Part shown: positions 1 to 64,000 of the stretch, piece by piece
How positions within the stretch are numbered: position 1 is the first letter of the stretch
How the letters are laid out: every line of letters begins with the position of its first letter
Origin: an uncultured Chloroflexia bacterium
GTDB taxonomy: Bacteria; Chloroflexota; Limnocylindria; Limnocylindrales; CSP1-4
Assembly (NCBI GenBank): GCA_963721655.1
Contig: CAVRKH010000006.1
Coordinates: 151,986-215,985, forward strand
Direction of reading: 5' to 3'
DNA length: 64,000 nt
Program-made: the position numbers and the translations under genes
The notes under the pieces: model-generated
Database searches by the model: none
Told to the model about the DNA's origin: nothing
The model's input: only the letters and a program-made list of their open reading frames with translations

Positions 1-222
1 GTCCTTGGAGCCCTGTTCCTCATCGGCATCCCGGAGCTGTTCCGCGAGCTCGCGGACTACCGCTTCCTGTTCTACGGGTTCGCGCTCATCGGGATGATGC
101 TGTACCGCCCGGAAGGGATGTGGCCGTCGGGCATCGCGCGGCGCGAGCTGCACGTGGGCGACGAGGCGCCGGCCATGATCGCGGGCGACACGACGCCGAT
201 CACCCGGGGAACGATGTCATGA
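1..222 (+). CDS. livM: branched-chain amino acid ABC transporter permease (LivM-like), C-terminal fragment; 5' end lies outside the window
   Basis: Frame-1 translation VLGALFLIGIPELFRELADYRFLFYGFALIGMMLYRPEGMW... is a typical hydrophobic LivM-type C-terminus. The stop TGA at 220-222 overlaps the ATG at 219 of the next gene (ATGA). Confidence 0.7.
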   Translation, partial: VLGALFLIGIPELFRELADYRFLFYGFALIGMMLYRPEGMWPSGIARRELHVGDEAPAMIAGDTTPITRGTMS

Positions 223-1061
223 CGCTGCTCGTGGCCCGCGCCGTCACCAAGCGGTTCGGCGGGCTCCTCGCGGTCAACAAGCTCGACTTCGAGGTCGATC
301 AGGGCGCCATCGTCAGCGTCATCGGACCGAACGGCGCCGGGAAGACGACGTTCTTCAACTGCATCGCCGGGTTCTACGCCATCACATCGGGCGAGATCGA
401 GCTCGACGGCCAGCCGATCCACAAGCTCCGCCGCGACCAGATCGCCCACCTCGGCGTGTCCCGGACATACCAGAACATCCGGCTGTTCGCGAACATGACC
501 GCGATGGAGAACATCCTGGTCGGCCAGCACCACCATCTCCATTCGACGTGGATCGGCACGGTGCTCGGCACGAAGTCGGTCAAGGAGGACGAGAAGCGGG
601 CACAGGACGAGGCCGGCCGCCTGCTCCGTTACGTCGGCCTGCGCGGCAAGGGCGACATGCTCGCGAGCAAGCTGCCATATGGCGACCAGCGCCGGCTCGA
701 GATTGGCCGGGCGCTCGCCAACAAGCCGCGCCTGCTCCTCCTCGACGAGCCGACGGCGGGGATGAACCCCGCGGAGACGGCCCAGCTGACCGACTTCATC
801 CGCAACCTGCGCGACGAGCTGGGGATCACCATCCTCCTCATCGAGCACGAGATGCGGGTGGTCATGGGCATCTCCGAGCGCATCACGGTGCTCGACTACG
901 GCGAGAAGATCGCCGAGGGCAACCCTGCCGAGATCCAGTCGAACCCACGGGTCATCGAGGCCTACCTCGGGCGCGGCGGCGCGGCGGACCTCGGCATCGC
1001 CAGCGCTGCAAGCGCGGCGAGCGTCACGACACCCGGCGACCCCGGGGCGCCGACGGTCTGA
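219..1061 (+). CDS. livG: branched-chain amino acid ABC transporter ATP-binding protein LivG
   Basis: Walker A GPNGAGKTT, signature YGDQRRLEIGRAL, Walker B LLLLDEP and a LivG-type C-terminal extension. I trimmed the start from the longer ORF to the ATG at 219 (MTLLVARAVTKRFGG). Confidence 0.9.
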   Translation: MTLLVARAVTKRFGGLLAVNKLDFEVDQGAIVSVIGPNGAGKTTFFNCIAGFYAITSGEIELDGQPIHKLRRDQIAHLGVSRTYQNIRLFANMTAMENILVGQHHHLHSTWIGTVLGTKSVKEDEKRAQDEAGRLLRYVGLRGKGDMLASKLPYGDQRRLEIGRALANKPRLLLLDEPTAGMNPAETAQLTDFIRNLRDELGITILLIEHEMRVVMGISERITVLDYGEKIAEGNPAEIQSNPRVIEAYLGRGGAADLGIASAASAASVTTPGDPGAPTV

Positions 1062-1063
1062 CG

Positions 1064-1774
1064 ATGGCGCTGCTCGAAGTCGACGACATCCACACGTACT
1101 ACGGCAACATCCATGCCCTCAAGGGCGTGTCGCTGGCGGTCGAGGAGGGTGAGATCGTCACGCTCATCGGCGCCAACGGCGCGGGCAAGACGACCACCCT
1201 CAACACGATCTCCGGGATCCTCCGCCCGCGGACCGGGTCCGTATACCTCGACGGACGGGACCTTGGCACCGTCGCCCCGCACAAGATCGTCTCCGCGGGC
1301 GTCGTCCAGGTGCCCGAGGGCCGCCGGACCTTCGCGCGCCTGACCGTCGAGGAGAACCTGCGGATGGGCGGGTTCACCGTGTCCGACCAGGAGGTCAAGG
1401 ACGGCGTCGAGCGCGCCTTCGAGATGTTCCCGCGGCTCCTCGAGCGGCGAACGCAGATCGCCGGCACGCTCAGCGGCGGCGAGCAGCAGATGCTGGCGAT
1501 GGGCCGGGCGCTGATGTCGAAGCCGAAGGTGCTCCTGCTCGACGAGCCGTCGATGGGTCTCGCCCCGGTGCTCGTCGACGCGATCTTCGACACGATCCGC
1601 GCGCTCCACGCCGAGGGCACGACGATCCTGCTGATCGAGCAGAACGCGCGGATGGCGCTCCAGGTCGCCGACCGCGGCTACGTCATCGAGAGCGGCCGCA
1701 TCCTGCTCACCGACAGCGCCGACAACCTGCGCGAGAACGAGGAGGTCCGCAACTCCTACCTCGGCATCGCCTGA
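1064..1774 (+). CDS. livF: branched-chain amino acid ABC transporter ATP-binding protein LivF
   Basis: MALLEVDDIHTYYGNIHALKGVSL, Walker A GANGAGKTT, signature LSGGEQQMLAMGRAL and Walker B LLLDEPS. The start at ATG 1064 lies 3 nt after the livG stop. Confidence 0.9.
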   Translation: MALLEVDDIHTYYGNIHALKGVSLAVEEGEIVTLIGANGAGKTTTLNTISGILRPRTGSVYLDGRDLGTVAPHKIVSAGVVQVPEGRRTFARLTVEENLRMGGFTVSDQEVKDGVERAFEMFPRLLERRTQIAGTLSGGEQQMLAMGRALMSKPKVLLLDEPSMGLAPVLVDAIFDTIRALHAEGTTILLIEQNARMALQVADRGYVIESGRILLTDSADNLRENEEVRNSYLGIA

Positions 1775-1795
1775 GACGGGCCGCCCGGACCGGCC

Positions 1796-2226
1796 CTAGC
1801 GGTATTCCGGCTCGCGCGAGATCAGGTAGGCGGCGCGTGACAGCGCGCTGAGACCGATCACGGCGAGCCACAGGCCCGGCGCCCGGTCCGGGGTCATCGT
1901 GCCGGGACCGCCCGGGGTGAGCGCGAGATCGAACACGCGCAACCCGAGGCCCACCCAGCCGACGATCGCGAAGGTGGCGTACGCCCACCACCGATCGAAG
2001 CTGACCGGCCGGTCACTGGCGTACGGCAGCGTGATCAGCGCGAGCGTGGCCAGGGCCACCAGGAAGACCGCGATGCTGGGCCCATCGAACGCATTTCCGG
2101 AGATCTGCGGCAGGCCCTCGGCGGCGGAGCCGGCGGTCCACCACGCCGGAACGCACGAGATGATGAGGATGACTGCCGAAAGCCCCGCGAGAAGCCGGCC
2201 GCGCCCGACAGGCCGGCGGTGCAGGC

Positions 2227-2230
<4 letters not shown>
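1796..2230 (-). CDS. hypothetical integral membrane protein (about 4 predicted TM segments)
   Basis: 144-aa ORF with alternating hydrophobic stretches (LLAGLSAVILIISCVPAWW, IAVFLVALATLALITL, ATFAIVGWVGLGL, LWLAVIGLSAL). It overlaps the hpt stop by 4 nt. I recognise no family. Confidence 0.5.
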
Positions 2231-2799
<569 letters not shown>

Positions 2800-2817
2800 C
2801 AGGCGTTCTCTGATCGA

Positions 2818-3378
2818 TCAGGCTGGCTGGTGGTCGCCGGCACCGAGGCGGCGGCGCGCCGCCGCCTGCGACGCCGGGCCGTCGGTGGGGCGACTCGGAC
2901 TTGTCGGCGGGGCGGACCCGTCGCCGACGGCGTCCAACACGATGACCGCCGCGGCAAGCCCCGGCTCGATTGGCTCGGTTGCCGCGGGCGCGACGGGCAG
3001 TCCCGCCTGGCCCGCGGTGCCGGTCAGGGCGTCGGCCAGCGCGAGTTTTCCGTACTTGAGCATGAGGGCCCGGAAGTCGCGTGCGTAGAACAGCTTGATG
3101 TGAACGTCGGGATACAGCTCGCGTAGCCGGCGCAGCTTGCGGTTCTTCTTGCGGACGAGCTTCTGGCGGAGGGTGGTCATCTCGAGATACAGGTCGAGAT
3201 CGGCCAGGAAGAAGTCCGGCGAGAAGCTCTCGACGACGTCGCCGTCGAGGTTCCACAGGATCGGGAAGGTATGGGGCTCGTACTCCCAGGCGATCCCGTA
3301 GAAATCGAGAATGCGGGCCATCTCTGCCTCGCTCGCGTGCGCGAACGGCGGGGCGATCTCGCGCAGCGGGTCGGTCAC
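2818..3378 (-). CDS. conserved hypothetical protein with a PD-(D/E)xK-like motif
   Basis: 186-aa ORF. The N-terminal 120 aa have non-biased composition (ILDFYGIAWEYEPHTFPI...SPDFFLADLDLYLEMTTLRQKLVRKKNRK). The tail is Ala/Pro-rich and low-complexity. Confidence 0.5.
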   Translation of the reverse strand: MTDPLREIAPPFAHASEAEMARILDFYGIAWEYEPHTFPILWNLDGDVVESFSPDFFLADLDLYLEMTTLRQKLVRKKNRKLRRLRELYPDVHIKLFYARDFRALMLKYGKLALADALTGTAGQAGLPVAPAATEPIEPGLAAAVIVLDAVGDGSAPPTSPSRPTDGPASQAAARRRLGAGDHQPA

Positions 3379-3761
3379 CGGGCGGAGGGCGGGTCGTGCC
3401 GGCCGTCGGGTTCGTCATGCCGGTCGAGGAGGCCGGCGAGATCCCCTTGCCAGCCCTCGAGGAAGGCTCGCGCCGCCCGCACGTCCGCCGTCGTGATCGG
3501 CCCAGCCCCGGCGCGTCGTGCCTCGTCGGCCGGGCTGAGCTCGCCGAACGGGGCCACGTCGAGCACGGGCCCGCGCTCCGGATCGTCTGCCGCCAGGAGC
3601 ATCCCGAGCGTCGTGCTGCGGCAGGCCGGACAGCTGAGCTCGACGAATGCGAGGTCGTCGCGGTGGGCCAGGATGCGGATCCGCTCGCCCGGGACGGGGC
3701 TCCCGCAGACGGTGCAGCCGACACCATCGAGGAGCGGGCGGAGCTGGTCGCGCGGATCCAT
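3375..3761 (-). CDS. hypothetical zinc-ribbon protein
   Basis: 128-aa ORF with two CxxC pairs (CTVCGSP ... CPACRST). It overlaps the downstream gene by 4 nt. Confidence 0.45.
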   Translation of the reverse strand: MDPRDQLRPLLDGVGCTVCGSPVPGERIRILAHRDDLAFVELSCPACRSTTLGMLLAADDPERGPVLDVAPFGELSPADEARRAGAGPITTADVRAARAFLEGWQGDLAGLLDRHDEPDGRHDPPSAR

Positions 3762-3875
3762 GCGCGATGCAGTCTAGCCGAGCGGGCGTCGGACCGGTTG
3801 TCCCGGATACCCCCTGGGGGTATCATTCCGGGAACGGCGCCGCGTGGGCGCCACGACCCGAGGGACAACCTGCCG

Positions 3876-4232
3876 ATGAGCTCGACCGAGGCTCGCCGCG
3901 CGAGCGCCGAACCCGAACCCGATCACTTCCGCCACAGCTACTCGAAGGACCGGTCCCAGCTGATCCGGCGCCTGTCGCGGATGGAGGGCCAGGTTCGCGG
4001 CATCGCGCGGATGATCGAGCGGGAGGAGTACTGCATCGACATCCTCCAGCAGACGTCCGCTCTCCGCGCCGCCGTCGACTCGCTGTCGATCATGCTGCTC
4101 GAGGACCACGTCCAGGGCTGCGTCCGAACGGCGGCTGCGCGCGGCGAGGCGGACCAGTACGTCGACGAGGTGATCGACGTGGTGCGCCGGACACTCGGTC
4201 GGCCGGTTCGCAGCACCGCGCGATCGGCCTGA
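3876..4232 (+). CDS. csoR: CsoR/RcnR-family metal-sensing transcriptional repressor
   Basis: LIRRLSRMEGQVRGIARMIEREEYCIDILQQTSALRAAVDSLSIMLLEDHVQGC is the characteristic CsoR helical-bundle signature with the C...H...C ligand pattern. I trimmed the start to ATG 3876. Confidence 0.85.
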   Translation: MSSTEARRASAEPEPDHFRHSYSKDRSQLIRRLSRMEGQVRGIARMIEREEYCIDILQQTSALRAAVDSLSIMLLEDHVQGCVRTAAARGEADQYVDEVIDVVRRTLGRPVRSTARSA

Positions 4233-4334
4233 CAGGCCGCCGCGGGGCGTCCACCGGACATCCCCAACGACCACGATTGGGGTTGCAGTTATCCACGAAT
4301 CCACCGCCCTCCCGGCGGTTGGTGGAAAACCCCG

Positions 4335-4363
4335 TTGACTGCCACGGGCGACGGCCGTAGCGT
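4335..4363 (+). promoter_or_regulatory. sigma70-like promoter candidate upstream of rsmG (TTGACT-17 nt-TAGCGT)
   Basis: TTGACT at 4335-4340, a 17-nt spacer, then TAGCGT at 4358-4363, within a 235-nt non-coding gap. Confidence 0.35.
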
Positions 4364-4468
4364 CCGGCATCCGCACCGTGGCGGAAGGGTAACGCGGTCC
4401 GCGAGGCGATCGGGGAAACTCGAGCCGGGAACCGGACGGACCGGGGAAGACCGACCACCACCTGCGAT

Positions 4469-5305
4469 TTGAGTCGCCGCCGGGAGCGGCGCCGCGCAGG
4501 TCCGAGCCGCACGCAAGACAGGAGGCGTGCACTGGATCGTCAGCGCGAGCCGCTCCCGACGCGCGTCGATGTCACCCCACCCCTGCCCGCCGCGTATGAC
4601 CGCGCCCTCGAGGCCGGACTGCAGGAGATCGGCGTCGAGCTGGGTAGCGCGCAACGGAGCGCGATCGACGGGCACGTGCGACTCCTCCTCGCATGGAACC
4701 AGTCGATCAACCTGACCGCGATTCGTGATCCGGAGGCCGTTGCGATCGGGCACGTCGTCGACAGCCTCAGCGCGCTTCCCGTGATGCGCGAGCGCGGGCT
4801 CCGGCGATTTGTCGACCTGGGGAGCGGTGGCGGGTTCCCCGGGTTGCCCGTTGCCGCGGCGCTTGAGGCCGACGCGGCGCTGCTCGTCGACTCCGTCGCG
4901 AAGAAGGTCCGCTTCCTCGACGCCGCCGCGGCGGCGGTCGGGATGGCGGGAACCGTCGCGACGTTCACCGGTCGGGCGGAGCGCCTCGCGGGCGACCCGG
5001 AGCACCGCCAGCGTTGGCCGGCCGTTTTGGCGCGCGCCGTCGCGGCCCTGCCCGAGCTCGTCGAGCTGTCGTTCCCGCTGCTGGCCCGTGGCGGCGTGCT
5101 CATCGCCTGGAAGCGAGGTGATGTCTCCGCCGAGGCAACCGCCGCGGCCCGTGCCGTGGACGCGCTCGGCGGCGGCGTCCTGCAGACCGCTGACGTGTCG
5201 GTCAGCGGGCTGAGCGGGCATCGGCTGGTGATCGTCACGAAGACAGGGTCCACGCCCGACGGCTTCCCGCGCGATCCCGCCGTGCGCCGGCGGAGCCCGT
5301 GGTGA
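4469..5305 (+). CDS. rsmG: 16S rRNA (guanine527-N7)-methyltransferase RsmG (start uncertain)
   Basis: LLLAWNQSINLTAIRDPEAVAIGHVVDSL, the SAM motif VDLGSGGGFPGLPVA, and LARAVAALPELVELSFPLLARGGVLIAWKG-like regions. The N-terminal 40 aa are Arg-rich and may not be translated. Confidence 0.8.
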   Translation: MSRRRERRRAGPSRTQDRRRALDRQREPLPTRVDVTPPLPAAYDRALEAGLQEIGVELGSAQRSAIDGHVRLLLAWNQSINLTAIRDPEAVAIGHVVDSLSALPVMRERGLRRFVDLGSGGGFPGLPVAAALEADAALLVDSVAKKVRFLDAAAAAVGMAGTVATFTGRAERLAGDPEHRQRWPAVLARAVAALPELVELSFPLLARGGVLIAWKRGDVSAEATAAARAVDALGGGVLQTADVSVSGLSGHRLVIVTKTGSTPDGFPRDPAVRRRSPW

Positions 5306-5332
5306 GCGGAACCGCTGCTACCCTTCGCCGCG

Positions 5333-6052
5333 ATGCGGATCGCTGTCCTTTCGGACATCCACAGCAATCTCGTCGCCCTTGACGCCGTGCTCGCCCATCT
5401 CGGTCCGGTCGACGCCATCTGGCAGCTCGGGGACGTGGTCGGCTACGGGCCCGATCCGGACGGCGTCGTTGGCCGCCTGGCCGAGCTCGGCGCGGTGGGC
5501 GTCCGGGGCAACCACGACGCCGCGGCGATCGGCGGATCGGAGATCGAGTGGTTCAACCCGGAGGCCCGCGCTGCCGTCGAGTGGACGCGGACCCGGATCT
5601 CGACCTCGACGCGATCGTGGCTGACGGAGCTGCCCGAGCGGCTCCACGAGGCCGACTACACGCTCGTCCACGGCTCCCCGCGGGAGCCGCTCTGGGAGTA
5701 CATCACGTCGAGTCCGGTGGCCCGCGCGAACCTGGCGTTCATCACGACCCGCTTCGGGCTGCACGGCCACACCCACCTGCCCATCGTGTGGGCCGAGGAC
5801 GACGGGCGGATCACGTCGATCGCCCCGGGTGACGGCTCGACATTCGCCCTCGACGGCCGCGCGCTGCTCAACCCGGGCAGCGTCGGCCAGCCGCGGGACG
5901 GCATCCCGGATGCGTCCTACATGGTGATCGACAGCGACGCGGACCTCGTCTCCTGGCATCGCGTCCCGTACGACATCGAGGCCGTCCAGGCGCAGATGCG
6001 CGTGGTCGGCCTGCCGTCGCGGCTCGTCGAGCGGCTGTCCCATGGCTTCTGA
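5333..6052 (+). CDS. metallophosphoesterase (YfcE/MJ0936-like)
   Basis: Motifs MRIAVLSDIHSN, GDVVGYGPDP, GNHD, LVHGSP and GHTH. Confidence 0.8.
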   Translation: MRIAVLSDIHSNLVALDAVLAHLGPVDAIWQLGDVVGYGPDPDGVVGRLAELGAVGVRGNHDAAAIGGSEIEWFNPEARAAVEWTRTRISTSTRSWLTELPERLHEADYTLVHGSPREPLWEYITSSPVARANLAFITTRFGLHGHTHLPIVWAEDDGRITSIAPGDGSTFALDGRALLNPGSVGQPRDGIPDASYMVIDSDADLVSWHRVPYDIEAVQAQMRVVGLPSRLVERLSHGF

Positions 6053-6055
6053 GCC

Positions 6056-8072
6056 GTGATCGGCGGTCGGCGCCCGATCCAGGGCCGCAAGCCCGGCGAT
6101 CGGCGACTTCGGGTCGAGCGCCCTCATTCGCCCTACTTCCGCTACACCGGGCCCGGGCAGATCACGGCCAAGGAGGGCGCCAACGTCCCGGCGACGCGGG
6201 TCGGACGGGCGTTCGCCCGGATCAGGAAGGTCGTGCTCGGCAAGCCGCTGTCGTCGGAGTCGGAAAGCGAGGAACGGCTCTCGAAGGTCAAGGCCCTCGC
6301 GATCTTCAGCTCGGACGCGATCTCGTCGTCGGCCTACGCGACCGAGGAGATCATCCGGGCGTTCATCCTGGCCGGCGCCGCCCTGCTCGCCTTCCAGTTC
6401 GCGGTCCCGGTCGCGATCGCGATCGCGATCCTGCTCGGGATCGTCGCCTTCAGCTACCGCCAGATCTGCATCGCCTACCCGACGGGCGGTGGCTCGTACT
6501 CGGTCTCGAAGGCGAACTTCGGACGGCTCGCGTCGCTGGTCGCGGCCTCGGCACTGCTGATCGACTACAACCTGACGGTCGCCGTCTCCACGTCGTCCGC
6601 GGTGGAGCAGATCACGTCGGCGCTTCCGGGCCTCGCGCCGTTTGCCGTCGGGATCGGGGTCACGGCGATCGGCCTGATCACGATCGGCAACCTGCGCGGC
6701 ATCCGCGAGGCCGGCAATATCTTCGCGCTCCCGACCTACCTGTTCCTGTTCAGCGCGCTGCTGATGATCGCGCTCGGCGCCTACCGGATCATCGTGCTCG
6801 GCGAATCACAGCCGCCGCCGCCGGAAGCCCAGGCGGCCGTGGTGAACACCGCGCAGACCGTCAGCGTGCTGCTCCTGCTGCGGGCGTTCGCCGCAGGCGC
6901 CGTGGCCCTGACCGGCACCGAGGCGATCGCGACCGGCGTGCCCGCGTTCAAGCCGCCCGAGGCCAAGAACGCCGCTGCGACCCTCGTGGCGATGGCGGTG
7001 ATCCTCGCCATCCTGTTCATCGGGATCACGTTCCTCGCCGTGAACTTCGGGATCGTCCCGATCGATGAGCCGAAGCAGACGGTGATCGCGCAGGTGTCGT
7101 CGACGGTGTTCGGGGCCGATTCGTTCGGCTTCTACACCGTTCCAGGCGTTCACCGCGCTCCTGCTGTTCCTCGCCGCGAACACGTCCTTCGCGGCCTTCC
7201 CGCGCCTCGCCGCGGTGCTCGCCATCGACGGCTTCTTCCCTCGCCAGTTCAGCTTCCGCGGCGACCGGTTGGCGTTCTCGATGGGCATCGTCGCGTTGGG
7301 GCTCGTGGCGGCGTCGCTGGTGGTGGCCGCGGGCGGCAAGACGCACGCCCTCATTCCGCTGTACGCGGTCGGCGTGTTCATCGACTTCACGATCTCGCAG
7401 GCGGGCATGGTGCGGCACTGGCAGCGGGTCAAGTCCCCCGGCTGGCGGCGGCGCCAGGCGATCAACGCGTTCGGCTGTGTCGCGACCGGGATCGTGGCGA
7501 TCGTCGTCACCAGCGTGAAGTTCGCGGATGGTGCCTGGTTCGTCCTGTTGCTGATCCCGATCCTCGTCGCGGGGATGCTGTTCATCCGTCGCGAGTACGA
7601 CGCCCAGGCGCACGAGCTCGAGGTCGCGGACGAGCTCGTCGTCGAGGGGCCGCGCCGCGAGCAGCGCGTCGTCGTCCCGGTCAACGGCATCAACCGCGCC
7701 GTGATCCAGGCGGTGAACTTCGCGCGCACGATCAGCTCCGACATCCGGGCGGTGTACGTCACCGAGGACGACGAGGAAGGAGAGCGGCTGCGGAAGCGCT
7801 GGGAGCGACAGCTGCCGGGCGTGCCGCTGGTGATCGTCGAGTCGCCGTACCGTGCCCTGATCGGCCCGATCGTGGCCTACCTCGACGTGCTCGACAAGGC
7901 GTGGCCGCCGGACAAGCCGGCGCCGATCACCATCGTCGTGCTGCCCGAATTCGTCGCCCGCCACTGGTGGGACCGGCTGCTCTACAACCAGGCCGCGCGC
8001 CGCCTGAAGTCGGCGCTCGTGGGCCGCGAGCACACGGTCATCGCCGACGTCCCGTACCGCCGGGAGCACTGA
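6056..8072 (+). CDS. APC-superfamily permease with a C-terminal cytoplasmic domain (Rv2690c-like); the reading frame is broken by one extra base near 7139
   Basis: The N-terminal part (frame of 6056) reads ...AIFSSDAISSSAYATEEI...GFYT. It continues in the +1 frame as FQAFTALLLFLAANTSFAAFPRLAAVLAIDGFFPRQF... to the stop at 8072. The total of 2017 nt equals 3n+1. Confidence 0.8.
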
Positions 8073-8172
8073 GCGCCGCGACCGCCGCCGTCCCGCTGCG
8101 GCTTTGGTATCGTGACGCGGCGCTCGCGGACCGCTGTGTCCGGCGCCCAACGGGAGCCACTGTCAACCAACC

Positions 8173-8631
8173 GTGTCTGACGCCTCGGAACCTCCGTTCC
8201 GCCGCGCGGTCCTCGCCCTGAACGGCGGACCGAGCGACGCCCGCATCGTCAGGCTGGCCGCCGAATACGCACACTCCACGAAGGCGGAGCTGGTCGCGGT
8301 GCACGTCGTCGAGATCGACTGGACGCTGCCGCTCGATGCCGACATCGCCGGGCGGTCCGAGGAAGTCCAGCGGGTGCTCGACGTGGCCGAGGCCGCTGCC
8401 GAGACCGCCAAGGTAAAGCTCGAGCCGGTGCTCCTCCAGGCACGCGACGTCGGCGCGGCACTCGTCGACGAGGCCACCGAACGGGAGGCGGACCTGCTGA
8501 TCCTGGGCCTTCCCTATCGCAAGCGCTTTGGTGGCGACTTTGCGATCGGGCGTACGATCCCGTATGTGCTGAAGAACGCGCCATGCTCCGTGTGGGTCGT
8601 GCGCGATCCAATGACCGAGGAGCAATCGTGA
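8173..8631 (+). CDS. universal stress protein (UspA family)
   Basis: The ELVAVHVVE...ADLLILG...G.TIPYVLKNAPCSVWVV pattern in a 152-aa protein. Confidence 0.8.
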   Translation: MSDASEPPFRRAVLALNGGPSDARIVRLAAEYAHSTKAELVAVHVVEIDWTLPLDADIAGRSEEVQRVLDVAEAAAETAKVKLEPVLLQARDVGAALVDEATEREADLLILGLPYRKRFGGDFAIGRTIPYVLKNAPCSVWVVRDPMTEEQS

Positions 8632-9167
8632 ACATCGTGATCGTCGGCTGCGGCCGGGTCGGGGCCGCCATGGCCGAGACCTTCGACCGCGCCGGCAACC
8701 GGGTCGTGATCCTGGATCTGTCGACCCGGGCCTTCGAGAAACTGCCCAGCTCGTTCGGCGGGGAGGCCATCCGCGGCGACGGGACCGACGAGGACGTCCT
8801 GCGTCGCGCCGGTGCCGAGGACGCCGACCTGTTCATCGCCCTGACCGAGGGCGACAACCGCAACATCATGGCCGCTCAACTCGCCGTCGAGGCCTTGTCC
8901 GCCAAGCGAGTCGTCGCCAAGATCAACGACCCGGTTCGGGCGACTGCCTACGCCGAGCTCGGGATCGCCACGATCTGCCGGACCGGCCTGATGATGGATG
9001 CCATCAACGCGTATCTCGGCCTGCCGCCTTCGGGCGTCGCCGGGATGCTCGAGCCGACCGGCCACCACCCGGGTGGCGAGCACCACCGCCATGACGCGCC
9101 GGAGCCGGCGGTCGCCGCCGCGACCGTCCAACCGACAGGCGCGTCCAGCCCGATGCAGGAGAACTGA
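8628..9167 (+). CDS. TrkA-N domain potassium transport regulatory protein (CeoB-like)
   Basis: Rossmann motif VNIVIVGCGRVGAAMA. The GTG start overlaps the usp stop (GTGA). The tail is His-rich (GHHPGGEHHRHD). Confidence 0.85.
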   Translation: MNIVIVGCGRVGAAMAETFDRAGNRVVILDLSTRAFEKLPSSFGGEAIRGDGTDEDVLRRAGAEDADLFIALTEGDNRNIMAAQLAVEALSAKRVVAKINDPVRATAYAELGIATICRTGLMMDAINAYLGLPPSGVAGMLEPTGHHPGGEHHRHDAPEPAVAAATVQPTGASSPMQEN

Positions 9168-9170
9168 CTG

Positions 9171-9845
9171 ATGTTCGTGCTGGTGGTTGGTGGCGGCAAG
9201 GTCGGCTATTACCTCACCAAGGAGCTGATCGAGTCCGGCCACGAGGTCGCGCTCATGGAGAAGGATCGCGACCGGGCGAGCCAGATCGCCGATGAGGTCG
9301 GGTCGATCGTGATCCCGCACGACGGATGCGAGGGCAAGTACCTCGCCGAGGCAGGCTGCAACCGGGCCGACGTGGTGGCGGCGGTGACCGGCGACGACGA
9401 GGACAACCTCGTGATCTGCCAGATGGCGAAGCACCACTTCGACGTCCCGCGCACGATCGCGCGAGTCAACAACCCCAAGAACGAGGAGCTGTTCCGGCAC
9501 CTCGGCGTGGACGAGCTGATCAGTCCCACGCGGATGATCCTGGGCTCGATCGAGCAGGACATCCCGGTCCACGAGCTGCTCCACCTGGCGGCCCTCGGCG
9601 AGAACGAGCTGGAGCTGATCGAGGCGCACCTGCAGGAGGGTTCACCGGCGGTCGGACGCGCACCGAAGGACCTCAACATCCCGGAGGGCTGTTCGCTGTT
9701 CGCGGTGATCCGCGACGGGGTCGCCACGCCGCTGCGTCCCGACACGGTCATGCAGGTCGGCGACAAGGTGATCGCGATCGGCAAGACCGAGTGCGAGGAG
9801 ATGCTCCACGACCAGCTGATCGGCGGAGAGACGGTCCGCGGCTAG
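9171..9845 (+). CDS. TrkA-N/TrkA-C potassium transport regulatory protein (CeoC-like)
   Basis: MFVLVVGGGKVGYYLTKELIESGHEVALME Rossmann motif, followed by a C-terminal RCK_C-like segment (LIEAHLQEGSPAVGRAPKDLNIPEGCSLFAVIRDG). Confidence 0.9.
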   Translation: MFVLVVGGGKVGYYLTKELIESGHEVALMEKDRDRASQIADEVGSIVIPHDGCEGKYLAEAGCNRADVVAAVTGDDEDNLVICQMAKHHFDVPRTIARVNNPKNEELFRHLGVDELISPTRMILGSIEQDIPVHELLHLAALGENELELIEAHLQEGSPAVGRAPKDLNIPEGCSLFAVIRDGVATPLRPDTVMQVGDKVIAIGKTECEEMLHDQLIGGETVRG

Positions 9846-10103
9846 GCCGTTCCGGCTCGGACGGCGCGATGCGCCCCGCCGCTCGCCCTCTTCTTCGCCA
9901 GATACGCACCACACGCGTACTCGGCGCCATATCGCCCCGCGCGAGGGCGTGAGATAGCCTGTCTCGGCTAACTTGCCGGCTTATCCGACTGCGAATCGGC
10001 GCCTACACGCACCGCACGCGTACGTGACAGAAATCGGCCGCTCGCGCCATCGCCCGCCGAGCCCGCGTTGACATTTCTCAACGAACTTTTGCTGGCACAA
10101 CTC

Positions 10104-10133
10104 TTGACAACGCCATTGTCAGGGTTCTAGCAT
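10104..10133 (+). promoter_or_regulatory. sigma70-like promoter with an overlapping inverted repeat, upstream of hspR-lon
   Basis: TTGACA at 10104-10109, an 18-nt spacer, then TAGCAT at 10128-10133. The inverted repeat TGACAA(10105-10110)-cgcca-TTGTCA(10116-10121) sits between the hexamers. A second palindrome, CGTTGA-catttc-TCAACG, lies at 10066-10083. Confidence 0.5.
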
Positions 10134-10141
10134 CCAAATGT

Positions 10142-10187
10142 GTCCTGCGGCGGGTCCGCGGGGCTGCAGAATTCAGTATCACAGGAC
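10142..10187 (+). promoter_or_regulatory. 5' leader hairpin pairing GTCCTG with the CAGGAC (Shine-Dalgarno-like) segment of hspR
   Basis: GTCCTG at 10142-10147 is the exact reverse complement of CAGGAC at 10182-10187. The latter contains the only purine-rich AGGA upstream of the ATG at 10200. Confidence 0.3.
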
Positions 10188-10199
10188 GACTGACCGTAT

Positions 10200-10621
10200 A
10201 TGACATATCGGCGCCCGGACCGCGATCCGACCCAGCCGGTGTACGTGATCAGCGTCGCGGCGACGCTCGTCAGCGCGCACCCGCGCACGCTCCGGATCTA
10301 CGAGGACGAGGGCCTGATCTGTCCGGCCCGAACGCCGACGAACATCCGGCTCTACAGCGAAAGCGACATCCGACGGATCACGTGGATCCGTCACCTCACC
10401 CGCGAGCGGGGCGTGAACCTCGCCGGGGTCCGGATCCTCTTCGAACTGGAGGAGCGGCTCGGAACTCGAATCCTCGAAGCACTCTACGCGGAGGGCACCG
10501 GAAACGGCTCCAAGAGCCGGGCCCGCTCCCGCACCACCGAACCCGAGCCCGGCGTGCAAGACGCCGACGACGCGGTCGATGAGGCGCTCGCCTCCGACCC
10601 GAACCCCGATAGGAGAACCTG

Positions 10622-10622
<1 letters not shown>
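10200..10622 (+). CDS. hspR: MerR-family heat-shock transcriptional repressor HspR
   Basis: PVYVISVAATLVSAHPRTLRIYEDEGLICPARTPTNIRLYSESDIRRITWIRHLT matches the HspR/MerR HTH region. The stop overlaps the lon ATG (TGATG). Confidence 0.85.
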
Positions 10623-13117
<2,495 letters not shown>

Positions 13118-13292
13118 CGATGGGCGCCGCTGATTTCGGTCCATCCCGTCGTTGGGGGCTGCGCGTGCTCGCTTACGCACAGCAGCGTGCGTGCGCTCGC
13201 ATGCTCGCCCCCGCCTCGGCCTGGACACGCCTCAGCGGCGCCGAGGCAGCCCCAACTCGGGCCGCGCCAAAGCGGTAAGGCGATAGGTCGCC

Positions 13293-14351
13293 ATGGAATA
13301 CAAGGACTACTACGCCGTCCTCGGAGTCCCGAGGACGGCGTCACAGACCGAGATCAAGAAGGCGTACCGGAAGCTGGCGCGGGAGCACCATCCCGACGCA
13401 AAGCCCGGTGACACCGCGTCGGACCGCCGCTTCAAGGACGTCAATGAGGCCAACGCGGTGCTCAGCGACCCGGACAAGCGCAAGCAGTACGACGCGCTCG
13501 GGGCGAACTGGGAGACGTTCAGCCGGGCCGGTGCGGGGGCCGGCGGCAATCCGTTCGCCGGGTTCGCGGGCTTTGGCGGGACGGGCGGCCAGGCCGGCCA
13601 GGCCGGCCAGGCCGGCAACGTCCGCTACGAGTTCCGCTCGAGCGGCGACCCCGGGGAGTTCTCGGACTTCTTCCGCATGTTCTTCGGAGGAGAGGGCGGG
13701 TTTGCCGACGTGGCCAGCGCCCGCTCCGGCGCCGGACGAGCCGGCGGCAGCGCCGGGACGATCGACCTCGAGGATTTCCTGGCCGGGATGGGGGCGGGCG
13801 TGCAATCCGGCCGCGGCCGCGCGACGTCGAGCCCGGCTCGTCCCGCTGCGAAGCCCAGGCACGAGGCGCAAGCCGAGATCACGCTTGACGAGGCCTTCCA
13901 CGGGACGACTCGCCTCGTCGACGTCGACGGCAAGCGACTCGAGATCACGATCCCGCCCGGGGCGGACACCGGCACACGGATCCGCCTGACCGGCAAGGGG
14001 CCGGGCGGTGGCGACCTCCACATCGTCGTCCGCCAGCGCCCCGACGCGACCTTCACCCGCAAGGGCGCGGACCTCGAGCGCGAGCTGCCGATCACCCTCA
14101 AGGAGGCCGTCCTCGGCGCCGAGGTGCCGGTTCGGTCGCCGAAGGGGACGGTGCTCCTCCGGATCCCGCCGGGGACGCAGCCCGGACGGCAGTTCCGGCT
14201 CCGCGGCCGCGGCATGCCGAAGTTCCGCGCCGACGGCCACGGCGATCTGTACGTCCGCGCCAAGGTCGTCCTTCCGACAGACCTGACCGACGAGGCAAGG
14301 GACGCGGCCCAGCGCTTCCTCGACGCCGTCGACCAACCCGATCCACGCTGA
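13293..14351 (+). CDS. J-domain co-chaperone of CbpA/DnaJ class II type (no zinc-finger domain)
   Basis: J domain [32 protein letters not shown], a G/F-like linker, and C-terminal substrate-binding domains ([11 protein letters not shown]...LRLRGRGMP). No CxxCxGxG repeats are present. Confidence 0.85.
13587..13613 (+). repeat. perfect 9-bp tandem repeat (ggccaggcc x3) inside the Gly-rich linker of the J-protein gene
   Basis: ggccaggcc occurs three times head-to-tail at 13587-13613 and encodes [10 protein letters not shown]. Confidence 0.9.
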
Positions 14352-14376
14352 TCGAACGAACCCAGAGAGACCGCAC

Positions 14377-17109
<2,733 letters not shown>

Positions 17110-17123
17110 GCCGGCTCGGCGAC

Positions 17124-17759
17124 GTGAGGTTCGAGCACGTCGCCGAACGCCTGACGCCGTTTCCGACGAGGCTCCCGCCACCTGCCGACGTCCTGACGGC
17201 GGTGCTGCTCGACGAACGGGTGCGCCGGAACGTCGCGCCGCCGGCCGGGGTCGTCCCTCGAGCGGCGGCCGTGCTGGTGCTGATCCACCCCGATGACGAC
17301 GGCGAAGCGCGCGTCGTGCTCACCGAGCGGGCGACGCGTGATGGCCATCACAGCGGCGAGGTGAGCTTTCCCGGCGGTCGCGCCGAGGAGACCGATCGCG
17401 GTCCGACCGAGACGGCGCTGCGCGAGGCCGAGGAGGAGGTCGCGCTCGATGCCGTCGCGTCCGGCGTGCGCGTGCTCGGCCAGCTCGACCGGGTGTGGAT
17501 CCCGGTGAGCAACTTCGACATCACGCCGATCGTCGCCGTCGCCGATCGGATGCCGGCGCTCCACCCGTCCGAGGCCGAGGTTGCCCGAATCGTCCACGCG
17601 CCGCTCGACGCGTTCCTGCCAGGTGCGCCGGTGGAGGTGATCGAGCGGCAGATCGGGGATTGGCCGATCCGGTTCGGCGCGTACCCGATCGACGGTCTGG
17701 CCGTGTGGGGCGCGACGGCACGAATCCTCAGCCAGCTCGGCGCGATCGTCGCCGAATAG
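17124..17759 (+). CDS. Nudix hydrolase (CoA pyrophosphatase-like)
   Basis: Nudix box GEVSFPGGRAEETDRGPTETALREAEEEVAL. GTG start. Confidence 0.75.
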   Translation: MRFEHVAERLTPFPTRLPPPADVLTAVLLDERVRRNVAPPAGVVPRAAAVLVLIHPDDDGEARVVLTERATRDGHHSGEVSFPGGRAEETDRGPTETALREAEEEVALDAVASGVRVLGQLDRVWIPVSNFDITPIVAVADRMPALHPSEAEVARIVHAPLDAFLPGAPVEVIERQIGDWPIRFGAYPIDGLAVWGATARILSQLGAIVAE

Positions 17760-17787
17760 CGGCCAGCAGGTCCAGGCGGCGGACCGG

Positions 17788-18261
17788 CTAGAGCGGCTCC
17801 CCCGCTTCCGGGTCGTGGGCGATCGGGCGGTCCGGTTCGACGAGCGCACCCTGGCCGGCGGCCACCGCCGGGAGCCCGGGCCCCGATGCCACGGCGAGGC
17901 CGTCGAGGATGCCCTGGACCTGACTGTCGTCGGCGCCGGCCAGCTCGACGACGATCGCGCGCATGTGCCCGTGCTCGGTCCACGCGGCGTGGACCTCGTC
18001 GGCCGGCCAGACGGCCGCCTCCCCGGCCGCGATCCGCGTCTTCTCGTCGCCGACGAGCACCCAGCCGCCGCCCTCGATCACGATGAACCACGCCGAATTC
18101 GGATTCGAGTGCGGCTCGATGCGGGCACCACGCGCCAGCGCCAGCTCCGAGATCGTTCCGCGAGCGTCGCTGTGGATCACCTGCGACTGGACGCCGCTCG
18201 TGCCGGGCGGGCTCTCCGGCCGGCGGTTGCCGACGCCGAACCGGCGGATCTCGATCGGCAT
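17788..18261 (-). CDS. cupin domain protein
   Basis: The G..I.PH.....WFIVIEGGGWVLVGDE...AAGEAAVWPADEVH pattern is typical of the cupin_2 fold. Confidence 0.7.
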   Translation of the reverse strand: MPIEIRRFGVGNRRPESPPGTSGVQSQVIHSDARGTISELALARGARIEPHSNPNSAWFIVIEGGGWVLVGDEKTRIAAGEAAVWPADEVHAAWTEHGHMRAIVVELAGADDSQVQGILDGLAVASGPGLPAVAAGQGALVEPDRPIAHDPEAGEPL

Positions 18262-18280
18262 CGGCGGTTCAGCGACGCGA

Positions 18281-18718
18281 TCAGCGACGGCGGCGCGAGC
18301 GCCGCCCGCCGCCGCGCCGCCGGATCGTGGCCTCGGGATCGCTCGCCTTCTGGCGGCTCACGTAGCGCTGCCGTGCGAGCTGCCGCTCGTACGCGAGGAT
18401 GATCGGCGGGAAGCGCCGGAAGCGGATCCAGACCAGCGTGGCCACGCCGGCCACCGCCGTGGTGAGGACCAGGAAGAAGTCGAACGCAAAGACCGCGCCG
18501 ACCAGCAGCAGCGAGAAGGTGATGAGGCCGGTCCACAACAGCCACTCCCACAGGTCGAGGTACGGGCGGTGGCGGTGGAGCTGCCGCGTGCGAACGTTGT
18601 ACAGGACGATGAGGACGACGAGACCGACGATCGACGCGACCGCCGTCTGGTAGAACAGGTCCGGGAAGAAAAACGCGTTGAAGGCCTCGAACAGGTATTC
18701 CCAGGGGGCACGCGTCAC
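18281..18718 (-). CDS. hypothetical membrane protein (3 TM segments, Arg-rich tail)
   Basis: Hydrophobic segments AVASIVGLVVLIVLY, LLWTGLITFSLLLVGAVFAFDFFLVL and TTAVAGVATLVWI. I recognise no family. Confidence 0.5.
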   Translation of the reverse strand: MTRAPWEYLFEAFNAFFFPDLFYQTAVASIVGLVVLIVLYNVRTRQLHRHRPYLDLWEWLLWTGLITFSLLLVGAVFAFDFFLVLTTAVAGVATLVWIRFRRFPPIILAYERQLARQRYVSRQKASDPEATIRRRGGGRRSRRRR

Positions 18719-18949
18719 GGAGAACCTCGAAGTCGACTAAGGATCGGGTGGGGCCGTGTTCCGGAGCCCGCGACGATGGCCGCGCTGGCTCCAGCGCCAC
18801 GGAGTATGCCACGGCAGCCGCTATACTCGGCCCCCAGAACCCGGTCGTGGTGCGCTGCTGCCGCGAGTCAGTCGTTCGGCGCCCAGCAACCAGTCACCGA
18901 ACGGACCGAATCCTGGCGACCCACAACGGGAAACGGGAGGTGGACGCGA

Positions 18950-20497
18950 TTGCGAGCCCTGCTGTCAGTCGCCGACCGTGAAGGGATCTCGACGTTTGCC
19001 CGCGAGTTGCGTGAGCTGGGCGTCGAGGTCTACGCCACCGACGGCACACGCGAGCACCTTGCCGGCGAGGGCATCGAGGTAGCGCCGGTCTCGGACCTGA
19101 CGCAGGTCGCGTCGCTCATCGGCGGGCAGGTCAAGACCTTCCACCCGGCGGTCTATGCCGGGATTCTCGCCAGGCGCGATGTCCAGAGCCAGCTCGACGA
19201 GCTGCGTGAGCACGGCATCGGCACGATCGACCTCGTCGTCGTCAACGTGAAGCCGTTCGCCCCGGAGGTCGGCCGCCGGCACGTCGGGATCGACGAGGCG
19301 ATCGAGCTGATCGACGTGGGCGGCGCGGCCCTGCTCGGGGCTGCCGCCCGAAACGCAGCCGGCGTCGCGGCCGTCGCCAAACCGGCCCACTACCCCCAGG
19401 TGATCGCCGAGCTGCGCGAGCACGGCATGGTGTCCGCCGAGTTCCGCGCCCAGCTCGCGGCCGAGGCGTTCGGGGCGGTCGCTGCCTACCACGCCGAGAT
19501 CGCGGCCTACCTCAACCAGCTCGCCGGAACGACCTTCCCGCCGCGCCTCGCGATGGTTCTCGAGAAGGTCTCCGACCTCGGCTACGGCGAGAACCCGCAC
19601 CAGCGCGCGGCGTTCTATCGCGAGACGACCCACCGCTCCTCGACCCTCGCCGACGCGGTCCAGCTGCAGGGCAGCCGGCCCTCGTTCAACAACCTGCTCG
19701 ACCTCGACGCGGCGTATCGCATCGCGTCCGACTACACGGCGCCGACGGTGGCGATCGTGAAGCACACCGATCCGGTCGGGCTTGCCTCGCACGACGAGCT
19801 CGTCGAGGCCTATCGCCATGCGCTGGAGACGGACCCGGTCGCGTCGTTCGGCGGGATCGTCGGGGTGAACCGCGAGCTCGACGGAGCGACCGCGCGCGAG
19901 ATCGCGGCGAACTCGTACGAGGCGGTCATCGCGCCGGGCTACAGCGAGGCGGCCATCGGCATCCTTCGCCCGAAGATCGGCCTGGAGCTGTTCTCCGTCC
20001 CACCGAACCCGATCGAGGGCATGCGCGACTACGGCATCGCGAACCTCGACTTCAAGCGCGTCGCCGGCGGCCTGCTCGTCGAGACCCTCGACGATCCGGC
20101 CCTCGATCGAAGCCGGCTCCAGGTCGTGACCAAGCGCCGGCCCACCCTCGAGGAGCTGACCGACCTGCTGTTCGCGTGGCGGGCGGTCCGCCACGTGCGC
20201 TCGAACGCGATCGTCCTCGCCCGCAACGGCATGACGATCGGGATCGGGCCTGCGCAGGGCAGCCGCCAGGTGTCGGTCGAGATCGCGTTGCGCCGCGCCG
20301 GAGATCGGGCCAAGACAGCGGTCATGGCGTCGGACGCCTACTTCCCGTTCCCCGACGGCATCCAGGCCGCGGCCGTGGCCGGCATCACCGCGATCATCCA
20401 GCCGGGCGGCTCGATCCGCGACGAGATGGCAATCGAGGTCGCCGATCGCCATCACCTGGCGATGGTGTTCACAGGGAGACGGCACTTCAGACATTAG
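18950..20497 (+). CDS. purH: bifunctional AICAR transformylase / IMP cyclohydrolase PurH
   Basis: MGS-like domain LRALLSVADREGISTFARELRELGVEVYATDGT...GGQVKTFHP, then the AICARFT domain to ...MVFTGRRHFRH. The TTG start at 18950 is preceded by GGGAGGTGG. Confidence 0.9.
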   Translation: MRALLSVADREGISTFARELRELGVEVYATDGTREHLAGEGIEVAPVSDLTQVASLIGGQVKTFHPAVYAGILARRDVQSQLDELREHGIGTIDLVVVNVKPFAPEVGRRHVGIDEAIELIDVGGAALLGAAARNAAGVAAVAKPAHYPQVIAELREHGMVSAEFRAQLAAEAFGAVAAYHAEIAAYLNQLAGTTFPPRLAMVLEKVSDLGYGENPHQRAAFYRETTHRSSTLADAVQLQGSRPSFNNLLDLDAAYRIASDYTAPTVAIVKHTDPVGLASHDELVEAYRHALETDPVASFGGIVGVNRELDGATAREIAANSYEAVIAPGYSEAAIGILRPKIGLELFSVPPNPIEGMRDYGIANLDFKRVAGGLLVETLDDPALDRSRLQVVTKRRPTLEELTDLLFAWRAVRHVRSNAIVLARNGMTIGIGPAQGSRQVSVEIALRRAGDRAKTAVMASDAYFPFPDGIQAAAVAGITAIIQPGGSIRDEMAIEVADRHHLAMVFTGRRHFRH

Positions 20498-20560
20498 TGC
20501 TGGCACGGAGTGCTCCGACGGCGGAGGCGACGCTCCTGCTAGCCATCCGCCGGAGGATTG

Positions 20561-21541
20561 ATGGAAGAACTGCTCGCGCTGGAGATGGTTCGGGTCACCG
20601 AAGCTGCGGCGCTGGCGTCCGCCCGGTTCATGGGCCGCGGCGAGACGGACGAGGCCGACGCGGCCGCCACCGAGGCGATGCGCCGGACGATGGACGAGAT
20701 CGAGTTCGCCGGCAGGATCGTGATCGGCGAGGGCGAGCGCGACGAGGCCCCGATGCTGTTCATCGGCGAGGCCGTCGGGCGGCACGAGCCGGACGCGGAC
20801 GTCCAGTCGATCGACATCGCGGTGGACCCGCTCGAGGGCACGAACCTGGTCGCCCACGGCCAGGCCGGCGCGATCACGGTCCTCGCGGCGTCGGAGGCCG
20901 GCGGCCTGGTCCACGCGCCCGACACGTACATGGAGAAGCTGTGCGTCGGGCCGGTCGCCGCGGGCAAGGTCGATATCCGCGAGCGTCCGAGCGAGAACCT
21001 CGGTCGGATTGCCGAGGCGCTCGGACGGCAAGTCGCCGACATCACGGTCGTGATCCTCGAGCGGCCGCGTCACGACGCGTTGATCGACGAGGTCCGCGGA
21101 GCCGGCGCCCGGATCAAGCTGATCGGCGACGGCGACCTGTCGGCGGCAATCTCGTGCGCCGTCATGGGTACCGGCGTGCACGCCGTCATGGGCATCGGCG
21201 GGGCGCCGGAGGGCGTGCTCACGGCGGCTGCGCTGCGCTGCCTCGGTGGCGAGATCCAGGCCCGCTTCCGCTATCGAAGCGATGAGGAGCGCGCCCGTGG
21301 CGCACGCATGGGCCACGGCGACGAGACGCGTGTCTACACGACCGAGGAGCTCGCATCCGGTGAGAACCTCGTGTTCGCCGCAACCGGCGTGACGACCGGC
21401 GACCTGCTCCAGGGAGTGCGCTACTTCGGCGGTGGCGCCCGAACGCACTCGCTGTCGATGGCCTACCAGACGAAGCAGGTGCGCTTCATCGACACGGTCC
21501 ACATGTTCGACCGCGACCGCCCCCCAAGCGTGCGGCTCTAG
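20561..21541 (+). CDS. glpX: class II fructose-1,6-bisphosphatase GlpX
   Basis: [43 protein letters not shown] and [23 protein letters not shown] 20561 lies 4 nt after GGAGG. Confidence 0.9.
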
Positions 21542-22584
21542 CTCCGCGCTGATGCGGCCCGCGCTTCGCCGTCGCCGCGACTGGCGCCGCCGTTCGGCGC
21601 CAGGCGCAGCTTCGGCAGCACCTCGCGCCCGAACACCTCGATGAACTCGGCCTGGTTGCGGCCGACGTTGTGCAGGTGGATCTCGTCGAAGCCCATGTTG
21701 ACGTAGTGCTGGATGAGTGCGGCGTGCATCTCGAGATCGGCGGTCATGAGGACGCGGTTCGCGAAGTCCTCCGGCTGGACCATCTTTGCGATCGCGGCAA
21801 AGTCTTCCGGAGTCCTGATGTCCTGCTTGGGGAAGGGCATCCCGCCGTTCGGCCATTCGAGGAGCGCGTTGTGGATCGCGTCCCGGTCGTTCCGCGCCCA
21901 CGAGACGTGCAGCTGGAGCACCTTCGGTTTCCCGATCGGGTCCTTGCCGGCCTCGCGGGCCCCCTCGTCGAACTTGTCCCAGAGCATCACGATCTTCTCG
22001 TCGGCGGCACCGACCGTGATCATGCCGTCGGCGTACTTGCCGGTCCGCTTTGCGTTGAACGGACCGGCCGTGGCGACGTAGATGGGGACCGGCTCATCGG
22101 GGCGTGTGTACAGCTTGGCGCTCTCCAGGGTGAAGTACTTCCCCTGGTGCTTGACCACCTCGCCGCTGAACAGCTTCGACATGATCTCGATGGCTTCGAA
22201 CATCATCGCGCTGCGCACGCCGATCTCCGGCCAGTATCCGCCGACGACGTGCTCGTTGAGCGCCTCGCCGGCCCCGAGTCCCAGCCAGAACCTGCCGGGG
22301 AACATCGCCCCGAGGGTCGCGGCGGCGTGCGCGATGACGGCGGGGTGGTAGCGGAACCCCGGGCACGTGACGCCGACCCCGAACGGGAGGCTCGTGCGCG
22401 TCCCGAGCGCGCCCATGAACGACCACGCGAACGCGCTGTGGCCCTGCTGCGGCAACCACGGGTGGAAATGCTCGCTGACCATGAACCCGGCCTCGAAGCC
22501 GGCCTCCTCGGCCTGCGCGCACCAGTCGAGGAGCTCGGTGGGGTGGAACTGCTCGAGCATCGCGGCGTAGCCGATTCTGGTCAT
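21538..22584 (-). CDS. LLM-class F420-dependent oxidoreductase, glucose-6-phosphate dehydrogenase (Fgd) family
   Basis: [43 protein letters not shown]...[11 protein letters not shown]... aligns by eye with mycobacterial Fgd1. I trimmed the start to the ATG at 22584. Confidence 0.8.
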
Positions 22585-22660
22585 TCGCGTGATCTCCGTT
22601 GGGCAGCGGCGATGGCGCGAGCGTAGCATCACCGGCGCGATGACCGGCCGGGCGATCGCG

Positions 22661-23296
22661 CTACCCGCGCGTCCTCGGCTGGATCCGAAGCCACCGGCGA
22701 CGGTCCGCGTCCCACCGCGCGATCGGCCGGACCGCGTCGGGACCTTCGACGGCGGCACGCTCGAGCCGGCGCGTCTCGACCGTCTCGTGCCAGCCCGGAG
22801 GAACGAGTCCCGGCGCGAGATCGGCCAGCGGCGCGAGGACGAACAGCCGCTCCCCGGCGTCCCGATGCGGGACCTCGAGCAGCCGCGCCGCCTTCGCCGG
22901 ATCGGTCTCGGCCTCGACCGACCGGGCTTCGGGCGGACGGTCGATCGCAAGCCTGGCTCGGCCGAAGACGAGCAGGTCGAGGTCGAGCTCGCGCGGACCC
23001 CAGCGCCGCCGACGCCGGCGCCCGAAGTCGCGCTCGAGGCCCTTCAGCGCCGCGAGGAGCTCGGTCGCACCGACCGCCGGGTCCGGGCCGGCCGGAACGT
23101 CGAGTGCCACGACCGCGTTGCGAAAATCGGGCTGATCGGTGACGCCGACCGGGGCAGTCGCGTACAGGAGGGAGACGCCCCGAAGCCGTACGCCCGGGAG
23201 CGCGGCGAGCGCGTCGATCGCCTCGGCCAGCGTCCGCTCGGCGTCGCCGACGTTCGCCCCGAGCCCGACGTAGGCTCGGACAGTCCTCGCGCTCAC
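22661..23296 (-). CDS. folK: 2-amino-4-hydroxy-6-hydroxymethyldihydropteridine diphosphokinase FolK
   Basis: AYVGLGANVGD, LYATAPVG..DQPDF.NAVV, RWGPRELDLDLL and PHRDAGERLFVLAPLADL. The GTG start at 23296 is preceded by GGAGGG. Confidence 0.8.
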   Translation of the reverse strand: MSARTVRAYVGLGANVGDAERTLAEAIDALAALPGVRLRGVSLLYATAPVGVTDQPDFRNAVVALDVPAGPDPAVGATELLAALKGLERDFGRRRRRRWGPRELDLDLLVFGRARLAIDRPPEARSVEAETDPAKAARLLEVPHRDAGERLFVLAPLADLAPGLVPPGWHETVETRRLERAAVEGPDAVRPIARWDADRRRWLRIQPRTRG

Positions 23297-23305
23297 GAGC
23301 CCTCC

Positions 23306-24409
23306 ATGGTGCGCTCGATAGACTCCGTGGCGATGCGCGACGTCGCGGTCTGGATCCTCCACCCGGAACCGGGTGCCGGCGCGGGCCCGCTCGAGCGGTG
23401 GGTCGCCGCCGAGCGGTCCCGGATCGCGGAGCGCCACCGCGACGGCTTTCTGCGCGCCGGCGCTGCGACGGCCCGGATCGTCTCCGGTCCGCCCGACGAT
23501 ACATCGTTCGGAGCGCGGCTCCGCGGGCTGGTCGAGGAGGCGCGACCCCGCCCGAGCGGGGCGATCGTGCTGGGCTCCGGCGCGGTTCCGCTGGCGACGA
23601 TCCGCGATCGGCGGTCCTTCGTTGCGACCGCTGCCGCGGCGACACCCACGGCGCTCGCCAACAACCGCTACTCGGCCGACGTCGTCTCGATCGCCTGCGT
23701 CGAATCGCTCCTCGCGCTGCCCGACCTGCCCGCCGACAACGCGCTCCCGCGCTGGCTGGAGGAGGTGGCCGGGTACCAGGTCGACGACCTGCGGCACCGA
23801 TGGCGGCTCGCGTTCGACGTCGACGGGCCACTCGACCTGCTGCTCATGGGTCGCGCGGGCGGTTCGGCCGCCGGCGACGTCGAAACGGCTCGGGCACGCC
23901 TCGGCGCCGTGGCGTCGGTCGCCGCCGATCGGCGGGCCGAGCTGGTCGTGGCGGGGCGCACGTCGGCCGCGACCCTGCGCTGGCTGGAGACAGCCGCCCA
24001 TGCACGCGTCCGCGCGCTTGTCGAGGAACGCGGCATGCGTGCAGCCAGCGTCCTTGCACAGGCCGGCGACCAGTCACGGCCCGGACGCGGCCCGGCGTCC
24101 GTGCTCGGCCTGCTCCTCGATCGTGACGGCCCGGCGTCCCTCGGCGGCCATCTCGAACGGCTGGGCGATGCCGCCGTGGTCGATAGCCGGGTGCTCCTCG
24201 CGCACCGGTTCGGTGCCGACGAGCGAGACTGGCCGCCTGCAGAGGACCGCTTCGCGTCGGACCTGCTGCTCCCCGACCGCGTCGCCGATCCGTGGCTGCG
24301 CGACCTGACCGCGTCGGTCGTGGGCGCGCGGATCCCGGTCGCACTCGGCGGGCACACGCTCGTGGGCGTGGGCCTGCGCCTCCTGCTTGGGAAGCGCCGA
24401 TGGACCTGA
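23306..24409 (+). CDS. conserved hypothetical protein
   Basis: The 3' two-thirds of ORF 22589-24409 have unbiased composition (VLGSGAVPLATIRDRR...NNRYSADVVSIACVESL...). The upstream part is antisense to folK, so I trimmed to ATG 23306. I recognise no family. Confidence 0.45.
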   Translation: MVRSIDSVAMRDVAVWILHPEPGAGAGPLERWVAAERSRIAERHRDGFLRAGAATARIVSGPPDDTSFGARLRGLVEEARPRPSGAIVLGSGAVPLATIRDRRSFVATAAAATPTALANNRYSADVVSIACVESLLALPDLPADNALPRWLEEVAGYQVDDLRHRWRLAFDVDGPLDLLLMGRAGGSAAGDVETARARLGAVASVAADRRAELVVAGRTSAATLRWLETAAHARVRALVEERGMRAASVLAQAGDQSRPGRGPASVLGLLLDRDGPASLGGHLERLGDAAVVDSRVLLAHRFGADERDWPPAEDRFASDLLLPDRVADPWLRDLTASVVGARIPVALGGHTLVGVGLRLLLGKRRWT

Positions 24410-25597
24410 GCGCGGGGCTGCGACGCGAGCCGCCCATCGATCTCGAGGAGGTCGGCGAGAACGAGGTCCTGGCTGCCCGGATCCGCGCGGAGATTGAAGC
24501 AGCCGGCCCGATGACGTTCGCGCGCTTCATGGAGCTCGCGCTGTACGACCCGGATGGCGGCTACTACCGCGGAGCGGAGCCGCGACCGGGGCGGAGCGGC
24601 GATTTCCTGACCGCACCCGAGGCGCACCCGATCTTCGGACAGGCGGTGGCCAACCAGCTGGTCGAGGTCTGGGAACGACTCGATCGCCCCGCGCCCTTCG
24701 TCGTCCGCGAACACGGAGCCGGCGCCGGGACCCTCGCCGAGGCCATCCTGCGCCGGCTCGAGCGGGCGCGGCCGGAGCTGCTTGCCGTCCTGCGCTACGT
24801 GCCCGTCGAGATCGATACGCGGCGCGTCGAAGCGTTCGGCGAGCGGCTGTCCGCGGCGGGCTTCGCGGACCGCATCGCGCCGGCGCGGCGACGATCGCCC
24901 GTTCACGGGTGTCGTGCTCGCGAACGAGGTCCTCGATGCGCTGCCCGTCCACCGCATTGGGGTCCGGGATGGCTCGCTGGCCGAACGCTTCGTGGCAGTG
25001 GGCGCCGACGGCCAACTGGTCGACGCCTGGGGCCCGCCCTCGACGGCGGCGCTCGGCGAACGGCTGCAGGCCGACGGCGTGCGGCTTGCCGAAGGCCAGT
25101 CGGGCGAGGTCTGCCTCGCGCTCGACCGCTGGATCGCGGATGCGGTGCAGTCGCTGGAGCGTGGTCTCCTGCTGCTGATCGATTACGGGGCCCTTGCCTC
25201 GGAGCTGTACGACGCCGTGCGGCGGCCGCAGGGCACGGTCCGCGCGTTCATCAGGCACCGCGTCAGCGACGATCTCTACGGCCACATCGGCCGCCAGGAC
25301 CTGACCGCGCACGTCGATCTGACGGCGCTGGGCGCAGCCGCGAGGGCCGTCGGGCTGGCGCCTGTCGGCGAGACCTCGCAGGCGGAGTTCCTGATCGGCA
25401 ACGGCGCGGAGGCCCTGCTGCAGGAGGTGCAGGCAGATCCGGAGACGACCCTCGCCGCTTATGTCGAGCTGCGATCCGCGTTGATGCGCCTCATCGACCC
25501 GGCCGGCATGGGCGGGTTCCGCGTGACGGCCTTCGGTCGTGCCTGGCCCGCCGGTCCGCCGCTCGCCGGGTTCGCGTACCGAGGACCGCGCCGCTGA
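24400..25597 (+). CDS. MidA/NDUFAF7-family (DUF185) SAM-dependent methyltransferase; frame broken by one extra base near 24886
   Basis: MTFARFMELALYDPDGGYYR...GDFLTAPE.HPIFG...EHGAGAGTLA, then in the +1 frame GDDRPFTGVVLANEVLDALPVHR...GEVCLALDRW...LLLIDYG...QDLTAHVDLT. 1198 nt equals 3n+1. Confidence 0.75.
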
Positions 25598-25845
25598 CGG
25601 GTGGACGCCACCGCAACCATCGGGACCGCACTACGGCACCTGCCCTATTGCGGAGCCCATCCGATGTTGCGACGCTCCCCTCGGTCGCTGCGACCACGGC
25701 TCGAGGAGCGGAGGGCGATCCCGGCACGCGCGCTCGACGCGCTCCGCTCCGGAGCCTTTTCCCACGGGCGCCAGACGCGCCTGAGGCCACCTGCCCGCCC
25801 GGCTTCCGGGCGCCCGCACCGGCCAGCAGCCCAACCGCGGCCCAC

Positions 25846-25854
25846 TGCTAGAAT
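25846..25854 (+). promoter_or_regulatory. extended -10 promoter candidate (TGcTAGAAT) upstream of nuoA
   Basis: TGCTAGAAT at 25846-25854, about 95 nt upstream of the nuoA TTG start. No good -35 element. Confidence 0.35.
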
Positions 25855-25949
25855 GAGCTTGTTTCGTGGTGCCTCTCGATCGGGGCGTGCCTGCCCGCGC
25901 GACAGCGTTCCGAACCGACTGAGTCCCACGTCGCTCCAGGGGAGTTCAG

Positions 25950-26306
25950 TTGGAAGCGCTCTGGTACATCTTGGGCTTCGCCTTCGCCGGGGTTTCCTTC
26001 GTGTTCCTGACGATCGGCGCGGCCTGGCTGGTTACGCACCGCAACCGGGGTGACGTCCACAAGGGCCTCCCGTACGAGTCGGGCATCGACACGTACGGCG
26101 ACACCCACGGCCGATTCGGCCTCTCCTTCTACATCTACGCACTGCTGTTCGTGGCGTTCGACATCGAGGTGGTCTTCATCTTCGTGTGGGCGCTCACGTT
26201 CAGGGAGTTGCTCCTCGGTGGGTTCGTCAGCATGCTGATCTTTGTCGTCGTCGTCCTGCTCGGGCTGTTCTATGCGGTCCGCAAGGGTGCCCTCACATGG
26301 CACTGA
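25950..26306 (+). CDS. nuoA: NADH-quinone oxidoreductase subunit A
   Basis: PYESGI...F...[18 protein letters not shown] motif. 118 aa, TTG start after GGGGAG. Confidence 0.85.
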
Positions 26307-27001
26307 GCGACAAGACGCCGGGCGCTGCGAGCGCCCTCGTCGTTCCGGAGCCGGCCGACGTCGTCGAGCCGCTCATCGTCCCCAACACCTTCTGGACCTC
26401 GAGCGCACCCGGCGCGTACGTGGGCGGCCACGAGCCCGACCACACGCACCTCGCGCAGCTCGAGACCGACGAGGCCTCGCGCCGCGACAACGCGCGCTGG
26501 AGCGGCCCGCTCGAGATCATCCCGACCAAGGCCGACTATGTCCTCGACCTGATCCGGATGAACTCGCTGTGGCCGCTGCTGTCCGGGCTGGCGTGCTGCG
26601 CGATCGAGATGATGTCGACCGCCACGTCGCGCAACGACCTCGACCGATGGGGCCACTTCCCGTTCCGCGCCAGCCCTCGCCAGGCCGACGTGCTGATCGT
26701 TGCCGGGACGCTGACCACGAAGATGGCCGGCCCGTTGATCCGGCTCTGGGAGCAGATGCCCGAGCCCAAGTGGTGCGTCGCGCTCGGCGACTGCACCTGC
26801 TCGGGTGGCCGCTACAAGCGCAGCTATTCGACCGTGGAGGGCATCGACCGGGTCATGCCGGTTGACGTCTACATCCCCGGCTGCCCGCCGCGGCCCGAGG
26901 GGCTGATGTACGGGATGATGAAGCTCCAGCAGCTCGTCAAGCAGCGCCGGGGCCACTGGCCGGAGCGGGCGATCGGGCCCACCGTTCCGCAGGACGTCTA
27001 G
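26297..27001 (+). CDS. nuoB: NADH-quinone oxidoreductase subunit B with an N-terminal extension of about 85 aa
   Basis: [44 protein letters not shown] and [12 protein letters not shown] (N2 cluster ligands). Confidence 0.9.
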
Positions 27002-27570
27002 TGGATCGACGCTTCAAGACGCGACTCGAAGCGCGCTTCGAGGATCGCCTGACCGGCCCGGTCCGGCAGCGCCATGACGAGACCGAGATCCGGATCCGGC
27101 CCGGCGACGTCGTGCCGGTCATGACCGAGCTCCACGACGATCCCGAGTTCCGCTTCGAGTTCCTCGCCGACCTTGCCGGCGTGGATACGGGCGAGGCGAT
27201 GCAAGCGGTCTACCACCTGTGGAGCGACACCACGCCGGACTGGCTGCGGGTGATCGTCGACGGCCTGTCGCGCGACGATCCGCGGGTCCCGTCGCTCACC
27301 TTCCTGTGGCCGGGCGCCGAGTGGATGGAGCGCGAGGCGTACGACATGTTCGGCATGATCTTCGAGGGCAACCGCGACCTCCGTCGGATCTACATGCCAC
27401 CCGAGTACACGAGCTTCCCGCTGCGCAAGGACTTCCACCTGCCGGACGACGCAGCCCGCTCGCCGGGTGCCGGCTCGCGCCACATGGAGCAGACGCACCT
27501 GCCGACGAACAACCCGAGCGCGGCTGTCCGCCGCCTGCCCGGCTCGCGGCAGCTGCCGGCGAAGCCATGA
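27001..27570 (+). CDS. nuoC: NADH-quinone oxidoreductase subunit C
   Basis: LADLAGVD...YHLWS and WPGAEWMEREAYDMFGMIFEGNRDLRRI. The GTG start overlaps the nuoB stop by 1 nt. Confidence 0.85.
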   Translation: MDRRFKTRLEARFEDRLTGPVRQRHDETEIRIRPGDVVPVMTELHDDPEFRFEFLADLAGVDTGEAMQAVYHLWSDTTPDWLRVIVDGLSRDDPRVPSLTFLWPGAEWMEREAYDMFGMIFEGNRDLRRIYMPPEYTSFPLRKDFHLPDDAARSPGAGSRHMEQTHLPTNNPSAAVRRLPGSRQLPAKP

Positions 27571-28784
27571 CGACGACCCAACGGCCGTCGGCCGACGATC
27601 CGCGCATCCTGCTCGACCAGGAGGCCGGCGTCTTCGAGCCCGTCCCGCCCTACCCGCCGCGAACCGAACGCGAGGCCGAGTTCTACACGCTCGGGGACGG
27701 CGAGATGTTCCTCAACATGGGGCCCCAGCATCCGTCGACCCACGGCGTGCTTCGGGTGGTGCTCAAGATCCAGGGCGAGAACGTCGTCGACCTCGACCCG
27801 GTCCTCGGCTATCTCCACCGTGGCGTCGAGAAGCTCGCCGAGAACGCCGACTACCACCAGGTCATCAGCCAGGTTGACCCGCTCGAATACGTCAGCTCGC
27901 TGTTCAACGAGTGGGGCGCGGTCCTGAGCTTCGAGAAGCTGCTCGACGTCGAGGTCCCGCGCCGCGCCGAGTACATCCGGGTGCTCTCCGCGGAGCTCAA
28001 CCGGATCGCCAGCCACTCCCTGTTCCTGGGCTGGATGGCGCTCGATCTCGGCGGCCTGACGCCGATCCTGTGGTCGTTCATCGAGCGAGACGAGATCGTC
28101 GAGATGCTCGCCTCGCTGACCGGCCAGCGGATGCTCTTCAACTATTTCCGCATCGGCGGCGTCAACGGCGACCTCAACCACGACTTCATGAGCCGGCTCG
28201 GCAACTGGATGAGCCACGCGACCGAGCAGATCGAGGCCGGCCAGGGCCTCCTGAACGAGAACGAGATCTTCGTCCGGCGGATGCGCGGCCTCGGTACGAT
28301 CGATACGGCGACGGCGCTGCGGATGTGCTTCACGGGGCCGAACCTGCGCGCCACCGGCGTCCCGTTCGACATCCGCCGCGCCCATCCGTACTCGGTCTAC
28401 CCCGAGCTCGACTTCGACATCCCGACCCGGGACGAGGGCGACAGCCTGGCGCGCTACCTGCTTCGGATGGAGGAGGTCAAGCAGAGCCTGCGGATCATCG
28501 ACCAGTGCTTGCACCAGATGCCGGATGGCCCGGTGATCGCCAAGCTGCCGCGCCTGCTTCGGCCCCGCCCCGGCCGTGCCTACGCGGCGGTCGAGAGCCC
28601 GCGCGGCCAGTACGCCACGTACGTCGTCAGCGACGGCACCGACCAACCCTTCCGGATGCAGAATCCATGATCCCTCGTACATTCATCTGCAGTCAGTTGG
28701 TCTGTTGATGAAGGGAATCTCATCGCAGACACGATGGCGATCATGGCGAGCCTCGACCCGATCATGGGCGGGGTCGACAAATGA
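27567..28784 (+). CDS. nuoD: NADH-quinone oxidoreductase subunit D; the C-terminus is disrupted by a +1 / -1 pair of frame changes at about 28659 and 28714
   Basis: NMGPQHPSTHGVLRVVL, GYLHRGVEKLAEN and RIGGV. The expected C-terminus PFRM-RIHDPSYIHLQSVGLLMKG-NLIADTMAIMASLDPIMGGVDK is recovered only by reading 28660-28716 in the +1 frame. The stop at 28782-28784 overlaps the nuoH ATG. Confidence 0.85.
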
Positions 28785-30142
28785 CGGTCGTTGGGAGGAC
28801 GTGGAGCCGGCTGACGCTGCCGGGGAAGGTCGTCTTCACGGTCGTTCCGCTGCTCGCGGTCCTGACGATCGCGGGCGCCTTCGCCATCGCGCTGGTCGCC
28901 CAACCGGTCATCGACATCATCGTGGCGAACCTGGCGATCGCGCGGTTCGTCGTGGCCGCCACGATCATCCTGCTCATGACAGTGCCGACGGCCTTCCTGA
29001 TCATCTACCTCGAGCTGAAGGTCATCGCCCAGATGAACCTGCGGATCGGCCCGGATCGCGTCGGGCCATTCGGCTCGCTGCTGTCGGTCGTGCCGGGCCT
29101 CAAGGTCCTGGCGAAGGAGGACTTCACCCCGACCGGCGCGGACGCGATCGTGTTCACGTGGGCGCCGGTCGTGGTCTACCTGACCAGCGTGATGACCCTG
29201 CTCGTCATCCCGTTCGCGCCGGACGGCGTGGTCGGCGCGAGCTTCAACCTGGGGCTGCTGTACTTCTTCGCGATCAGTGGGCTGTCGGTCGTCGGGCTGC
29301 TGATGGGCGGCTGGTCGAGCTTCAACAAGTACTCGCTGCTCGGCGGCCTGCGCTCGGCGGCGTCGGTCGTGAGCTACGAGATCCCGCTCGTGCTGTCCGT
29401 CGTGGGCGTGATCCTGATCGCCGGCACGATGGACCTGACGGTCATCGTCCGGAACCAGGCGGGCTGGTTCACCGACTGGTACATCTGGCAGCAGCCGCTG
29501 GCATTCCTCATCTTCTTCATCGCCGCGACCGCCGAAGCGAACCGCACCCCATTCGACCTGACCGAGGCGGACTCCGAGATCGTCGCCGGCTTCGCCACCG
29601 AGTACTCCGGGATGCGCTTCGGGTTCTTCTTCTTCGCCGAGTACGTGAACGTCTTCATCATCTCGGCCCTGATCGTGACGCTGTTCTTCGGCGGCTGGAA
29701 CGCGCCAATCGCGTGGCCCGCGGAGTGGGCGATCACCTTGTCGATCAATCCCGGGTCGCTCGGGATCGCCCTGCTGCTCATCGTGCTGATCGTCCCGCTC
29801 GTCCTGACGCTCGTGTTCGCGACGCCACTGTGGCTCATCAGCTCGCGCATCAAGACCTGGCAGGCGCTGCTCGGCGGCTTCGTGCTCGCCAACCTGTTCG
29901 TGATCGGGGTCATCTTCGGGATCGCCTACATCGGCCTCGCCTGGGTGGCCGGCCTGCTCTGGTTCCTCCTCAAGACGTACTTCTTCGTGTTCACCTTCGT
30001 GTGGATGCGTGGGACCCTGCCGCGTGTCCGCATCGACCAGCTGATGAACTTCGCCTGGAAGTGGTTGATGGAGCTCGCGTTCATCAACATCTTCGTGACG
30101 GCAGGCGCGATCATCCTCATCGAGTACCTGAGGCGCCCGTGA
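28781..30142 (+). CDS. nuoH: NADH-quinone oxidoreductase subunit H (long form, 453 aa)
   Basis: RIGPDRVGPFG, NKYSLLGGLRSAA..VSYEI, EANRTPFDL.EA.SEIVAGF.TEYSGMRF and VWMRGTLPRVRIDQLM. Confidence 0.9.
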   Translation: MTVVGRTWSRLTLPGKVVFTVVPLLAVLTIAGAFAIALVAQPVIDIIVANLAIARFVVAATIILLMTVPTAFLIIYLELKVIAQMNLRIGPDRVGPFGSLLSVVPGLKVLAKEDFTPTGADAIVFTWAPVVVYLTSVMTLLVIPFAPDGVVGASFNLGLLYFFAISGLSVVGLLMGGWSSFNKYSLLGGLRSAASVVSYEIPLVLSVVGVILIAGTMDLTVIVRNQAGWFTDWYIWQQPLAFLIFFIAATAEANRTPFDLTEADSEIVAGFATEYSGMRFGFFFFAEYVNVFIISALIVTLFFGGWNAPIAWPAEWAITLSINPGSLGIALLLIVLIVPLVLTLVFATPLWLISSRIKTWQALLGGFVLANLFVIGVIFGIAYIGLAWVAGLLWFLLKTYFFVFTFVWMRGTLPRVRIDQLMNFAWKWLMELAFINIFVTAGAIILIEYLRRP

Positions 30143-30813
30143 GCTTCGTACCTGGACTCGGCATCGTGAAGGGCATGGCGCTGACGCTGCGTCGCTTCTT
30201 CGAGCCGAAGGTGACGGTCAAGTACCCCGAGGAGCGGTACGTGGTCGCGCCGAAGTTCCGCGGACGGCTGCAGCTGCTGTACGACGAGTGGGGCACGCTC
30301 AAGTGCGAGACCTGCTTCCAGTGCGCCCAGGCGTGCCCGATCGAGTGCATCGACATGGGCGGCGTCGACTCGCGCGGTCGCTACCACGTCCACTGGGGTC
30401 CGCCCGAGACGTACGGGGAGCGGCGCGAGGAATCGGCGCTGCGCCGCTCGGGCCGGCCCGTCCCTGACGCGGCCTACCGCCATTTCCAGCCCGTCGACCT
30501 GGCCGCCGTCGACGAGATCCTCGACGACGTCGACTACGACCCGAAGCGGATGCTCGAGATCCTCGAGGCCACGCAGGGTGTCTACGGCTACCTGCCGGTC
30601 GCGGCGCTGAAGCGGATCAGCCAGAAGACCGGGGCGTGGTACGCGATGATCTACGGCACGGCCACGTACTACGGGCACCTCCGCTTCGAACCGGCCGAGG
30701 ACACGGAGCAGGCCGCTGCGATCGACCGGAACCGTCCACCCGAAGCGTCGTATGTCGCTGCGCTCGGGGCCTCACTTGCAGGCGTCCCGCGCGGCGCTCC
30801 GCCGGCGGCCTGA
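30139..30813 (+). CDS. hybrid Fe-S protein: NuoI-like N-terminal half (a single Cys motif) fused to a NuoE-like N-terminal helical segment
   Basis: LTLRRFFEPKVTVKYPEERYVVAPKFRGRLQL...CETCFQCAQACPIECI is NuoI-like, but no second CxxCxxCxxxCP motif is found in any frame. RMLEILEATQGVYGYLPVAALKRISQKTGAWYAMIYGTATYYGHLRF is NuoE-like, with no thioredoxin-like 2Fe-2S domain. The GTG start overlaps the nuoH stop (GTGA). Confidence 0.6.
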   Translation: MSFVPGLGIVKGMALTLRRFFEPKVTVKYPEERYVVAPKFRGRLQLLYDEWGTLKCETCFQCAQACPIECIDMGGVDSRGRYHVHWGPPETYGERREESALRRSGRPVPDAAYRHFQPVDLAAVDEILDDVDYDPKRMLEILEATQGVYGYLPVAALKRISQKTGAWYAMIYGTATYYGHLRFEPAEDTEQAAAIDRNRPPEASYVAALGASLAGVPRGAPPAA

Positions 30814-30815
30814 CC

Positions 30816-32153
30816 ATGGTCAACCGGCTGTCCACGCCGTCCGGCTGGCCGGCGATCCTGCTGGAGCGCGCCGACGCCCCGGATCCGACCGACCTCGATG
30901 CGGCCGTCGCCGCTGGTGCGTTCGAGGGCATGCGCCGCGCGATCCGCGATCTCGGCCCGACGGGCACGATCGCGACCGTTGCGGCGTCCGGGTTGCGCGG
31001 CCGGGGTGGCGCGGGCTTCCCGACGGGCGAGAAGTGGCGTGCCGCCGCGTCGGTCGAGGCACCCCGCCGGTATGTCGTCGCCAACGGCTATGGCGCAGAT
31101 CCCGCGACGTTCACCGATCGCGCGCTGCTCGAGCTCGACCCGTATTCGGTGGTCGAGGGGACCGCGATCGCGGCCTACGCGATCGGCGCGAGCGAGGCGT
31201 TCATCGCGGTCCGCGCGGAGCAGATCGAGGCCATCCGGCGCCTCGAGGCGGCCATCGCGGCCGCGGAGGAAGCCGGCTTTCTCGGCAGCGACGTGCACGG
31301 CTCCGGCCATGACATCGACGTGCGTCTTCGGCCGGTCCAGGGCGCGTACATGCTCGGCGAGGAGACCGTCCTGCTGAAGGCCCTTGAGGGGAAGCGCGGC
31401 CAGCCGGAGCAGCGTCCGCCGTATCCCACCGAGCGCGGCCTGTTCGACATGCCGACGGTCGTCCAGAACGTGCAGACGCTGGCCGCGATCCCGTGGATCG
31501 TGCGCAACGGGCCCGCGGCGTTCACCGCGATCGGCGGCAAGAGCAGCCCGGGCACGGTCCTCGTCCAGGTCCGCGGACCGGGTACCGAGGGCATCGCCGA
31601 GGTTCCGCTGGCCACGCCGCTTCGCGAGATCGTGGCCCTGGCCGGCAAGCTGCCGAGGGGCCGAAAGGTCAAGGCACTGCTCGTCGGCGGGCCGTCCGGG
31701 GGCCTGCTCCCGCCGGACCTGCTCGACACTCCCTACGACTTCGAGTCGCTGCGCGCGGCAGGGGCCCACCTCGGCTCCGGGTCGGTGGTGATCGCCGACG
31801 ACCGTGCGTGCGTCGTGGACCTCGCTCGCCTGCTGACCCGGTTCTGCTCGAGCGAAGCGTGCGGCAAGTCGATCCCGTGCCGCATCGGCACGCGCCGGAT
31901 CGCGGAGATCGGCGACCGGATCGTCGAAGGCCGGCCACGCCAGAACGACCTCGGCATCCTCGCCGACCTGTCGGCGGACATCGTCGGCTCCGCCCTGTGC
32001 GACCACGAGCGTCTTGCAACGCTTCCGTGGGGGAGCGGAATGCGATACTTCAGGGCAGAGCTCGACGATCATCTCCTCCGCAGCTCCTGCCCGGCGCGTG
32101 TCTGCCAGCCCATCAAGATCGCCGCCGGCAAGACCCCAGTGAAGGCATCCTGA
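30816..32153 (+). CDS. nuoF: NuoF-like NADH dehydrogenase flavoprotein subunit (variant N3 cluster motif)
   Basis: GLRGRGGAGFPTGEKW, GAYMLGEETVLLKALEGKRGQPEQRPPYPTERGLF and PTVVQNVQT. The cluster motif reads FCSSEACGKSIPCRIG rather than ESCGKCxPCR. Confidence 0.85.
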   Translation: MVNRLSTPSGWPAILLERADAPDPTDLDAAVAAGAFEGMRRAIRDLGPTGTIATVAASGLRGRGGAGFPTGEKWRAAASVEAPRRYVVANGYGADPATFTDRALLELDPYSVVEGTAIAAYAIGASEAFIAVRAEQIEAIRRLEAAIAAAEEAGFLGSDVHGSGHDIDVRLRPVQGAYMLGEETVLLKALEGKRGQPEQRPPYPTERGLFDMPTVVQNVQTLAAIPWIVRNGPAAFTAIGGKSSPGTVLVQVRGPGTEGIAEVPLATPLREIVALAGKLPRGRKVKALLVGGPSGGLLPPDLLDTPYDFESLRAAGAHLGSGSVVIADDRACVVDLARLLTRFCSSEACGKSIPCRIGTRRIAEIGDRIVEGRPRQNDLGILADLSADIVGSALCDHERLATLPWGSGMRYFRAELDDHLLRSSCPARVCQPIKIAAGKTPVKAS

Positions 32154-34800
32154 ATGGCAGACCTGATCACGCGCCCTGACAGCCGCCCCGATCGCGCACC
32201 TGCCGCGTCGCCCGAATCGCTTGCCGAGCGCCTGCTCGACACGCAGGCGCCGCAGCGTCCGCAGTCGACGCCGCGCATCCGGATCGAGGTGGACGGGCGA
32301 GTCGTGGAGGGCTTCGAGGGCCAGACGATCCTCGAGGTCTGCCGCGACAACGGGATCGAGATCCCGACGCTGTGCTACGAGCCGAAGCTGCCCGGGTTCG
32401 GTGCCTGCCGGATGTGCGTCGTCGAGGTCGAGGGCGAGGAGCACCCGCCGATCAGCTGCTCCCGGACGTGCGAGCCGGGCATGAAGGTCGAGACGCAGAC
32501 CGACGAGATCCGTCGGTTGCGCCGCACGAACCTCGAGCTGATCTTCAGCGACCACAACGCGTACTGCCTGCCGCCGTGCCAGAACAAGTGCCCGAGCCAC
32601 ATCGACATCCCGGGCTTCCTCAAGGCCAACGCCGAGGCGGACTGGCGCGAGTCGACGCGCATCTTCAAGCGCACGATCCCCTTCCCCAGCGTGCTCGGCC
32701 GGGTGTGCCCCGCCCCGTGCGAGGAGCACTGCCGCCGGGACGAGGTCGACGAGGCGATCGCGATCCGCGACAGCCACCGCTACGCGGGCGACCAGGTGAT
32801 CATGTCGATGCTCGACGAGGGCGTCGATCCGCCGCTCCCGTACGAGCGCCAGGCGCCGACCGGCCGCAAGGCGGCGGTGATCGGATCAGGTCCTGCCGGC
32901 ATGGCCGCCGCCTACTACCTGCTGCTCGCGGGCCACGAGGTGACGGTCTTCGAGCGCGACCCGGCGCCCGGAGGGATGCTCCGCTACGGCATTCCCGCAG
33001 TACCGGCTGCCGAAGGTCGAGGTGCTCGAGGCCGAGTACGAATCGGTCACGCGGCTGGGCGGCACGGTCGTGTGCGATGCGGGCCTCGGACGGGACTTCA
33101 CCCTCGACGACCTGACCAACCAGGGCTTCGGCGCCGTCCTCGTGGCGATCGGCTGCTACGAAGTGAACAAGCTCGGAGTCCCCGGCGAGGACGCGGCCGA
33201 GGTGCTCGACGGCCTCGAGTACCTGCGGACCGCGACGCTCGGGCTGCCGTACCCGGAGCACGCCGGCAAGCGCGTCGTCGTCATCGGCGGCGGGTTCACC
33301 TCGATGGACTGCTCGCGGACCTCGGTCCGCCAGGGCGCCGCCGAGGTGACGCTCGTGTACCGCCGCGACATGAAGGACATGCCCGCTGCCAACGAAGTGC
33401 ACGAGGCGATCGAGGAAGGTGTGACCACCATCTTCCAGGCGGGCCCGGTACGCGTCGTCACCGACAAGGCCGGCAACGTGACCGGCGTCGAGTTCATCCG
33501 GATGCGCCCGGGCGAGCCCGATGCCTCGGGCCGGCGCCGGCCCGAGCCCGCCCCGGGGACCGAGTTCACGATCCCCTGCGATCGTGTCCTGCTCGCGATC
33601 GGCCAGGGGCCGGAGCTCGACTGGATCGAGCAGCCCGGCAACGAGGGCGTGACCGCGAAGCGCGCCAGGCTGGCCGCCGACGCGGTGACGTTCGAGACCG
33701 GCCGGACCGGCGTGTTCGGCACCGGGGACGTGCGGATCGGTGCCGCGACGGTGGTCCAGGCAATCGCCGAGGGCCGGCGCGCCGCGTACGCGGTCGACGC
33801 CCACCTTCGCGGGCTCGACCTGTCGGCGATCCGCACGCGCCAGACGCTCGCCGAACCGCAGCCCGAGTTCCTGTCGATCGTGCCCTTCACGAGCGAGGTG
33901 AAGGAATCGCGCTACCGGATGACGGCGATGCCCGCCGAGGTCCGCAACCAGAGCTACGTCGAGTACGAGCTGCCGTACACGCCCGAGGCCGCGATGGCCG
34001 AATCGACGCGCTGCCTGCAGTGCACGTGCGAGGCGATCGGCTTCTGCGACCTGCGCCGGCTCGGCATCGAGTACGGCACGACGCTCAAGACGCTCGAGCC
34101 GCAGTACCACCAGGGCGCCGGCTACCGCAGCGTCACCGAGAACCGCTTCACCGGCACGAACCACGACTACATCCGCGACGACTCCCACGCGTTCATCCTG
34201 CGCGAGCCGTCGCGCTGCATCGACTGCGGGCGCTGCGCCAACGTGTGCGCCGAGGTCGTCGGGGCCGCCTGCTACGACTTCATGCGGATCGGCTTCGACA
34301 CGCTCGTGACGACACCGCTCGACATGAGCCTCAACGACACCCCGTGCGTGTCGTGCGGCCGCTGCGCCGAGACGTGCCCGACCGGGGCGCTGATGCCGAA
34401 GCCGCGCGTGCTCGAGAAGTACGAGGTCGACGAGAGCCGCTGCATCCTGTGCGGCATCTGCGTCGACGCGTGCCCGTACGACGCGCTCCGCGACGGCGCC
34501 GACATCGAGCTCGCCCAGACCAGCCGCGAGGAGCCGATGATCGACCTCATGGCGATCGCGGCGATCGACCGCGAGACCGAGGTGACCTACATCCGGCGCG
34601 AGGCCGACTGGGCGACGCGGGCCGCAGCCGAGGGCCGCATCATCGACGCCGGGCGGCTGCTGCCGGTGCTCCCGGCGACGACCACCGGCCTGCCGTCGGG
34701 GAACGGCCATGGCGCCAACGGCAACGGCCACGCGGCGCTGGGCAGCGGACACGGAAACGGCGGGCATGGCGCCGGCGGCGGCCACGCCCACCCGAAGTAG
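32154..34800 (+). CDS. multidomain Fe-S flavoprotein: NuoG-type 2Fe-2S domain + GltD-like NAD(P)H:FAD oxidoreductase module + NuoG/HydA-type 4Fe-4S domains + His/Gly-rich tail; frame broken by one extra base near 32997
   Basis: - Fer2 domain: IEVDGRVVEGFEGQTILEVC...PTLCYEPKLPGFGACRMCVVEV.
- GltD N-terminal region: CLPPCQNKCPSHIDIPGFLK...FPSVLGRVCPAPCEEHC.
- Dinucleotide motifs: AAVIGSGPAGMAAAYYL and VVVIGGGFTSMDC.
- Cys motifs: CIDCGRCANVC, CVSCGRCAETCP and CILCGICVDACP.
- The length of 2647 nt equals 3n+1.
- No molybdopterin-like domain is present. Confidence 0.75.
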
Positions 34801-34802
34801 CC

Positions 34803-35402
34803 ATGCTCCGCAAGCTCGTGCCGATCCTGATCGCGGCCGCGATCCTCGGCATGGTCACCGGTATCGCCGCGTTGATGATCGTGCTGCTGGGGCAGGACTG
34901 GGAGGACGCCCTCCTGTGGCTGCTGTCGGCGGTGATGATCGGCTCGGCGCTGCTCGTCGTGACGATGCGCGACATCATCCGCTGCGGCCTCGCGATGATC
35001 GTGTGCTTCGGGGCCCTCGCCGGGATCTACGTGCTCCTCGGGGCACCGCTCATCGGCGCCGCGCAGGTGATCGTGTACATCGGCGCGATCAGCGTGCTGA
35101 TCCTGTTCGCGATCATGCTCACCCAGACCAAGGACGCGCCGCGCGTGCTGGTCTTCCAGACCCAGTCGGCAGCGGCGGCCGTTGCCTCGATCATCATCGC
35201 AGTCCTCCTGGCGCTGTCGATCACGGCGACGGACTGGGGTGAGCTGCCGGCGCGAGTCCGGCTCGCGACGAACGAGCTGTCGCGCATCCTGTTCACCGAC
35301 GCAGGCAACCTGCTCCCGTTCGAGGTGATCGGGGTGCTGCTGCTGGCGGCCGTGATCGGCGGCGTGTACCTGGCAAAGCGCGAGCCGGGCGGACCGGCGT
35401 GA
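34803..35402 (+). CDS. nuoJ: NADH-quinone oxidoreductase subunit J
   Basis: [27 protein letters not shown] and [17 protein letters not shown]. Confidence 0.85.
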
Positions 35403-35725
35403 GCAATTCGCTCGACGCCTACCTGATCCTGTCGACGCTCCTCTTCTCGATCGGCACGTTCGGGTTCCTCGCCCGGCGGAACGCGATCAGCATGCTCATG
35501 TCGATCGAGCTCATGCTCAACGCGGTCAACCTGGCGATCGTCGCCTTCGCCGCGTTCGGGGCGTTCGGAGCGACGCCCGAGGGCGTGTCGCGCGGGTCCG
35601 TGATCGCACTGATGGTCATCTCGGTCGCTGCGGCCGAGGCGACGGTCGGCCTCGCGATCATCATCGCCATCTACCGGAACCGGCGAACGCCGCTCGTTGA
35701 CGAGTACGACTCCATGCGCCAATGA
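35399..35725 (+). CDS. nuoK: NADH-quinone oxidoreductase subunit K
   Basis: [32 protein letters not shown]...[12 protein letters not shown]. The GTG start overlaps the nuoJ stop. Confidence 0.9.
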
Positions 35726-35766
35726 GCGAGCGCGGCTCACGCGTCGGCAGGCAAGGCTGATCGACG

Positions 35767-37752
35767 TTGGACACGCTGATCCCCCTCATCCCGGTCCTGC
35801 CGTTTGCAGGCTTCGCGATCACCGCCCTGATCGGTCGGCGGCTGGGCAAGCAGGCGCACTGGATCCCGGTCCTCGCCGTCTTCGCGGCGTGGGTCATCTC
35901 GATGCTCGCGTCGTATTACGTGCTGAGCGGTGCGGCGCCGCTGGCCGCGGGCTCCGAGGACCTGCACGCGTACGTCGTGCCCATCTACGAGTGGATCCCG
36001 GCCGGCGCGTTCCAGGTCGAGGTCGGGTTCTTCGTCGACCCGCTGACCGCCTGCCTCCTGATCGTCGTCACGACGATCGGCCTGCTGGTGCACATCTACT
36101 CGATCGGGTACATGGGCCACGACCCGGGGTACTGGCGCTTCTTCGCGTACCTGAACCTGTTCATGTTCTCGATGCTCCTGCTGGTCCTCGCGGACAGCTG
36201 GCTGGTCGTGTTCGTGGCCTGGGAGCTGGTCGGCCTGTGCAGCTACCTGCTGATCGGCTTCTGGTTCCGCAGGCACTCGGCGGCCCTCGCCGCCAAGAAG
36301 GCGTTCCTGGTGAACCGCGTGGGCGACGTCGGCTTCGCGCTCGGGATCATGGCGATCTTCGCGACCACGCTCGCGATCGGTGAGCCGACGCTCAACATTC
36401 GCGCGTCGATCGAGCTCCTGACCGTTCACGCTGCCGATCTGACGATCCCGATCACGGTCATCGCGCTGCTCATCCTGGCCGGCGCGATGGGCAAGAGCGC
36501 CCAGTTCCCGCTCCACGTGTGGCTGCCCGACGCGATGGAAGGCCCGACCCCGGTGTCGGCGCTGATCCACGCGGCGACGATGGTCAACGCCGGCGTCTAC
36601 CTGGTGGCCCGGGCGAACCTGTTGTTCGCCGGCGCCCCGAGCGCGATGGTCATCGTGGCCGCCATCGGCATCTTCACGGCCATCCTCGCGGCGACGATCG
36701 CGATGACCCAGACCGACATCAAGCGCGTGCTCGCCTATTCGACGCTCAGCCAGCTCGGCTACATGTTCGCGGCGCTCGGCGTCGGCGCGTTTACCGCGGC
36801 GATCTTCCACCTCATGACCCACGGCTTCTTCAAGGGCCTGCTGTTCCTCGGCTCCGGCTCGGTCATCCACTCGGTCGAGGACGAGCAGGACATGCGCCAG
36901 ATGGGCGGGCTGTCGAAGAAGATCCCGATCACGTACGTGACGATGCTGATCGGGTCGTTCGCCATCGCGGGCATCCCGCCACTGGCCGGGTTCTTCTCGA
37001 AGGACGAAGTCCTCGGCGAGGCCTACAAGCTCGGCTTCTACTGGGTCTGGGGGATCGGCCTGTTCGTCGCCCTGCTGACGGCGTTCTACATGTTCCGGCT
37101 CATGGGCCTGACCTTCTGGGGTGACTTCCGTGGCCCGCGGGAGCTGTGGGACAGGATCCACGAGTCGCCGAGGATCATGACGATCCCGCTGATCCTGCTC
37201 GCCATTCCGTCGGTGTTCCTCGGCCTGCTGCTCGGCTTGCCCCTGGGCGACAGCACGATCCACCAGTGGCTCGCGCCGGTGTTCCAGGAGGCCGAGGAGC
37301 TGCTCGCCCTTCCGGAGGCCCAGTACCAGCTGTTCGGCATCGACGGCGTGCTCATCGTCGCGAGCGTGGCCGTCGCGTCCGTCGGCGTTGCGCTTGCCTG
37401 GCGGTTCTTCGGCGTCGACATCGGCCCCGTGCGGCTGTCCAGCCGCCCCGAGGCTGTCCGGAGCATGACCGCCCGGGTGCCGTTCCTGTACCGCGCATCG
37501 CTCAACAAGTGGTGGTTCGACGACCTCTATCACCTGCTGTTCATCGTGATCGGCGGGCGGATCGCCGCGTTCCTGTGGTGGTTCGACCGTGAGGTCGTCG
37601 ATGGGACCGTCAACGGCATCGGCAGACTGACCGTCGGGGCAGGCCGTGAGCTGCGCCTGGTGCAGACGGGTCGGGTCCAGAACTACGCGCTCGGGATCGC
37701 CTTCGGGCTGATCGTGATGGCCGGCTCGTACCTGATCCTGGCGGGCCGCTGA
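35767..37752 (+). CDS. nuoL: NADH-quinone oxidoreductase subunit L
   Basis: WELVGLCSYLLIGFW, GKSAQFPLHVWLPDAMEGPTPVSALIHAATMV and a long C-terminal amphipathic region. 661 aa. Confidence 0.9.
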   Translation: MDTLIPLIPVLPFAGFAITALIGRRLGKQAHWIPVLAVFAAWVISMLASYYVLSGAAPLAAGSEDLHAYVVPIYEWIPAGAFQVEVGFFVDPLTACLLIVVTTIGLLVHIYSIGYMGHDPGYWRFFAYLNLFMFSMLLLVLADSWLVVFVAWELVGLCSYLLIGFWFRRHSAALAAKKAFLVNRVGDVGFALGIMAIFATTLAIGEPTLNIRASIELLTVHAADLTIPITVIALLILAGAMGKSAQFPLHVWLPDAMEGPTPVSALIHAATMVNAGVYLVARANLLFAGAPSAMVIVAAIGIFTAILAATIAMTQTDIKRVLAYSTLSQLGYMFAALGVGAFTAAIFHLMTHGFFKGLLFLGSGSVIHSVEDEQDMRQMGGLSKKIPITYVTMLIGSFAIAGIPPLAGFFSKDEVLGEAYKLGFYWVWGIGLFVALLTAFYMFRLMGLTFWGDFRGPRELWDRIHESPRIMTIPLILLAIPSVFLGLLLGLPLGDSTIHQWLAPVFQEAEELLALPEAQYQLFGIDGVLIVASVAVASVGVALAWRFFGVDIGPVRLSSRPEAVRSMTARVPFLYRASLNKWWFDDLYHLLFIVIGGRIAAFLWWFDREVVDGTVNGIGRLTVGAGRELRLVQTGRVQNYALGIAFGLIVMAGSYLILAGR

Positions 37753-37754
37753 CG

Positions 37755-39414
37755 ATGAACGTCACCGACATCCCGATCCTGTCGATCCTGATCTTCCTGC
37801 CGCTGCTCGGCTCGATCGTGCTGGCCGTCCTGCCGACGACGATGACGCGCCCCGTGGCACTCGGCACGGCGCTGCTGACGTGGGTGGTGTCCCTGCTCCT
37901 GCTGGTCGGCTACGCGCCGACCTCGCCGGGCTTCCAGTACACGGAGACGCTCGACTGGATCCCGCTGTTCGGGATCCAGTACAAGCTCGGCGTCGACGGG
38001 GTGTCGGCGGCGCTCGTCGTCCTCACGACGACCCTGACCTGGATCTCGATCCTCGCGAGCTTCGTCCCGATCCAGACCCGGATCAAGGAGTACATGGTCT
38101 CGTTCCTCGTGCTCGAGCTCGGCATGCTCGGCGTGTTCCTGGCACTGGACCTGTTCCTGTTCTACATCTTCTGGGAGATCGTCCTCGTCCCGATGTACCT
38201 GATCATCGGGATCTGGGGCGGATCGAACCGGATCTACGCCACGATCAAGTTCGTCCTGTACACCCTCGTCGGGTCGCTGCTGATGCTCGTGGCGATCCTC
38301 GCCACCGCGTTCGCCTACCAGTCCGCGACCGGCAGCTGGGTGAACGCCTTCGACTACGAGACGCTGCGCGCCTTCGCGCTCGACCCGGCCGGCGGGTTCG
38401 CGCCGGAGCTCCAGGTCGCCGCGTTCATCGCGTTCTTCCTGGCGTTCGCGATCAAGGTCCCGATGTTCCCGTTCCATACGTGGCTGCCCGACGCGCACAC
38501 CGAGGCGCCAACGGCCGGCTCGGTGATCCTCGCCGGCGTCATGCTCAAGCTCGGCGGCTACGGTCTGCTGCGGTTCGCCATCCCGCTGTTCCCCGACGCG
38601 GCACAGACGTTCGCGCCGGTGGTCATCGCGCTGTCGCTGATCGGGATCATCTACGGCGCGATCGTCGCCCTGGTCCAACCGGACCTCAAGCGCCTCGTCG
38701 CCTACTCGTCGGTCAGCCACATGGGCTTCGTCACGCTCGGCCTGTTCGTGTTCAACGAGCAGGGCGTGCAGGGCGCGATCCTCCAGATGATCAACCACGG
38801 CCTGATCACGGGCGCCCTGTTCCTGCTCGTCGGCGTGATCTACGAGCGGACCCACGACCGGACGATCTCGAAGATGGGCGGGCTCGCCGCGCTGATGCCT
38901 GTCTACGTGCTGACGTTCGGCTTCTTCGCGTTCGCGTCGGCCGGGCTGCCGGGCCTCAGCGGCTTCGTCGGGGAGTTCCTGACGCTCGTCGGCGCGTTCG
39001 TCGCCAACCCGTGGGTCGCGGCGATCGCGGCGTTCGTGATGATCCTCGGGGCCGCGTACCTGCTGTGGATGTTCCAGCGCATCGCCTTCGGCGAGGTCTC
39101 GCCGTTCTTCCGTGACCTCGGGCACCACCTGACCGACATGACGCCCGATCGAGGTGGCGACCCTCGTGCCGCTTGCCGGGCTCGTGGTCGCCTTCGGCCT
39201 GTTCCCGGGCCTCCTGCTCGACCTGATCCCGCTGACCGTCGCCGCCACGGTCGAGAGCGCGGACGCCGGCCAGGTGATCGCGATCCCGACCGAGATCGTG
39301 CTGGCGGCCCTCGGCCTGCTCCTGGCCTTCGTCGTCGGCCGGATCGTGTACGTCGCGGTTCTCGACCACGAGCCGGCGGCCGAGCCGGCGCGGGGCGCGG
39401 GTGGGGCCGGATGA
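37755..39414 (+). CDS. nuoM: NADH-quinone oxidoreductase subunit M; frame broken by one extra base near 39147
   Basis: FYIFWEIVLVPMYLIIGIWGG and KVPMFPFHTWLPDAHTEAPTAGSVILAGV. The C-terminus (IEVATLVPLAGLVVAFGLFPGLLLDL...) is in the +1 frame. 1660 nt equals 3n+1. The stop overlaps the nuoN ATG (ATGA). Confidence 0.85.
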
Positions 39415-40910
39415 CGTTCCAGGAGCTCACCACCGTCGCACCCTTCGTTGCCGCTGTTCTCACGGCAATCGCGATCATGCTCGTGGACCTGGCCTGGCCG
39501 AACCGGTCCGCGCTCGCGGTCGGCACCGCCCTGATCGGGCTGGCCATCACGGCCGGGCTGGTCATCCTCGTCGGCGGCTCCGGCACCACCGCCCAGTTCG
39601 CGTTCGGCGGCACCTACGAAGTGGACGCCCTCACCACGTTCCTCCAGTTGCTGCTGATCGGCGTGGTCGCACTGTCGATCGTGTTCGGTCCGGATTACCT
39701 CGGGCCGCGCAACCTGCCGACCGCCGAGTTCGCAACCGTGCTCGTGTTCGCGCTCACGGGCGCGATGTTGATCGCCGCCTCGGCCGACCTGCTGATCCTG
39801 TTCATCGCCCTCGAGCTGATGGTGCTGCCCGGGTACCTGCTGGCGGCCTACCACAAGTCCGACGCCTACTCGACCGAGGGCGCGATCAAGTACTTCCTGC
39901 TGGGCTCGTTCAGCTCGGCCATCTTCCTGTTCGGCCTTGCGTTCGTGTGGGGCATGACGGGCACCACCAGCACGGCCGGGGTGGCCGAGGCGCTCAGCGC
40001 GATCGTGGCCGGGTCGAGCGAGCTGTCGCCGGGGCTGGCGATGGGCCTCGCGCTGATGACGACCGGCGTCGCGTTCAAGATCGCCGCGGTGCCGTTCCAC
40101 TACTGGACGCCGGACGCCTACCAGGGCTCGCCGACACCGGTGACCGGCTACCTGTCGGTGGGCCCGAAGGTCGGCGCGTTCGCGCTGATCCTGCGGCTGT
40201 TTGCCGACGGGCTCTACCCGCTGGCCGAGTGGTGGCTCCCGGTCATCCTCGTGCTCTCGACGCTGACCATGACGCTCGGCAATCTCGTCGCCCTGACCCA
40301 GGACAACGTCAAGCGGATGCTGGGGTACAGCTCGATCGCGCACACCGGCTACATGCTGGTCGGGCTCGCGGCCTACGCGGCAGGCGAGCTGCAGGGCCTC
40401 GAAGGGCTCCTCTACTACACCGCGGCGTACGCCGCGATGAACCTCGGGGCGTTCGCCGTCGTCGCGGCGCTCCAGAAGCGGTCAGGCGTGACCTCGCAGC
40501 TCGAGACGTTCGCAGGCCTCGGCAGGCGCGAGCCGCTGCTCGGCGGCCTGATGGTGCTGTTCCTGCTGTCGCTGATCGGAATCCCGCCGACGGCCGGCTT
40601 CTTTGCCAAGGCCTACGTGATCATCGCCGCGGTCGAGGTGGGCGGACCGCTCACGATTCTGGCCGTGATCATGGTCATCAACGCCGCGATCGCTGCCTTC
40701 TACTACCTGCGCGTCGTCGTGTACATGTACATGCGCGAGCCGCGTACCGAGCAGGCGCCACTCCGCCACGGCCGCCTGCTGTGGTCCGGGCTGGCGGTCA
40801 CCACCGTGCTCGTGATCGTGCTCGGATTGTTTCCCACGACCGTCTTCGAGGCGGTGAGCGAGGCAGCGCAGGCGCTGCCGCCGATCGAGGTCACGCAGGC
40901 GTCGAACTGA
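39411..40910 (+). CDS. nuoN: NADH-quinone oxidoreductase subunit N
   Basis: LELMVLPGYLLAAY, FKIAAVPFHYWTPDAYQGSPTPVTGYLSVGPK and MLGYSSIAHTGYML. Confidence 0.9.
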   Translation: MTFQELTTVAPFVAAVLTAIAIMLVDLAWPNRSALAVGTALIGLAITAGLVILVGGSGTTAQFAFGGTYEVDALTTFLQLLLIGVVALSIVFGPDYLGPRNLPTAEFATVLVFALTGAMLIAASADLLILFIALELMVLPGYLLAAYHKSDAYSTEGAIKYFLLGSFSSAIFLFGLAFVWGMTGTTSTAGVAEALSAIVAGSSELSPGLAMGLALMTTGVAFKIAAVPFHYWTPDAYQGSPTPVTGYLSVGPKVGAFALILRLFADGLYPLAEWWLPVILVLSTLTMTLGNLVALTQDNVKRMLGYSSIAHTGYMLVGLAAYAAGELQGLEGLLYYTAAYAAMNLGAFAVVAALQKRSGVTSQLETFAGLGRREPLLGGLMVLFLLSLIGIPPTAGFFAKAYVIIAAVEVGGPLTILAVIMVINAAIAAFYYLRVVVYMYMREPRTEQAPLRHGRLLWSGLAVTTVLVIVLGLFPTTVFEAVSEAAQALPPIEVTQASN

Positions 40911-40966
40911 GGCGCTGTCCGCGCCCGGCGAGACGGCCGCCGGAGCGGCGGACTAGAGTTCGGCGC

Positions 40967-42647
40967 ATGCCCAACCCCCGTCCGACGCTGCTCGACGAGC
41001 TTCTCCCCGACGGCGCGCGGCTGTTCGTCGTCTCGAATCGCGGCCCCGTCACGTTCGAGACCGCTCCACGGTTCCGCCAGGCGACCGATCTCGACAACGG
41101 CGAGCGCGTGCCGTTCGACGCACGCGGCCTCACGGCGTCGCGTGGCTCGGGCGGCCTGGTCACGGCCCTCGCCGAGGTGGGGCGCTACGCGCCGATCACC
41201 TGGGTCGCGACCGCCTCAACGGACGGCGACCGGATCGCCGCGCCCGAATTGCGGCGGAGCCATGTCCCGCTCGAATCGATCCCGCCGCGCGAGCGGCCGG
41301 TCGGCCCGGCGCGTGCGCGAGCTGCTCGACGACCTGCTGCCCGGCCAGGATCTGCGGCTCGATTACGTGGACCTGCCGCGCGACATGTACAACGCCTTCT
41401 ACGAGACCGTCTCGAACCCGTTCCTGTGGTTCCTGCAGCACCAGATGTACGCGCTGCCGTACGGGCCGAACGTCGACGGTGCGCTGATCGACGCGTGGCG
41501 GAACGGCTACCGGCCCGCCAACCAGGCGCTCGCAGAAGCCGTCGTCGAGGCGGCGAAGGGCGTCGAGCGCCCGATCGTGCTCCTCCAGGACTACCACCTG
41601 TACCTGGCCGCCGCGCAGCTTCGTGAGCTGCGGCCGGACGCCACGATCCTCCACTTCAACCACATCCCGTGGCCGCCGGCGAGCATCTGGCAGATGCTGC
41701 CCCAGGGCATCCGCCGCGCGATCTGTGAGGGCCTGCTCGGCAGCGACATCATCGGCCTCCAGACCGACCGCTACGCCGACCAGTTCCTGGACACGGTGGC
41801 GAGCTTCGTGCGCGATGCCCGGGTCGACCGCGACGGTCGCTCGATCCGCTGGCGCGACCGGCGGATCCGCGTCGCGACGTATCCGATCTCGATCGATCCC
41901 GACGGCCTCGCCCGGTTCGCTCGATCCGACGGGGTGACGGATCGCCTCGAACGGCTCGAGTCGCGCCTGCGGCGGGCCGGTAACCCGCGGGTGATCGTGC
42001 GTGCCGACCGGATCGAGCCCTCGAAGAACGCGCTCCGCGGGTTCCTCGCATTCGAGGCGCTCCTGCACAGCCATCCCGAGCTCCGCCGCGAGGTCCGCTT
42101 CGTCGCGGTCCACGCCCCGACGCGAACGTCCATCCGCGAGTACGCCGAATACGCCGCGGCGGTCCGCGAGGTGGTCGCCCGCGTCAACGGGCTGGCCGAG
42201 CCGGACGACCAGCCGATCTGGATCTACGACGGCTCGGACTACGCGATGGCCATCGCGGCGATGCGCCGCGCCGACGTCATCCTCGTGAACCCGATCGTCG
42301 ATGGCATGAACCTGGTGGCCAAGGAGGCGGTCCTCGTCGGGGAGCGCCTGCCGGTCCTCGTGCTGTCGGAGACGGCCGGAGCCGCTGAGCAGCTCGCCGC
42401 GGATTCGCTGACGATCGCCCCGGCCGACGTGGCCGGCACCGCCGACATGCTCGAGCGTGCGCTGGCGATGCCCGCGGAGGAACGGCGCGCGCGCCTGCGC
42501 CGGCTGCGGGCCGCCGTGCGCGAGCAGGACCTGGCGTGGTGGCTGCGTCGCCAGGTGCGCGACATTGCGGCCGTCCGAAGCGGCGCCCTGGCGCCGTCCC
42601 GCCGGCTGCGCGACACCGTCCGTCGGGTGGAGGCCGAACCGGCCTAG
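40967..42647 (+). CDS. otsA: alpha,alpha-trehalose-phosphate synthase (GT20, OtsA-like); frame broken by one extra base somewhere in 41250-41310
   Basis: N-terminus LFVVSNRGPVTFE (frame of 40967). The +1 frame then gives YNAFYETVSNPFLWFLQH, LLQDYHLYL, VRADRIEPSKNALRGF and PIVDGMNLVAKE. 1681 nt equals 3n+1. Confidence 0.85.
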
Positions 42648-43547
42648 CGGACGCGGGGTCGGCTCGTCTTCGAGCAACCGGGCGACGAGGCCCAGGACCC
42701 GTGCCGCGGCGACCGGGTCGGGCAGCATGGCGTCGGCCGTCGCGCGGACCTCGGGCGGCGTCTCGCGCGCACCGAGGACTGCAAGGACGAGGCCGTCGAG
42801 CCGGCCCGCCTCGCGCGCGGCACGGACGACCGCGAAGGCCTCGGCGTCGGTCCGATCGTCGCCCATCACGAGCACCGCACCGGGCCGCTCGCGTTCGATG
42901 AGGCGCTCGACGGACGTGCCCTTGCCACCGGCCTCGGCCGGGCGGAACTCGATCACCCGGCGACCCTCGAAGGCAGCCAGCCCGTGGTCCCCCACCTCGG
43001 ACTCGACCGCGTCGATCGCTTCGAGCACGGCGGTCCGCGCTCGATCGGGGTCCGGTGCCTGGCGGAAATGGAACGCCACGCTCGGGCCCTTGTCCTCGAC
43101 GAACAGCCAGGTTGGGTCGGCGAGCTGACGGGCCACGGCGCGGCCGAGGGCGGCAGCACCCGGCACGTAGGGGGCCAGGCCGTCGTCGGACGCGACCTCC
43201 AGCCGCTCGGCAGGGGTGCCGCGCGCCAGCGTCCCGGCCTCGATCCCGTGGTTGCCGTGGTATGCGACGCCGCCCACCCGGACGCGGCCGGCGACGTCGA
43301 GCGCGGCGCGCCCGGACAGGACGACGATGCGCAGCCGATCGGGCTGCGCGTCGGCGCGACGTGCGAGGCGGCGGAGAGCGGAACGGGCCCCCGGAACGAG
43401 CCGCGCCGCGGTCGGCTCGAGGACGATCGGCGAGAGCGTGCCGTCGAAGTCGGTCACGATCAGCAGCGGCGTGCGACCGGCCACGAGGTCGCGGACCAGG
43501 GCCTCGACCTCCGGATCCAGGCCGCGGCTCACGCGGCCGCTCGTCAC
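42644..43547 (-). CDS. otsB: trehalose-phosphate phosphatase (HAD family, OtsB-like). As assembled it has no in-frame stop; removing one base (for example in the G4 run at 42655-42658) gives a stop at 42644-42646
   Basis: LLIVTDFDGTLSPIV (HAD motif I), VVLSGRAALDV, GKGTSVERLI and VLVMGDDRTDEAF-like motifs. The GTG start at 43547 overlaps the upstream stop (GTGA). 904 nt equals 3n+1. Confidence 0.75.
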
Positions 43548-43870
43548 GATGGGCCGATGGGGGGCGTGGCGTCCTCGACCCGCCCCTCGCCGCCGACCGG
43601 CGCCTCGGACGGGCTGGCCGCCGGCCCGGACGGTGGCGGGGAGCTCGGCACGGGCGTTGGCGTCGGGGTCGGCGACGGGGGTGCAGTGGGCACGAACGTC
43701 GGCACCGGGGTCGGGGTCGGCACCGGGTCCGGGGCGAAGGCGAGGATTCCCCCCAGGATCACGGCTGCCGTCGCGACGCCGGCCAGCAGGCCGATGACGA
43801 TCGCCACGCGGGGCCACATGAGGGCGGAGCGTACCAGTACGACCGGTGCGCGGCGCCTCGAACGTGCCAC
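43544..43870 (-). CDS. hypothetical single-pass membrane protein with a Pro/Thr-rich extracytoplasmic tail
   Basis: MWPRVAIVIGLLAGVATAAVILGGILAF is followed by PDPVPTPTPVPTFVPTAPPSPTPTPTPVPSSPPPSGP. It is translationally coupled to otsB. High-GC ORF artefact cannot be excluded. Confidence 0.4.
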   Translation of the reverse strand: MARSRRRAPVVLVRSALMWPRVAIVIGLLAGVATAAVILGGILAFAPDPVPTPTPVPTFVPTAPPSPTPTPTPVPSSPPPSGPAASPSEAPVGGEGRVEDATPPIGPS

Positions 43871-43888
43871 TGCTACGATGCGCGCCCA

Positions 43889-44603
43889 ATGGAACCGCGC
43901 CGCGATCGAGTGCAGGACCGGATCCTCCCGGCCGTCCTGACGGCGCTGGGAGTGACCTTCCTTGCCGCCGGCCTCCTGACCTGGACGGTGCCGGTCGAGG
44001 CCGGTCCGCCACCGTCACCACCCGACGACGGGGCCGTCGCGAGCGACCTGCCGCCGTCCGACGAGCCGTCGGTCACGCTCCCGCCGCTCGGAACCGCCGC
44101 GCCGGAGTCGCAGGCGCCCGTCGGGCCGCTGACCGTGGAGCCGAACGAGGACCGCGTGGCCACCCGCGTCCGGATCGCCGCCCTCGACATCGATCTGCCG
44201 GTCGTCAAGGGCAACAACGAGTACCCGCTGTGCAACGTGGCGATGTACATCGAGCGGCTCAGCCAGCCGGGCAACGGCGGGGCGACGTACCTCTACGCCC
44301 ACGCCCGGCCCGGCATGTTCGAGCCGCTCCTGCGCACGCGCGCGAGCAAGCAGCTCGGGATGATCGCCGAGGTCTGGACGAACGACGACCTCAAGTTCCT
44401 GTACGAGATCATCGAGGTGCGCCGCCATCAGACGAACCTCGACGAGCCCGGCCAAGGTGAAGCGCGACGAGCTCTGGCTGCAGACCTCCGAGGGTCCGCG
44501 CGGCACGGTCGGCAAGACGCAGGTCCGCGCGCGGTTGTTGTCCGTCGAGCGGGCCGTCCACGCGCAGGCGAACCCGACGCCGAAGCCGGTGAACTGCGAG
44601 TAG
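43889..44603 (+). CDS. sortase-fold protein with an N-terminal TM anchor and Ser at the catalytic Cys position; frame broken by one extra base near 44450
   Basis: TM segment ILPAVLTALGVTFLAAGLL. Sortase-like RIAALDIDLPVVKGN...PGNGGATYLYAHARPGMFEPLL...GMIAEVWTNDDLKFLYEIIEV. In the +1 frame, ELWLQTSEGPRGTVGKTQVRARLL (TLxTC-like position reads QTS; an Arg follows 13 residues later). 715 nt equals 3n+1. Confidence 0.6.
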
Positions 44604-44612
44604 TTCGCCCGG

Positions 44613-45622
44613 CTAGATCCAGCCGATCCGGCGCAGGAAGGCTGCCGCCCCGACCGCGATGGCGATCGTGATGAGCGTGACGAGCCAGAACCCCGTGGCC
44701 TCGGTGCCCGGTGATCGCGTTGCCCGCCTCGCTCATGCCGAAGATCCCGGCCACGGCGGCGATCCCGGCGAGGATGACGGTGACCCCGGTCAGCCGCTTC
44801 ATGATCACCGACAGGTTGTTGTTCACCTCGGACAGGTAGACCTCGAGCGTCGCCGAGAGCAGCTCGCGATAGCTGTCGATCTCGTCCGCCAGCCGGATCA
44901 GGTGGTCGTACACGTCGCGGAACCAGACCAGCTCGTTGTCGTCGATCAGCTCGGAGTCGCGGTTCGTGAGCTGGTTGAAGACCTCGCGCACCGGCGCGAT
45001 GTAGCGGCGGACCTCGTGGAGCTCGCGCTTGAGGCGGAACACCCGCTCGAGTGCCGTGGGACCGGGCGCCCGGATGACGTCGTCCTGCACCGCGTCGACG
45101 GCGTCGCCGAGGCGGTCGGCCAGCGGGAAATAGCTGTCGACGAGGTCATCGCATAGCGCCCACAGCAGGTGGTCCGGGCCGCGGGCGAGCAGCGGTTCGA
45201 CACCGCCCCGCAGGTGATGCGCCGTGCGCGGGTCCCAGGCTCGATCGTGGACCGACAGCAGGAACCCGGGCCCGAGGACAAAGTCGATCTCGACCGACAC
45301 CAGTCCTTCGTCCCCGTAGTCGAGGTGGAACAGGACGAGGTGGATCAGCCCGGCCGTCACCTCGACCTTCGGTCGCTGGTTGCCCTCGAGCACATCCTCG
45401 ACGATCAGCTCGTGGAGCCCCAGGGTCGCCCCGACCCGTTCCACCTGCCGTGGCGACGGCGATGCGAGATCCACCCACACGGCCGCGCCCTCGGCGCGGA
45501 CCAGCGCCGGCAGGCCTTCGAGCGCCGTCGTCGCCCGACCGCTCCTGGACCGCTCCGTCTGCGTACCACGTCACGAGGAGGACGCCTGCGTCCGGCGTCG
45601 CTGCGGGTCGGCGGCGGGTCAT
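44613..45622 (-). CDS. corA: CorA-family magnesium/cobalt transporter; two single-base frame breaks (about 45526 and 44707-44709)
   Basis: VWVDLASPSPRQVERVGATLGLHELIVEDV and SVIMKRLTGVTVILAGIAAVAGIFGMS. The last TM plus FLRRIGWI are recovered in the +1 frame, and the N-terminal 33 aa (MTRRRPAATPDAGVLLVTWYADG...) lie in another frame. 1010 nt equals 3n+2. Confidence 0.8.
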
Positions 45623-45683
45623 CGGCTCGCCGTGGCCGCGCCCCAACGGAGCGGTCCCGTTCGCGGGTGGTTCCTCCGAACGC

Positions 45684-47381
45684 TCAGAGGACGACGGTTG
45701 GCTCGCCACGTTCGATCCCCTCGCGTGTGCTGCCCGGCGGACTGCCAGCGGCGGCTTCCCCGGATGGCGGCGCAGCCGCGGCTTCGTCGGTCTCGAGGCG
45801 CCGTCGACGGCTGCCGAGCGCGAGACCGGGCGGGATCGCCGCGATGGTGACCCCGGCCGCGACCACGAACAGCCCGACCATGATCCCGGCCGCCTCGCGC
45901 GATGCCCAGTCCTCGAGTGCCTCCACGACGAACGGGTCGCGCAGCGGCCGGTCGCGGAGGTCCTCGGGGATGATCGCCAGGTACGACTCCGGCGTCGCGT
46001 ACAGCTGGTCGTACAACCGGTCGATCGTCGTCGACCCGTATGCCGTCAGGATGGCGAGACCGATCGCCATGCCGATCATGCGTGACACCGTGACGACGGC
46101 CGAGGCGATCCCGAACGAGCCACGGCCGGCCGACTCCACGGCCGCCGTGGAGCGTGGCGTGACGGTCAGCCCGAAGCCGAAGCCGAAGACCCCCAGCGCC
46201 AGGGCCACCTGCTCGATGGTGATCGATGCGGTCCACGTCGACATCACCAGCAGCGCCCCGGCGCTCGCGACGAGGCCGACGAGCGTCACGAGCCGCAACG
46301 ACAGGAGACGCACGGCGAAACCCGACACGAGTGCCCCCACGGCCGTCAATCCGGCGAGCGCCCCGAGCGCGAGCCGCTGGTCGTCGGGGCCGCCGTACAG
46401 CACGCGGTCGACGAACACGGCGCCACCGATGATCGCGGTCGCGAACGCGTAGCCGGTCAGCAGCGAGACCAGGGCCGCGGAGCTGAACGACACGCTCCGG
46501 AAGAGGCGCACTTCGAGGAACGGCGTCTCCTGGCGGAGGTCGCGCAGGATCGTGAGGACCGTGGCGATCGCCGCGACCGCGAACAGGACGGCGCTGACGA
46601 CCGCCGGGTCGACGCCGAGCCCGGCGATATCGCTGCTCCCCAGGAGCGTCAGCCCGATCAGCCCGCTCGCGAGGGCAACGGTGAACAGCGAGGCGCCGAC
46701 GACGTCCACGCGGCCGGCGCGGCGCGGCGTCTCCCAGCCGGCCGATGCAGCCCAGGCCAGTGCGATCGCCACGATCCCGATCGGCACGTTCACGTAGAAG
46801 ATCCAGCGCCAGGCCGGCGCGAGGACGGCGGCCAGCGTGGTCCCTTCCAGTCCGAGCCGCTCGACGGTGCCTTCGACGTGGACCCCGCCCAGGATCGCCG
46901 CCCCGACGAACGGCCCGGCGGCCATCCCCAGGAACGTCAGGGCACCGATGACGCCGAGCGCGCGCGGTCGCTCGTGGCCCTCGAAGAGATGCGACGCGGC
47001 GGCCGTGGCGACCGGCACGAGCACCCCGCCGCCGACGCCCTGCACGAAGCGCGCCGCGATGAGCTGGTCGAGGTTCTGCGACGCCCCGGCCAGCGCCGAA
47101 CCCACGACGAATACCGTGAGCGCGCCCATGAACAGGCGCCGCGCACCCCACAGGTCGGCGAGCCGGCCGGCCAGGGGCATCGTCACCACGTACGCCAGCA
47201 GGTAGGCGTTGATGATCCAGCTCGCCTTGCGGAGCTCGATCCAGACTGACCCACCGGTCGGATCGACCAGGTCCACGAGGATCGACGGGAGCGCGACGGC
47301 CGTGACGATCAGCTCGAGGCCGGCCAGGAACACGCCGATCCCGAAGACGACGAGGAGCACCAGCGCCGAACGGCGATCCAT
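45684..47381 (-). CDS. MFS transporter, DHA2 (14-TM, EmrB/QacA-like) family
   Basis: LPSIL, PLAGRLADLWGARRLF, FVQGVGGG, WRWIFYVNVPIG. 565 aa with about 14 hydrophobic segments. Confidence 0.85.
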   Translation of the reverse strand: MDRRSALVLLVVFGIGVFLAGLELIVTAVALPSILVDLVDPTGGSVWIELRKASWIINAYLLAYVVTMPLAGRLADLWGARRLFMGALTVFVVGSALAGASQNLDQLIAARFVQGVGGGVLVPVATAAASHLFEGHERPRALGVIGALTFLGMAAGPFVGAAILGGVHVEGTVERLGLEGTTLAAVLAPAWRWIFYVNVPIGIVAIALAWAASAGWETPRRAGRVDVVGASLFTVALASGLIGLTLLGSSDIAGLGVDPAVVSAVLFAVAAIATVLTILRDLRQETPFLEVRLFRSVSFSSAALVSLLTGYAFATAIIGGAVFVDRVLYGGPDDQRLALGALAGLTAVGALVSGFAVRLLSLRLVTLVGLVASAGALLVMSTWTASITIEQVALALGVFGFGFGLTVTPRSTAAVESAGRGSFGIASAVVTVSRMIGMAIGLAILTAYGSTTIDRLYDQLYATPESYLAIIPEDLRDRPLRDPFVVEALEDWASREAAGIMVGLFVVAAGVTIAAIPPGLALGSRRRRLETDEAAAAPPSGEAAAGSPPGSTREGIERGEPTVVL

Positions 47382-47421
47382 CGCGCCAGTCTACCGGCGG
47401 GGCGGCGCTAGGCTTGGCGCC

Positions 47422-48075
47422 ATGGCGATCCCTGGCCCAGCCGCGAGACGGGCATTCGTTCGGCGGCACACCCGGTTGCAGGACGTGCCGGAGGTGCCCG
47501 GCCTGCGCCTCCACCTCGGCGACGATGTCACCGCGGTCTGGGGGCGCAGCGGCGAGTTTCTCGATCAGGCGGACCCGCCGCTGCCGTTCTGGGCATTCGC
47601 CTGGTCGGGTGGCCTGGCAGTGGCGCGCTACCTGCTCGATCATCCCGACGAGGTCGCCGGGCGGCGGGTCCTGGACGTCGCCTCGGGTTCCGGCCTGTGC
47701 GCCATCGTCGCCGCCCGGCTCGGCGCGGCGTCCGTCCACGCCGTCGACGTGGACCCTCTCTCGGCGGCGGCCGTCGATCTGAACGCGCGGGCGAACCACG
47801 TGCGGATCGCGTTCAGCGGCCGCGATCCCCTCGACGACCCGCCACCTGCGGACCAGGTCCTGCTCGCCGGGGACGTGTCGTACGAGGAGCCGATGGCGGT
47901 CCGGATGGCGGTCTGGCTCCATGCGGCTGCCGATCACGGCACACGCGTGCTTCTCGGAGACCCGGGCCGCGCCTACCTGCCGCCCGGCCTCGAACGACTG
48001 GCCACGTACCGCGTCCGCACGAGCCGGGAGATCGAGGAGTCCGAAACGACTGAAGCGGCGGTCTACACGATCTGA
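47422..48075 (+). CDS. class I SAM-dependent methyltransferase (protein N-methyltransferase-like)
   Basis: FWAFAWSGGLAVARYLLDHPDEVAGRRVLDVASGSGLCAIVAARLGAASVHAVDVD is SAM motif I with the post-I acidic residue. Confidence 0.7.
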   Translation: MAIPGPAARRAFVRRHTRLQDVPEVPGLRLHLGDDVTAVWGRSGEFLDQADPPLPFWAFAWSGGLAVARYLLDHPDEVAGRRVLDVASGSGLCAIVAARLGAASVHAVDVDPLSAAAVDLNARANHVRIAFSGRDPLDDPPPADQVLLAGDVSYEEPMAVRMAVWLHAAADHGTRVLLGDPGRAYLPPGLERLATYRVRTSREIEESETTEAAVYTI

Positions 48076-48087
48076 AGGGCCGAAGTC

Positions 48088-48456
48088 CTACTCCGCGGCC
48101 GCCTTGTGGCTCAGGACGCAGGTCCAGCGCTCGTCGCGCCGGACGAAGACCTCGCTGATCCACTCGTCGGCGGTGTACGACACGCCATCGAACGTACCGC
48201 TGCTCGCCTTCCGCGCGGTCAGGATCGCCATGTCGCCATGCATGGCGACGCGCGGCGGCCCGACGGTCTCCATCGCGTGATGCACAAGACGGCCGATCGC
48301 GATCCACCCGATGAGCTCGGCTTTCGGGGTGATGCCGCTCGGGCTCACGAACACCCACTCGTCAGCCATGAACGACGCCACGGCGCCGGCGTCGTTGGCG
48401 ACCAGGGCAGCGTCCCACGCGGCGGACACGGCCAGGATCTCGGTCTCGGTCGGCAT
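48088..48456 (-). CDS. SnoaL-like / DUF4440 (NTF2-fold) protein
   Basis: ILAVSAAWDAALVANDAGAVASFMADEWVFVSPSG...DGVSYTADEWISEVFVRRDERWTCVLSH. I trimmed the start to the ATG at 48456. Confidence 0.65.
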   Translation of the reverse strand: MPTETEILAVSAAWDAALVANDAGAVASFMADEWVFVSPSGITPKAELIGWIAIGRLVHHAMETVGPPRVAMHGDMAILTARKASSGTFDGVSYTADEWISEVFVRRDERWTCVLSHKAAAE

Positions 48457-48659
48457 GGCGTCCAGCGTACGCGGAGCGTTCCTGCCACTTACGCGTGGAG
48501 CGCGTACAAGGCGCGAACAGCGTCGCCGAACTGCTCCTGGTAAGCCCATGGCGGCTAATTCGCTGGGTTCGGGAGGACCAAATGCCGCCTAACACGCATC
48601 CCGTGCGTAAATGGCGGAGACGTGTGGAGACGAGGGGCTGCGTCAGCGACCTCGGGGTC

Positions 48660-48709
48660 TTGACAGGCCCGTCGCATCAACGTAGATTGATATAAACCGT
48701 CGTTGATGC
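48660..48709 (+). promoter_or_regulatory. sigma70-like promoter (TTGACA-17-TAGATT) embedded in a perfect 9-bp inverted repeat; candidate ArsR operator
   Basis: TTGACA at 48660-48665 and TAGATT at 48683-48688. GCATCAACG at 48674-48682 is the exact reverse complement of CGTTGATGC at 48701-48709. A third half-site-like TTGAT lies at 48687-48691. The region is locally AT-rich. Confidence 0.5.
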
Positions 48710-48719
48710 ATCAGCGACA

Positions 48720-49103
48720 TTGCCCCGAATGGAGGGCCCACTGTCCCCCTCACCTGCCCGCGTCCGCAGCACCGTCGCGTCGATCGTCGACCAGCCCGAG
48801 GAGCTGCGCGCCCTGCGGGCCTTCCACAAGACCCTCGCTGACGTGAACCGGCTGCGGATCGTTCAGCGGCTCGCCCGCGCCGAGGCGTCGGTCACCGAGC
48901 TCATCGACCACGTCGGCCTGTCGCAGCCGCTCGTCTCGTGGCACGTCGGCCGCCTCCGCGCCGCCGGCCTCGTCGAGACCCGGCGGGTCGGCCGCGAGAC
49001 GATCTGCCGGCTCCTGCCGGCCGCCTTCGAGGCGTTCCTCGACCGCGAGCGAGAGATCCTCGGCCTGGCCCACAGCGGCACGGCCCGGAGCGCCGCATCG
49101 TGA
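48720..49103 (+). CDS. ArsR/SmtB-family transcriptional regulator
   Basis: [59 protein letters not shown] is a winged HTH. The start is either TTG 48720 or ATG 48729. Confidence 0.8.
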
Positions 49104-49732
49104 GCGTGGTCACGCCGAGCCTGCGCGACCGCGTGCGCGGCATTGCCACGCCGGTCGCTCTCGCCATGGGTCGCGTCGGCCTCACCCCGAACGCCCTGAC
49201 CCTGATCGGGTTCGCCGGCACGTGTGCGGCAGCGATCCTCGCCGCCGTCCAGGCGTGGCTCCCCGCCGGGATCCTCGTGCTCGTGTTCGGCGCCTTCGAC
49301 ATGTTCGACGGCACCCTCGCGCGGGCAACCGGCAGGGCCTCGAAGCTGGGCGCGTTCCTGGACTCCGTCTTCGACCGCTGGGGCGAAGGGATCGTCTACG
49401 TCGGCATCGTCGCGGGCTGCGTCGCCGCCGACTACCAGGAGGGCGCGATCCTGGCCGCCGCCGCCATGACCTCGGCGTTCATGGTCAGCTATGCGCGCGC
49501 CAAGTCGGAGGGCCTCGGCTTCACCGAGGGCACCGGTATGGCCGCGGTCGGCCTGGCGCCACGCGAGATCCGGCTCGTCATCCTCACGATCGGGCTGCTG
49601 TGGACCGGCCTCGCCGGAGGCCTCGGGCCGCTCGCGGCGAGCCTCGGACTCATCACGATCCTCGCCACGATCACCGTCATCCAACGAATCCTTCACGTCG
49701 TGAACCAGAACAGGAAGCAGGAGAACCAGTGA
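49100..49732 (+). CDS. CDP-alcohol phosphatidyltransferase (phosphatidylinositol-phosphate synthase, PgsA1-like)
   Basis: [31 protein letters not shown] matches D(x)2DG(x)2AR(x)8G(x)3D(x)3D. The GTG start overlaps the arsR stop (GTGA). Confidence 0.85.
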
Positions 49733-50985
49733 GCAAGAACGGGAACGGCACCAACGGCGCGACGCCCAGCAACACGTGGGCCGGTGCAGGCCGCCGCAAG
49801 GACGGCAAGATCCGCGTCGCGATCGTGGGCGTCGGCAACTGCGCGAGCAGCCTCGTCCAGGGACGCTACTACTACGAGGACGCCACGGAGACCGACTTCG
49901 TCCCCGGTCTCATGCACGTGAACCTCGGCGGATACCACGTCCGCGACATCGAGTTCGTGGCGGCGTTCGACGTCGACAAGAACAAGGTCGGCAAGGACCT
50001 GTCCGAGGCGATCTACACGAAGCCGAACAACACGTACGTCTTCCAGAAGGTCCCGAACATCGGCGTGACCGTCGAGCGGGGCATGACCCACGACGGCCTC
50101 GGCAAGTACCTCAGCCAGATCATCGAGAAGGCACCCGGGCCCACCGCCGACGTCGTCGGCATCCTCAAGGAGCGCGAGGTCGACGTCATGGTGTCGTACC
50201 TGCCGGTCGGCTCCGAGGAGGCGACCAAGTGGTACGTCGAGCAGGCCCTCAAGGCAGGCGTGGCGTTCGTCAACGCGATCCCCGTGTTCATCGGCCGCGA
50301 GCCGTACTGGCAGCGCCGCTTCGCGGAGGAAGGTCTGCCGGTCATCGGTGACGACATCAAGAGCCAGGTCGGCGCGACGATCAGCCACCGCGTGCTGACC
50401 CGCCTGTTCATGGACCGCGGCGTCCGCCTCGACCGCACGTACCAGCTGAACTTCGGCGGCAACACCGACTTCCTGAACATGCTCGAGCGCGAGCGCCTCG
50501 AGTCCAAGAAGATCTCGAAGACCAACGCGGTCACCTCGATGCTCGACTACGAGCTCGACGACGACAACGTCCATGTCGGCCCGAGCGACCACGTCCCGTG
50601 GCTGCAGGATCGCAAGTGGTGCTACATCCGCATGGAGGGCACGACCTTCGGCGACGTGCCGCTCAACGCAGAGCTCAAGCTGGAGGTCTGGGACAGCCCG
50701 AACAGCGCCGGCGTCATCACCGACGCCATCCGCTGCGCGAAGCTCGGGCTCGATCGCGGCCTTGCCGGCACGCTGGTCGCGCCGTCGAGCTACTTCATGA
50801 AGAGCCCGCCGCAGCAGATCCACGACGACATCGCGTTCAACCGGGTCGAGGCCTTCATCCGCGGCGAGGACAACGAGGTGCTCGTCGGGACGGAGACCCC
50901 GGCCAAGCGGACCTTCCGCAAGCTCGCGGCCAGCAAGGCGTCCGCCGGGGGGGCAACGACCAAGACGCCGACCGCGGCGAAGTGA
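49729..50985 (+). CDS. ino1: myo-inositol-1-phosphate synthase
   Basis: [57 protein letters not shown] and SKKISKT. The GTG start overlaps the upstream stop. Confidence 0.9.
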
Positions 50986-51987
50986 CGGCGCGCGAGCGGG
51001 AGCTCGAGGCGCCCCACCGGCGTCTCGAGCCCGGACCGCGCATCGTCGAGAAGGCGGCCGTCGTCGGCTACAAGGCGGCCGAGCGCCTGCTCGGCATCCT
51101 GCCTCCGGGACCCAGTCGATTCGTGGCCAGCCGCGTCGCGCAGGCCTCGTACCTGCTCTGGCCGCAGAAGCGACGCTGGTCGAATCGCAACTTCGGGCAC
51201 GTCCTGGGGCTGTCGCCCGACGACCCGCGTGTCCGCCGGCTGGCCCTCCAGGCCTACGCCGAGTACGGCCGCTACCTGGTCGAGCTCGATGCGCCTGCCG
51301 TCCCGCACGGCTGCCGAGGTCGACCAACTTGCGGGCGACATCGACGTCGAGGCCGTCAAGCGGCTGCGCGAGGAGTCGCCCGGTGGGCTGATCCTGGCAG
51401 CGTCGCACATGGGCAGCAACGAAGCGGTCGCGGTGTCGATCGCCGATCACGGCCTGCCAATCAGCGTCGTGGCCGACGACTCCTCGTTCCCCGAGCTGTT
51501 CGAGCACCTTCGCAGGGAGCGCGAGCAATGGAGCGTGACGCTGATCAAGTGGCGCAACCTGCGCGGCATCTTCGATGTGCTGCGCAAGCGCGAGATGCTC
51601 GGGCTCCTCGTCGACTGGGGCTACCGCGCGGACGGGATCCCGGTCCGCCTCTTCGGCGACTGGACCACGCTGCCGGCCGGTCCCGCCACGCTCGCCGCGA
51701 AGACGCGCTCGTGGATCGTCTCCGTCCACATCAAGCGCAGGAGCGACGGCAGGTTCCACCTGTCGTGGAGCGAGCCGATCGTGGTGGCGTCCACCGACCC
51801 GGCCGAGCTCCAGCGCGCCACACAGGCCATGGCCGACGAGCTCACCGCGATCGTCAGCGCGGCGCCGGAGCAGTGGTACAACTTCAAGCCGATGTGGCCG
51901 GCGTCGGCCGCAGAGGCGGCCGACCTCGAGCGGCGGGCCCTGGTCATGCAGGCAGGCCAGCCGGACCCGGGTCCCGGGCGCCGATGA
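50982..51987 (+). CDS. lysophospholipid/lipid A-type (LpxL/HtrB/PatA-like) acyltransferase, copy 1; frame broken by one extra base near 51288
   Basis: [35 protein letters not shown], then in the +1 frame MRLPS...[15 protein letters not shown] (HX4D-like HMGSNE) ...[19 protein letters not shown]...PAGPATLA. 1006 nt equals 3n+1. Confidence 0.75.
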
Positions 51988-52982
51988 CGACGGCCCGGCC
52001 GAAGCGCCGCCGCGGGACATTCGTGCAGGAGGTCCGCGCGCGGTTGCTCGGCGCGCTGGCGTGGGTCGCCGGGCGGCTGCCCGAGGGACCGTTGATCCGC
52101 CTGGCGGAGCTGGCCGGCTCGGCGTGGTACCGGGCAGCTCCGGAGCGGGCCGCACAGGCCCGGCGCAACCTGCGTCGCGTCGCGCAGGCGCTCGACGAAC
52201 GCGGACTCGGGTCGGCCCCGGTTCGTGCCGCCGCCCACGACCCGGCTGCGCTGGAGCGCCTCGTCCGGGCGGCCTTCCGCCACAACGCCCGCTACTACCT
52301 CGAGGTGGTGCGCGCGCCCTCGCTCCGCCCGCGGGACGTCGACGAGCGGATTCTCGTGGAGACGCCGGAGGTCGTGGCGGCTGCGTTCAGCGCCGGCGAG
52401 CCCGTGATCTTCGTCGGCCTCCATTTCGGGGACCTCGAGCTGCCCTCGCGGATGCTGGCCGCGCACGTCGGACAGGCCGTCGCGCCGATGGAGACGATCG
52501 GCGATCCGGCCCTCCAGGCGTACTTCGAGCGGACGCGCGGGGCGAACGGCGTGCGGATCGTCGGCCTGCGCGAGGCGCGCCGCGAGCTGCTCGGCGCGCT
52601 GCGTGACGGTGTCTCGGTGGGCCTCGTCGGGGACCGCGACCTGACCGGCGGCGGCGTCGGGGTGACCCTCTTCGGCGCGCCGGCGACCCTGCCGCTCGGT
52701 CCGGCGCTGCTGTCGATCGAGAGTGGCGCCCCGATGTACGTCGTCGGCGTTCGGCGGGCCGGGCGCGGTCGCTACCGGGGACGGCTCGAAGCGATCCCGA
52801 TGCCGCCCGAGGGTCCGCGCCGCGAGCGGGTGATGACGGCGACGGCATCGGTCGCGGCAGCCTTCGAGCGGATCATCGCCGACGCCCCGGAACAATGGTG
52901 GGCGGTCTTCTTTCCGATCTGGCCGGACCTCGAGGCGGCGCCCGAGGTCCAGGAGCCGGTGTCCGTCGGGCGGACCGCATGA
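51984..52982 (+). CDS. lysophospholipid/lipid A-type (LpxL/HtrB/PatA-like) acyltransferase, copy 2
   Basis: ARRNLRRV...AAFRHNARYYLEVVR, VIFVGLHFGDLEL (HX4-like), VGLVGDRDLTGGGVGVTLFG and PLGPALLS. The ATG overlaps the upstream stop (ATGA). Confidence 0.75.
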   Translation: MTTARPKRRRGTFVQEVRARLLGALAWVAGRLPEGPLIRLAELAGSAWYRAAPERAAQARRNLRRVAQALDERGLGSAPVRAAAHDPAALERLVRAAFRHNARYYLEVVRAPSLRPRDVDERILVETPEVVAAAFSAGEPVIFVGLHFGDLELPSRMLAAHVGQAVAPMETIGDPALQAYFERTRGANGVRIVGLREARRELLGALRDGVSVGLVGDRDLTGGGVGVTLFGAPATLPLGPALLSIESGAPMYVVGVRRAGRGRYRGRLEAIPMPPEGPRRERVMTATASVAAAFERIIADAPEQWWAVFFPIWPDLEAAPEVQEPVSVGRTA

Positions 52983-53791
52983 GCCACGACGGCGACACCG
53001 AGCCGACCCCGACGGGTCGCGCGGACCTGCACCTCCACACGCTCGCGTCCGACGGGACGGCGGGCGTCCTCGAGATCCTCGAGCACGTCGAGGCGGAGAC
53101 GAACCTCGACGTCATCGCGATCACCGACCACGACCGCATCGACGCGGCCCTGGCAGCCCGGGCGATTGCCGCCGATCGCGGCATGCGCGCCGAGGTGATC
53201 GTCGGTGAGGAGGTCTCGAGCCTGGGCGGCCACGTCCTCGCGCTGTTCGTGGACACGCGGATCCGCCCCCTCCGCACGCTGAGCGCCACGGTTGCCGAGA
53301 TCCACGACGCGGGCGGCGTGGCGATCCCGGCGCATCCGCTGGTCCCGTACCCGCTGTGCGCCCAGGGCTGGGTCATCCGCGGGCTGCTCGACCGCTCCGA
53401 CGAGCGGTTCCACCCCGACGCCCTGGAGACCTTCAACCCGACGATGCTCGGCCGGCCGTGGCACTCGAAGGTGGTCCGCTTCGCCGAGGACAATGGCCTG
53501 GCCATGGTCGGCAACAGCGACGCGCACGCGCTCGGCGCGATCGGCGCCGGGTGGACCGAATTCCCGGGCCGGACCGCGGCCGACCTGCGCGCCGCGATCG
53601 TCGCCCACGAGACGGTCTTCCACGGGTCGTTCCACGGGACGTCGGGCCAGGTCCGCACGTTCGGGCGCCAGCTCGCGAAGTACGGCCGCGATGCGCACGC
53701 GGGGGTCAAGGGCCGGATCCGGCGCGATGGCTCCGGTCGCGACCTCGGCTATCCGGCCGAGCACGGCCCGCTCGACGAGGCGCGGCGATGA
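52979..53791 (+). CDS. PHP-domain (polymerase and histidinol phosphatase family) metal-dependent phosphoesterase
   Basis: ADLHLHTLASDGT, VIAITDHD, AIPAHP and VGNSDAH motifs. Both ends overlap the neighbouring genes by 4 nt. Confidence 0.8.
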   Translation: MSHDGDTEPTPTGRADLHLHTLASDGTAGVLEILEHVEAETNLDVIAITDHDRIDAALAARAIAADRGMRAEVIVGEEVSSLGGHVLALFVDTRIRPLRTLSATVAEIHDAGGVAIPAHPLVPYPLCAQGWVIRGLLDRSDERFHPDALETFNPTMLGRPWHSKVVRFAEDNGLAMVGNSDAHALGAIGAGWTEFPGRTAADLRAAIVAHETVFHGSFHGTSGQVRTFGRQLAKYGRDAHAGVKGRIRRDGSGRDLGYPAEHGPLDEARR

Positions 53792-55033
53792 AGATCGGCC
53801 TCGTCTGTCCGTACATCTACCCCGACGGCGGCGGCGTCGCGCAGCACGTCGGGTACCTCTACGAGAACCTCCGCCTGCGCGGCCACGACGTGCGGATCAT
53901 CACCGCCAGCCACGGCCCGCAGCGCTCGTCGGAGGGCGACGTGATCCGGCTGGGCGTCGGCTTCTCGGTCCCGACCAACGGATCGATGGGGACGCTGACG
54001 TTCTCGCCGCGCTACCTCGGCCAGATCAAGCGCGATGCTCGAACGGGAGCGCTTCGACGTCCTCCATTTCCACGAGCCGTTCGTGCCGTTCCTGTCGCTG
54101 TTCCTGCTGCGCGAGTCGACGAGCGTGAACGTGGCCACGTTCCACGCCTACGCCGGCTTTTCGCCGTCGTACGAGTTCGGCAGTCGGTTCCTCGGCGGGT
54201 ACGCCGAGCGCCTGCATGGCCGGATCGCGGTATCGGCCGCGGCCCGCCACTTCATCGACCGCTACTTCCCCGGCGACTACAAGCTGATCCCCAACGGCGT
54301 CGACATCAGCCGCTTCGATCGTGCCGTCCCGATCGCGCGCTGGCAGGACGGGACGCGCAACCTGCTGTTCGTCGGGCGGCACGAGCCGCGCAAGGGCCTG
54401 CTCGACCTGCTCAAGGCGTACCGCCTGCTGCGCAAGACCGGCTGCGACTGCCGGCTCCTCGTCGTGGGCTCCGGGCCGCAGGAGCGCGAAGCCCGGCGCT
54501 ACGTGGCGATCCGGCGGCTCAGCGGCGTCGAGTTCCTCGGCCGGGTGAGCGACCGCGCGAAGGCGCAGCTGTTCAAGAACGCCGACGTGTACGTCTCGCC
54601 GGCCACCGGCGGCGAGTCGTTCGGGATCGTGCTGCTCGAGGCGATGGCCGCCGGTGCGCCGATCGTGTGCTCGGACATCCACGGCTACAAGGGCGTCGTG
54701 CGGCGCGGGCGCGAGGCGCTGCTCGTCCCGCCGCGCAGCCCGAAGGCCCTGGCCGGCGCGATTGCCACGCTGCTCAACGACGACGCCGCCCGGATCGCGA
54801 TGGGCGAGGCCGGCCGTGCCCGCGCCGAGGACTTCAGCTGGCCGCAGGTGACCGCACGCGTGGAGTCGTACTACAACTTCGTGATCCGCCGCCTGGCCGC
54901 CGGCGGCCAGCTGCCCGAGGGCTATTCCGGGCCGATCCCCACTCGCCACGCGGCGCAGGAGCCGCCGCCGCCGCCAGCCGTCGACGTGAACGCCGGGGAC
55001 GGCACGGGATCGAGCGTGGGCGTCGCTCGCTAG
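53788..55033 (+). CDS. GT4-family glycosyltransferase (PimA-like phosphatidylinositol mannosyltransferase); frame broken by one extra base at about 54034
   Basis: MKIGLVCPYIYPDGGGVAQHV..., then in the +1 frame FDVLHFHEP, LLFVGRHEPRKG and SPATGGESFGIVLLEAMAAGAPIV (the E(x)7E region). 1246 nt equals 3n+1. Confidence 0.8.
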
Positions 55034-58000
55034 CTCGGGCTTCCTGCGCGAGCCTCCTTGCCCTTGTCCGGCGGGCCCTCCTCGTACAGTCGCCGCTCCA
55101 CGGCGGCGAGTCGCCAGGTCCAGGCCGAATAGGCCACCACGAGGCACGTCACGAGCAGGCCGAGGACGAGCACGGCCATGACCGGCGTGGCGAAGTTCGT
55201 CGTGGAGCTTCGGGCGATCGTGCTCACCGGGAACTGGAAGTCGTACAGGTACGTCGGCAACAGGCCCTGGTACGCGTTGACCATCGACGACGGCAGGGGC
55301 AGCGCCGAGATGTTCGGGTAGAACACGATGAACGTGACGACGATCGCGATCACCAGCCCGCCCACGAACCGGCGCGCGTCGCGAGTCGCCAGGACCTGCA
55401 GCGCGAGGTAGCCGAGCGGGATCGCGACGAGCAGCGCGATGGGTTCGACGGGAATGTTGTCGAGCACCAGGAACGGCGTGTCGGCGATCGCGCTGGATCG
55501 CCAGCAGCGGGACGGCCGCCCCGGCAAGCACGACGGCCCCGACGCCGACCCACCAGCGCACCGAGCGATCCTGCGCGACGCGGGGCAGCGTCCAGCGGCC
55601 GCCGAGCGCGAGGAGGAACAACAGCACGCCGATCCCGACCGCGAGGGCCAGGCCCAGCGTCCGCCACGTCAGCACGAACTGCGGGATGTACGGCGGGCAG
55701 GCCGCGGACGGGTTGTGAACCGCGAGCACGTCCACGAACCCGCACAGCGGCCGGGAGAACACGTGCATGAGGGCTGGCGCGACGATCGCCAGCGCGGCCA
55801 CGGCCTTGGCGAGGAACCAGGTCCGACGCGACGCCCCGTGCCACAGCTCGGCCACGAAGTAGGCGAGGGCCAGGATCACGAACGGCAGCGCCGTGTAGTA
55901 GTGGTACTGGAACGCGGCCCGGTCGATGCGCCCCCACGGGATCCACTGCGCGGCGAAGCCCACCGCGATGAGCGCCAGACCGAGGCTGCGCCGCTTGAAC
56001 GACTGGTACGCGACGAACGCCATCGCCGGGACGCCGAACCACCAGATGGCGAGGTTGCCGGCGTCATAGATCGCCGCCGACGTGCCGTCACCGAAGCCGC
56101 CCTGGTAGAACCAGACCGGCTTGAGGTCGAACGGCCACGCCCACCACGGCGACGACGCGGCGTGGGCCGACGTGAGCTCGTTGTGGTAGCGATACATCTG
56201 GCCGGTCAGCTCGAGCAGGGTCTGGCCGGTGTGCCCGGGCGGCCAGCCCGGCACGATCTGGTAGCCGTCGAGGGCGGCCCACGGCAGGTACGAGATGACG
56301 TAGACGACGACCGGCAGGACGACGAGGCTCGCGGTGGCCCACACGATGGGGATTCCGAACAGCCAGCCGGGCCGCAGCCAGCCGGCGGGCGGCCGCGCCG
56401 GCGGTTCGAGGAAGCGCGCGGGGTCGTCGGCTGCCGGCGGCGCGGCCAGCGGCCCGAAGCCGTACTGCCGCCCGAGCCAGAACAGGCCGTACACGACCAG
56501 TGAGCCGAGGGCGAGGGCGATCGCGAGGTCCAGCGGCCGCACGAGGATCGGACCGAGCGCGTACTCGGTCGACAGCCGACCCGTCGCGAGGGCGCCGAAG
56601 AAGACGAGGGTGCCGAGGCCGGCCGGCCCGAGCACCGCCAGCCGGAACTCCTCGTCGGACCAGGCGACCGGATGGAGCACCGAGGCCAGGACCGCCAGGA
56701 GCGTGAGCCCGATCATGATCAGCAGGAACGTCACGTTGCCGAACGGCGAGGCGCTGCCCTCGGGCACGCTGATCGCGATGTAGCCGAGCACGGCGGTCAG
56801 GGCGATGAGCCCGCCGATGGCGAGCACGCGGCCGAGCGCGCTTCGAACGAGGATCAGCAGGATCAGCGCGCCGATCGCGTAGGCCGCCACCCATTTCGAG
56901 GCCAGGGCAAGGCCCAGCAGCAGGCCGATGACCGGCATGGCGAGCCAGAACGCCCAGCGGCTCTTCCAGAAGCCTGTCCAGATCGCGGCGAACAGCGTGT
57001 ACGCGGCGATGATGAAGAGCCCGACGAACGCGTCGTTCATCGCGATCCGCGACTGCGCGAAGAGCATGCCGTCGACCAGCGCGAACAGGCCGGCGAGCAG
57101 CGCCACCTCCCGCCGCCGGAAGAGGATGCGCGCGAGCACGTACAGGAGGCCCGCCATCAGCGCGCCGGCGATCACCCCGGGCATCCGCCAGCTGAACGCG
57201 TGCTGACCGATCTCGACGGTCGCCCCGCTCCCGTCCGCAGCGAACGCCAGGAGCTGCTGGCGATCGCCGCCCGGACGCCCCTCGTCGATGTCGAAGGCCC
57301 ACGCCGAGGGGTCGAACGGCAGGCGCGCGTCGGCGTACACGGCGTTCGCGTGCGGCTCGACGACGTAGACCGTGGATCCGCTCCCGTCCGGCGTCCGGCC
57401 GAGGATGTGCACCTGACGCGTCGGCACGTCGTAGCCGATGCGGCTGCCGAGGCCGGGCAGCGGGTACGTGTTGGCGATGCTCGGGCCCTTGTCCTCGGAG
57501 TCCTGCCCGAGGTCGACGACGGCGTACGTCGGCTTGTCCGCGGTGCCCGCCGTCGCGTAGTACTTCTCGTCGTCGATGTTGGTGATCGAGGCAAGGCCGT
57601 GGGCGCCACCCTCGAGCGGGAACGCCCAGAGCTCGTCGCCGGTCGCCCGGTCGAGGAAGGCGACCCCGTCCCCGTCGGCCACCAGCACCTGCTCGACGGG
57701 GACGATCTCGATGCCCGGCAGCTCACCGGCGTCGATCGCGTCCTCGACGTCCGTCTGCTCGCCGTTGCCGAGCCCGCCGATCGTGACGCGCTCCTCCCCG
57801 GACGCGAGTTGCGCTTCGATCACTCGCTGCGTCCCCGCCGAGCAGCTCGGCCAGCCGCCCGGCGACCGCGGCCGGGTCGTCGATCGAGGCCGGAGTCGCG
57901 ACGACGGCCGAGCCGGAGCCGACGTCGGCGGCCTCGACGAGGCCCGGTCGCTCCGTGTCGAGCGTGACCTCGCCGGTCACCGAATCGACCACGAGGAGCC

Positions 58001-60423
58001 GGTCGCCGGCAGTCGCGAGGACCGTGGTGCCGTCCTCTGCGACGGCGAGGCGGTCGACGGGAACTCCGAGGTCGGCGACCTGGAACGGCTCGACGCTCTC
58101 CGCCCCGCCGATGTCGAGCTGGGCGAGGTCGAGGGTGTACAGCTCCCCGGCCTCGGTTGCGGCGAACAGCTGGCTCGCGGTCGGATCGTGGGCCAGGGCG
58201 CCCGTCGGGCCGAGGTCGTACCGCGCGACCTCGGCGCGCGAGCCGAGGTCGTAGCCGCGAATCCCCGTGTCCGTCGCGAGCCACAGCCGTGCGCCCGTCT
58301 GGTCGCCGGTCGCGATGTCCGTGTGGCGCGGCTCGACCAGCGCGTCGTTGACCGGGGCACCGAGCGAGCCCGTGGCGCTGACCTTGTCGTCGCCGAACGC
58401 GGTGATCCCGGCCGCGATCAGGTACTTGCCGAGGTGCGGGTGGGTCCACTCGTAGATGTTGCTCTCGTCGCCGTAGCGCCAGTCCTGGAGGAACTCGGTC
58501 GCGGTGCGCGCGTGGTAGACCTCGTCGAAGTGCATGTTCAGCGGCTCCCCGAGCCGGAACGTGCGCAGCACGAGCGTGGCCACGACCAGCACCACGAGCA
58601 GCCACAGGTCGAGCTTGTCGAGGCGACCGCCTCGCTCGTGGGCAAGCGCGGCGCTCCGGTCGGGCACGACGGGCCGCTGGTCGAACCGTTCGCGGAACCA
58701 CAGGCCCAGCGCGCTCTCGCCGAGGATCGCGCTCGGGCTCCACACCGGCGACGGCTGCTGCGGCTCGGCTTCGTCCGGCCCGGTCGCATCCGCGGCCCGA
58801 TACACGACCGCGGGGCCGGCGACCGCGGGGCCGGCGAACGCCGCGCCGGACGCGATGGGTTCCGGGGCCGCCTCCGGGATGGGCAGGAGCTCCTCCTGGT
58901 CCGCGTCGATGACGCCTGCCTCGGCGAACTCGTCGGCCAGCCGTTCGCGGCCGTCGGCGCGCAGCTGGACGAACGCCCAGACCAGCCCGAGCAGGTGGAC
59001 CATGGCGATGATCGCGACCCACAGCTCGTCGTTGATCGACCCGCCGATCCCGAGCCAGTCGCTGATCCTGAAGCGACTGTTGTCGTAGATCGTGGTGAGG
59101 ACGACGTACATGTTCAGGAACGTCGCGACCGACAGCGCGACGTACGCCACCCGCCAGCGGATCGACACCGCGGCGAGGATCGCGGCAAGGGCGTAGAACG
59201 GGAACAGGTAGCGTTCGTGGACGCGCGTCGGCACGACGAAGAACACGAGCGCGAGCACGGCGAGCGCCACGAGCAGCGTGCGTCTGTCCGGGTGGCGCGC
59301 GGCGATGATCACGATCAGCACGATGGACGCGAGCAGCAACGCGCTCCCCACGGCGACCGCCGGCAGCGGGCCGATGAACGCGGTGCCGGTGCTGCAGCGG
59401 TCGCCGCCGCTGAGTGTTCGGACCGATGCCCGTCGTGTCGCACATCCACAGCCCGTCGTGGGCGAGCGTCAGGCCGCTGTCGCCGGGGACGAGCGCCCAG
59501 GGGTTGTAGGCGTTGACGGTGACGTACGGGTAGCCTCCCGCCGCCCGCCCGACCTGCTCGAGGAGCCCGGAGCGCACGAATGGCGCCTGCGGGGTCAGCT
59601 CCACCACCGACAGGTTGAACGGGGCCGCGAGGATGACCGCCGTGATCAGCCCGGCGAGGCCCGTGGTCAGGATCCGGATCGGACGGCCGGTCTCGCGCTC
59701 CCAGGCCAGGAACCGCCCGAGGAGGCCCGCTCGCGGCTCGATCGGGTCCGGCGGCGGATCGTCGCCGTACCCGCCGGCCGGCCACAGCGCCCGGCGGATC
59801 GTGATGATGGCGACGAGCGGCACGAGGATGCCGAGCTGCGGCTTGATGACCGCCGCGAGCATCGTGAAGATCGCGGCCCGCTCCGGGCGGTCGCGCCACA
59901 GCTCGCGCAGGCCGAGCAGCAGGAACACGACGCCGAACGAGTCGACCTGGCCCCACACGGCGCTGTCGAACCAGCTGACCGGGTTGAGGACGAAGAACAG
60001 GGCCGCGAGCAGCGCCACCGACTGGCGCGCTCCGAGCTCGCGGGCCATCGACCAGGCGAGGTAGCCGATCGCCGCATCGGCCAGGATCGGCGGGAGCTTG
60101 ATCAGGTCGCCGATGCCGCCCAGCCACGGAGCGACCGAGCCGATGAGCCACAGGACGTACATGTAGCCCGGGGTGTAGTCGATGAACCCGCTCTGGTAGA
60201 GCGTTCCGGGACCCTCGGTCGCCAGGCGGCTCGCCCACCCCTGGAACGAGATGATGTCGGTCCCGAACCCTGATCCCGGCAGGAGGACGTATGCGATGAT
60301 GAAACGGAGGGCGAGCCCGAGCGCGAGCACGAGCGCGATCGCGCCAACGGCCCCTGGAATCCCGGTTGACCGTTGCGGCGGGCGCGTGCCTCGCTCGGTC
60401 CCGCCTCTGGCGGGGCCAGTCAC
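55030..60423 (-). CDS. giant polytopic membrane protein of about 1,797 codons: an N-terminal GT-C module fused to a PMT (GT39-like) protein O-mannosyltransferase module with a large loop insertion. Three single-base frame breaks (about 59410, 57833-57836, about 55495)
   Basis: - Module 1: FGTDIISFQGWA, DYTPGYMYVLW, LNPVSWFDSAVWGQVDSF, and HERYLFPFY after the first frame break.
- Linker: Ala/Pro-rich.
- Module 2: MHFDEVYHARTA...EWTHPHLGKYLIAAG, about 395 aa of insertion, then SRIAMNDAFVGLF, QYHYYTALPF and the C-terminal TM segments.
- Continuity: no in-frame stop separates the modules.
- Length: 5394 nt minus 3 extra bases gives 1797 codons. Confidence 0.6.
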
Positions 60424-60513
60424 CGGGGGATCGGCTCCTGCACGAGCGTGAAAGTGGATCGGAGCGTAGCACAGGGTCGCCCTGCGGACCCCCGGACGGA
60501 TGGCTGGTCGGAC

Positions 60514-61894
60514 GTGCGGTCCGTACCGTGGCTCGCGGCCGCGGTTGGCGTCGGTTTCGTCATCGTCGCCCTGGCGGTGTACACGCGGACCCTCATCGAC
60601 CGCCCGTACGACCACTTCGTCTGGCAGGCGGCCGCGTTCCTCGAGGGCCAGGCCGCGATCCGCTACCCGGTCCCGGGCAACGAGTACTACCAGGACGTGC
60701 TGCCGGTCGCCCCGATCGACGGCATCCCGCGCGGGCTGATCCCCTTCCCGCCGCTGCCCGCCGTCATCCTCATGCCGTTCGTCGCGCTCGGCGGGCTCGC
60801 CACGAGCGGCCAGGTCGTGTTCGTGGGCCTCGCCGCGCTCGATGTCGGGATCTGCTGGTGGCTGCTCGGGCGGCTGCCGCTGCGCTTCTGGGTGCGGATC
60901 GCGGGAACCGCCTTCTTCGCGTTCGGCACGGTCTTCTGGTACGCCGCGCAGCTCAACACGACCTGGTACCAGGCCCACGTCGCAGCGATCGGCCTCGCGA
61001 TGCTCGCCACGGGGTTCGCGATCGGCGCGGACCGGGCGGCGGTCGACACCGAGGAGGCACCGACGTCGAGCCGCGACCTCCTCGCGACGATCCGCCGTGA
61101 CGGCCTCGCGGTCGACGGGCGCCAGTTCCTGATCGGCCTGCTGTTCGGGCTGGCGTGCACCGCCCGCCTCACGATGCTGTTCGCGGCGCCGTTCTTCGTG
61201 CTCGTCGGGAGCGGCGGCAGCTGGTGGCGGCGCGGCTGGTCGGCCGGCCTCGGCGCGGCGCTGCCGGTGATCGTCCTGTTCGCGTACAACCTGGTCACGG
61301 CCGGCAACGTCCTCCACCCGGCCTACGAGTTCCTCTACCAGGCCGAGGCCACCTACTACCCGACGCTCGGCTACAACCTCGACTGGGCCATCGAGGATCC
61401 GCGCTACATCCCGCAGAACCTCGGGATCATGCTCTTCAGCCTGCCCCTCTTCGCGCCGGACACGTGGCCCGATTCGCTCCGCGTCACGACCGATGCGTTC
61501 TGCACGGAGGCGGGCGCCGCGCGCGGCCTGTTCGACGTCTCGTGCCCGCTCGCCGTCCCCAACGACATCGGGATGAGCGTGCTGCTCACCAGCCCCGCCT
61601 ACCTGCTGGCGATCCCGGCGCTTCGGCCGGTTCCGCACGAGCCGGATCGTCGCAGGCGCTACCATCGCGGTCCTGCTCGTGGCGATCGTCAACCTCATGC
61701 ATTTCAGCCAGGGCTGGGTGCAGTTCGGCTACCGCTTCAGCAACGATTTCGTCCCGTGGGCCGTCATCCTCGTGGCACTCGGTGCCGAGGCGGTTGCCCG
61801 GCGGGGGGCGGGCGCCGTCGTCGGCGGCCTCGTCGTCGCCTCGATCCTCGTCAACGCCTGGGGAGTCGCGTGGGGCAATCTGCTCGGATGGTGA
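60514..61894 (+). CDS. polytopic membrane protein, GT-C-like (ArnT/PMT_2-like) glycosyltransferase candidate; frame broken by one extra base near 61627; start uncertain
   Basis: More than 10 hydrophobic segments, with loop motifs YDHFVWQAAAFLEG and FGTVFWYAAQLNTTWYQAH. The C-terminus FSQGWVQFGYRFSNDF... lies in the +1 frame. 1381 nt equals 3n+1 from GTG 60514. Confidence 0.5.
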
Positions 61895-63427
61895 GGCTGA
61901 TCACGATCGGACCCCCGATCGCGGTCGGCCTGATCGCGTTCGCGCTCGTGGCGCGCGGGCTCCAGCCGGGCCTCGCGTTCTGGGACACGGCCGAGCTGCA
62001 GGTCGTCGCCCCGCTGATGGGCACCGCCCATCCGACCGGCTTCCCGACCTACGTGCTCCTCGGCTGGCTCGCATCGGTCCTCCTCCAGCCGTTCGGCGAA
62101 CCGGCCTTCCGCATGAACCTGTTCTCGGCGATCTGCGTCGCGGTTGCCGCCGGCGTGACGGTGGACCTCGTCCGCGTGCTGACGCGCTCGCGCTGGATCG
62201 GCGCCGTGGCCGGGCTCGGGCTCGTGCTGACACCGCAGGTCTGGGTGATCGGCACGCACGCCGAGGCGCACTCGCTGCACCTCGCGCTCCTCGCCATCCT
62301 GCTCCGTCTGCTCGTCGGGTGGGAGGATCGGCGGCGCGCGCCACCCGACGATCCTCGCCGCGAACGCGCCGACCGCTGGCTCGTGGCCGCGACCGTCGTG
62401 TTCGCCCTCGCGGTCGGCAACCACTCGCTGACACTGCTCCTCGCACCCGCCATCGCGGCCTACGTGATCGCGGTGGAGCCGGGGATCGTGCGGCGCGTGC
62501 GGCTCGTCGCGACCTGTCTCGGGGCACTCGCCGTGACGCTGCTGGTCGTGTACCTCGAGCTGCCCCTGCGCGCCGGCCCGTTCCGCGCGCCGCTCGTCTA
62601 CGGCCAACCGGACACCTGGGACGGGTTCCGCTACATCGTCCTCGCCGAGCAGTTCCGGGGCAGCGTCGACAGCCCGTTCGGCAACCTCGACACCAAGCTG
62701 GTCGATCTCGTCGGACGAACCGCCAGGGAGTTCGGCCTGCTCGCCGTGCTCGTTCCGTTCGGGTTCATCGCCACTGCAATCCGGCGCCCGCGCTACGCGC
62801 TGCTCACCGGCATCGCGCTCGGGCTGACGGTGTTCTTCGCCGCGTCCTACGACAACGCGGCGATCGAGCGCTACTACCTCGGCCCGATCCTCATCTGCTG
62901 GACCTGGCTGGCCATCCTGGTCGCGGCCGTCGTCGACATCCTCGCCCGGGCGCCGGTTCTCCGACGCGTGCGGCAACCTGCACCCCCTGATCCGACCCAT
63001 CGCCGTCGGGGTGCTCGCGACCGGCATCCTCCTCGGTCCGGCGCTGATCGACTTCACCCATCGCGCCCGCGCCGCGGACCGCAGCCATGACACGATCGCC
63101 CAGCGCTGGCTCGACCGGGTGGTCGACGTGCTCGAGCCGAACGCGGTGGTCGTGAGCTGGTGGAGCTACTCGACCCCGCTATGGTATGGAAAGCACATCG
63201 AGGGGCGGCTCCCGGGCGTCGACATCATCGATGATCGGACGCGCCTCGACGAGGATCTTGGGAGCCCCACGGACGTCGTCAACCGCTATCTCGGCGAGCG
63301 TCCGGTCTACGTGATCCGCCTCGACGACTGGCAGGATCTTGAGGAGGAATTCGTCATCGAGCCCGTGCCGATGCCCATGCCCGACAGCCTGTGGCGCGTC
63401 GTCGGGCGACGCGAGGACGCCACGTGA
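61888..63427 (+). CDS. DUF2723 (TMEM260-like) membrane glycosyltransferase candidate; frame broken by one extra base near 62953
   Basis: FWDTAELQVVAPLMGTAHPTGFPTYVLLGWL...FRMNLFSAI resembles the DUF2723 N-terminal signature. The C-terminal soluble domain (VVVSWWSYSTPLWYG...VYVIRLDD) lies in the +1 frame. 1540 nt equals 3n+1. The ATG overlaps the upstream stop (ATGGTGA). Confidence 0.65.
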
Positions 63428-64000
63428 CCGCGCGCGTCCCGCGCCTGTCGTACTTCTTCCCGGCCCACAACGAGGAGGCCAACCTCGCCGGGCTCGTCGA
63501 GGAGGCGCTCGAAACGTTGCCCGGGCTGGCGGACACCTTCGAGATCATCGCCGTCGACGACGGTTCGCGCGACCGCACAGCGGGCGATCGCCGACGAGCT
63601 GGCCGCGGCGCACCCCGACCTCGTGCGCGTCGTCCACCACCCGACGAACCTGGGCTACGGCGCCGCGCTCCGCTCGGGCCTCGGGGCCGCCCGCTACGAG
63701 CTCGTCGCCTTCACCGACGGCGACCGGCAGTTCCGTGTCGCGGATCTCGGCCGCCTGACCGAGCGGCTCGCCGGGGGCGACCAGCCGGATGTCGTCGTGG
63801 GCTTTCGCATCAAGCGCGCCGACCCCCTGGTCCGCACGATCTACGCGCGGCTGTACCGCCTTGCCAACCGCATCTTCTTCGGCCTGAAGATCACCGACGT
63901 CGATTGCGCCTGCAAGCTGTTCCGGCGCGACGCGCTGGAGAGCCTGCGCGTCGAGTCCGGCGGTGCCTTCTTCTCGGCCGAGCTGCTGATCAAGCTGCGG
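63424..64000 (+). CDS. GT2-family polyprenol-phosphate glycosyltransferase (Ppm1/DPM1-like), 3' end outside the window; frame broken by one extra base in the G-run at 63582-63584
   Basis: LSYFFPAHNEEANL...FEIIAVDDGSRDRT, then in the +1 frame AIADELAAAHPDLVRVVHHPTNLGYGAALRSG...AFTDGDRQF...DVDCACKLFRR. The GTG start overlaps the upstream stop (GTGA). Confidence 0.8.
   Translation, partial: MTARVPRLSYFFPAHNEEANLAGLVEEALETLPGLADTFEIIAVDDGSRDRTAGDRRRAGRGAPRPRARRPPPDEPGLRRRAPLGPRGRPLRARRLHRRRPAVPCRGSRPPDRAARRGRPAGCRRGLSHQARRPPGPHDLRAAVPPCQPHLLRPEDHRRRLRLQAVPARRAGEPARRVRRCLLLGRAADQAA

Follow-up and report, generated by a model that had tools for sequence, protein, structure and literature searches.

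Where do electrons enter the respiratory complex I (NDH-1) of this soil Chloroflexota (Limnocylindria)? The window, a 64,000-nucleotide stretch of DNA, carries on its + strand an operon that reads nuoA-B-C-D-H-[NuoI N-half::NuoE-like helical domain]-[NuoF-like]-[2Fe2S–GltD–FeS]-J-K-L-M-N; we refer to the three central proteins as I'E', F' and G'. A sequence-only reading had proposed this order, with the relatives of NuoE, NuoF and NuoG placed after nuoH. Pfam bore it out, and a synteny search of related genomes, which that reading had also suggested, recovered the same order in 80/80 fetched Limnocylindria/Chloroflexota loci as far as the contigs reach. Pfam identified nuoA (25950..26306; Oxidored_q4, E 6e-29), nuoB (26297..27001; Oxidored_q6, E 1e-27, with N2 cluster motifs readable in the translation), nuoC (27001..27570; Complex1_30kDa, E 1e-36), nuoD (27567..28784; Complex1_49kDa, E 1e-69), nuoH (28781..30142; NADHdh, E 2e-103), nuoJ (34803..35402; Oxidored_q3), nuoK (35399..35725; Oxidored_q2), nuoL (35767..37752; Proton_antipo_N and Proton_antipo_M), nuoM (37755..39414; Proton_antipo_M) and nuoN (39411..40910; Proton_antipo_M). 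The Q-module (NuoB, C and D) and the membrane arm (A, H and J-N) are complete. Almost every junction had been described as a 1-4 nt overlap, which is correct for B/C (1 nt) and for C/D, D/H (ATGA), H/I'E' (GTGA), J/K and M/N (4 nt each), but not for A/B, which overlaps by 10 nt, nor for I'E'/F' (2 nt), F'/G' (0 nt), G'/J (2 nt), K/L (~41 nt) and L/M (2 nt), where there are gaps instead. The genes surrounding the operon are housekeeping genes.

Four 1-nt indels are private to this assembly. Two lie in nuoD and compensate each other (+1 at 28659 and -1 near 28716), one lies in G' (+1 near 32993-32996) and one in nuoM (+1 near 39146). Because none of the related loci whose alignment spans these positions has them (absent from 64/64, 42/42 and 49/49 loci, the last for nuoD), they are assembly errors and not biology. 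Two mechanically called ORFs, 32154-35402 (1082 aa) and 37755-40910 (1051 aa), were rejected as frameshift artefacts in 70% GC DNA.

I'E' (224 aa; 30139..30813) consists of a NuoI N-half, a conserved linker and a NuoE/NfnC-type N-terminal helical domain. The NuoI N-half (residues 9-76; 30163..30366) bears the single motif CETCFQCAQACP and aligns to the N-terminal halves of TYKY/NuoI. The helical domain (residues 117-187; 30487..30699), detected by Pfam, is best matched by NfnC and StnA (9bov_C at E 3e-12). AF2 folded this domain well (pLDDT 80-97), and Foldseek superposed it on 9bp5_C with an rmsd of 1.0 Å over 66 columns, while the lone NuoI N-half was left unfolded (pLDDT below 50). Canonical NuoE had been reported as missing from the operon, and it is: in Pfam, I'E' shows one ferredoxin Cys motif and covers only positions 2-64 of 145 of the 2Fe-2S_thioredx profile, and its translation has no Cys beyond residue 70, so the thioredoxin-like [2Fe-2S] domain is absent.

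G' (32154..34800; 881 aa with the private inserted base removed) is a StnC/NfnA-type subunit that lacks the FdhF-like domain and ends in a NuoI C-half and a His/Gly-rich tail. It begins with an N1b-type [2Fe-2S] domain (residues 41-116; 32274..32501; Fer2_4, E 9e-21), followed by a GltD/NfnB-type module (32565..33813; Fer4_20 and Pyr_redox_2) with two [4Fe-4S] motifs, the FAD site GSGPAG and the NADPH site GGGFTSMD…YRR. The NuoG/HydA-type Fe-S region (34012..34404; Fer4_Nqo3 and Fer4_7, and alignment to StnC) contains CLQCTCx5C and then CIDCGRCANVC…CVSCGRCAETCP. G' matches Caldicellulosiruptor saccharolyticus Nfn-ABC subunit A (9bov_A) at E 7e-153 and StnC (8oh5_C residues 3-701) at E 9e-140, and its 2Fe2S–GltD insert–FeS order is that of StnC (PMC10482914). 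Both nucleotide-site motifs align with StnC, NfnA and GltD and are canonical; the motifs of the GltD module are invariant in 59 homologues, and the cysteines of the NuoG/HydA-type region are invariant too. The claim that no NuoG with a large molybdopterin-like domain is present also stands, as Pfam found Fer2_4, Fer4_20, Pyr_redox_2, Fer4_Nqo3 and Fer4 in G' and no molybdopterin domain.

The same reading had seen no two-cluster NuoI, and this is right for any single polypeptide but wrong for the operon as a whole. The missing half is the C-terminus of G' (residues about 751-815; 34405..34599), which lines up with the second half of NuoI/TYKY proteins. The N-half and C-half alone scored 49 and 50 bits against TYKY/NuoI, and joined in silico they scored 93 bits as one domain (E 1e-25 in PDB), and the chimera's match takes in NuoI-specific sequence that follows the Cys motif. 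With the NuoI model TIGR01971, each half gave 54.5 bits (positions 1-64 of 121 for the N-half) and the chimera gave 106 bits over positions 1-116 of 121. All cysteines of the two halves are invariant, and the second half is of the CxxCxxCxxxCP type. By these alignments and additive scores, NuoI is split rather than halved, and with its first half in I'E' and its second in G', the three-gene input module sits inside nuoI.

Four frameshifts within 15 kb could point to a mis-assembled or decaying operon, or the locus could hold two unrelated enzymes, with a soluble Stn-like enzyme beside an 11-subunit ferredoxin-type NDH-1. We regard either as barely credible, since the frameshifts occur in this assembly only, conservation of the proteins over 80 loci is 75-98% with invariant cofactor motifs, and in every variant one NuoI half is joined covalently to the first module protein and the other to the last. 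Given these fusions, an 11-subunit enzyme deprived of the module would have no working NuoI. The fusions flank the module in the same way in four divergent variants (L082, L083/L087, L085 and L086). I'E' has 2953 database homologues; those in the best 120 clusters are all ~225 aa long and ≥77% identical, and relatives are encoded at at least 476 loci among GTDB species-representative genomes. Hundreds of related species thus share the design. Variants also occur in other Chloroflexota lineages.

F' (445 aa; 30816..32153) comprises the NuoF/BfuB core only (Complex1_51K and NADH_4Fe-4S), aligning to residues 105-526 of 584 of StnB/NfnB. It matches NfnB, StnB and HydB at E ~1e-108, compared with 1e-75 to 1e-90 for NuoF, and reaches 373 bits with the NuoF model TIGR01959, under the cut-off of 558. 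The universal motifs NADEGDPG, GAGAY and NVET are all changed, the changes being invariant within Limnocylindria and recurring in divergent variants. In the FMN site, an invariant NGYGADP stands in place of NADEGDPG, and the N3-type cluster has an altered Cys pattern (C344, C349, C355 and C395). The GLRGRGG loop, K73, N90, Y178, E182-E183, N218, T221 and the four cluster cysteines are retained. The site is remodelled but invariant, with its fold, glycine loop and four-Cys cluster kept and its flavin/nicotinamide pocket changed. Since the pocket residues are invariant in 69/69 sequences by alignment column counts, the site is under selection rather than decaying, and may have kept the ability to bind FMN and NADH.

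The resemblance of the cassette to Bfu/Stn enzymes, noted at first sight, was upheld by the matches of G', F' and the helical domain, which place it closer to Nfn-ABC/StnABC than to canonical NuoEFG. Nfn-ABC of C. saccharolyticus (PDB 9bov/9bp5) and StnABC of Sporomusa ovata (PDB 8oh5; PMC10482914) have three subunits homologous to I'E', F' and G'. Their large subunit is built like G', with a [2Fe-2S] domain, an inserted GltD module (FAD, NADPH and two 4Fe-4S) and NuoG/HydA-type 4Fe-4S clusters, and they give the best sequence and fold matches for the B-type core and the small-subunit helical domain. Unlike them, the Limnocylindria module is embedded in a nuo operon with NuoI halves at both ends, has a changed FMN-site motif, and has quinone as its predicted electron acceptor in place of NAD+ and ferredoxin.

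A membrane-bound Nuo-Bfu/Stn hybrid that bifurcates or confurcates, coupling NADH, NADPH and ferredoxin to quinone reduction, would fit the fact that the nearest solved relatives are all bifurcating enzymes, as well as the retention in F' of the H…CPxxC hinge motif found after the StnB core. In addition, Nuo-Bfu complexes have been predicted in Geobacter, Deferribacteres, Planctomycetes and Nitrospirae, where NuoEFG gives way to Bfu-family subunits whose genes lie midway in the nuo cluster (Schut et al. 2022, PMC9304861). Those complexes differ from the present one in keeping the full bifurcating BfuBC core (clusters B2-B5), in having no GltD/NADP module and in their lineages, and their description makes no mention of a split NuoI (PMC9304861). 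By the criteria of PMC9304861 and PMC10482914, the bifurcation hardware is absent from our cassette: Pfam and the alignments to the solved relatives revealed no NuoE-type or HydB-type N-terminal [2Fe-2S] domain, no C-terminal 2x[4Fe-4S] ferredoxin-like domain on the B subunit and no FdhF-like domain. The [2Fe-2S] domains and the C-terminal domain of the B subunit define the bifurcating members, and non-bifurcating homologues are missing clusters B2-B5 (PMC9304861). The host lineage is moreover reported to be aerobic, from soil and freshwater (PMC6776052). We therefore consider a bifurcating hybrid very improbable.

The locus is a conserved NDH-1 operon of Candidatus Limnocylindria whose nuoI holds a trimmed, transhydrogenase-type module of the Nfn-ABC/StnABC (Bfu) lineage, and on balance we favor the reading that it probably encodes a non-bifurcating, proton-pumping NAD(P)H:quinone oxidoreductase that NADPH would enter at the GltD FAD. 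NADPH use, which the sequence-only reading had proposed, is plausible because GltD has canonical FAD and NADPH motifs that do not vary, whereas its suggestion of ferredoxin coupling is disfavored by the absent domains. In the favored mechanism, the NuoI halves would reassemble into a 2x[4Fe-4S] domain whose clusters, N6a and N6b, would each be ligated by cysteines of both polypeptides, and this domain would dock the module onto NuoB/C/D. NADPH would be oxidized at the GltD FAD, and electrons would pass along the Fe-S wire of G' to N6a/N6b, to N2 in NuoB and to quinone, with proton pumping by the canonical membrane arm. Bifurcation would have been lost, as every domain that makes Bfu enzymes bifurcate has been stripped off.

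We lean toward NADPH as the main donor, a preference over NADH suggested by retention of the GltD motifs. A dual-donor enzyme, with NADH at the FMN of F' and NADPH at the FAD of G' sharing one Fe-S wire to quinone, is a possible though less probable arrangement. The retained F' residues and its 373-bit NuoF score would suit it, and in StnABC the same wire joins FAD and FMN (PMC10482914). Such an enzyme would double as a built-in transhydrogenase that brings the two pyridine-nucleotide pools into equilibrium, but an ungated NADH/NADPH short-circuit would be expected to collapse redox pools that are normally separate, and the three altered F' motifs also speak against it. Where the GltD NADPH motif is canonical, as in four variants, N[AG]Y[GD]AD is found in F instead of NADEGDPG. 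L082 is reversed, which also counts against two working donors: its F is canonical (NAEEGEPG), and it is the NADPH Rossmann motif of GltD that is degenerate (GPVALA, with SKE replacing YRR). This complementary degeneracy, across five loci, is suggestive of one active nucleotide site per complex.

Complex I is reversible, and the same machine might run backwards, with pmf-driven electron flow from quinol making NADPH for biosynthesis while cells grow or persist on donors of high potential, for example H2 or CO. An NADP-specific tip would feed reductant straight to anabolism. The sequence gives no sign of directionality and the neighboring genes are housekeeping ones, and we consider this reading unlikely.

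We found no published description of such an operon in the literature. The predicted NAD(P)H:quinone oxidoreductase shares the Q-module, membrane arm and NuoB N2 motifs with the canonical 14-subunit complex I (Thermus thermophilus Nqo1-14, E. coli NuoA-N), together with the common logic of flavin, Fe-S wire, N6a/N6b, N2 and quinone. It differs in that its input genes lie after nuoH and inside nuoI rather than between nuoD and nuoH, its NuoE is without cluster N1a, its NuoI extends over two polypeptides, its F' falls under the NuoF family cut-off, and its NuoG bears a GltD flavoprotein and no molybdopterin-like domain. Engineered E. coli complex I also pumps protons and accepts NADPH, through NuoF Glu183 variants; there specificity comes from point mutation of the NuoF site, whereas in Limnocylindria it would come naturally from a distinct FAD/NADPH domain. 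In Mbx-like operons (Thermotoga and others), a GltD-related NAD(P)H flavoprotein takes the place of NuoI on a complex-I-related membrane enzyme (Degli Esposti 2015, PMC4758237). These are of the Mrp/Mbx type without NuoF- or NuoG-like subunits, whereas the Limnocylindria enzyme is a full Nuo type with NuoI kept but split. Finally, the class also holds L085, a paralogous cluster that has no membrane subunits, so the module may be tied less firmly to the membrane arm than a single operon would imply.

The complex I operon of the window lies on the forward strand and opens with nuoA (25950-26306), nuoB (26297-27001), nuoC (27001-27570), nuoD (27567-28784) and nuoH (28781-30142). It continues with three genes that we call I'E' (30139-30813), F' (30816-32153) and G' (32154-34800), and closes with nuoJ (34803-35402), nuoK (35399-35725), nuoL (35767-37752), nuoM (37755-39414) and nuoN (39411-40910). 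Neighboring genes overlap by 1-10 nt or are separated by 0-2 nt, the exception being a gap of ~41 nt between nuoK and nuoL. The Q-module subunits NuoB, C and D and the membrane-arm subunits NuoA, H, J, K, L, M and N, all ten, gave strong Pfam matches, and the N2 cysteine motifs of NuoB are legible in the translation. Canonical nuoE, nuoF and nuoG were not found in the 64-kb window, the flanks of which hold housekeeping genes, and neither the window nor the flanks of the fetched loci (±10 kb) contained a second canonical nuo operon or nuoEFG.

The reading frames of nuoD, G' and nuoM are given after indel correction. GC content around the operon is ~70%, and raw ORF lists there contain many spurious or overlong frames; the indels were located by reading the three forward frames. 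nuoD carries a +1 base at 28659 and a -1 base near 28716, G' a +1 base near 32993-32996, and nuoM a +1 base near 39146. These indels are absent from every relative that aligns across the sites (64/64, 42/42 and 49/49) and are therefore errors private to this assembly. The gene upstream of nuoA (24187-25851) is also broken by a single-base indel. Since the relatives lack the indels, we rejected the possibility that the operon is a pseudogene or an assembly artefact. Three of the four operon indels sit in short homopolymer runs, and the pattern is that of long-read assembly error, so ORF calls elsewhere in the window need caution. The closest relatives are long-read MAGs.

The sequence-only reading had described the three middle proteins as a NuoI/NuoE fusion, a NuoF-like protein, and a [2Fe-2S], GltD-like and 4Fe-4S protein, and Pfam analysis agreed with this make-up. 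I'E', of 224 aa, contains one ferredoxin motif followed by a helical domain, and the NuoE model 2Fe-2S_thioredx matched it at positions 2-64 of 145 only. The NuoE-type thioredoxin-like [2Fe-2S] domain (N1a) is absent from I'E', which has no cysteine beyond residue 70. F' (445 aa) matches Complex1_51K and NADH_4Fe-4S, and G' (881 aa) matches Fer2_4, Fer4_20, Pyr_redox_2, Fer4_Nqo3 and Fer4.

Among solved structures, G' gives collinear alignments to the large subunit of the electron-bifurcating Nfn-ABC from C. saccharolyticus (9bov_A, E 7e-153) and to S. ovata StnC (8oh5_C, residues 3-701 of 1172, E 9e-140). StnC consists of a [2Fe-2S] domain, an inserted GltD module, NuoG-type clusters and then an FdhF-like domain, which makes up the core of the Stn tetramer (PMC10482914). 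The large-subunit order of Stn and Nfn-ABC, with [2Fe-2S], inserted GltD (FAD/NADPH) and NuoG-type 4Fe-4S, is also found in G', giving it a topology like that of StnC, but G' lacks the FdhF-like domain and ends in the C-terminal half of NuoI instead. Canonical NuoG has a C-terminal molybdopterin-oxidoreductase-like domain, whereas G' yielded no Pfam match to a domain of this type; for this reason, and because its alignment to StnC stops at residue 701, we rejected the assignment of G' as a standard NuoG. The nearest solved structures to F' are NfnB, StnB and HydB (E ~1e-108), with F' spanning only residues 105-526 of the 584 of StnB. The helical domain of I'E' is nearest to NfnC and StnA, by both sequence and fold (rmsd 1.0 Å to 9bp5_C over 66 columns). 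The resemblance to Bfu, Nfn and Stn enzymes proposed in the sequence-only reading is thus correct as homology, G' having the topology of StnC minus its FdhF-like domain.

Stn and Nfn-ABC are soluble bifurcating transhydrogenases in which NADPH reduces NAD+ and ferredoxin. All bifurcation-specific domains are missing from the module. In bifurcating BfuBC enzymes, the B subunit carries an N-terminal [2Fe-2S] and a C-terminal 2x[4Fe-4S] domain (PMC9304861, PMC10482914), whereas F' lacks both. The small subunit of these enzymes has a [2Fe-2S] cluster, whereas I'E' lacks the cluster domain. Non-bifurcating homologues are without clusters B2-B5 (Schut et al. 2022, PMC9304861).

A two-cluster NuoI had also been reported missing from the operon. 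This is true of any single polypeptide, none of which carries both CxxCxxCxxxCP motifs (N6a and N6b), but not of the operon, since I'E' carries one half and the C-terminus of G' the other. In canonical complex I, by comparison, NuoI is one polypeptide. Residues 9-73 of I'E' match NuoI/TYKY over its N-terminal half, up to and including the first CxxCxxCxxxCP motif, and the final conserved stretch of G', of 39 residues, aligns to the second half, taking in the NuoI-specific segment that follows the cysteine motif. Polyferredoxin repeats outscore NuoI against the G' tail overall, but only by virtue of repeated matches to the motif. An in-silico chimera of the two halves gave one uninterrupted NuoI/TYKY alignment (93 bits, E 1e-25), compared with 49 and 50 bits for the halves alone. 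In an independent comparison with the NCBIfam NuoI model TIGR01971 (121 positions), I'E' matches positions 1-64 and the G' tail positions 44-116, at 54.5 bits each; with the chimera, the match extends over positions 1-116 and reaches 106 bits, the cut-off being 113.

Because the halves align as one NuoI, the gene-level picture is nuoI(N)::E' / F' / G'::nuoI(C), a layout that would be expected if a module of three genes had been inserted in frame into nuoI. We infer from the alignments that the two halves pair. Ferredoxin folds of the 2x[4Fe-4S] type bind each cluster with three cysteines of one motif and a fourth cysteine of the other; by this rule, N6a and N6b of a reassembled NuoI would both be ligated by two polypeptides. 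AlphaFold predicted the lone N-terminal half of I'E' with pLDDT <50 and the adjoining helical domain with 80-97, only the latter being usable. An unfolded N-terminal half is consistent with, although not proof of, a half-domain that needs a partner. For a full-length homologue of G', AlphaFold with 30 close relatives as input gave a mean pLDDT of 35, and this model was discarded. A 2x[4Fe-4S] ferredoxin fold built from two chains, as predicted for this family, is rare.

We analyzed the conservation of this arrangement across relatives. Database homologues of I'E' numbered 2953, the best 120 clusters all being ~225 aa long with 77-94% identity. With one genome scanned for each GTDB species, I'E' relatives turned up at no fewer than 476 loci, and the best 80 of these came from MAGs labelled Candidatus Limnocylindria/Limnocylindrales or, generically, Chloroflexota/Chloroflexia. 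The gene order described from the sequence alone, A-B-C-D-H-I'E'-F'-G'-J-K-L-M-N, is kept in all 80 of the fetched loci as far as their contigs extend. G' is the most conserved protein among these loci (82-96%), and the cofactor motifs of I'E', F' and G' are invariant (59-81 sequences aligned per protein).

G' has the full invariant cysteine set for one [2Fe-2S] and five predicted [4Fe-4S] clusters, and the FAD and NADPH motifs of its GltD domain are canonical and align with those of NADPH-using relatives. F' retains its fold and glycine loop; the glycine loop, a Lys, a Tyr, a Glu-Glu pair and the four cluster cysteines are invariant. Three motifs are swapped in all 69 of 69 sequences: NADEGDPG to NGYGADP, GAGAY to VQGAY, and NVET to NVQT, the third reading (H/Q/N)NVQT in full (canonical NuoF: NADE[GS][DE]PG, GAGAY and NNVET). 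The cysteine pattern of F' is Cx4Cx5Cx39C, compared with the canonical CxxCxxC…C, with the second N3 cysteine lost and a new one upstream, and F' scored 373 bits on TIGR01959, against a cut-off of 558.

Among 1.84 billion cluster representatives, we recovered divergent I(N)::E fusions with identities of 31-47%. Their surroundings show the split arrangement again, in varying forms, and the named source organisms of these variants are all Chloroflexota/Limnocylindria. In L082 (Logan SRR22388304, 2076-6023; 49% GC), nuoH is followed by I(N) fused to a full NuoE with its cysteines and by a 1048-aa F fusion that joins an N-terminal thioredoxin-like [2Fe-2S] domain, a canonical NuoF and a C-terminal GltD with a degenerate NADPH Rossmann motif. 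A short NuoG+I(C) protein of 265 aa and nuoJ-N come next; this mini-NuoG has a canonical His-ligated N5 motif along with the NuoI C-terminal half. L083/L087 (59% GC) encode nuoA-D, H, I(N)::full NuoE, F and G'::I(C), and L086, from a Chloroflexi MAG (GCA_016190715.1, 54% GC), encodes nuoA-D, H, I'E', F and G'::I(C). The operons of L086 and L087 (JGI 3300031749) end after G', with no adjoining nuoJ-N; the genes that come next in L086 include a flavin reductase and a pyruvate:ferredoxin oxidoreductase. L085 (GCA_041643075.1, JBGGHH010000003.1, 8228-15441; 68% GC) is a paralogous second cluster that encodes a peripheral arm only, NuoB2-NuoD2-I'E'2-F2-G2::I(C), followed by a methyltransferase, with no nuoA, C, H or J-N within 10 kb; its I'E' family bears Limnocylindria/Chloroflexota names. 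NuoD2 lacks the CxxC Ni-Fe motifs, and we rejected its identification as a [NiFe]-hydrogenase-type large subunit.

The Asp-to-Tyr change of F' is also present in L083, L085 and L086, all with a canonical GltD NADPH motif, and the reverse combination occurs in L082. Such complementarity (n=5) suggests that a single nucleotide site is functional in each complex, which favors NADPH as the main donor in the window's enzyme. NADPH would be oxidised at the GltD FAD of G', and electrons would travel through the Fe-S clusters of G' into the reassembled NuoI and on to N2 and quinone, with proton pumping. A dual-donor enzyme, in which F' would also accept a nucleotide, is a serious rival to NADPH as the favored donor. 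Tentatively, and with more doubt than conviction, we propose a distinct class of complex I in several Chloroflexota lineages, combining a module spliced into nuoI, N6a and N6b each held by two polypeptides, and NADPH as donor via the GltD FAD.

Complex I with alternative input modules is not new as an idea. In the work of Schut et al. 2022 (PMC9304861), 'Nuo-Bfu' complexes were predicted and an 'Nfn-Bfu' class of enzymes was defined. The predicted Nuo-Bfu has a full BfuABC with B2-B5 in place of NuoEFG in a 14-gene cluster, whereas the window's module lacks the B2-B5 domains, carries a GltD and sits inside nuoI. The 11-subunit ferredoxin-type NDH-1 lacks counterparts of NuoE, F and G and takes in electrons at an intact NuoI, in contrast to the three module proteins and split NuoI found here. 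Degli Esposti 2015 reported GltD-like proteins in place of NuoI in Mbx-like operons (PMC4758237). A GltD module on a Nuo-type complex, a split NuoI and the Limnocylindria enzyme appear in neither of these two papers, and we found no description of this architecture in a literature search that largely lacked subscription journals.

Spero et al. 2015 counted as complex I-negative many Chloroflexi genomes in which 13 of the 14 genes were present and NuoG alone appeared to be lacking (PMC4453560). Annotations of G' read 'FAD-dependent oxidoreductase' or 'formate dehydrogenase major subunit', and because of such generic labels, operons like the window's may explain some of these calls. The complex I of the cultured Thermomicrobium roseum has been given as nuoA-E,H-N, with no F or G (PMC6776052). 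A related operon may be present in this species, which could then be used for experiments. A tblastn search for its operon in a plasmid collection, where we presumed its megaplasmid would be included, returned nothing relevant.

Complex I is a standard example of modular evolution, and here the joint between modules can be seen in the genes, as an Nfn/Stn-type module in frame inside a ferredoxin subunit. If the proposed class is real, it would be the first proton-pumping complex I from nature with specificity for NADPH, and the main respiratory entry point for one of the most abundant uncultured classes of soil bacteria. Were NADPH the donor, these bacteria, abundant in soil and freshwater, could use it directly for energy-conserving respiration, which would change models of their redox balance and maintenance energy. 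The family also provides natural non-bifurcating relatives of Nfn-ABC and Stn for dissecting bifurcation at the Bfu core.

G' ends (~34680-34797), just 5' of nuoJ, in a His/Gly-rich low-complexity tail with GNGH-type repeats; 54 of 59 G' homologues have a comparable His-rich tail, its sequence not being conserved. From its composition, a metal-binding or assembly role is possible. NuoB (234 aa; 26297-27001) has an N-terminal extension of ~75 residues, and NuoH (453 aa; 28781-30142) exceeds typical bacterial NuoH by ~100 residues, with its Pfam match in two stretches. Immediately 5' of nuoA lies a Methyltransf_28 gene (PF02636; 24187-25851, forward strand), which was found in 58 related loci, upstream sequence being sufficient in 59 of the 66 loci that match nuoA. 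A Methyltransf_28 gene also follows G2 in the paralogous L085 cluster (L085 14338-15441). PF02636 also includes NDUFAF7/MidA, an assembly factor of mitochondrial complex I. NDUFAF7 modifies NDUFS2, and by analogy the Methyltransf_28 product might modify NuoD.

Follow-up and report, generated by a model that had tools for sequence, protein, structure and literature searches.

Which protein supplies the connector subunit NuoI in a respiratory complex I whose nuoI position holds a gene for only half of it, fused to part of NuoE? This question is raised by a 64,000-nucleotide stretch (the window) of contig CAVRKH010000006.1, from an uncultured Chloroflexia bacterium (assembly GCA_963721655.1). The genes for the membrane and Q-module core of complex I (nuoA, B, C, D, H, J, K, L, M, N) lie in one operon at 25950-40910 of the window, and the orthologous operons of two further loci (L001 and L004) were annotated with Pfam. 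With E. coli as the reference, the canonical arrangement of separate NuoE, NuoF, NuoG and NuoI, with EFG between nuoD and nuoH, is not found. The input module lies between nuoH and nuoJ, and its G protein is without a molybdopterin-like domain and carries a GltD domain. The interpretation of the hybrid gene given in an initial annotation is, as a whole, partly supported by the analysis presented here.

The hybrid gene and its conservation

The hybrid gene and its upstream neighbor comprise the following features.

28781..30142, + strand: nuoH (open reading frame list, Pfam NADHdh on the L001 and L004 orthologues, tblastn synteny)
30139..30813, + strand: hybrid gene, 224 aa, consisting of the NuoI N-terminal half, a conserved linker, a cluster-less NuoE/HydC-like helical domain and a short helical tail
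30163..30384, + strand: NuoI N-terminal half, aa 9-82, with an amphipathic helix and the PKVTVKYPEE...FRGR segment ahead of the first ferredoxin motif (NCBIfam, PDB, E. coli NuoI)
30304..30348, + strand: cysteine motif CETCFQCAQACPIEC with C56, C59, C62, C66 and C70, 100% conserved in 84 aligned orthologues
30385..30486, + strand: conserved linker, aa 83-116, HVHWGPPETYGERREESALRRSGRPVPD..., with high column conservation and no family match
30487..30699, + strand: NuoE/HydC/NfnC-like helical domain, aa 117-187, without cysteines (PF01257, 9bov_C, AF2/Foldseek)

The start codon of the hybrid gene is a GTG that overlaps the nuoH stop codon (GTGA). Its NuoI half begins at this stop codon, in the place between nuoH and nuoJ where nuoI is expected. 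In profile searches with the 224-aa translation, NCBIfam NuoI models match residues 9-82 (positions 13-87 of 180 in NF004536), and positions 1-64 of the 121 in TIGR01971 match the N-terminal part with an E-value of 8e-15. PDB chains of NuoI/NDUFS8 cover residues 9-73 (residues 23-87 of 7ar7_I), and residues 25-88 of E. coli NuoI align to the same half, in agreement with the earlier assignment of residues 1-70 to the N-terminal half of NuoI. The hybrid possesses the N-terminal segment and the first CxxCxxCxxxCP motif of NuoI (TIGR01971/PRK05888; NDUFS8), yet only one of the two such motifs whose eight cysteines serve N6a and N6b on a single chain. Its TIGR01971 score of 54.5 bits stays below the cut-off of 113.05, and all NuoI equivalog models remain far below theirs. 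Five cysteines in total are found in the hybrid, none of them in the NuoE-like part, and the linker has low pLDDT when the protein is modelled alone.

The second part corresponds to the helical N-terminal domain of NuoE/24-kDa/HydC/NfnC. Residues 125-187 match positions 2-64 of the 145 in Pfam PF01257 (NuoE family) with 31.9 bits at a gathering cut-off of 24.8, and among PDB chains NfnC 9bov_C ranks first (E 2.9e-12, residues 19-88). The AF2 model of the domain has a pLDDT of ~95 and is aligned by Foldseek to NfnC 9bp5_C with an rmsd of 1.0 Å over 66 columns. As the annotation had stated, the thioredoxin-like [2Fe-2S] domain (N1a/C1, four cysteines) is lacking: NuoE models stay far below their cut-offs, not one of the 84 orthologues has a cysteine after residue 70, and the protein stops ~37 aa past the helical domain. 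The hybrid shares with NuoE/Nqo2/24-kDa, HydC, StnA and NfnC both the helical domain and a neighboring NuoF-type gene, which begins 3 nt past the hybrid stop codon in the window and adjoins the hybrid in all loci. It differs from them in the loss of the thioredoxin-like domain with its four 2Fe-2S cysteines and in being joined to the N-terminal half of NuoI. The full domain is retained in relatives at 31-47% identity. The public names "ferredoxin" and "NAD(P)H-dependent oxidoreductase subunit E" overlook the NuoI half, so that automated pipelines will call nuoI, nuoE and nuoG missing.

The homologue search returned 2953 matches, abundant at 77-94% identity, and all of the best 120 are 217-236 aa long. 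The carriers comprise at least 476 species-level genomes, mostly of Ca. Limnocylindria (Chloroflexota), from short- and long-read assemblies; this type of complex I is typical of Ca. Limnocylindria and is also present in a few other lineages. Every sufficiently long locus, MEGAHIT short-read assemblies included, follows the order nuoH - hybrid - nuoF-like - G/GltD fusion - nuoJ. Both the fusion and the single-motif state are kept in the orthologues. Furthermore, the four motif cysteines are invariant even in relatives at 30% identity, which argues for metal binding by these residues.

A frameshift or misjoin in assembly or sequencing, merging a normal nuoI with a normal nuoE, would be in line with the single-base frameshifts seen elsewhere in the window, in nuoD, the G gene, nuoM and a methyltransferase gene. 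Frameshifts of the window lie at ~24889, 28660, 28716, 32992 and 39146. The artefact explanation is already effectively refuted. The same protein recurs across thousands of independent assemblies, nucleotide alignment against a 92%-identical locus (L005) reveals no indel inside 30139-30813, and the alternative frames of 30100-30830 contain neither a cysteine motif nor a 2Fe-2S domain. Since the cysteines are invariant and the linker is conserved, the hybrid appears to be under purifying selection. The annotated gene is a genuine in-frame fusion, with profile and PDB matches to both of its parts. Read-through or a polyprotein was ruled out separately, as the hybrid, F and G genes lie in different frames with clean stop/start junctions.

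The downstream genes and the second NuoI motif

The following features lie downstream of the hybrid gene.

30816..32153, + strand: NuoF-like flavoprotein, 445 aa, core only (Pfam Complex1_51K and NADH_4Fe-4S)
32154..34800, + strand: G/GltD fusion gene, with a 1-base frameshift at ~32992 in the window copy
34405..34665, + strand: NuoI C-terminal half at the 3' end of the G gene, with the tail DIELAQTSREE...IDAGRLLP (TIGR01971, 8qby_I, E. coli NuoI)
34441-34476, + strand: second CxxCxxCxxxCP motif (motif C), CILCGICVDACP, 100% conserved in 65 loci
34803..35402, + strand: nuoJ, which begins 2 nt past the stop codon of G

The NuoF-like protein reaches 373 bits against TIGR01959 (cut-off 558.65). 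Its best PDB chains are NfnB, StnB and HydB, aligned over residues 105-526 of 584. Compared to the B subunits of Bfu enzymes, it is without the N-terminal 2Fe-2S and C-terminal 2[4Fe-4S] domains, Pfam finding only the two core domains. Its N3 motif is unusual (RFCSSEACGKSIPCRIG, 31839-31889), the B1/N3 pattern being altered to C-x4-C-x5-C; because of this non-canonical motif, the FMN branch may differ from that of a standard NuoF.

The G/GltD orthologues are intact and 869-882 aa long, an example being L001 11967-14615. They consist of a NuoG-type 2Fe-2S domain, a GltD-type 2x[4Fe-4S]/FAD/NADPH domain, an N5-like cluster, a 2[4Fe-4S] domain with motifs A and B, the NuoI C-terminal half and a His/Gly tail. 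The best matches are NfnA 9bov_A (E 9e-161) and StnC 8oh5_C. Motifs A and B, with a 38-residue spacer, align column by column with the 2[4Fe-4S] domain of NfnA, StnC, HydA and HoxU. As A and B are already paired in this alignment, motif C is left partnerless inside G.

StnABC/NfnABC (PDB 8oh5, 9bov, 9n5u) are encoded by an identically ordered set of three genes. They are the top PDB matches of each of the three proteins, and their large subunit likewise places a GltD NADPH/FAD domain between NuoG-type 2Fe-2S and 4Fe-4S domains (PMC10482914). E-, F- and G-type subunits with GltD in the large subunit, the composition of the Stn/Nfn subtype of Bfu enzymes, are present here. In contrast to StnABC/NfnABC, the module lies within a nuo operon, and its large subunit ends in the NuoI C-terminal half where those enzymes have an FdhF-like C-terminal domain. 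The annotation named a NuoF-like flavoprotein; the putative partners of the hybrid are not ordinary NuoF and NuoG, but resemble a Stn/NfnABC (Bfu) module with a GltD-type NADPH/FAD domain.

The second ferredoxin motif of NuoI had been reported as missing. It is absent from the hybrid and its alternative frames, but it has not been lost from the system, as it is part of the C-terminus of G (34405-34665). The C-terminus of G matches positions 71-116 of the 121 in TIGR01971 (E 1.2e-15) with 57.2 bits, which is below the family cut-off of 113, as is the hybrid. On PDB 8qby_I, the hybrid covers residues 17-81 and the G C-terminus residues 93-147. When joined in silico, the two halves give one alignment to NDUFS8 residues 23-148 with 92.8 bits (E 1.6e-25), whereas either half alone reaches ~50 bits. 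Within the 64-kb window, E. coli NuoI matches only the hybrid and the G C-terminus, and the second match ends at the C-terminal ...LLP of E. coli NuoI. As the halves match complementary parts of NuoI and their join aligns with NDUFS8, NuoI looks split around a three-gene module. Compared to NuoI/Nqo9/TYKY/NDUFS8, the same gene positions (after nuoH, before nuoJ), segments and motifs are present, but they are divided between the hybrid and G, in two half-genes ~4 kb apart, each of which is joined to a protein of the N-module. When all halves were aligned with E. coli NuoI in MAFFT, the hybrid motif came to lie under the second NuoI motif, a misplacement caused by the likeness of the two motifs; we have used the HMM, phmmer and BLAST coordinates. 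Motif C was also considered as a remnant of an FdhF-type first cluster, which occupies the same position in the NfnA alignment. This was rejected, as the motif is of the CxxCxxCxxxCP ferredoxin type and is followed by NuoI-specific sequence.

In AF2 models without cofactors, the NuoI half of the hybrid has a pLDDT below 50. At the G C-terminus, the A+B domain reaches 72-87 and the NuoI C-terminal half, covered by three sequences, again stays below 50. These predictions are compatible with a split NuoI, for which the low pLDDT is weak evidence.

The same split is also seen in three divergent loci. L085 (49% GC) combines it with a full NuoE, an F protein to which GltD is fused, and a HoxU-like G of 265 aa that ends in CIYCGLCVESCPHDALETGSDYELA; a homologue search with this G protein gave a single close relative, the other matches being generic NuoG/Fdh N-termini. 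L086 has nuoB and nuoD, is without the membrane-subunit genes, and its G ends in ...[19 protein letters not shown]. L089 (59% GC) has a full NuoE. The 2Fe-2S cysteines of the E subunit are retained in L085 and L089.

Proposed assembly of a split NuoI and predicted electron transfer

We estimate a probability of roughly 80% that the connector NuoI of this unusual complex I is split in two and that the hybrid, a real gene, is one of its subunits and maintained by selection. Its NuoI half would bring the NuoH-docking helix and the first CxxCxxCxxxCP motif. With the second motif and the NuoI tail located on G, a two-cluster NuoI could be rebuilt from two chains, and the halves would reassemble into the normal 2[4Fe-4S] fold. 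In a ferredoxin fold, each cluster is held by three cysteines of one motif and a fourth from the other. For N6a and N6b alike, one chain would contribute three ligands and the other chain the fourth, an interchain ligation that we infer from homology and from these fold rules. The fusion had been thought to tether the flavoprotein to the Q-module connector, which we judge a reasonable predicted consequence. In addition, the input module would be locked to the Q-module at both ends through covalent attachment to both NuoI halves.

Two other arrangements of the clusters were weighed against this assembly. A self-sufficient half-NuoI would bind one [4Fe-4S] cluster through cysteines 1-3 and the fifth cysteine (CPIEC), with the second cluster lost from the enzyme. 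The fifth cysteine, which the annotation had proposed as the residue completing a single cluster, shows 100% conservation in the main-operon family of Limnocylindria, and the hybrid carries a single motif. CPxxC, however, is also present in the canonical two-cluster NuoI of E. coli (CPVGC), while distant hybrids keep the split layout without the fifth cysteine (CPVEAI, CPPRAI). On account of both comparisons, a cluster-completing role of this residue is unlikely. In every locus, the G protein ends with an invariant second motif followed by a NuoI-specific tail, and judging from known complex I geometry the gap to N2 would be too long without N6b, so that a half-NuoI acting alone is very improbable. 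In a different pairing, motifs B and C of G would form an intrachain 2[4Fe-4S] domain that replaces NuoI, and the hybrid motif would pair with A or, without binding a cluster, serve only as an anchor. BLAST indeed aligns residues 60-180 of E. coli NuoI to motifs B and C like a single ferredoxin domain, and as motif C follows just 21 residues past motif B, such a domain is sterically conceivable. This pairing is nevertheless improbable in view of the column-by-column match of A and B to the NfnA/StnC/HydA/HoxU domain, the confident AF2 fold of A and B that leaves C out, the invariance of the four hybrid motif cysteines in distant relatives, and the complementary NuoI-specific sequences on both sides of the split.

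Within a complex I with a split NuoI, electrons from NADH (through FMN of the NuoF-like protein) and from NADPH (through FAD of the GltD domain) would pass via the G clusters to N6a/N6b, N2 and quinone. The YRR motif and the homology to GltD are presumably signs of NADPH use. From its sequence features, the enzyme is likely a non-bifurcating, NADH- and NADPH-oxidising, quinone-reducing complex I.

In published Stn/Nfn structures, the GltD domain holds the NADPH/FAD site and the 2Fe-2S cluster of the E subunit belongs to the bifurcation site (PMC10482914, PMC11829005); the minimal site combines FMN with two clusters, the [4Fe-4S] cluster B1 and the [2Fe-2S] cluster C1 in the E-type subunit (PMC11829005). 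Here the C1 ligands are absent and the B1/N3 motif is altered, and the published minimal site is incomplete because the E-type subunit carries no cluster. Bifurcation is not expected, since the enzyme has neither this 2Fe-2S cluster nor the additional ferredoxin domains that Bfu B subunits carry. The closest solved relatives, NfnABC and StnABC, do bifurcate, one cluster chain is common to two nicotinamide sites, and L085 and L089 keep the E-subunit cysteines. An enzyme that has kept Stn/Nfn-like bifurcation, that acts mainly as a membrane-anchored transhydrogenase or that runs in reverse (quinol and pmf to NADPH) would fit these points. We consider it rather unlikely for the family of the window, given the missing E-subunit cluster (PMC11829005), the reduced F protein and an operon with the full Q- and P-module gene set.

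Possible origin and significance

Modular rearrangement of nuo genes is known from fusions such as NuoCD in E. coli and NuoBCD in some bacteria, and the 11-subunit complex I without NuoEFG resembles the membrane and Q-module set found here (A, B, C, D, H, J-N) (PMC3144371, PMC4758237). These fusions and absences involve whole subunits or modules, whereas here the split falls inside the NuoI ferredoxin fold. In the searchable literature, an incomplete corpus that includes PMC4758237 and PMC13212565, we found no description of a split NuoI or of such an operon.

The layout looks as if a Stn/NfnABC-like cassette (NuoE remnant, NuoF-like protein and G/GltD) had been inserted into nuoI. We lean slightly towards the view that a whole Bfu-type NAD(P)H dehydrogenase cassette entered nuoI of an 11-subunit-type complex I and that Limnocylindria subsequently lost the 2Fe-2S domain of NuoE. 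Textbooks present complex I as an example of modular evolution, and the recruitment of its NADH-oxidising N-module is an open question. If the insertion is true, it would represent a second, independent origin of the N-module, seemingly frozen in gene order as a module that lies inside nuoI and is fused to both of its halves. It would also provide a naturally split 2[4Fe-4S] ferredoxin-fold subunit with both clusters ligated by two polypeptides, and such a two-chain fold with shared clusters would be relevant to how Fe-S proteins assemble and to the engineering of split ferredoxins. The resulting proton pump would be fed by both NADH and NADPH, so that a respiratory enzyme which oxidises NADPH and pumps protons is predicted for a class of soil and freshwater bacteria that is both abundant and uncultured.

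Architecture and conservation of the hybrid gene

30139-30813, + strand: hybrid gene, GTG start overlapping the nuoH stop codon (GTGA), 224 aa

The product of the hybrid gene combines portions of two complex I subunits. NuoI models of NCBIfam match residues 9-82 only, which align with the front half of each model (NF004536, positions 13-87 of 180; TIGR01971, positions 1-64 of 121, E about 1e-14), and residues 125-187 match positions 2-64 of 145 of Pfam PF01257 (NuoE family) above the gathering score. In a PDB search, residues 9-73 are matched by NDUFS8/NuoI chains and residues 117-186 by NfnC, StnA and HydC chains. All three sources agree with the initial annotation, which described a NuoI half fused to the helical part of NuoE without its 2Fe-2S domain. 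With one motif and a score below the cut-off, the protein is not a complete NuoI, and with no cluster domain it is not a functional NuoE; public databases name it "ferredoxin" or "NAD(P)H-dependent oxidoreductase subunit E".

The hybrid gene is real and not an artefact. Its alignment with the 92%-identical locus L005 contains no indel, and no Cys motif was found in any other frame of 30100-30830; the initial annotation had reported no Cys-rich alternative frame at 30360-30560. The protein database holds 2953 relatives, the best 120 of which are all 217-236 aa long at 77-94% identity. With one genome scanned for each species, at least 476 species encode the hybrid, almost all from Ca. Limnocylindria or Limnocylindrales (Chloroflexota), with both MEGAHIT short-read and long-read assemblies among the genomes. 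The order nuoH - hybrid - nuoF-like - G - nuoJ is retained in every sufficiently long locus. A comparison with orthologues, which had been called for, finds the fusion widely kept: across 84 of them, exactly five Cys are present, each without variation, the NuoE part has no Cys, and the linker joining the two halves is highly conserved.

An earlier caution about indels is justified for the flanking genes, since these carry single-base frameshifts, and does not apply to the hybrid itself.

Single-base frameshifts in the window
about 24889: methyltransferase gene
about 28660 and 28716: nuoD, 19 codons out of frame, in-frame stop at 28668-28670
about 32992: G/GltD gene
about 39146: nuoM

The orthologues of these genes in loci L001 and L004 are intact, and nuoD (420 aa), G (869-882 aa) and nuoM (550 aa) are uninterrupted in orthologous loci; the frameshifts are probably assembly errors rather than marks of pseudogenes. 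Among the fetched loci, two predicted hybrid ORFs of 571 and 677 aa run on into the NuoF-like gene, and many representative-sequence hits for the hybrid are frame-shifted chimeras, a sign that indel errors are common in the public assemblies of these high-GC genomes.

Location of the second NuoI half

32154-34800: G/GltD gene, two positions downstream of the hybrid, large multi-domain product
34441-34476: motif C of G, CILCGICVDACP

The second Cys motif, regarded as absent in the initial annotation, lies at the C-terminus of G. This protein consists of a NuoG-type 2Fe-2S domain, a GltD-type domain (2x[4Fe-4S], FAD, predicted NADPH site), an N5-like Cys cluster, and motifs A, B and C, all of the CxxCxxCxxxC type. 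Motif C and the roughly 60 residues after it find their best family match in NuoI (TIGR01971, positions 71-116 of 121, E 1.2e-15). Residues 93-147 of the NuoI chain 8qby_I correspond to the motif C region, and residues 17-81 to the hybrid. Residues 25-88 of E. coli NuoI map to the hybrid and residues 60-180 to the G C-terminus, up to the terminal ...IDxxxLLP, the only two matches in the 64-kb window. Joined in silico, hybrid residues 1-80 and the G C-terminus yield a single alignment to NDUFS8 residues 23-148 (92.8 bits, E 1.6e-25), with a score close to that of both halves added together. Motif C shows no variation across 65 loci. These sequence comparisons lead us to place a break in NuoI between the first and the second ferredoxin motif, with its N-half on the hybrid and its C-half on G.

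Motifs B and C might instead pair with each other; in alignments, the counterpart of motifs A and B is the 2[4Fe-4S] domain of NfnA, StnC, HydA and HoxU. With NuoI split as described, the two halves would assemble into a NuoI-like 2[4Fe-4S] domain in which, following ferredoxin-fold rules, three of the four Cys of each cluster would come from one chain and the fourth from the other. This would tie the N-module to the connector at both ends. A single cluster completed by the fifth Cys of the hybrid (CPIEC), as proposed previously, is unlikely. This site is invariant in the main Limnocylindria family, but the Cys is not needed to explain cluster binding, because E. coli NuoI shares it (CPVGC) and the hybrids of the distant loci L085 (CPVEAI) and L086 (CPPRAI) lack it.

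The hybrid prediction, built on a 52-sequence alignment, shows a confident NuoE helical domain (pLDDT about 95), a moderately confident N-terminal helix, and values below 50 for residues 25-108, comprising the half-ferredoxin and linker. In the predicted G C-terminus (33949-34680), the A+B domain reaches 72-87, against values below 50 for motif C and the NuoI tail. The low scores fit half-domains that need a partner; this is weak evidence, as few sequences in the alignment cover the C-half and the models contain no cofactors.

Following the NuoI-like part, G ends in a His/Gly-rich low-complexity tail (34675-34797, GNGHGANGNGHAALGSGHGNGGHGAGGGHAHPK) that could bind metal; similar tails are present in L001 and L004.

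Distant relatives and age of the split

Representative-sequence and profile searches recovered relatives at 30-47% identity in several layouts. The hybrids of L089 (59% GC, locus 1999-6415) and L085 (49% GC, locus 1321-6023) carry a full NuoE including the 2Fe-2S Cys. L089 is ordered nuoD - nuoH - hybrid - F - G, with F the NuoF-like gene and G terminating in ...CIFCSECVEVCPHNAL. L085 has its GltD domain on the NuoF-like protein, as a fusion of 1048 aa, and a HoxU-like G of 265 aa carries the NuoI C-half, ends in ...CIYCGLCVESCPHDALETGSDYELA and is followed by nuoJKLMN; only one close relative of this G was found in the protein database. In the homologous proteins P0253 and P0151, the NuoE cluster domain is partly decayed. 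A second Limnocylindria-type subfamily is represented by the 239-aa hybrid of L086, whose cluster (8230-15458 on a 1.68-Mb contig; likewise L087) reads nuoB - nuoD - hybrid - F - G - methyltransferase. Its nuoD product (358 aa) is complex I-type without NiFe Cys, and its G carries the NuoI C-half, with an end whose sequence closely resembles mitochondrial NDUFS8. The surroundings of this cluster contain no nuoA, C, H or J-N; its product may be a soluble enzyme or may serve as an alternative peripheral arm.

Throughout these layouts, the E-type protein bears the NuoI N-half, and the module's final protein bears the C-half. Judged from this distribution, the split is older than the Limnocylindria clade, and the NuoE cluster domain appears to have been lost afterwards.

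PF02636 (Methyltransf_28) genes
Window 24403-25594, L001 3997-5196, L004 4200-5408: directly upstream of nuoA
L086 14358-15458: directly after the G gene

PF02636 includes NDUFAF7/MidA, an assembly factor of mitochondrial complex I. Its position beside nuoA in the main operon and after G in L086 suggests a conserved link with the enzyme.

Nature and possible origin of the module

The module resembles the Bfu family of bifurcating enzymes (StnABC, NfnABC, HydABC). Residues 48-779 of G match NfnA (9bov_A, E 9e-161), Thermococcus NfnA (9n5u_A) and StnC (8oh5_C) in the PDB. F matches NfnB, StnB and HydB (371-362 bits) better than complex I NuoF chains (307-246 bits), covering only their core (residues 105-526 of 584), and scores 373 bits against the NuoF equivalog model (cut-off 559). 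The modelled NuoE domain of the hybrid superposes best on NfnC 9bp5_C (rmsd 1.0 Å, 66 columns, 42% identity). In Stn/Nfn structures, FAD and NADPH are bound by the GltD domain, which feeds a cluster chain to FMN, and the minimal bifurcation site comprises FMN, cluster B1 and the E-type subunit's 2Fe-2S cluster (PMC10482914, PMC11829005). In contrast, the module studied here does not have the full set of Bfu bifurcation features: the E-type 2Fe-2S cluster is absent and F lacks the additional cluster domains that B-type subunits carry, from which we infer a non-bifurcating enzyme.

The N3 motif of F (31839-31889, 31989-32015) reads RFC-x3-E[AS]CGK[ST]IPCRIG...SALCDHERL in all ~62 readable Limnocylindria loci, with the second Cys of the canonical CxxCxxC replaced by Ser/Thr and an extra Cys five residues upstream; the canonical form is seen in E. 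coli NuoF and in the corresponding proteins of L085 and L086.

What the analysis shows is the gene set, the domain identities, and the complementarity and conservation of the NuoI halves. In the proposed mechanism, the cluster-less NuoE remnant would be retained for contact with the NuoF-like protein. NADH (via FMN) and NADPH (via the GltD FAD) would both feed a chain leading to N6a/N6b, N2 and quinone.

The literature corpus searched, itself incomplete, yielded no account of this operon or of a split NuoI. Taken as a whole, the operon belongs to complex I; its N-module genes lie between nuoH and nuoJ, whereas those of E. coli lie between nuoD and nuoH. Together with the Bfu affinity of the module, this position suggests insertion of a Bfu-type cassette into the nuoI gene of an operon of the 11-subunit type, an arrangement of interest to specialists in complex I evolution and Fe-S proteins.

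Follow-up and report, generated by a model that had tools for sequence, protein, structure and literature searches.

A gene for a PHP-superfamily phosphoesterase, embedded in an inositol-lipid operon of a Limnocylindria (Chloroflexota) metagenome-assembled genome from soil, is a strong candidate for the phosphatase that acts on phosphatidylinositol phosphate (PIP). On balance, its product is probably a cytoplasmic, metal-dependent phosphomonoesterase that removes the inositol-ring phosphate from PIP. The gene itself, an intact catalytic site, the fold and a conserved linkage to the other operon genes are established.

Bacteria and archaea make phosphatidylinositol (PI) by way of a phosphorylated intermediate. 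Outside Bacteroides, where the enzyme is of the PgpA type (PMC9246714), a bacterial PIP phosphatase has not been identified in the literature, and that of mycobacteria was still termed 'long-sought' in 2026. For mycobacteria, the candidate at present is an alpha/beta hydrolase, EphE (bioRxiv 10.64898/2026.07.15.738315). A literature search found no description of a PHP-type PIP phosphatase. The initial annotation of this locus spoke of a step that lacks a firmly assigned gene in actinobacteria; the literature bears out the gap outside Bacteroides, and the actinobacterial framing does not suit a host that belongs to the Chloroflexota, not the Actinomycetota.

The gene and its product

The 64,000-nucleotide stretch of DNA that was analysed (the window) carries the seven genes of the operon listed in Table 1. 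The PHP open reading frame is real and encodes 270 amino acids, with a third-position GC content of 0.94-0.97 in its frame between 53000 and 53600. It is joined to its neighbors by ATGA overlaps. At 52979-52982, the upstream acyltransferase gene has a stop codon that shares bases with the PHP start codon (ATG 52979), and at 53788-53791 the start of the GT4 gene overlaps the PHP stop. The reading frame, the quoted motifs (DLHLHTLASDG, AITDHD, PAHP and NSDAH, all present in the translation) and the four-nucleotide overlaps on both sides were therefore read correctly in the initial annotation, as was the position of the gene between acyltransferases and a GT4. Homologues number in the thousands, the best with 94% identity (E 7e-163).

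Table 1. Genes of the inositol-lipid operon in the window
Feature	Coordinates	Strand	Evidence
ArsR/SmtB-family regulator, first operon gene	48720..49103	+	Pfam HTH_5 2.1e-11; NCBIfam NF033788 72 bits, over cut-off
PIP synthase, CDP-alcohol phosphatidyltransferase	49100..49732	+	NF045883 PIPSynth 128.5 bits, NF040950 136.9 bits, both under cut-offs
myo-Inositol-1-phosphate synthase (Ino1)	49729..50985	+	TIGR03450 546 bits, under cut-off 638; Pfam Inos-1-P_synth 2.5e-36
PatA/HtrB-like acyltransferase 1, one extra base at 51288	50982..51987	+	Lip_A_acyltrans 7e-23
PatA/HtrB-like acyltransferase 2	51984..52982	+	Lip_A_acyltrans 2.6e-29; NF005919 128.7 bits, under cut-off 209
Candidate PIP phosphatase, PHP-superfamily trinuclear-metal phosphoesterase	52979..53791	+	PHP_C and PHP domains, ligands, AlphaFold model, synteny
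PimA-like GT4 glycosyltransferase, one extra base near 54031	53788..55033	+	Glyco_transf_4 and Glycos_transf_1 matches split over two frames

By its metal ligands, barrel fold and PHP_C score, the protein is a member of the PHP superfamily. The Pfam PHP_C model matches at 4.9e-13 and 48.8 bits, over its gathering threshold of 21.3, whereas the PHP model (3.2e-4, 21.5 bits) stays under its cut-off of 26.4. Nine metal ligands (H18, H20, D25, H51, E78, H85, H119, D181 and H183) show no variation among 21 operon orthologues and are retained in 43 Chloroflexota sequences, with H85D in locus L151 as the sole exception. An AlphaFold2 model with a pLDDT of 93.7 adopts the PHP fold, a distorted (beta/alpha)7 barrel, and its top Foldseek matches are all PHP proteins with a probability of 1.00. 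The closest overall folds (E 1e-11 to 4e-10) are TM0559 (2anu) and BVU_3505 (3e38), which are likewise compact and free of an insertion domain. They are uncharacterised proteins with only about 20% identity to the PHP protein and say nothing about its substrate.

Neither a signal peptide nor a transmembrane segment is seen in the sequence of the protein. Its C-terminal tail carries a net charge of +2 to +10 in nearly all orthologues, and its core one of -3 to -15. A cationic tail also occurs in an unrelated paralogue (L002).

Judged from model scores and alignments, the protein fits none of the characterised PHP enzyme families, and an assignment to an unrelated PHP function, which the initial annotation had allowed for, did not emerge. 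The histidinol-phosphatase reading was rejected. TIGR01856 (HisJ/HisK) has no match to the PHP protein in the NCBIfam scan, and in a search of the whole genome it hits a separate HisJ-type gene (C10:54524-55219) with 125.8 bits, over its cut-off. A PgpA reading was also rejected, as the protein belongs to a different superfamily and PgpA (PF04608) was not found in the host genome (75.7% complete) or in 30 relatives, 15 of these 31 searched genomes being of high quality.

The PgpA family includes the only genetically supported bacterial PIP-DAG phosphatase, BT_1525 of Bacteroides thetaiotaomicron, which is backed by knockout and complementation data (Heaver et al. 2022, PMC9246714). The proposed reaction, PIP to PI, is the same, and in both cases the phosphatase gene lies in a cluster with genes for myo-inositol-1-phosphate synthase and PIP synthase. 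The two proteins are unrelated in fold and family, PgpA against a PHP (beta/alpha)7 barrel with three metals, and the PHP protein is a candidate by virtue of its genomic context, the domain fusions and its active site.

The operon and its variation in Chloroflexota

The operon of the host runs ArsR - PIP synthase - Ino1 - two acyltransferases - PHP - PimA-like GT4. Most related loci are likewise headed by an ArsR gene. The PIP synthase of the window, which scores below the NF045883 cut-off of 170, has the motif D-x2-DG-x2-AR-x8-G-x3-D-x3-D, and its best solved relatives are the Renibacterium PIP synthase (5d92) and M. tuberculosis PgsA1 (6h53). Ino1 is 90% identical over 400 residues to that of a related locus, L005. 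Both acyltransferases exceed the Pfam cut-off for Lip_A_acyltrans. Among NCBIfam models they score highest with NF005919, a PIM acyltransferase, but the 96.5 and 128.7 bits reached are under its cut-off of 209.

Two of the genes are broken in the window. Alignment by tblastn of an intact 365-residue relative places the frame switch of acyltransferase 1 exactly between 51287 and 51289, and that of the GT4 lies between 54030 and 54032. Each is a one-base break seen in the host assembly, and both genes are intact in relatives. The intact GT4 of L005 matches M. smegmatis PimA over its full length (1.4e-62) and keeps the GGV, EPRKG and E-x7-E motifs. Among 28 operon GT4s, G15-G16-V17, R197, R201-K202 and E276/E284 are invariant.

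The early PI/PIM operon of mycobacteria (pgsA1 - patA - pimA) has a homologous PIP synthase, PatA-like acyltransferases and a PimA-like GT4, and serves the same pathway chemistry. It differs in that Ino1 is encoded elsewhere, whereas the operon studied here includes Ino1, an ArsR regulator and two acyltransferases. To our knowledge, the mycobacterial operon carries no PHP gene.

The initial annotation looked to co-conservation of PHP and PIP synthase in related genomes, and this is what is found. The two genes lie within about 4 kb on one contig in 26 of the 32 sampled Limnocylindria genomes, the remaining six being fragmented or lacking listed coordinates, and the linkage reaches 16 further Chloroflexota families and, in different forms, two more phyla. 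In 19 Chloroflexota families, PHP stays embedded between acyltransferases and GT4 while PIP synthase switches operon ends: the Limnocylindria order is ArsR-PIPS-Ino1-AT-AT-PHP-GT4 (AT, acyltransferase; PIPS, PIP synthase), and many other families have ArsR-Ino1-AT-AT-PHP-GT4-PIPS. Reduced versions include a minimal Ino1-PHP-GT4-PIPS operon without acyltransferases (L147), one with a single acyltransferase (L139) and one without Ino1 (L140). Streamlined genomes of 1.0-1.4 Mb in family f2 also keep the PHP gene.

Co-occurrence of PHP and PIP synthase at the level of whole Chloroflexota genomes is uninformative, because almost every genome of the phylum has PIP synthase (289 of 301). A profile search of genome contigs with the PHP alignment carries no cross-phylum information, nearly all of its best 80 loci being from Limnocylindria. 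Most longer homologues were considered and rejected as natural fusions. They are singletons from long-read assemblies in which PHP is joined to the neighboring acyltransferase or GT4 in gene order, and are read as frameshift artefacts like those of the window; P0312/L159 is one such case.

Other operons lack the gene. In 12 Chloroflexota families the same operon has no embedded PHP, and some of these genomes are without any close PHP. A search beside these operons found no replacement phosphatase; the only neighbors are unrelated genes for adenylosuccinate synthetase, an alpha/beta hydrolase, the DNA polymerase III delta' subunit, an AIR-synthase-like protein, Lgt and ParB. At E<=1e-10, PHP matches are absent from all seven genomes of family f30 and from all four listed genomes of genus g37 (about 1.4-1.5 Mb). 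Both groups possess PIP synthase, adjoined by the GT4 in the three loci examined (G048, G126 and G021), and the pathway thus does not require PHP. Conversely, three of the families with unlinked copies (f15, f52 and f4) have co-orthologues of the same clade that are not near PIP synthase and adjoin a different GT4 resembling sucrose-phosphate synthase.

Linkage in other phyla

A Thermodesulfobium-type contig has the order PHP-Ino1-AT-PHP-PIPS-AT-GT4, in which the second PHP gene overlaps the start of the PIP synthase gene. In Thermoleophilia (Actinomycetota; Solirubrobacteraceae, Conexibacter), at least 120 clusters consist of fusions of about 640 residues with a PimA-like N-terminal domain and a PHP C-terminal domain. 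The fusion gene is located beside PAP2_3-PIPS-Ino1 in all three contigs examined. These proteins share the inositol-lipid neighborhood and the core PHP ligands with the operon proteins, but they form a clade apart from the Chloroflexota sequences, D25 and H85 are replaced, and the order of GT4 then PHP is opposite to the gene order of the window. Having lost EPRKG and E-x7-E, the motifs for donor binding and catalysis, their PimA-like domain is probably no more than a module that binds lipid or membrane. The fusions thus support a wider PHP family and are not strict orthologues. Among more distant representatives, P0162 has no inositol genes nearby and P0217 is on a contig of 1.7 kb. A control genome, that of Corynebacterium glutamicum, encodes no PHP_C protein.

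Candidate role in PIP dephosphorylation

From the operon and the protein, we infer the substrate, the order of steps and an association with the membrane. Ino1 would supply inositol-1-phosphate, which PIP synthase would combine with CDP-diacylglycerol to give PIP. The PHP protein would convert PIP to PI, or would dephosphorylate a glycosylated PIP immediately following the GT4 step. Attachment of the first sugar would fall to the PimA-like GT4, and the two PatA-like acyltransferases would acylate the product. The cationic tail on an acidic core may anchor the PHP protein at the anionic inner face of the membrane, the site of PIP synthase and PimA.

Several observations argue for a PIP phosphatase. 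All other steps from glucose-6-phosphate to an acylated PI-glycoside have genes in the operon, and the phosphatase alone is missing. Linkage of PHP survives rearrangement of the operon and recurs in other phyla. The metal ligands are invariant, the model is confident and no characterised PHP family fits. The host has its own HisJ and two IMPase-family genes, and PgpA was not found. The absence of a signal peptide or transmembrane segment and the presence of the cationic tail are consistent with work on a lipid at the inner membrane face. For the proposal of the initial annotation, then, co-conservation and the lack of a fit to any known PHP function speak in favor of a putative PIP phosphatase, and the 12 families with the same operon and no PHP, together with the co-orthologues that adjoin a different GT4, speak against it.

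One version of this role, which we put forward tentatively and regard as rather unlikely, makes PHP and GT4 an obligate synthase/phosphatase pair. The GT4 would glycosylate PIP and the PHP protein would dephosphorylate glycosyl-PIP, an order unlike the mycobacterial textbook one that might be likened to the sucrose-phosphate or trehalose-phosphate pathways. It would explain why PHP stays next to GT4 more constantly than next to PIPS, and why co-orthologous PHPs are paired with sucrose-phosphate-synthase-like GT4s outside the PI operon. These same two features would also suit a PHP protein that, as the phosphatase half of a GT4 pair, acts on a soluble or other phosphorylated glycoside of the sucrose-phosphate or MshA type and not on PIP. 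GT4s that use phosphorylated acceptors and are followed by a dedicated phosphatase are common, and the GT4s adjoining PHP outside the operon have sucrose-phosphate synthase as their best solved relative. Yet the operon GT4 is clearly PimA-like, with 1.4e-62 against 1e-22 for the next match, and the acceptor of PimA is the lipid PI. In addition, a PHP of the Thermodesulfobium-type operon abuts PIP synthase and not GT4, and Ino1, GT4 and PIP synthase are the only other genes of the L147 operon. A soluble or other non-PIP glycoside is a quite improbable substrate on these grounds.

Operon membership alone is weak evidence for a role, because the mycobacterial PI operon carries accessory hydrolases too, among them Rv2609c and Rv2613c, which are not known to have a direct part in the pathway. 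The PHP protein could similarly be a housekeeping phosphoesterase of nucleotides or RNA whose gene is simply transcribed along with the others, such as a phosphatase for 3',5'-bisphosphonucleotides or NMPs, or a 5'-3' exoribonuclease of the TrpH/YciV/RNase AM kind, and might clear by-products (CMP, GDP) or play no direct part. Its best characterised matches in sequence and fold are indeed RNase AM (TrpH/YciV; 7ug9, 9etk) and the 3',5'-bisphosphonucleotide phosphatase Cv1693 (2yb1), with which it shares the PHP fold, the initial HxH and the trinuclear metal site; JGI annotations name the family 'TrpH', and 12 families do without PHP in the operon. Identity to these enzymes is only 20-25%, however, with a TM-score of about 0.5, and its NCBIfam scores fall well short of equivalog level (cut-off given second: NF047791, RNase RNM, 53.7 bits against 375; NF041577, bisphosphate phosphatase, 36.1 against 400). 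The insertion domain of about 80 residues in RNase AM and Cv1693 is missing: the profile aligns to residues 3-86 and 169-253 of 9etk and skips chain residues ~87-168, where the PHP protein is continuous. A housekeeping role, which we consider unlikely, would also leave unexplained why PHP is fused to a PimA-like domain devoid of its catalytic motifs, and why linkage persists across several operon arrangements in three phyla.

Some PHP enzymes, histidinol phosphatase among them, are phosphomonoesterases of small molecules, and the shared operon with Ino1 could point to a soluble inositol-monophosphate phosphatase that turns the Ino1 product into free inositol, or to a regulator of pathway flux. 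Such an enzyme would destroy the substrate of PIP synthase in a genome that already has two IMPase-family genes, and neither the PimA-like lipid-binding fusion nor the basic tail would be accounted for, so that we hold this to be very unlikely. There is a similarly slim chance that the protein remodels or breaks down lipids of the pathway as a phosphodiesterase or pyrophosphatase (acting on PI lipids in the manner of phospholipase C/D, or as a CDP-DAG hydrolase), or that it controls the glycosyltransferase as a protein-tyrosine phosphatase of the CpsB type. The superfamily does include diesterases (cyclic phosphate dihydrolase, nucleases) and CpsB tyrosine phosphatases, and a weak NCBIfam match to cyclic-phosphate diphosphodiesterase exists (1.2e-4). 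Translational coupling within a biosynthetic operon would be unexpected for a catabolic enzyme, though, and for CpsB there is neither a Pfam or NCBIfam match to CpsB-type models nor a tyrosine kinase in the operon.

The PIP-phosphatase role would not solve the mycobacterial problem. The PHP protein cannot be the mycobacterial or corynebacterial enzyme, given that the Corynebacterium control genome has no member of the family, and even among Chloroflexota the pathway can do without it. If the proposed role is correct, PHP would represent a second, unrelated solution to PIP dephosphorylation, used in Chloroflexota, Thermoleophilia and Thermodesulfobium. It would add a new activity to the PHP superfamily and would fill the remaining gap in inositol-lipid synthesis for lineages that are abundant in soil and fresh water.

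The PHP gene and its operon

The host is a 3.39-Mb MAG of 21 contigs (75.7% complete). The initial annotation framed the question around actinobacteria, but its nearest named homologues and loci belong to Candidatus Limnocylindrales/Limnocylindria, which places the host in the Chloroflexota. The operon, as ordered from Pfam and NCBIfam scans, covers the route from glucose-6-phosphate to an acylated phosphatidylinositol (PI) glycoside in every step but the dephosphorylation of phosphatidylinositol phosphate (PIP).

Genes of the inositol-lipid operon in window coordinates
Feature	Position	Strand	Evidence
ArsR regulator	48720-49103	+	Pfam/NCBIfam
PIP synthase (PIPS)	49100-49732	+	Pfam/NCBIfam
Ino1	49729-50985	+	Pfam/NCBIfam
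PatA/HtrB-like acyltransferase (AT) 1	50982-51987	+	Pfam/NCBIfam
PatA/HtrB-like acyltransferase (AT) 2	51984-52982	+	Pfam/NCBIfam
PHP	52979-53791	+	Pfam/NCBIfam
GT4	53788-55033	+	Pfam/NCBIfam

The PIP synthase has a complete CDP-alcohol phosphotransferase motif, and among solved structures it is closest to the PIP synthase of Renibacterium and to M. tuberculosis PgsA1. The intact GT4 orthologue from L005, a related locus, aligns along its entire length with M. smegmatis PimA (1.4e-62; runner-up structure, 1e-22). Motifs GGV, R/K and E-x7-E are invariant in 28 operon GT4s. In the window, acyltransferase 1 and GT4 each carry one extra base (at 51288 and ~54031), both adjoining CGATGC. Since the two genes are intact in relatives, we read these frame breaks as assembly errors. 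A neighbouring minus-strand GT-C gene of ~1800 amino acids, likewise intact in relatives, is broken three times near CGATC-type sites (~59437-59468, ~57804-57835 and ~55494-55604). The breaks resemble systematic long-read errors at a methylated motif that contains GAT.

Against a window GC of ~72%, the codon-position plot shows a plus-strand coding frame at 52980-53790 with third-position GC of 0.94-0.97. The PHP reading frame runs from ATG (52979) to TGA (53791), encodes 270 residues and contains all motifs first quoted for it. ATGA overlaps join its start to the upstream stop (52979-52982) and its stop to the downstream start (53788-53791). Pfam places PHP_C above its cut-off (4.9e-13) and PHP below (3.2e-4). 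GC plot, translation and Pfam thus confirm a PHP-domain gene with 4-nt overlaps on both sides.

Across 21 aligned operon orthologues (35-77% identity), H18, H20, D25, H51, E78, H85, H119, D181 and H183 are invariant and correspond to the predicted ligands of the PHP trinuclear metal site; D16, D50, E150 and N153 are likewise invariant. An AlphaFold2 model (mean pLDDT 93.7; 91 sequences in the alignment) matches exclusively PHP proteins in Foldseek (TM-scores 0.5-0.63; 19-25% identity). BVU_3505 (3e38) and TM0559 (2anu), both uncharacterised, rank highest, followed by RNase AM (7ug9, 9etk); searching PDB sequences by profile gave a concordant result. Histidinol phosphatase, an unrelated function considered at the outset, is accounted for by another gene: the HisJ model TIGR01856 matches G000:C10:54524-55219 (L183) above cut-off, at 125.8 bits, and does not match PHP. 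Because of this, and because NCBIfam scores fall far short of equivalog level (RNase RNM, 53.7 against 375; bisphosphonucleotide phosphatase, 36.1 against 400), PHP is predicted to be a catalytically intact enzyme outside every characterised PHP family.

Linkage and absence among Chloroflexota

Searches of 301 Chloroflexota genomes with the PHP and PIP synthase proteins yielded loci of which 60 were fetched and annotated by tblastn with seven L005 operon proteins. The expected co-conservation with PIP synthase was borne out in related genomes: in 26 of 32 Limnocylindria the two genes lie ~3-4 kb apart on a single contig, in three they are on different short contigs, and three have no listed coordinates. 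Outside this class, the commonest order is ArsR-Ino1-AT-AT-PHP-GT4-PIPS. Here PIPS has moved to the opposite end of the operon, and PHP still lies between the acyltransferases and GT4. Variants lack both acyltransferases (L147, Ino1-PHP-GT4-PIPS), one of them (L139) or Ino1 (L140). PHP is embedded in the operon in 19 families, and one family with 1.0-1.4-Mb genomes keeps the whole operon.

Twelve families have the same operon without PHP, including Ino1-GT4-PIPS in ~1.5-Mb single-contig genomes, and no replacement phosphatase gene was found beside these operons. At E<=1e-10, PHP homologues were not found in any of seven genomes of family f30 or four listed genomes of genus g37; PIPS is present in both, adjoined by GT4 in the three loci examined. 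Compact Ino1-GT4-PIPS or GT4-PIPS operons occur at L167 (G021, a 1.52-Mb single-contig genome) and L165/L166 (f30). In these lineages PIP dephosphorylation must either fall to a different enzyme or not take place.

Linked and unlinked Chloroflexota PHPs form one clade in a maximum-likelihood tree (SH-aLRT 99), so the unlinked copies are co-orthologues of the operon genes. The clade excludes the window genome's mreB-adjacent paralogue. That distant PHP/PHP_C gene (G000:C6:277698-278285, L002/L182; 32% identity), ~62 kb past the window end, has D25 and H85 replaced. Its neighbours are mreB on one side and an LPG_synthase_TM-like gene on the other, and it has no relation to the inositol operon.

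Candidate function

PIP synthase (at its active site) and PimA work at the cytoplasmic side. Lacking a signal peptide and membrane segment, PHP is predicted to be there too, and would remove the ring phosphate from PIP or glycosylated PIP. Its C-terminal ~35-55 residues are not conserved, yet in almost every orthologue they form a cationic tail (net charge +2 to +10), often amphipathic, on an acidic core. This fits an interfacial enzyme; the tail is not specific, because the unrelated mreB-adjacent paralogue also has a cationic one. On balance, we favour PHP as the candidate enzyme that takes the ring phosphate off PIP or its glycosylated form.

A co-transcribed nucleotide or RNA phosphoesterase, the kind of activity to which the RNase AM matches point, is unlikely; RNase AM/Cv1693 differs in an ~80-residue insertion domain, absent from PHP in the PDB profile search. 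It is slightly less probable that PHP serves GT4 as a phosphatase partner on a non-PIP phosphoglycoside. In three families an unlinked PHP adjoins a different GT4, to which a sucrose-phosphate synthase is the closest solved structure, and thus the PHP-GT4 pairing is more constant than PHP-PIPS. PHP lies directly downstream of this GT4 in L150:8778-11513 (a 5.80-Mb single-contig Chloroflexota genome, with a VTT/DedA membrane protein gene upstream), L145 and L155. Such pairs may be a separate GT4 and phosphatase module. Improbable, too, is a soluble inositol-phosphate phosphatase: for soluble inositol monophosphate the window genome already has two IMPase-family genes. Equally improbable are a lipid diesterase and a protein phosphatase with a regulatory role.

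Genetic evidence supports just one bacterial PIP phosphatase, BT_1525 of Bacteroides (PgpA family; PMC9246714), and searches of the window genome (75.7% complete) and 30 relatives found no PgpA. The mycobacterial enzyme was still 'long-sought' in a July 2026 preprint, which proposes the alpha/beta hydrolase EphE (bioRxiv 10.64898/2026.07.15.738315). PHP_C proteins are missing from a control genome, that of Corynebacterium glutamicum, which rules this family out as the enzyme of Corynebacteriales. Full-text searches turned up no publication that connects PHP enzymes with PIP; the reaction and the superfamily are known, and the candidate pairing is undescribed.

Inositol-linked PHP proteins in other phyla

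The 642-residue protein P0313 has N-terminal GT4 domains and PHP/PHP_C last. This order reverses the Chloroflexota gene order, which excludes a read-through artefact. The ~640-residue architecture recurs in at least 120 clusters at >=64% identity, named Solirubrobacteraceae, Conexibacter or Actinomycetota, and three Thermoleophilia contigs read PAP2_3-PIPS-Ino1-(0-2 genes)-GT4::PHP-UDG. PimA is still the top structure match of the GT4 part (1e-16), in which the EPRKG stretch and both E-x7-E glutamates are replaced. The fusion is therefore predicted to pair an intact PHP domain with a PimA-like module that has lost its catalytic activity. Thermoleophilia fusion PHP domains form their own clade. 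In every Thermoleophilia cluster with the fusion, an AUR1/IPC-synthase-like PAP2_3 gene overlaps the PIP synthase start (L180:2629-8920, L181:1937-8923); it could encode an inositol-phosphoryl transferase or an alternative lipid phosphatase.

P0255 (36% identical) lies on a JGI metagenome contig (L189:3508-9270) in an operon with two PHP paralogues, PHP-Ino1-AT-PHP-PIPS-AT-GT4, its own stop overlapping the PIPS start. Together with the Chloroflexota and Thermoleophilia loci, this links PHP enzymes with genes for inositol lipids in at least five arrangements across three phyla. The 90% cluster of P0255 includes a Thermodesulfobium narugense protein, and the two-PHP inositol-lipid operon, being carried by a cultured organism, is a practical test system.

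Follow-up and report, generated by a model that had tools for sequence, protein, structure and literature searches.

We found that the minus strand of the window (the whole stretch of 64,000 nucleotides analyzed here) probably carries one intact gene that is interrupted only by sequence errors and joins an ALG6-like GT-C module, a linker, a protein O-mannosyltransferase (PMT) module bearing a propeller, and a membrane extension, with both modules putatively active. The features of this gene and its surroundings are as follows.

55030–60423, minus strand: whole gene, 1,796 codons plus stop after removal of three extra bases (GC3 phase, Viterbi, stitched translation)
58938–60423, minus strand: module 1, predicted ALG6-like GT-C membrane module, residues 1–495 (AlphaFold2, Foldseek, invariant columns)
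58653–58937, minus strand: linker, residues 496–590, about 95 aa (conservation profile, dN/dS, hydropathy)
58383–58652, minus strand: PMT start, residues 591–680, with TM1, the DE motif (D633 E634 in FDEVYHA) and the HPHLGKYLIAAG juxtamembrane helix (invariant columns of alignment A2, motif coordinates)
57212–58382, minus strand: predicted WD40-like beta-propeller of about 390 aa, residues 681–1070 (AlphaFold2, Foldseek)
55742–57211, minus strand: PMT transmembrane core, residues 1071–1560 (Pfam PMT, PMT_2 and PMT_4TMC; invariant columns; lowest dN/dS, 0.10–0.13)
55033–55741, minus strand: C-terminal extension, residues 1561–1796, about 235 aa with about 4–5 membrane helices past PMT_4TMC (hydropathy, AlphaFold2 helices)
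59415, minus strand: extra base 1, AAC-A-CTC, within module 1 (alignment to the homologous locus L001, Viterbi frame change)
57827, minus strand: extra base 2, net +1 within 57821–57828, within the propeller insert (Viterbi, alignment to relative)
55489, minus strand: extra base 3, CAG-C-GCG, within the C-terminal extension (Viterbi, alignment to relative)
53781–55033, plus strand: convergent PimA-like GT4 gene, frameshifted near 54032–54035 (synteny with loci L001, L083 and L084; PimA PDB match)
60557–64000, plus strand: divergent operon of three genes, encoding an unnamed polytopic protein (about 460 aa), a GT-C of TMEM260-like/PMT_2 type and a polyprenyl-phosphate sugar synthase of family GT2

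The window has a GC content of about 71%, so that long ORFs by themselves are no proof of coding. GC3 phase analysis and a 7-state Viterbi segmentation agreed on minus-strand coding from about 60343–60423 down to about 55053, in four frame segments with changes at 59414/15, 57830/31 and 55487/88. Each change was an identical +1 step, i.e., one surplus base in the window. The stitched translation started at GTG 60423, ended at TGA 55030–55032 and was 92% identical, with 100% coverage, to an uninterrupted homologue of 1,791 aa (P0001). This homologue also reads GPNLSGGD without a break across the 59415 site, where the surplus base can be placed only to within a few nucleotides. A previous sequence-only reading had proposed a single minus-strand frame between 60423 and 55030 after three +1 corrections, and GC3 phase, Viterbi segmentation and the P0001 match all bore this out; the motifs quoted there were all present in the stitched protein. 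Motif positions in the latter were 53–60 (FGTDIISF), 157–163 (WGQVDSF), 402–405 (HERY), 632–638 (FDEVYHA), 661–672 (HPHLGKYLIAAG), 1124–1132 (SRIAMNDAF) and 1505–1509 (QYHYY).

The junction between the two modules can be examined independently of these corrections. The C-terminus of module 1, the linker and the N-terminus of module 2 all lie within the unbroken ORF 57723–59351, so the fusion is visible without any correction. A stop/start pair was sought at 58700–59000 and none was found, and the earlier claim that no in-frame stop separates the modules held at the junction in the window. Homologues with the same fusion fell into more than 120 protein clusters, about 1,640–1,860 aa in length. 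The 120 homologues listed had 1,639–1,862 aa, with BLAST coverage of at least 97% in 116, 90% in one and 68–69% in three. At the genome level, the best 80 of at least 582 matching stretches were colinear over the junction wherever the flank was sufficient, mostly in a single frame, and nearly all of these 80 loci were labeled Chloroflexota or Limnocylindria. The proposal of a single gene is thus supported by both colinear proteins and colinear genome loci. Longer and more distant fusions (2,000–2,390 aa) also exist. The fusion is not peculiar to this genome but is the usual architecture throughout a class of Chloroflexota from soil and fresh water. The pre-fusion state, i.e., adjacent separate genes for module 1 and PMT, was not seen in two neighborhoods of stand-alone module 1 genes. 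A literature survey of GT-C fusions, PMT in Chloroflexi and Limnocylindria glycosyltransferases, incomplete in coverage, found no description of this architecture.

The sequence of the window cannot, as it stands, be read as a single product, and the context of all three breaks is non-homopolymeric; we therefore considered a true pseudogene, in which three real frameshifts would have inactivated the gene in this organism. However, like +1 breaks were present in at least five neighboring genes, with about 16 frameshift candidates across the whole window; relative to the nearest relative (91.7% nucleotide identity over 15.4 kb), there were eight uncompensated +1 insertions in the window, affecting at least five genes. 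The GC3 signal stayed undiminished past each break, and the dN/dS values of 0.1–0.2, against relatives differing by about 8% in nucleotides, also argue against loss of function (0.20 for module 1, 0.10–0.13 for the PMT core and 0.15–0.19 for the propeller, with 0.42–0.44 for the linker). Besides, 10 of 12 loci with frame breaks in the same gene bore MFD-prefixed isolate names, and the positions of their breaks varied, whereas loci with k141_ or NODE_ names were mostly in one frame (L066 and L068 being exceptions). A pseudogene is therefore highly improbable. The alternative that the GT-C and the PMT are two ordinary genes lying next to each other, with a linker error in the sequence masking the stop/start pair between them, could appeal to the error-prone window and to a poorly conserved linker with a 15-nt indel relative to L001. 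It fails on the absence of a stop at the junction in the window, on a single frame through the linker in over 120 independent protein clusters and in dozens of assemblies originating from separate projects, and on a GC3 of 0.93–0.95 in unchanged phase over the linker; we regard it as effectively refuted already and give it almost no weight. These comparisons of sequence show that the three breaks are single-base insertion errors in an intact gene, and that they belong to a window-wide error pattern and are not a property of the fusion gene in particular. Programmed frameshifting was rejected, as relatives are in one frame through all three sites and +1 breaks also occur in unrelated neighboring genes. 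Error-prone assemblies fragment genes of this type in annotation.

Module 1 is predicted to be a GT-C-fold module. Its AlphaFold2 model (pLDDT 82.9, pTM 0.88) had yeast ALG6 (6snh) as the best Foldseek match (E 3e-6, TM 0.64/0.67), followed by Gpi14/PIG-M, PIG-U, ALG3, ALG9, STT3, AglB, ArnT, PglB, Emb and Pmt, and the 33 best PDB matches were GT-C-fold proteins throughout. The sequence-only reading, which had likened this module to ALG6/ALG8- or DUF2029/Gpi18-type enzymes, was right in kind, with ALG6 as the closest structure; it had also allowed for a module 1 that matches no GT-C family, and the Foldseek matches to GT-C enzymes speak against this. For the window protein, this relationship came out only in the predicted structure. 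Pfam (at E<0.1) and NCBIfam gave no module 1 match for the stitched protein, and a PDB sequence search with module 1 gave only chance matches (E about 0.4–0.5) for the single sequence and none for a 20-sequence profile. Homologues showed weak Pfam matches to Alg6_Alg8, GT87 and PIG-U. For Alg6_Alg8 (PF03155, cut-off 25), stand-alone homologues reached at most 23.1 bits and the window protein had no match. For GT87 (PF09594, cut-off 25 bits), the window protein likewise had no match, one homologue (P0229) scored 30.4 and others 20.9–23.3, and a few fusion proteins carried a precomputed PF09594 assignment.

In module 1, D56, D116, K194, Q196 and H402-E403-R404-Y405 within PTRVHERY were invariant across fused and stand-alone homologues. 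D56 lies in GF.xD, in the first outer loop directly past TM1, and was invariant in 20 sequences at 34–55% identity as well as throughout the fusion family; together with HERY it was kept even in stand-alone homologues of 34–42% identity. D56 is the putative catalytic residue. In comparison with ALG6/ALG8 (GT57; yeast 6SNH), module 1 is likewise an all-membrane GT-C without a large soluble domain, and the weak matches of its homologues to the Alg6_Alg8 profile cover the region with the invariant HERY. In contrast, it is bacterial, is only 12% identical to ALG6 in sequence, and cannot have the dolichol-PP-GlcNAc2Man9 oligosaccharide as acceptor. The GT-C fold is also shared with GT87 enzymes (PimE, MptA/B/C) and with Gpi14/PIG-M and Gpi18/PIG-V, some module 1 homologues reach or come near the GT87 cut-off, and the JGI family name for them is 'Gpi18-like mannosyltransferase'. 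PimE acts in the pathway of the PimA/PatA-type PI-mannoside operon that the fusion gene adjoins, although no PimE entry was named among the 50 structural matches listed for module 1.

PIG-U has a GT-C fold, yet it is no transferase. Module 1 could similarly have the GT-C fold but no catalytic role, as PIG-U does in GPI transamidase, and act as a scaffold, as a dock for the lipid carrier or as a covalently tethered pseudo-dimer partner of the PMT module that mimics the obligate Pmt1–Pmt2 dimers of eukaryotes. PIG-U chains occupied structural ranks 3, 5 and 6, several homologues scored against the Pfam PIG-U model, and at the level of Pfam module 1 belongs to no catalytic family; moreover, eukaryotic PMTs act as dimers of two GT-C subunits (PMC7759382, PMC12705809). 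However, the invariant D56 in the first outer loop and PTRVHERY at 34–42% identity form the pattern expected of an active site, and the active enzyme ALG6 was a better match (TM 0.64–0.67) than PIG-U (0.43–0.56). Stand-alone copies also occur without a PMT nearby, suggesting that module 1 is a self-sufficient unit. A non-catalytic role is thus unlikely, and we favor module 1 as a putatively active glycosyltransferase.

The linker was Ala/Pro/Glu-rich, weakly conserved and variable in length, with a dN/dS of 0.42–0.44 versus 0.1–0.2 in the modules; the length of about 100 aa given previously was close to the measured value of about 95 aa. It is disordered and has Arg-rich ends, and its charge, together with the known PMT topology, suggests a cytoplasmic location. 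Module 2, previously described as PMT/GT39-type, proved to exceed the Pfam cut-offs for PMT (PF02366, 45.6 bits vs 22.7) and PMT_4TMC (PF16192, 59.3 bits vs 32.4), with the DE motif intact. Its score for the NCBIfam actinobacterial Pmt equivalog NF058602 was below cut-off (42.7 bits vs 800). By these profile scores, module 2 is a member of the PMT family but no equivalog of actinobacterial Pmt. The PMT core holds SRIAMND (D1130) and RIDRAAFQYHYY (the R-x2-F motif), and D633-E634, D1130 and R1501-x2-F1504 were invariant in the 67 sequences of alignment A2. In MtPMT, residues D74 (catalytic D of the DE motif), D176 and R441/Y444 are required for activity (PMC12331936); the equivalence of module 2 and MtPMT residues was set by motif, not by structural superposition.

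The propeller sits within the first outer loop of the PMT module, just after the DE motif. This loop comprises 449 aa, is strongly acidic and contains no hydrophobic span. In the AlphaFold2 model the propeller was all-beta with pLDDT mostly 85–94, and Foldseek matched it to the TLE1 WD40 domain (TMt 0.69), a Thermomonospora WD40 protein (0.71) and BamB (0.53). Conserved motifs of the C-terminal extension were YPN, LPLP and YQG..PTYLY.FQFP. The propeller, the C-terminal membrane extension and the window-wide error pattern were absent from the sequence-only reading.

Like GT39 PMTs (MtPMT Rv1002c and yeast Pmt1/Pmt2/Pmt4), module 2 has the DE motif in the first outer loop, a conserved Asp in the TM3–4 region, R-x2-(F/Y) in a late outer loop and, most likely, its N-terminus on the cytoplasmic side. 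It differs from them in being fused behind another GT-C module and in having about 235 aa of additional C-terminal membrane helices. In eukaryotic PMTs a MIR beta-trefoil lies between TM7 and TM8, and MtPMT lacks a large soluble domain, whereas the first outer loop of module 2 holds a propeller of about 390 aa. As in the Pmt1–Pmt2 heterodimer and the Pmt4 homodimer, two GT-C membrane modules would work side by side in the fusion; however, they are covalently joined and belong to different GT-C families.

Conserved neighbors of the fusion gene included the PimA-like GT4, PatA-like acyltransferases, Ino1, PI-phosphate synthase, an ArnC/DPMS/PpgS-type GT2 and a TMEM260-like GT-C. The gene of a rhomboid protease, likewise conserved, is also close by. 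The PimA-like gene, whose product had mycobacterial PimA as the best PDB match (E 3e-62), overlaps the fusion gene by 4 nt and is the last gene in a PI-mannoside-type operon (about 48758–55033). As this operon is convergent and not co-transcribed with the fusion gene, the functional link between them is suggestive only. On the other side, all three genes of the divergent operon in the window were frameshifted (61622, 62970 and 63579), and the GT2 had PpgS and ArnC, not mannose synthase, as best matches. A 737-aa minus-strand gene call in L001 looked spurious, being antisense to a 757-aa plus-strand gene.

In the mechanism we propose, both modules would be active enzymes on the external face of the membrane and would share a donor, a polyprenyl-phosphate hexose (most likely mannose) from the adjacent GT2. 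The PMT module would transfer mannose onto Ser/Thr of exported proteins, which the propeller would hold as acceptors, and the ALG6-like module would add a further hexose either to the O-mannose or to a PI-mannoside-type lipid of the PimA/PatA/Ino1/PI-phosphate-synthase operon. The fusion would keep both activities in 1:1 proximity. Such two-step glycosylation by the fused modules is plausible. A broader idea, which we offer only tentatively, is that Limnocylindria may have an actinobacteria-like mannosylated envelope made via a machine of about 190 kDa, in which a propeller-guided PMT is covalently coupled to an ALG6-like GT-C that elongates glycans or mannosylates lipids, either starting and extending O-mannose glycans in one pass or coupling O-mannosylation to the synthesis of a PI-mannoside/lipomannan-type lipoglycan. 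If true, this would be the first case of two catalytic GT-C modules fused in nature, and it would place a PIM-type pathway outside Actinomycetota.

A GT-C enzyme normally has one catalytic module and works with others as a separate protein or in a non-covalent dimer. A class-wide fusion of two different GT-C modules may thus offer a natural test of donor sharing and substrate hand-over. Eukaryotic PMTs use a MIR domain and TMTC enzymes TPR repeats; with a propeller in its catalytic loop, the PMT module may have solved acceptor recognition independently. PI-mannosides have been called unique to mycobacteria and related bacteria (PMC12041525, bioRxiv version); the PimA/PatA/Ino1 neighborhood hints at PI-mannoside-type glycolipids in abundant uncultured Chloroflexota of soil and fresh water.

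Because window GC is about 71% and long open frames therefore arise by chance on either strand, coding was located by third-position GC, using both a sliding GC3 phase analysis and a 7-state Viterbi segmentation. The two agreed on minus-strand coding from ~60343–60423 down to ~55053, in four frame segments separated by shifts at 59414/15, 57830/31 and 55487/88. All three shifts were the identical step, worth one surplus base in the window, and the upstream frame stayed open for more than 1.4 kb beyond the first and third breaks and for 106 nt beyond the middle one, so the breaks are not gene boundaries. When one base was dropped per site, we obtained 1,796 codons plus stop, from GTG 60423 to TGA 55030–55032. 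This is the single frame that the sequence-only reading had proposed after three +1 corrections, and every motif it quoted was found in the stitched protein. Its claim that no stop separates the modules also held: HERYLFPFY at the module 1 end, the linker, and FDEVYHA and HPHLGKYLIAAG at the module 2 start lie within a single unbroken ORF (57723–59351), and the fusion stands without frame correction. Residues 1–20 (window 60364–60423) form a cytoplasmic N-terminal peptide, MTGPxxGGxERGTxxPxRxTG, strikingly conserved in the fusion family; a looser form, MT..P...G, occurs in several stand-alone module 1 homologues.

The nearest relative fetched, L001 (ENA ERZ25039531 contig_38954), aligned with window 48659–63998 at 91.7% identity. 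Against it, the window carried uncompensated 1-base insertions over 15.4 kb at 63579, 62970, 61622, 59415, 57821–57828 (net +1), 55492, 54032 and 51287, breaking the genes for GT2, the TMEM260-like protein, a ~460-aa protein, the fusion protein (three times), the PimA-like protein and one more gene upstream in the PIM-type operon. Breaks comparable with the relative were single-base insertions in non-homopolymer contexts. The whole window had ~16 same-strand frame changes without a nearby stop (~1 per 4 kb; for instance at 7140, 24888, 32992, 39148, 41302, 51289, 54035, 61622, 62957 and 63577), and any ORF-based annotation of it will split genes. Programmed frameshifting was rejected because L001 reads through and neighboring genes are broken alike: its product, P0001, is an uninterrupted 1,791-aa protein in which GPNLSGGD, LLGGDA..EAQL and LLAIQAMADTPF are continuous over the three break sites. 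Pseudogenization was likewise rejected, since dN/dS after correction, against L001 and a second relative (L002), was 0.20 for module 1, 0.10–0.13 for the PMT core, 0.15–0.19 for the insert and 0.42–0.44 for the linker, indicating purifying selection rather than decay. The fusion gene was frame-broken in 12 related genome loci at varying positions, and 10 of these 12 had isolate names beginning with MFD; where loci were named in other styles (k141_, NODE_), most were in one frame, L066 and L068 being exceptions. We attribute the breaks to assembly indels such as long-read assemblies produce.

The fusion is the norm within its clade. Homologues of the same architecture, sought as the sequence-only reading had suggested, were found in at least 120 clusters (1,639–1,862 aa; 54–92% identity among the matches listed) when the stitched protein was used as query, with BLAST coverage in the 120 clusters listed of at least 97% in 116, 90% in one and 68–69% in three. 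Cluster names, where given, were “phospholipid carrier-dependent glycosyltransferase” (Chloroflexota / Candidatus Limnocylindrales) or “Gpi18-like mannosyltransferase/BamB”. At least 582 stretches encoding module 1 relatives turned up when one genome was scanned for each species; nearly all of the best 80 loci were labelled Chloroflexota, Chloroflexia, Limnocylindria or Limnocylindrales, and the PMT module followed colinearly in every one of these 80 having enough downstream sequence. Remoter relatives (39–46% identity in module 1) were likewise fusions, reaching 2,012–2,390 aa with longer inserts. The linker varied in length and sequence and was stop-free in all homologues.

Module 2 was confirmed as a PMT: Pfam PMT (residues 1069–1192), PMT_2 and PMT_4TMC (1401–1559) all passed cut-offs, and D633-E634 (the DE motif), D1130 and R1501-x2-F1504 were invariant in 67 sequences. 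By motif, these match D74, D176 and R441/Y444 of M. tuberculosis Rv1002c (MtPMT), which are required for activity (PMC12331936). A very acidic 449-aa loop (78 D/E vs 22 K/R) separates TM1 (~595–623, numbered as in P0001) from the hydrophobic span that comes next (1073). In the AlphaFold2 model of this module (pLDDT 81.5, pTM 0.82), ~390 loop residues form an all-beta domain resembling 7-bladed WD40 propellers (TMt 0.69 for TLE1 and 0.71 for a Thermomonospora WD40) as well as BamB (0.53); the propeller thus shares an outer loop with the catalytic DE motif. In contrast, the MIR beta-trefoil of eukaryotic PMTs belongs to a later loop, and no large soluble domain is present in MtPMT (PMC12331936). 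Beyond PMT_4TMC are ~235 residues with 4–5 extra helices and conserved motifs.

The sequence-only reading had likened module 1 to ALG6/ALG8- or DUF2029/Gpi18-type GT-C enzymes. The GT-C fold stood. At the sequence level, residues 1–600 of the window protein matched no Pfam or NCBIfam family, and sequence searches against PDB, with single sequence or profile, gave nothing significant. Searched for exhaustively, module 1 had 3,762 representative relatives, including stand-alone proteins (465–510 aa, 34–38% identity; mostly Limnocylindria or Chloroflexota where named) with weak matches to Alg6_Alg8, GT87 and PIG-U. PMT was absent from the neighborhoods of stand-alone genes inspected. An AlphaFold2 model built from 20 fused and stand-alone sequences (pLDDT 82.9, pTM 0.88) had yeast ALG6 (6snh) as its top PDB match (E 3e-6, TM 0.64/0.67), followed by Gpi14, PIG-U, ALG3, ALG9, STT3/AglB, ArnT, PglB, Emb and Pmt; all of the top 33 structural matches had the GT-C fold. 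D56 (first outer loop), D116, K194, Q196 and H402-E403-R404-Y405 within PTRVHERY were invariant in all 20 sequences. Asp99 and His378 are essential in ALG6 (PMC10859629), and H402 would be the counterpart of His378, judging from the Alg6_Alg8 profile region matched by homologues. One gene thus encodes two GT-C modules from different families, both holding invariant candidate catalytic residues.

The neighborhood of the fusion gene was kept down to 55–63% protein identity.

Genes flanking the fusion gene
Window 60557–64000 (L084:6245–9971 in a related locus), plus strand: divergent operon
Divergent: polytopic protein, 446–479 aa, no Pfam or NCBIfam family, possibly another GT-C
Divergent: TMEM260-like/PMT_2 GT-C
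Divergent: GT2, ~255 aa; top matches polyprenyl-phosphate sugar synthases (PpgS, ArnC, archaeal Dol-P-Man synthase, GtrB)
Window ~48758–55033 (L083:15289–21746; L084:15646–21803), plus strand in the window: convergent operon, 4-nt overlap with the fusion-gene stop
Convergent: PimA-like GT4; best PDB match mycobacterial PimA (full length, E 3e-62), second PimB' (4e-22)
Convergent: PHP_C protein
Convergent: two acyltransferases; mycobacterial PatA the only PDB matches
Convergent: inositol-3-phosphate synthase
Convergent: phosphatidylinositol-phosphate synthase
Convergent: HTH regulator

The fusion gene and divergent operon place three or four lipid-carrier-dependent transferases at one locus. 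The convergent operon follows the actinobacterial pgsA1-patA-pimA logic. An actinobacterial-type phosphatidylinositol-mannoside operon, conserved across Limnocylindria, converges on the fusion gene in a Chloroflexota genome; the PimE paper, in its bioRxiv version (PMC12041525), calls PIMs unique to mycobacteria and relatives. In all relatives inspected, dnaN-recF-dciA adjoined the locus a few kb off (L001:1–2571; L083:1–2525; L084:1–2557), placing the locus close to the likely replication origin. In 52 of the best 80 loci the fusion gene had a conserved rhomboid intramembrane protease gene nearby (L001:4950–5657; L083:4909–5676, past the window's right end); that this protease might process the two-module polyprotein is pure speculation. 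A 737-aa Arg-rich gene call in L001 (2630–4843, minus strand) looks like a spurious antisense ORF, a 756–757-aa plus-strand gene without a Pfam family being called there in L083 and L084.

Both modules are probably catalytic, if by a modest margin of confidence. The linker would be cytoplasmic, judging by its Arg-rich ends and by MtPMT, whose N-terminus is cytoplasmic, and both modules would act at the outer face of the membrane. Polyprenyl-phosphate hexose from the neighboring GT2 may serve as donor for both; the PMT module and the PimA surroundings make mannose the most likely hexose. Acceptor proteins would be bound by the propeller. PimE and MptB mannosylate PI-mannoside-type lipids, and PIG-U is a non-catalytic partner. 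Module 1 may lengthen the O-mannose, the two-step idea of the sequence-only reading; it may instead mannosylate a PI-mannoside-type lipid in the manner of PimE or MptB, or be a non-catalytic, PIG-U-like partner. Functional coupling of the two modules, be it through a shared acceptor or through a link of protein with lipoglycan synthesis, seems rather unlikely.

In the literature searched, neither a fusion of two GT-C catalytic modules nor a PMT whose first outer loop holds a propeller was described. We regard the architecture, one gene with two GT-C modules and a propeller, as nearly certain. The sequences are already public under generic names and the fusion is normal in its clade, which makes the window copy an ordinary member of an undescribed family.
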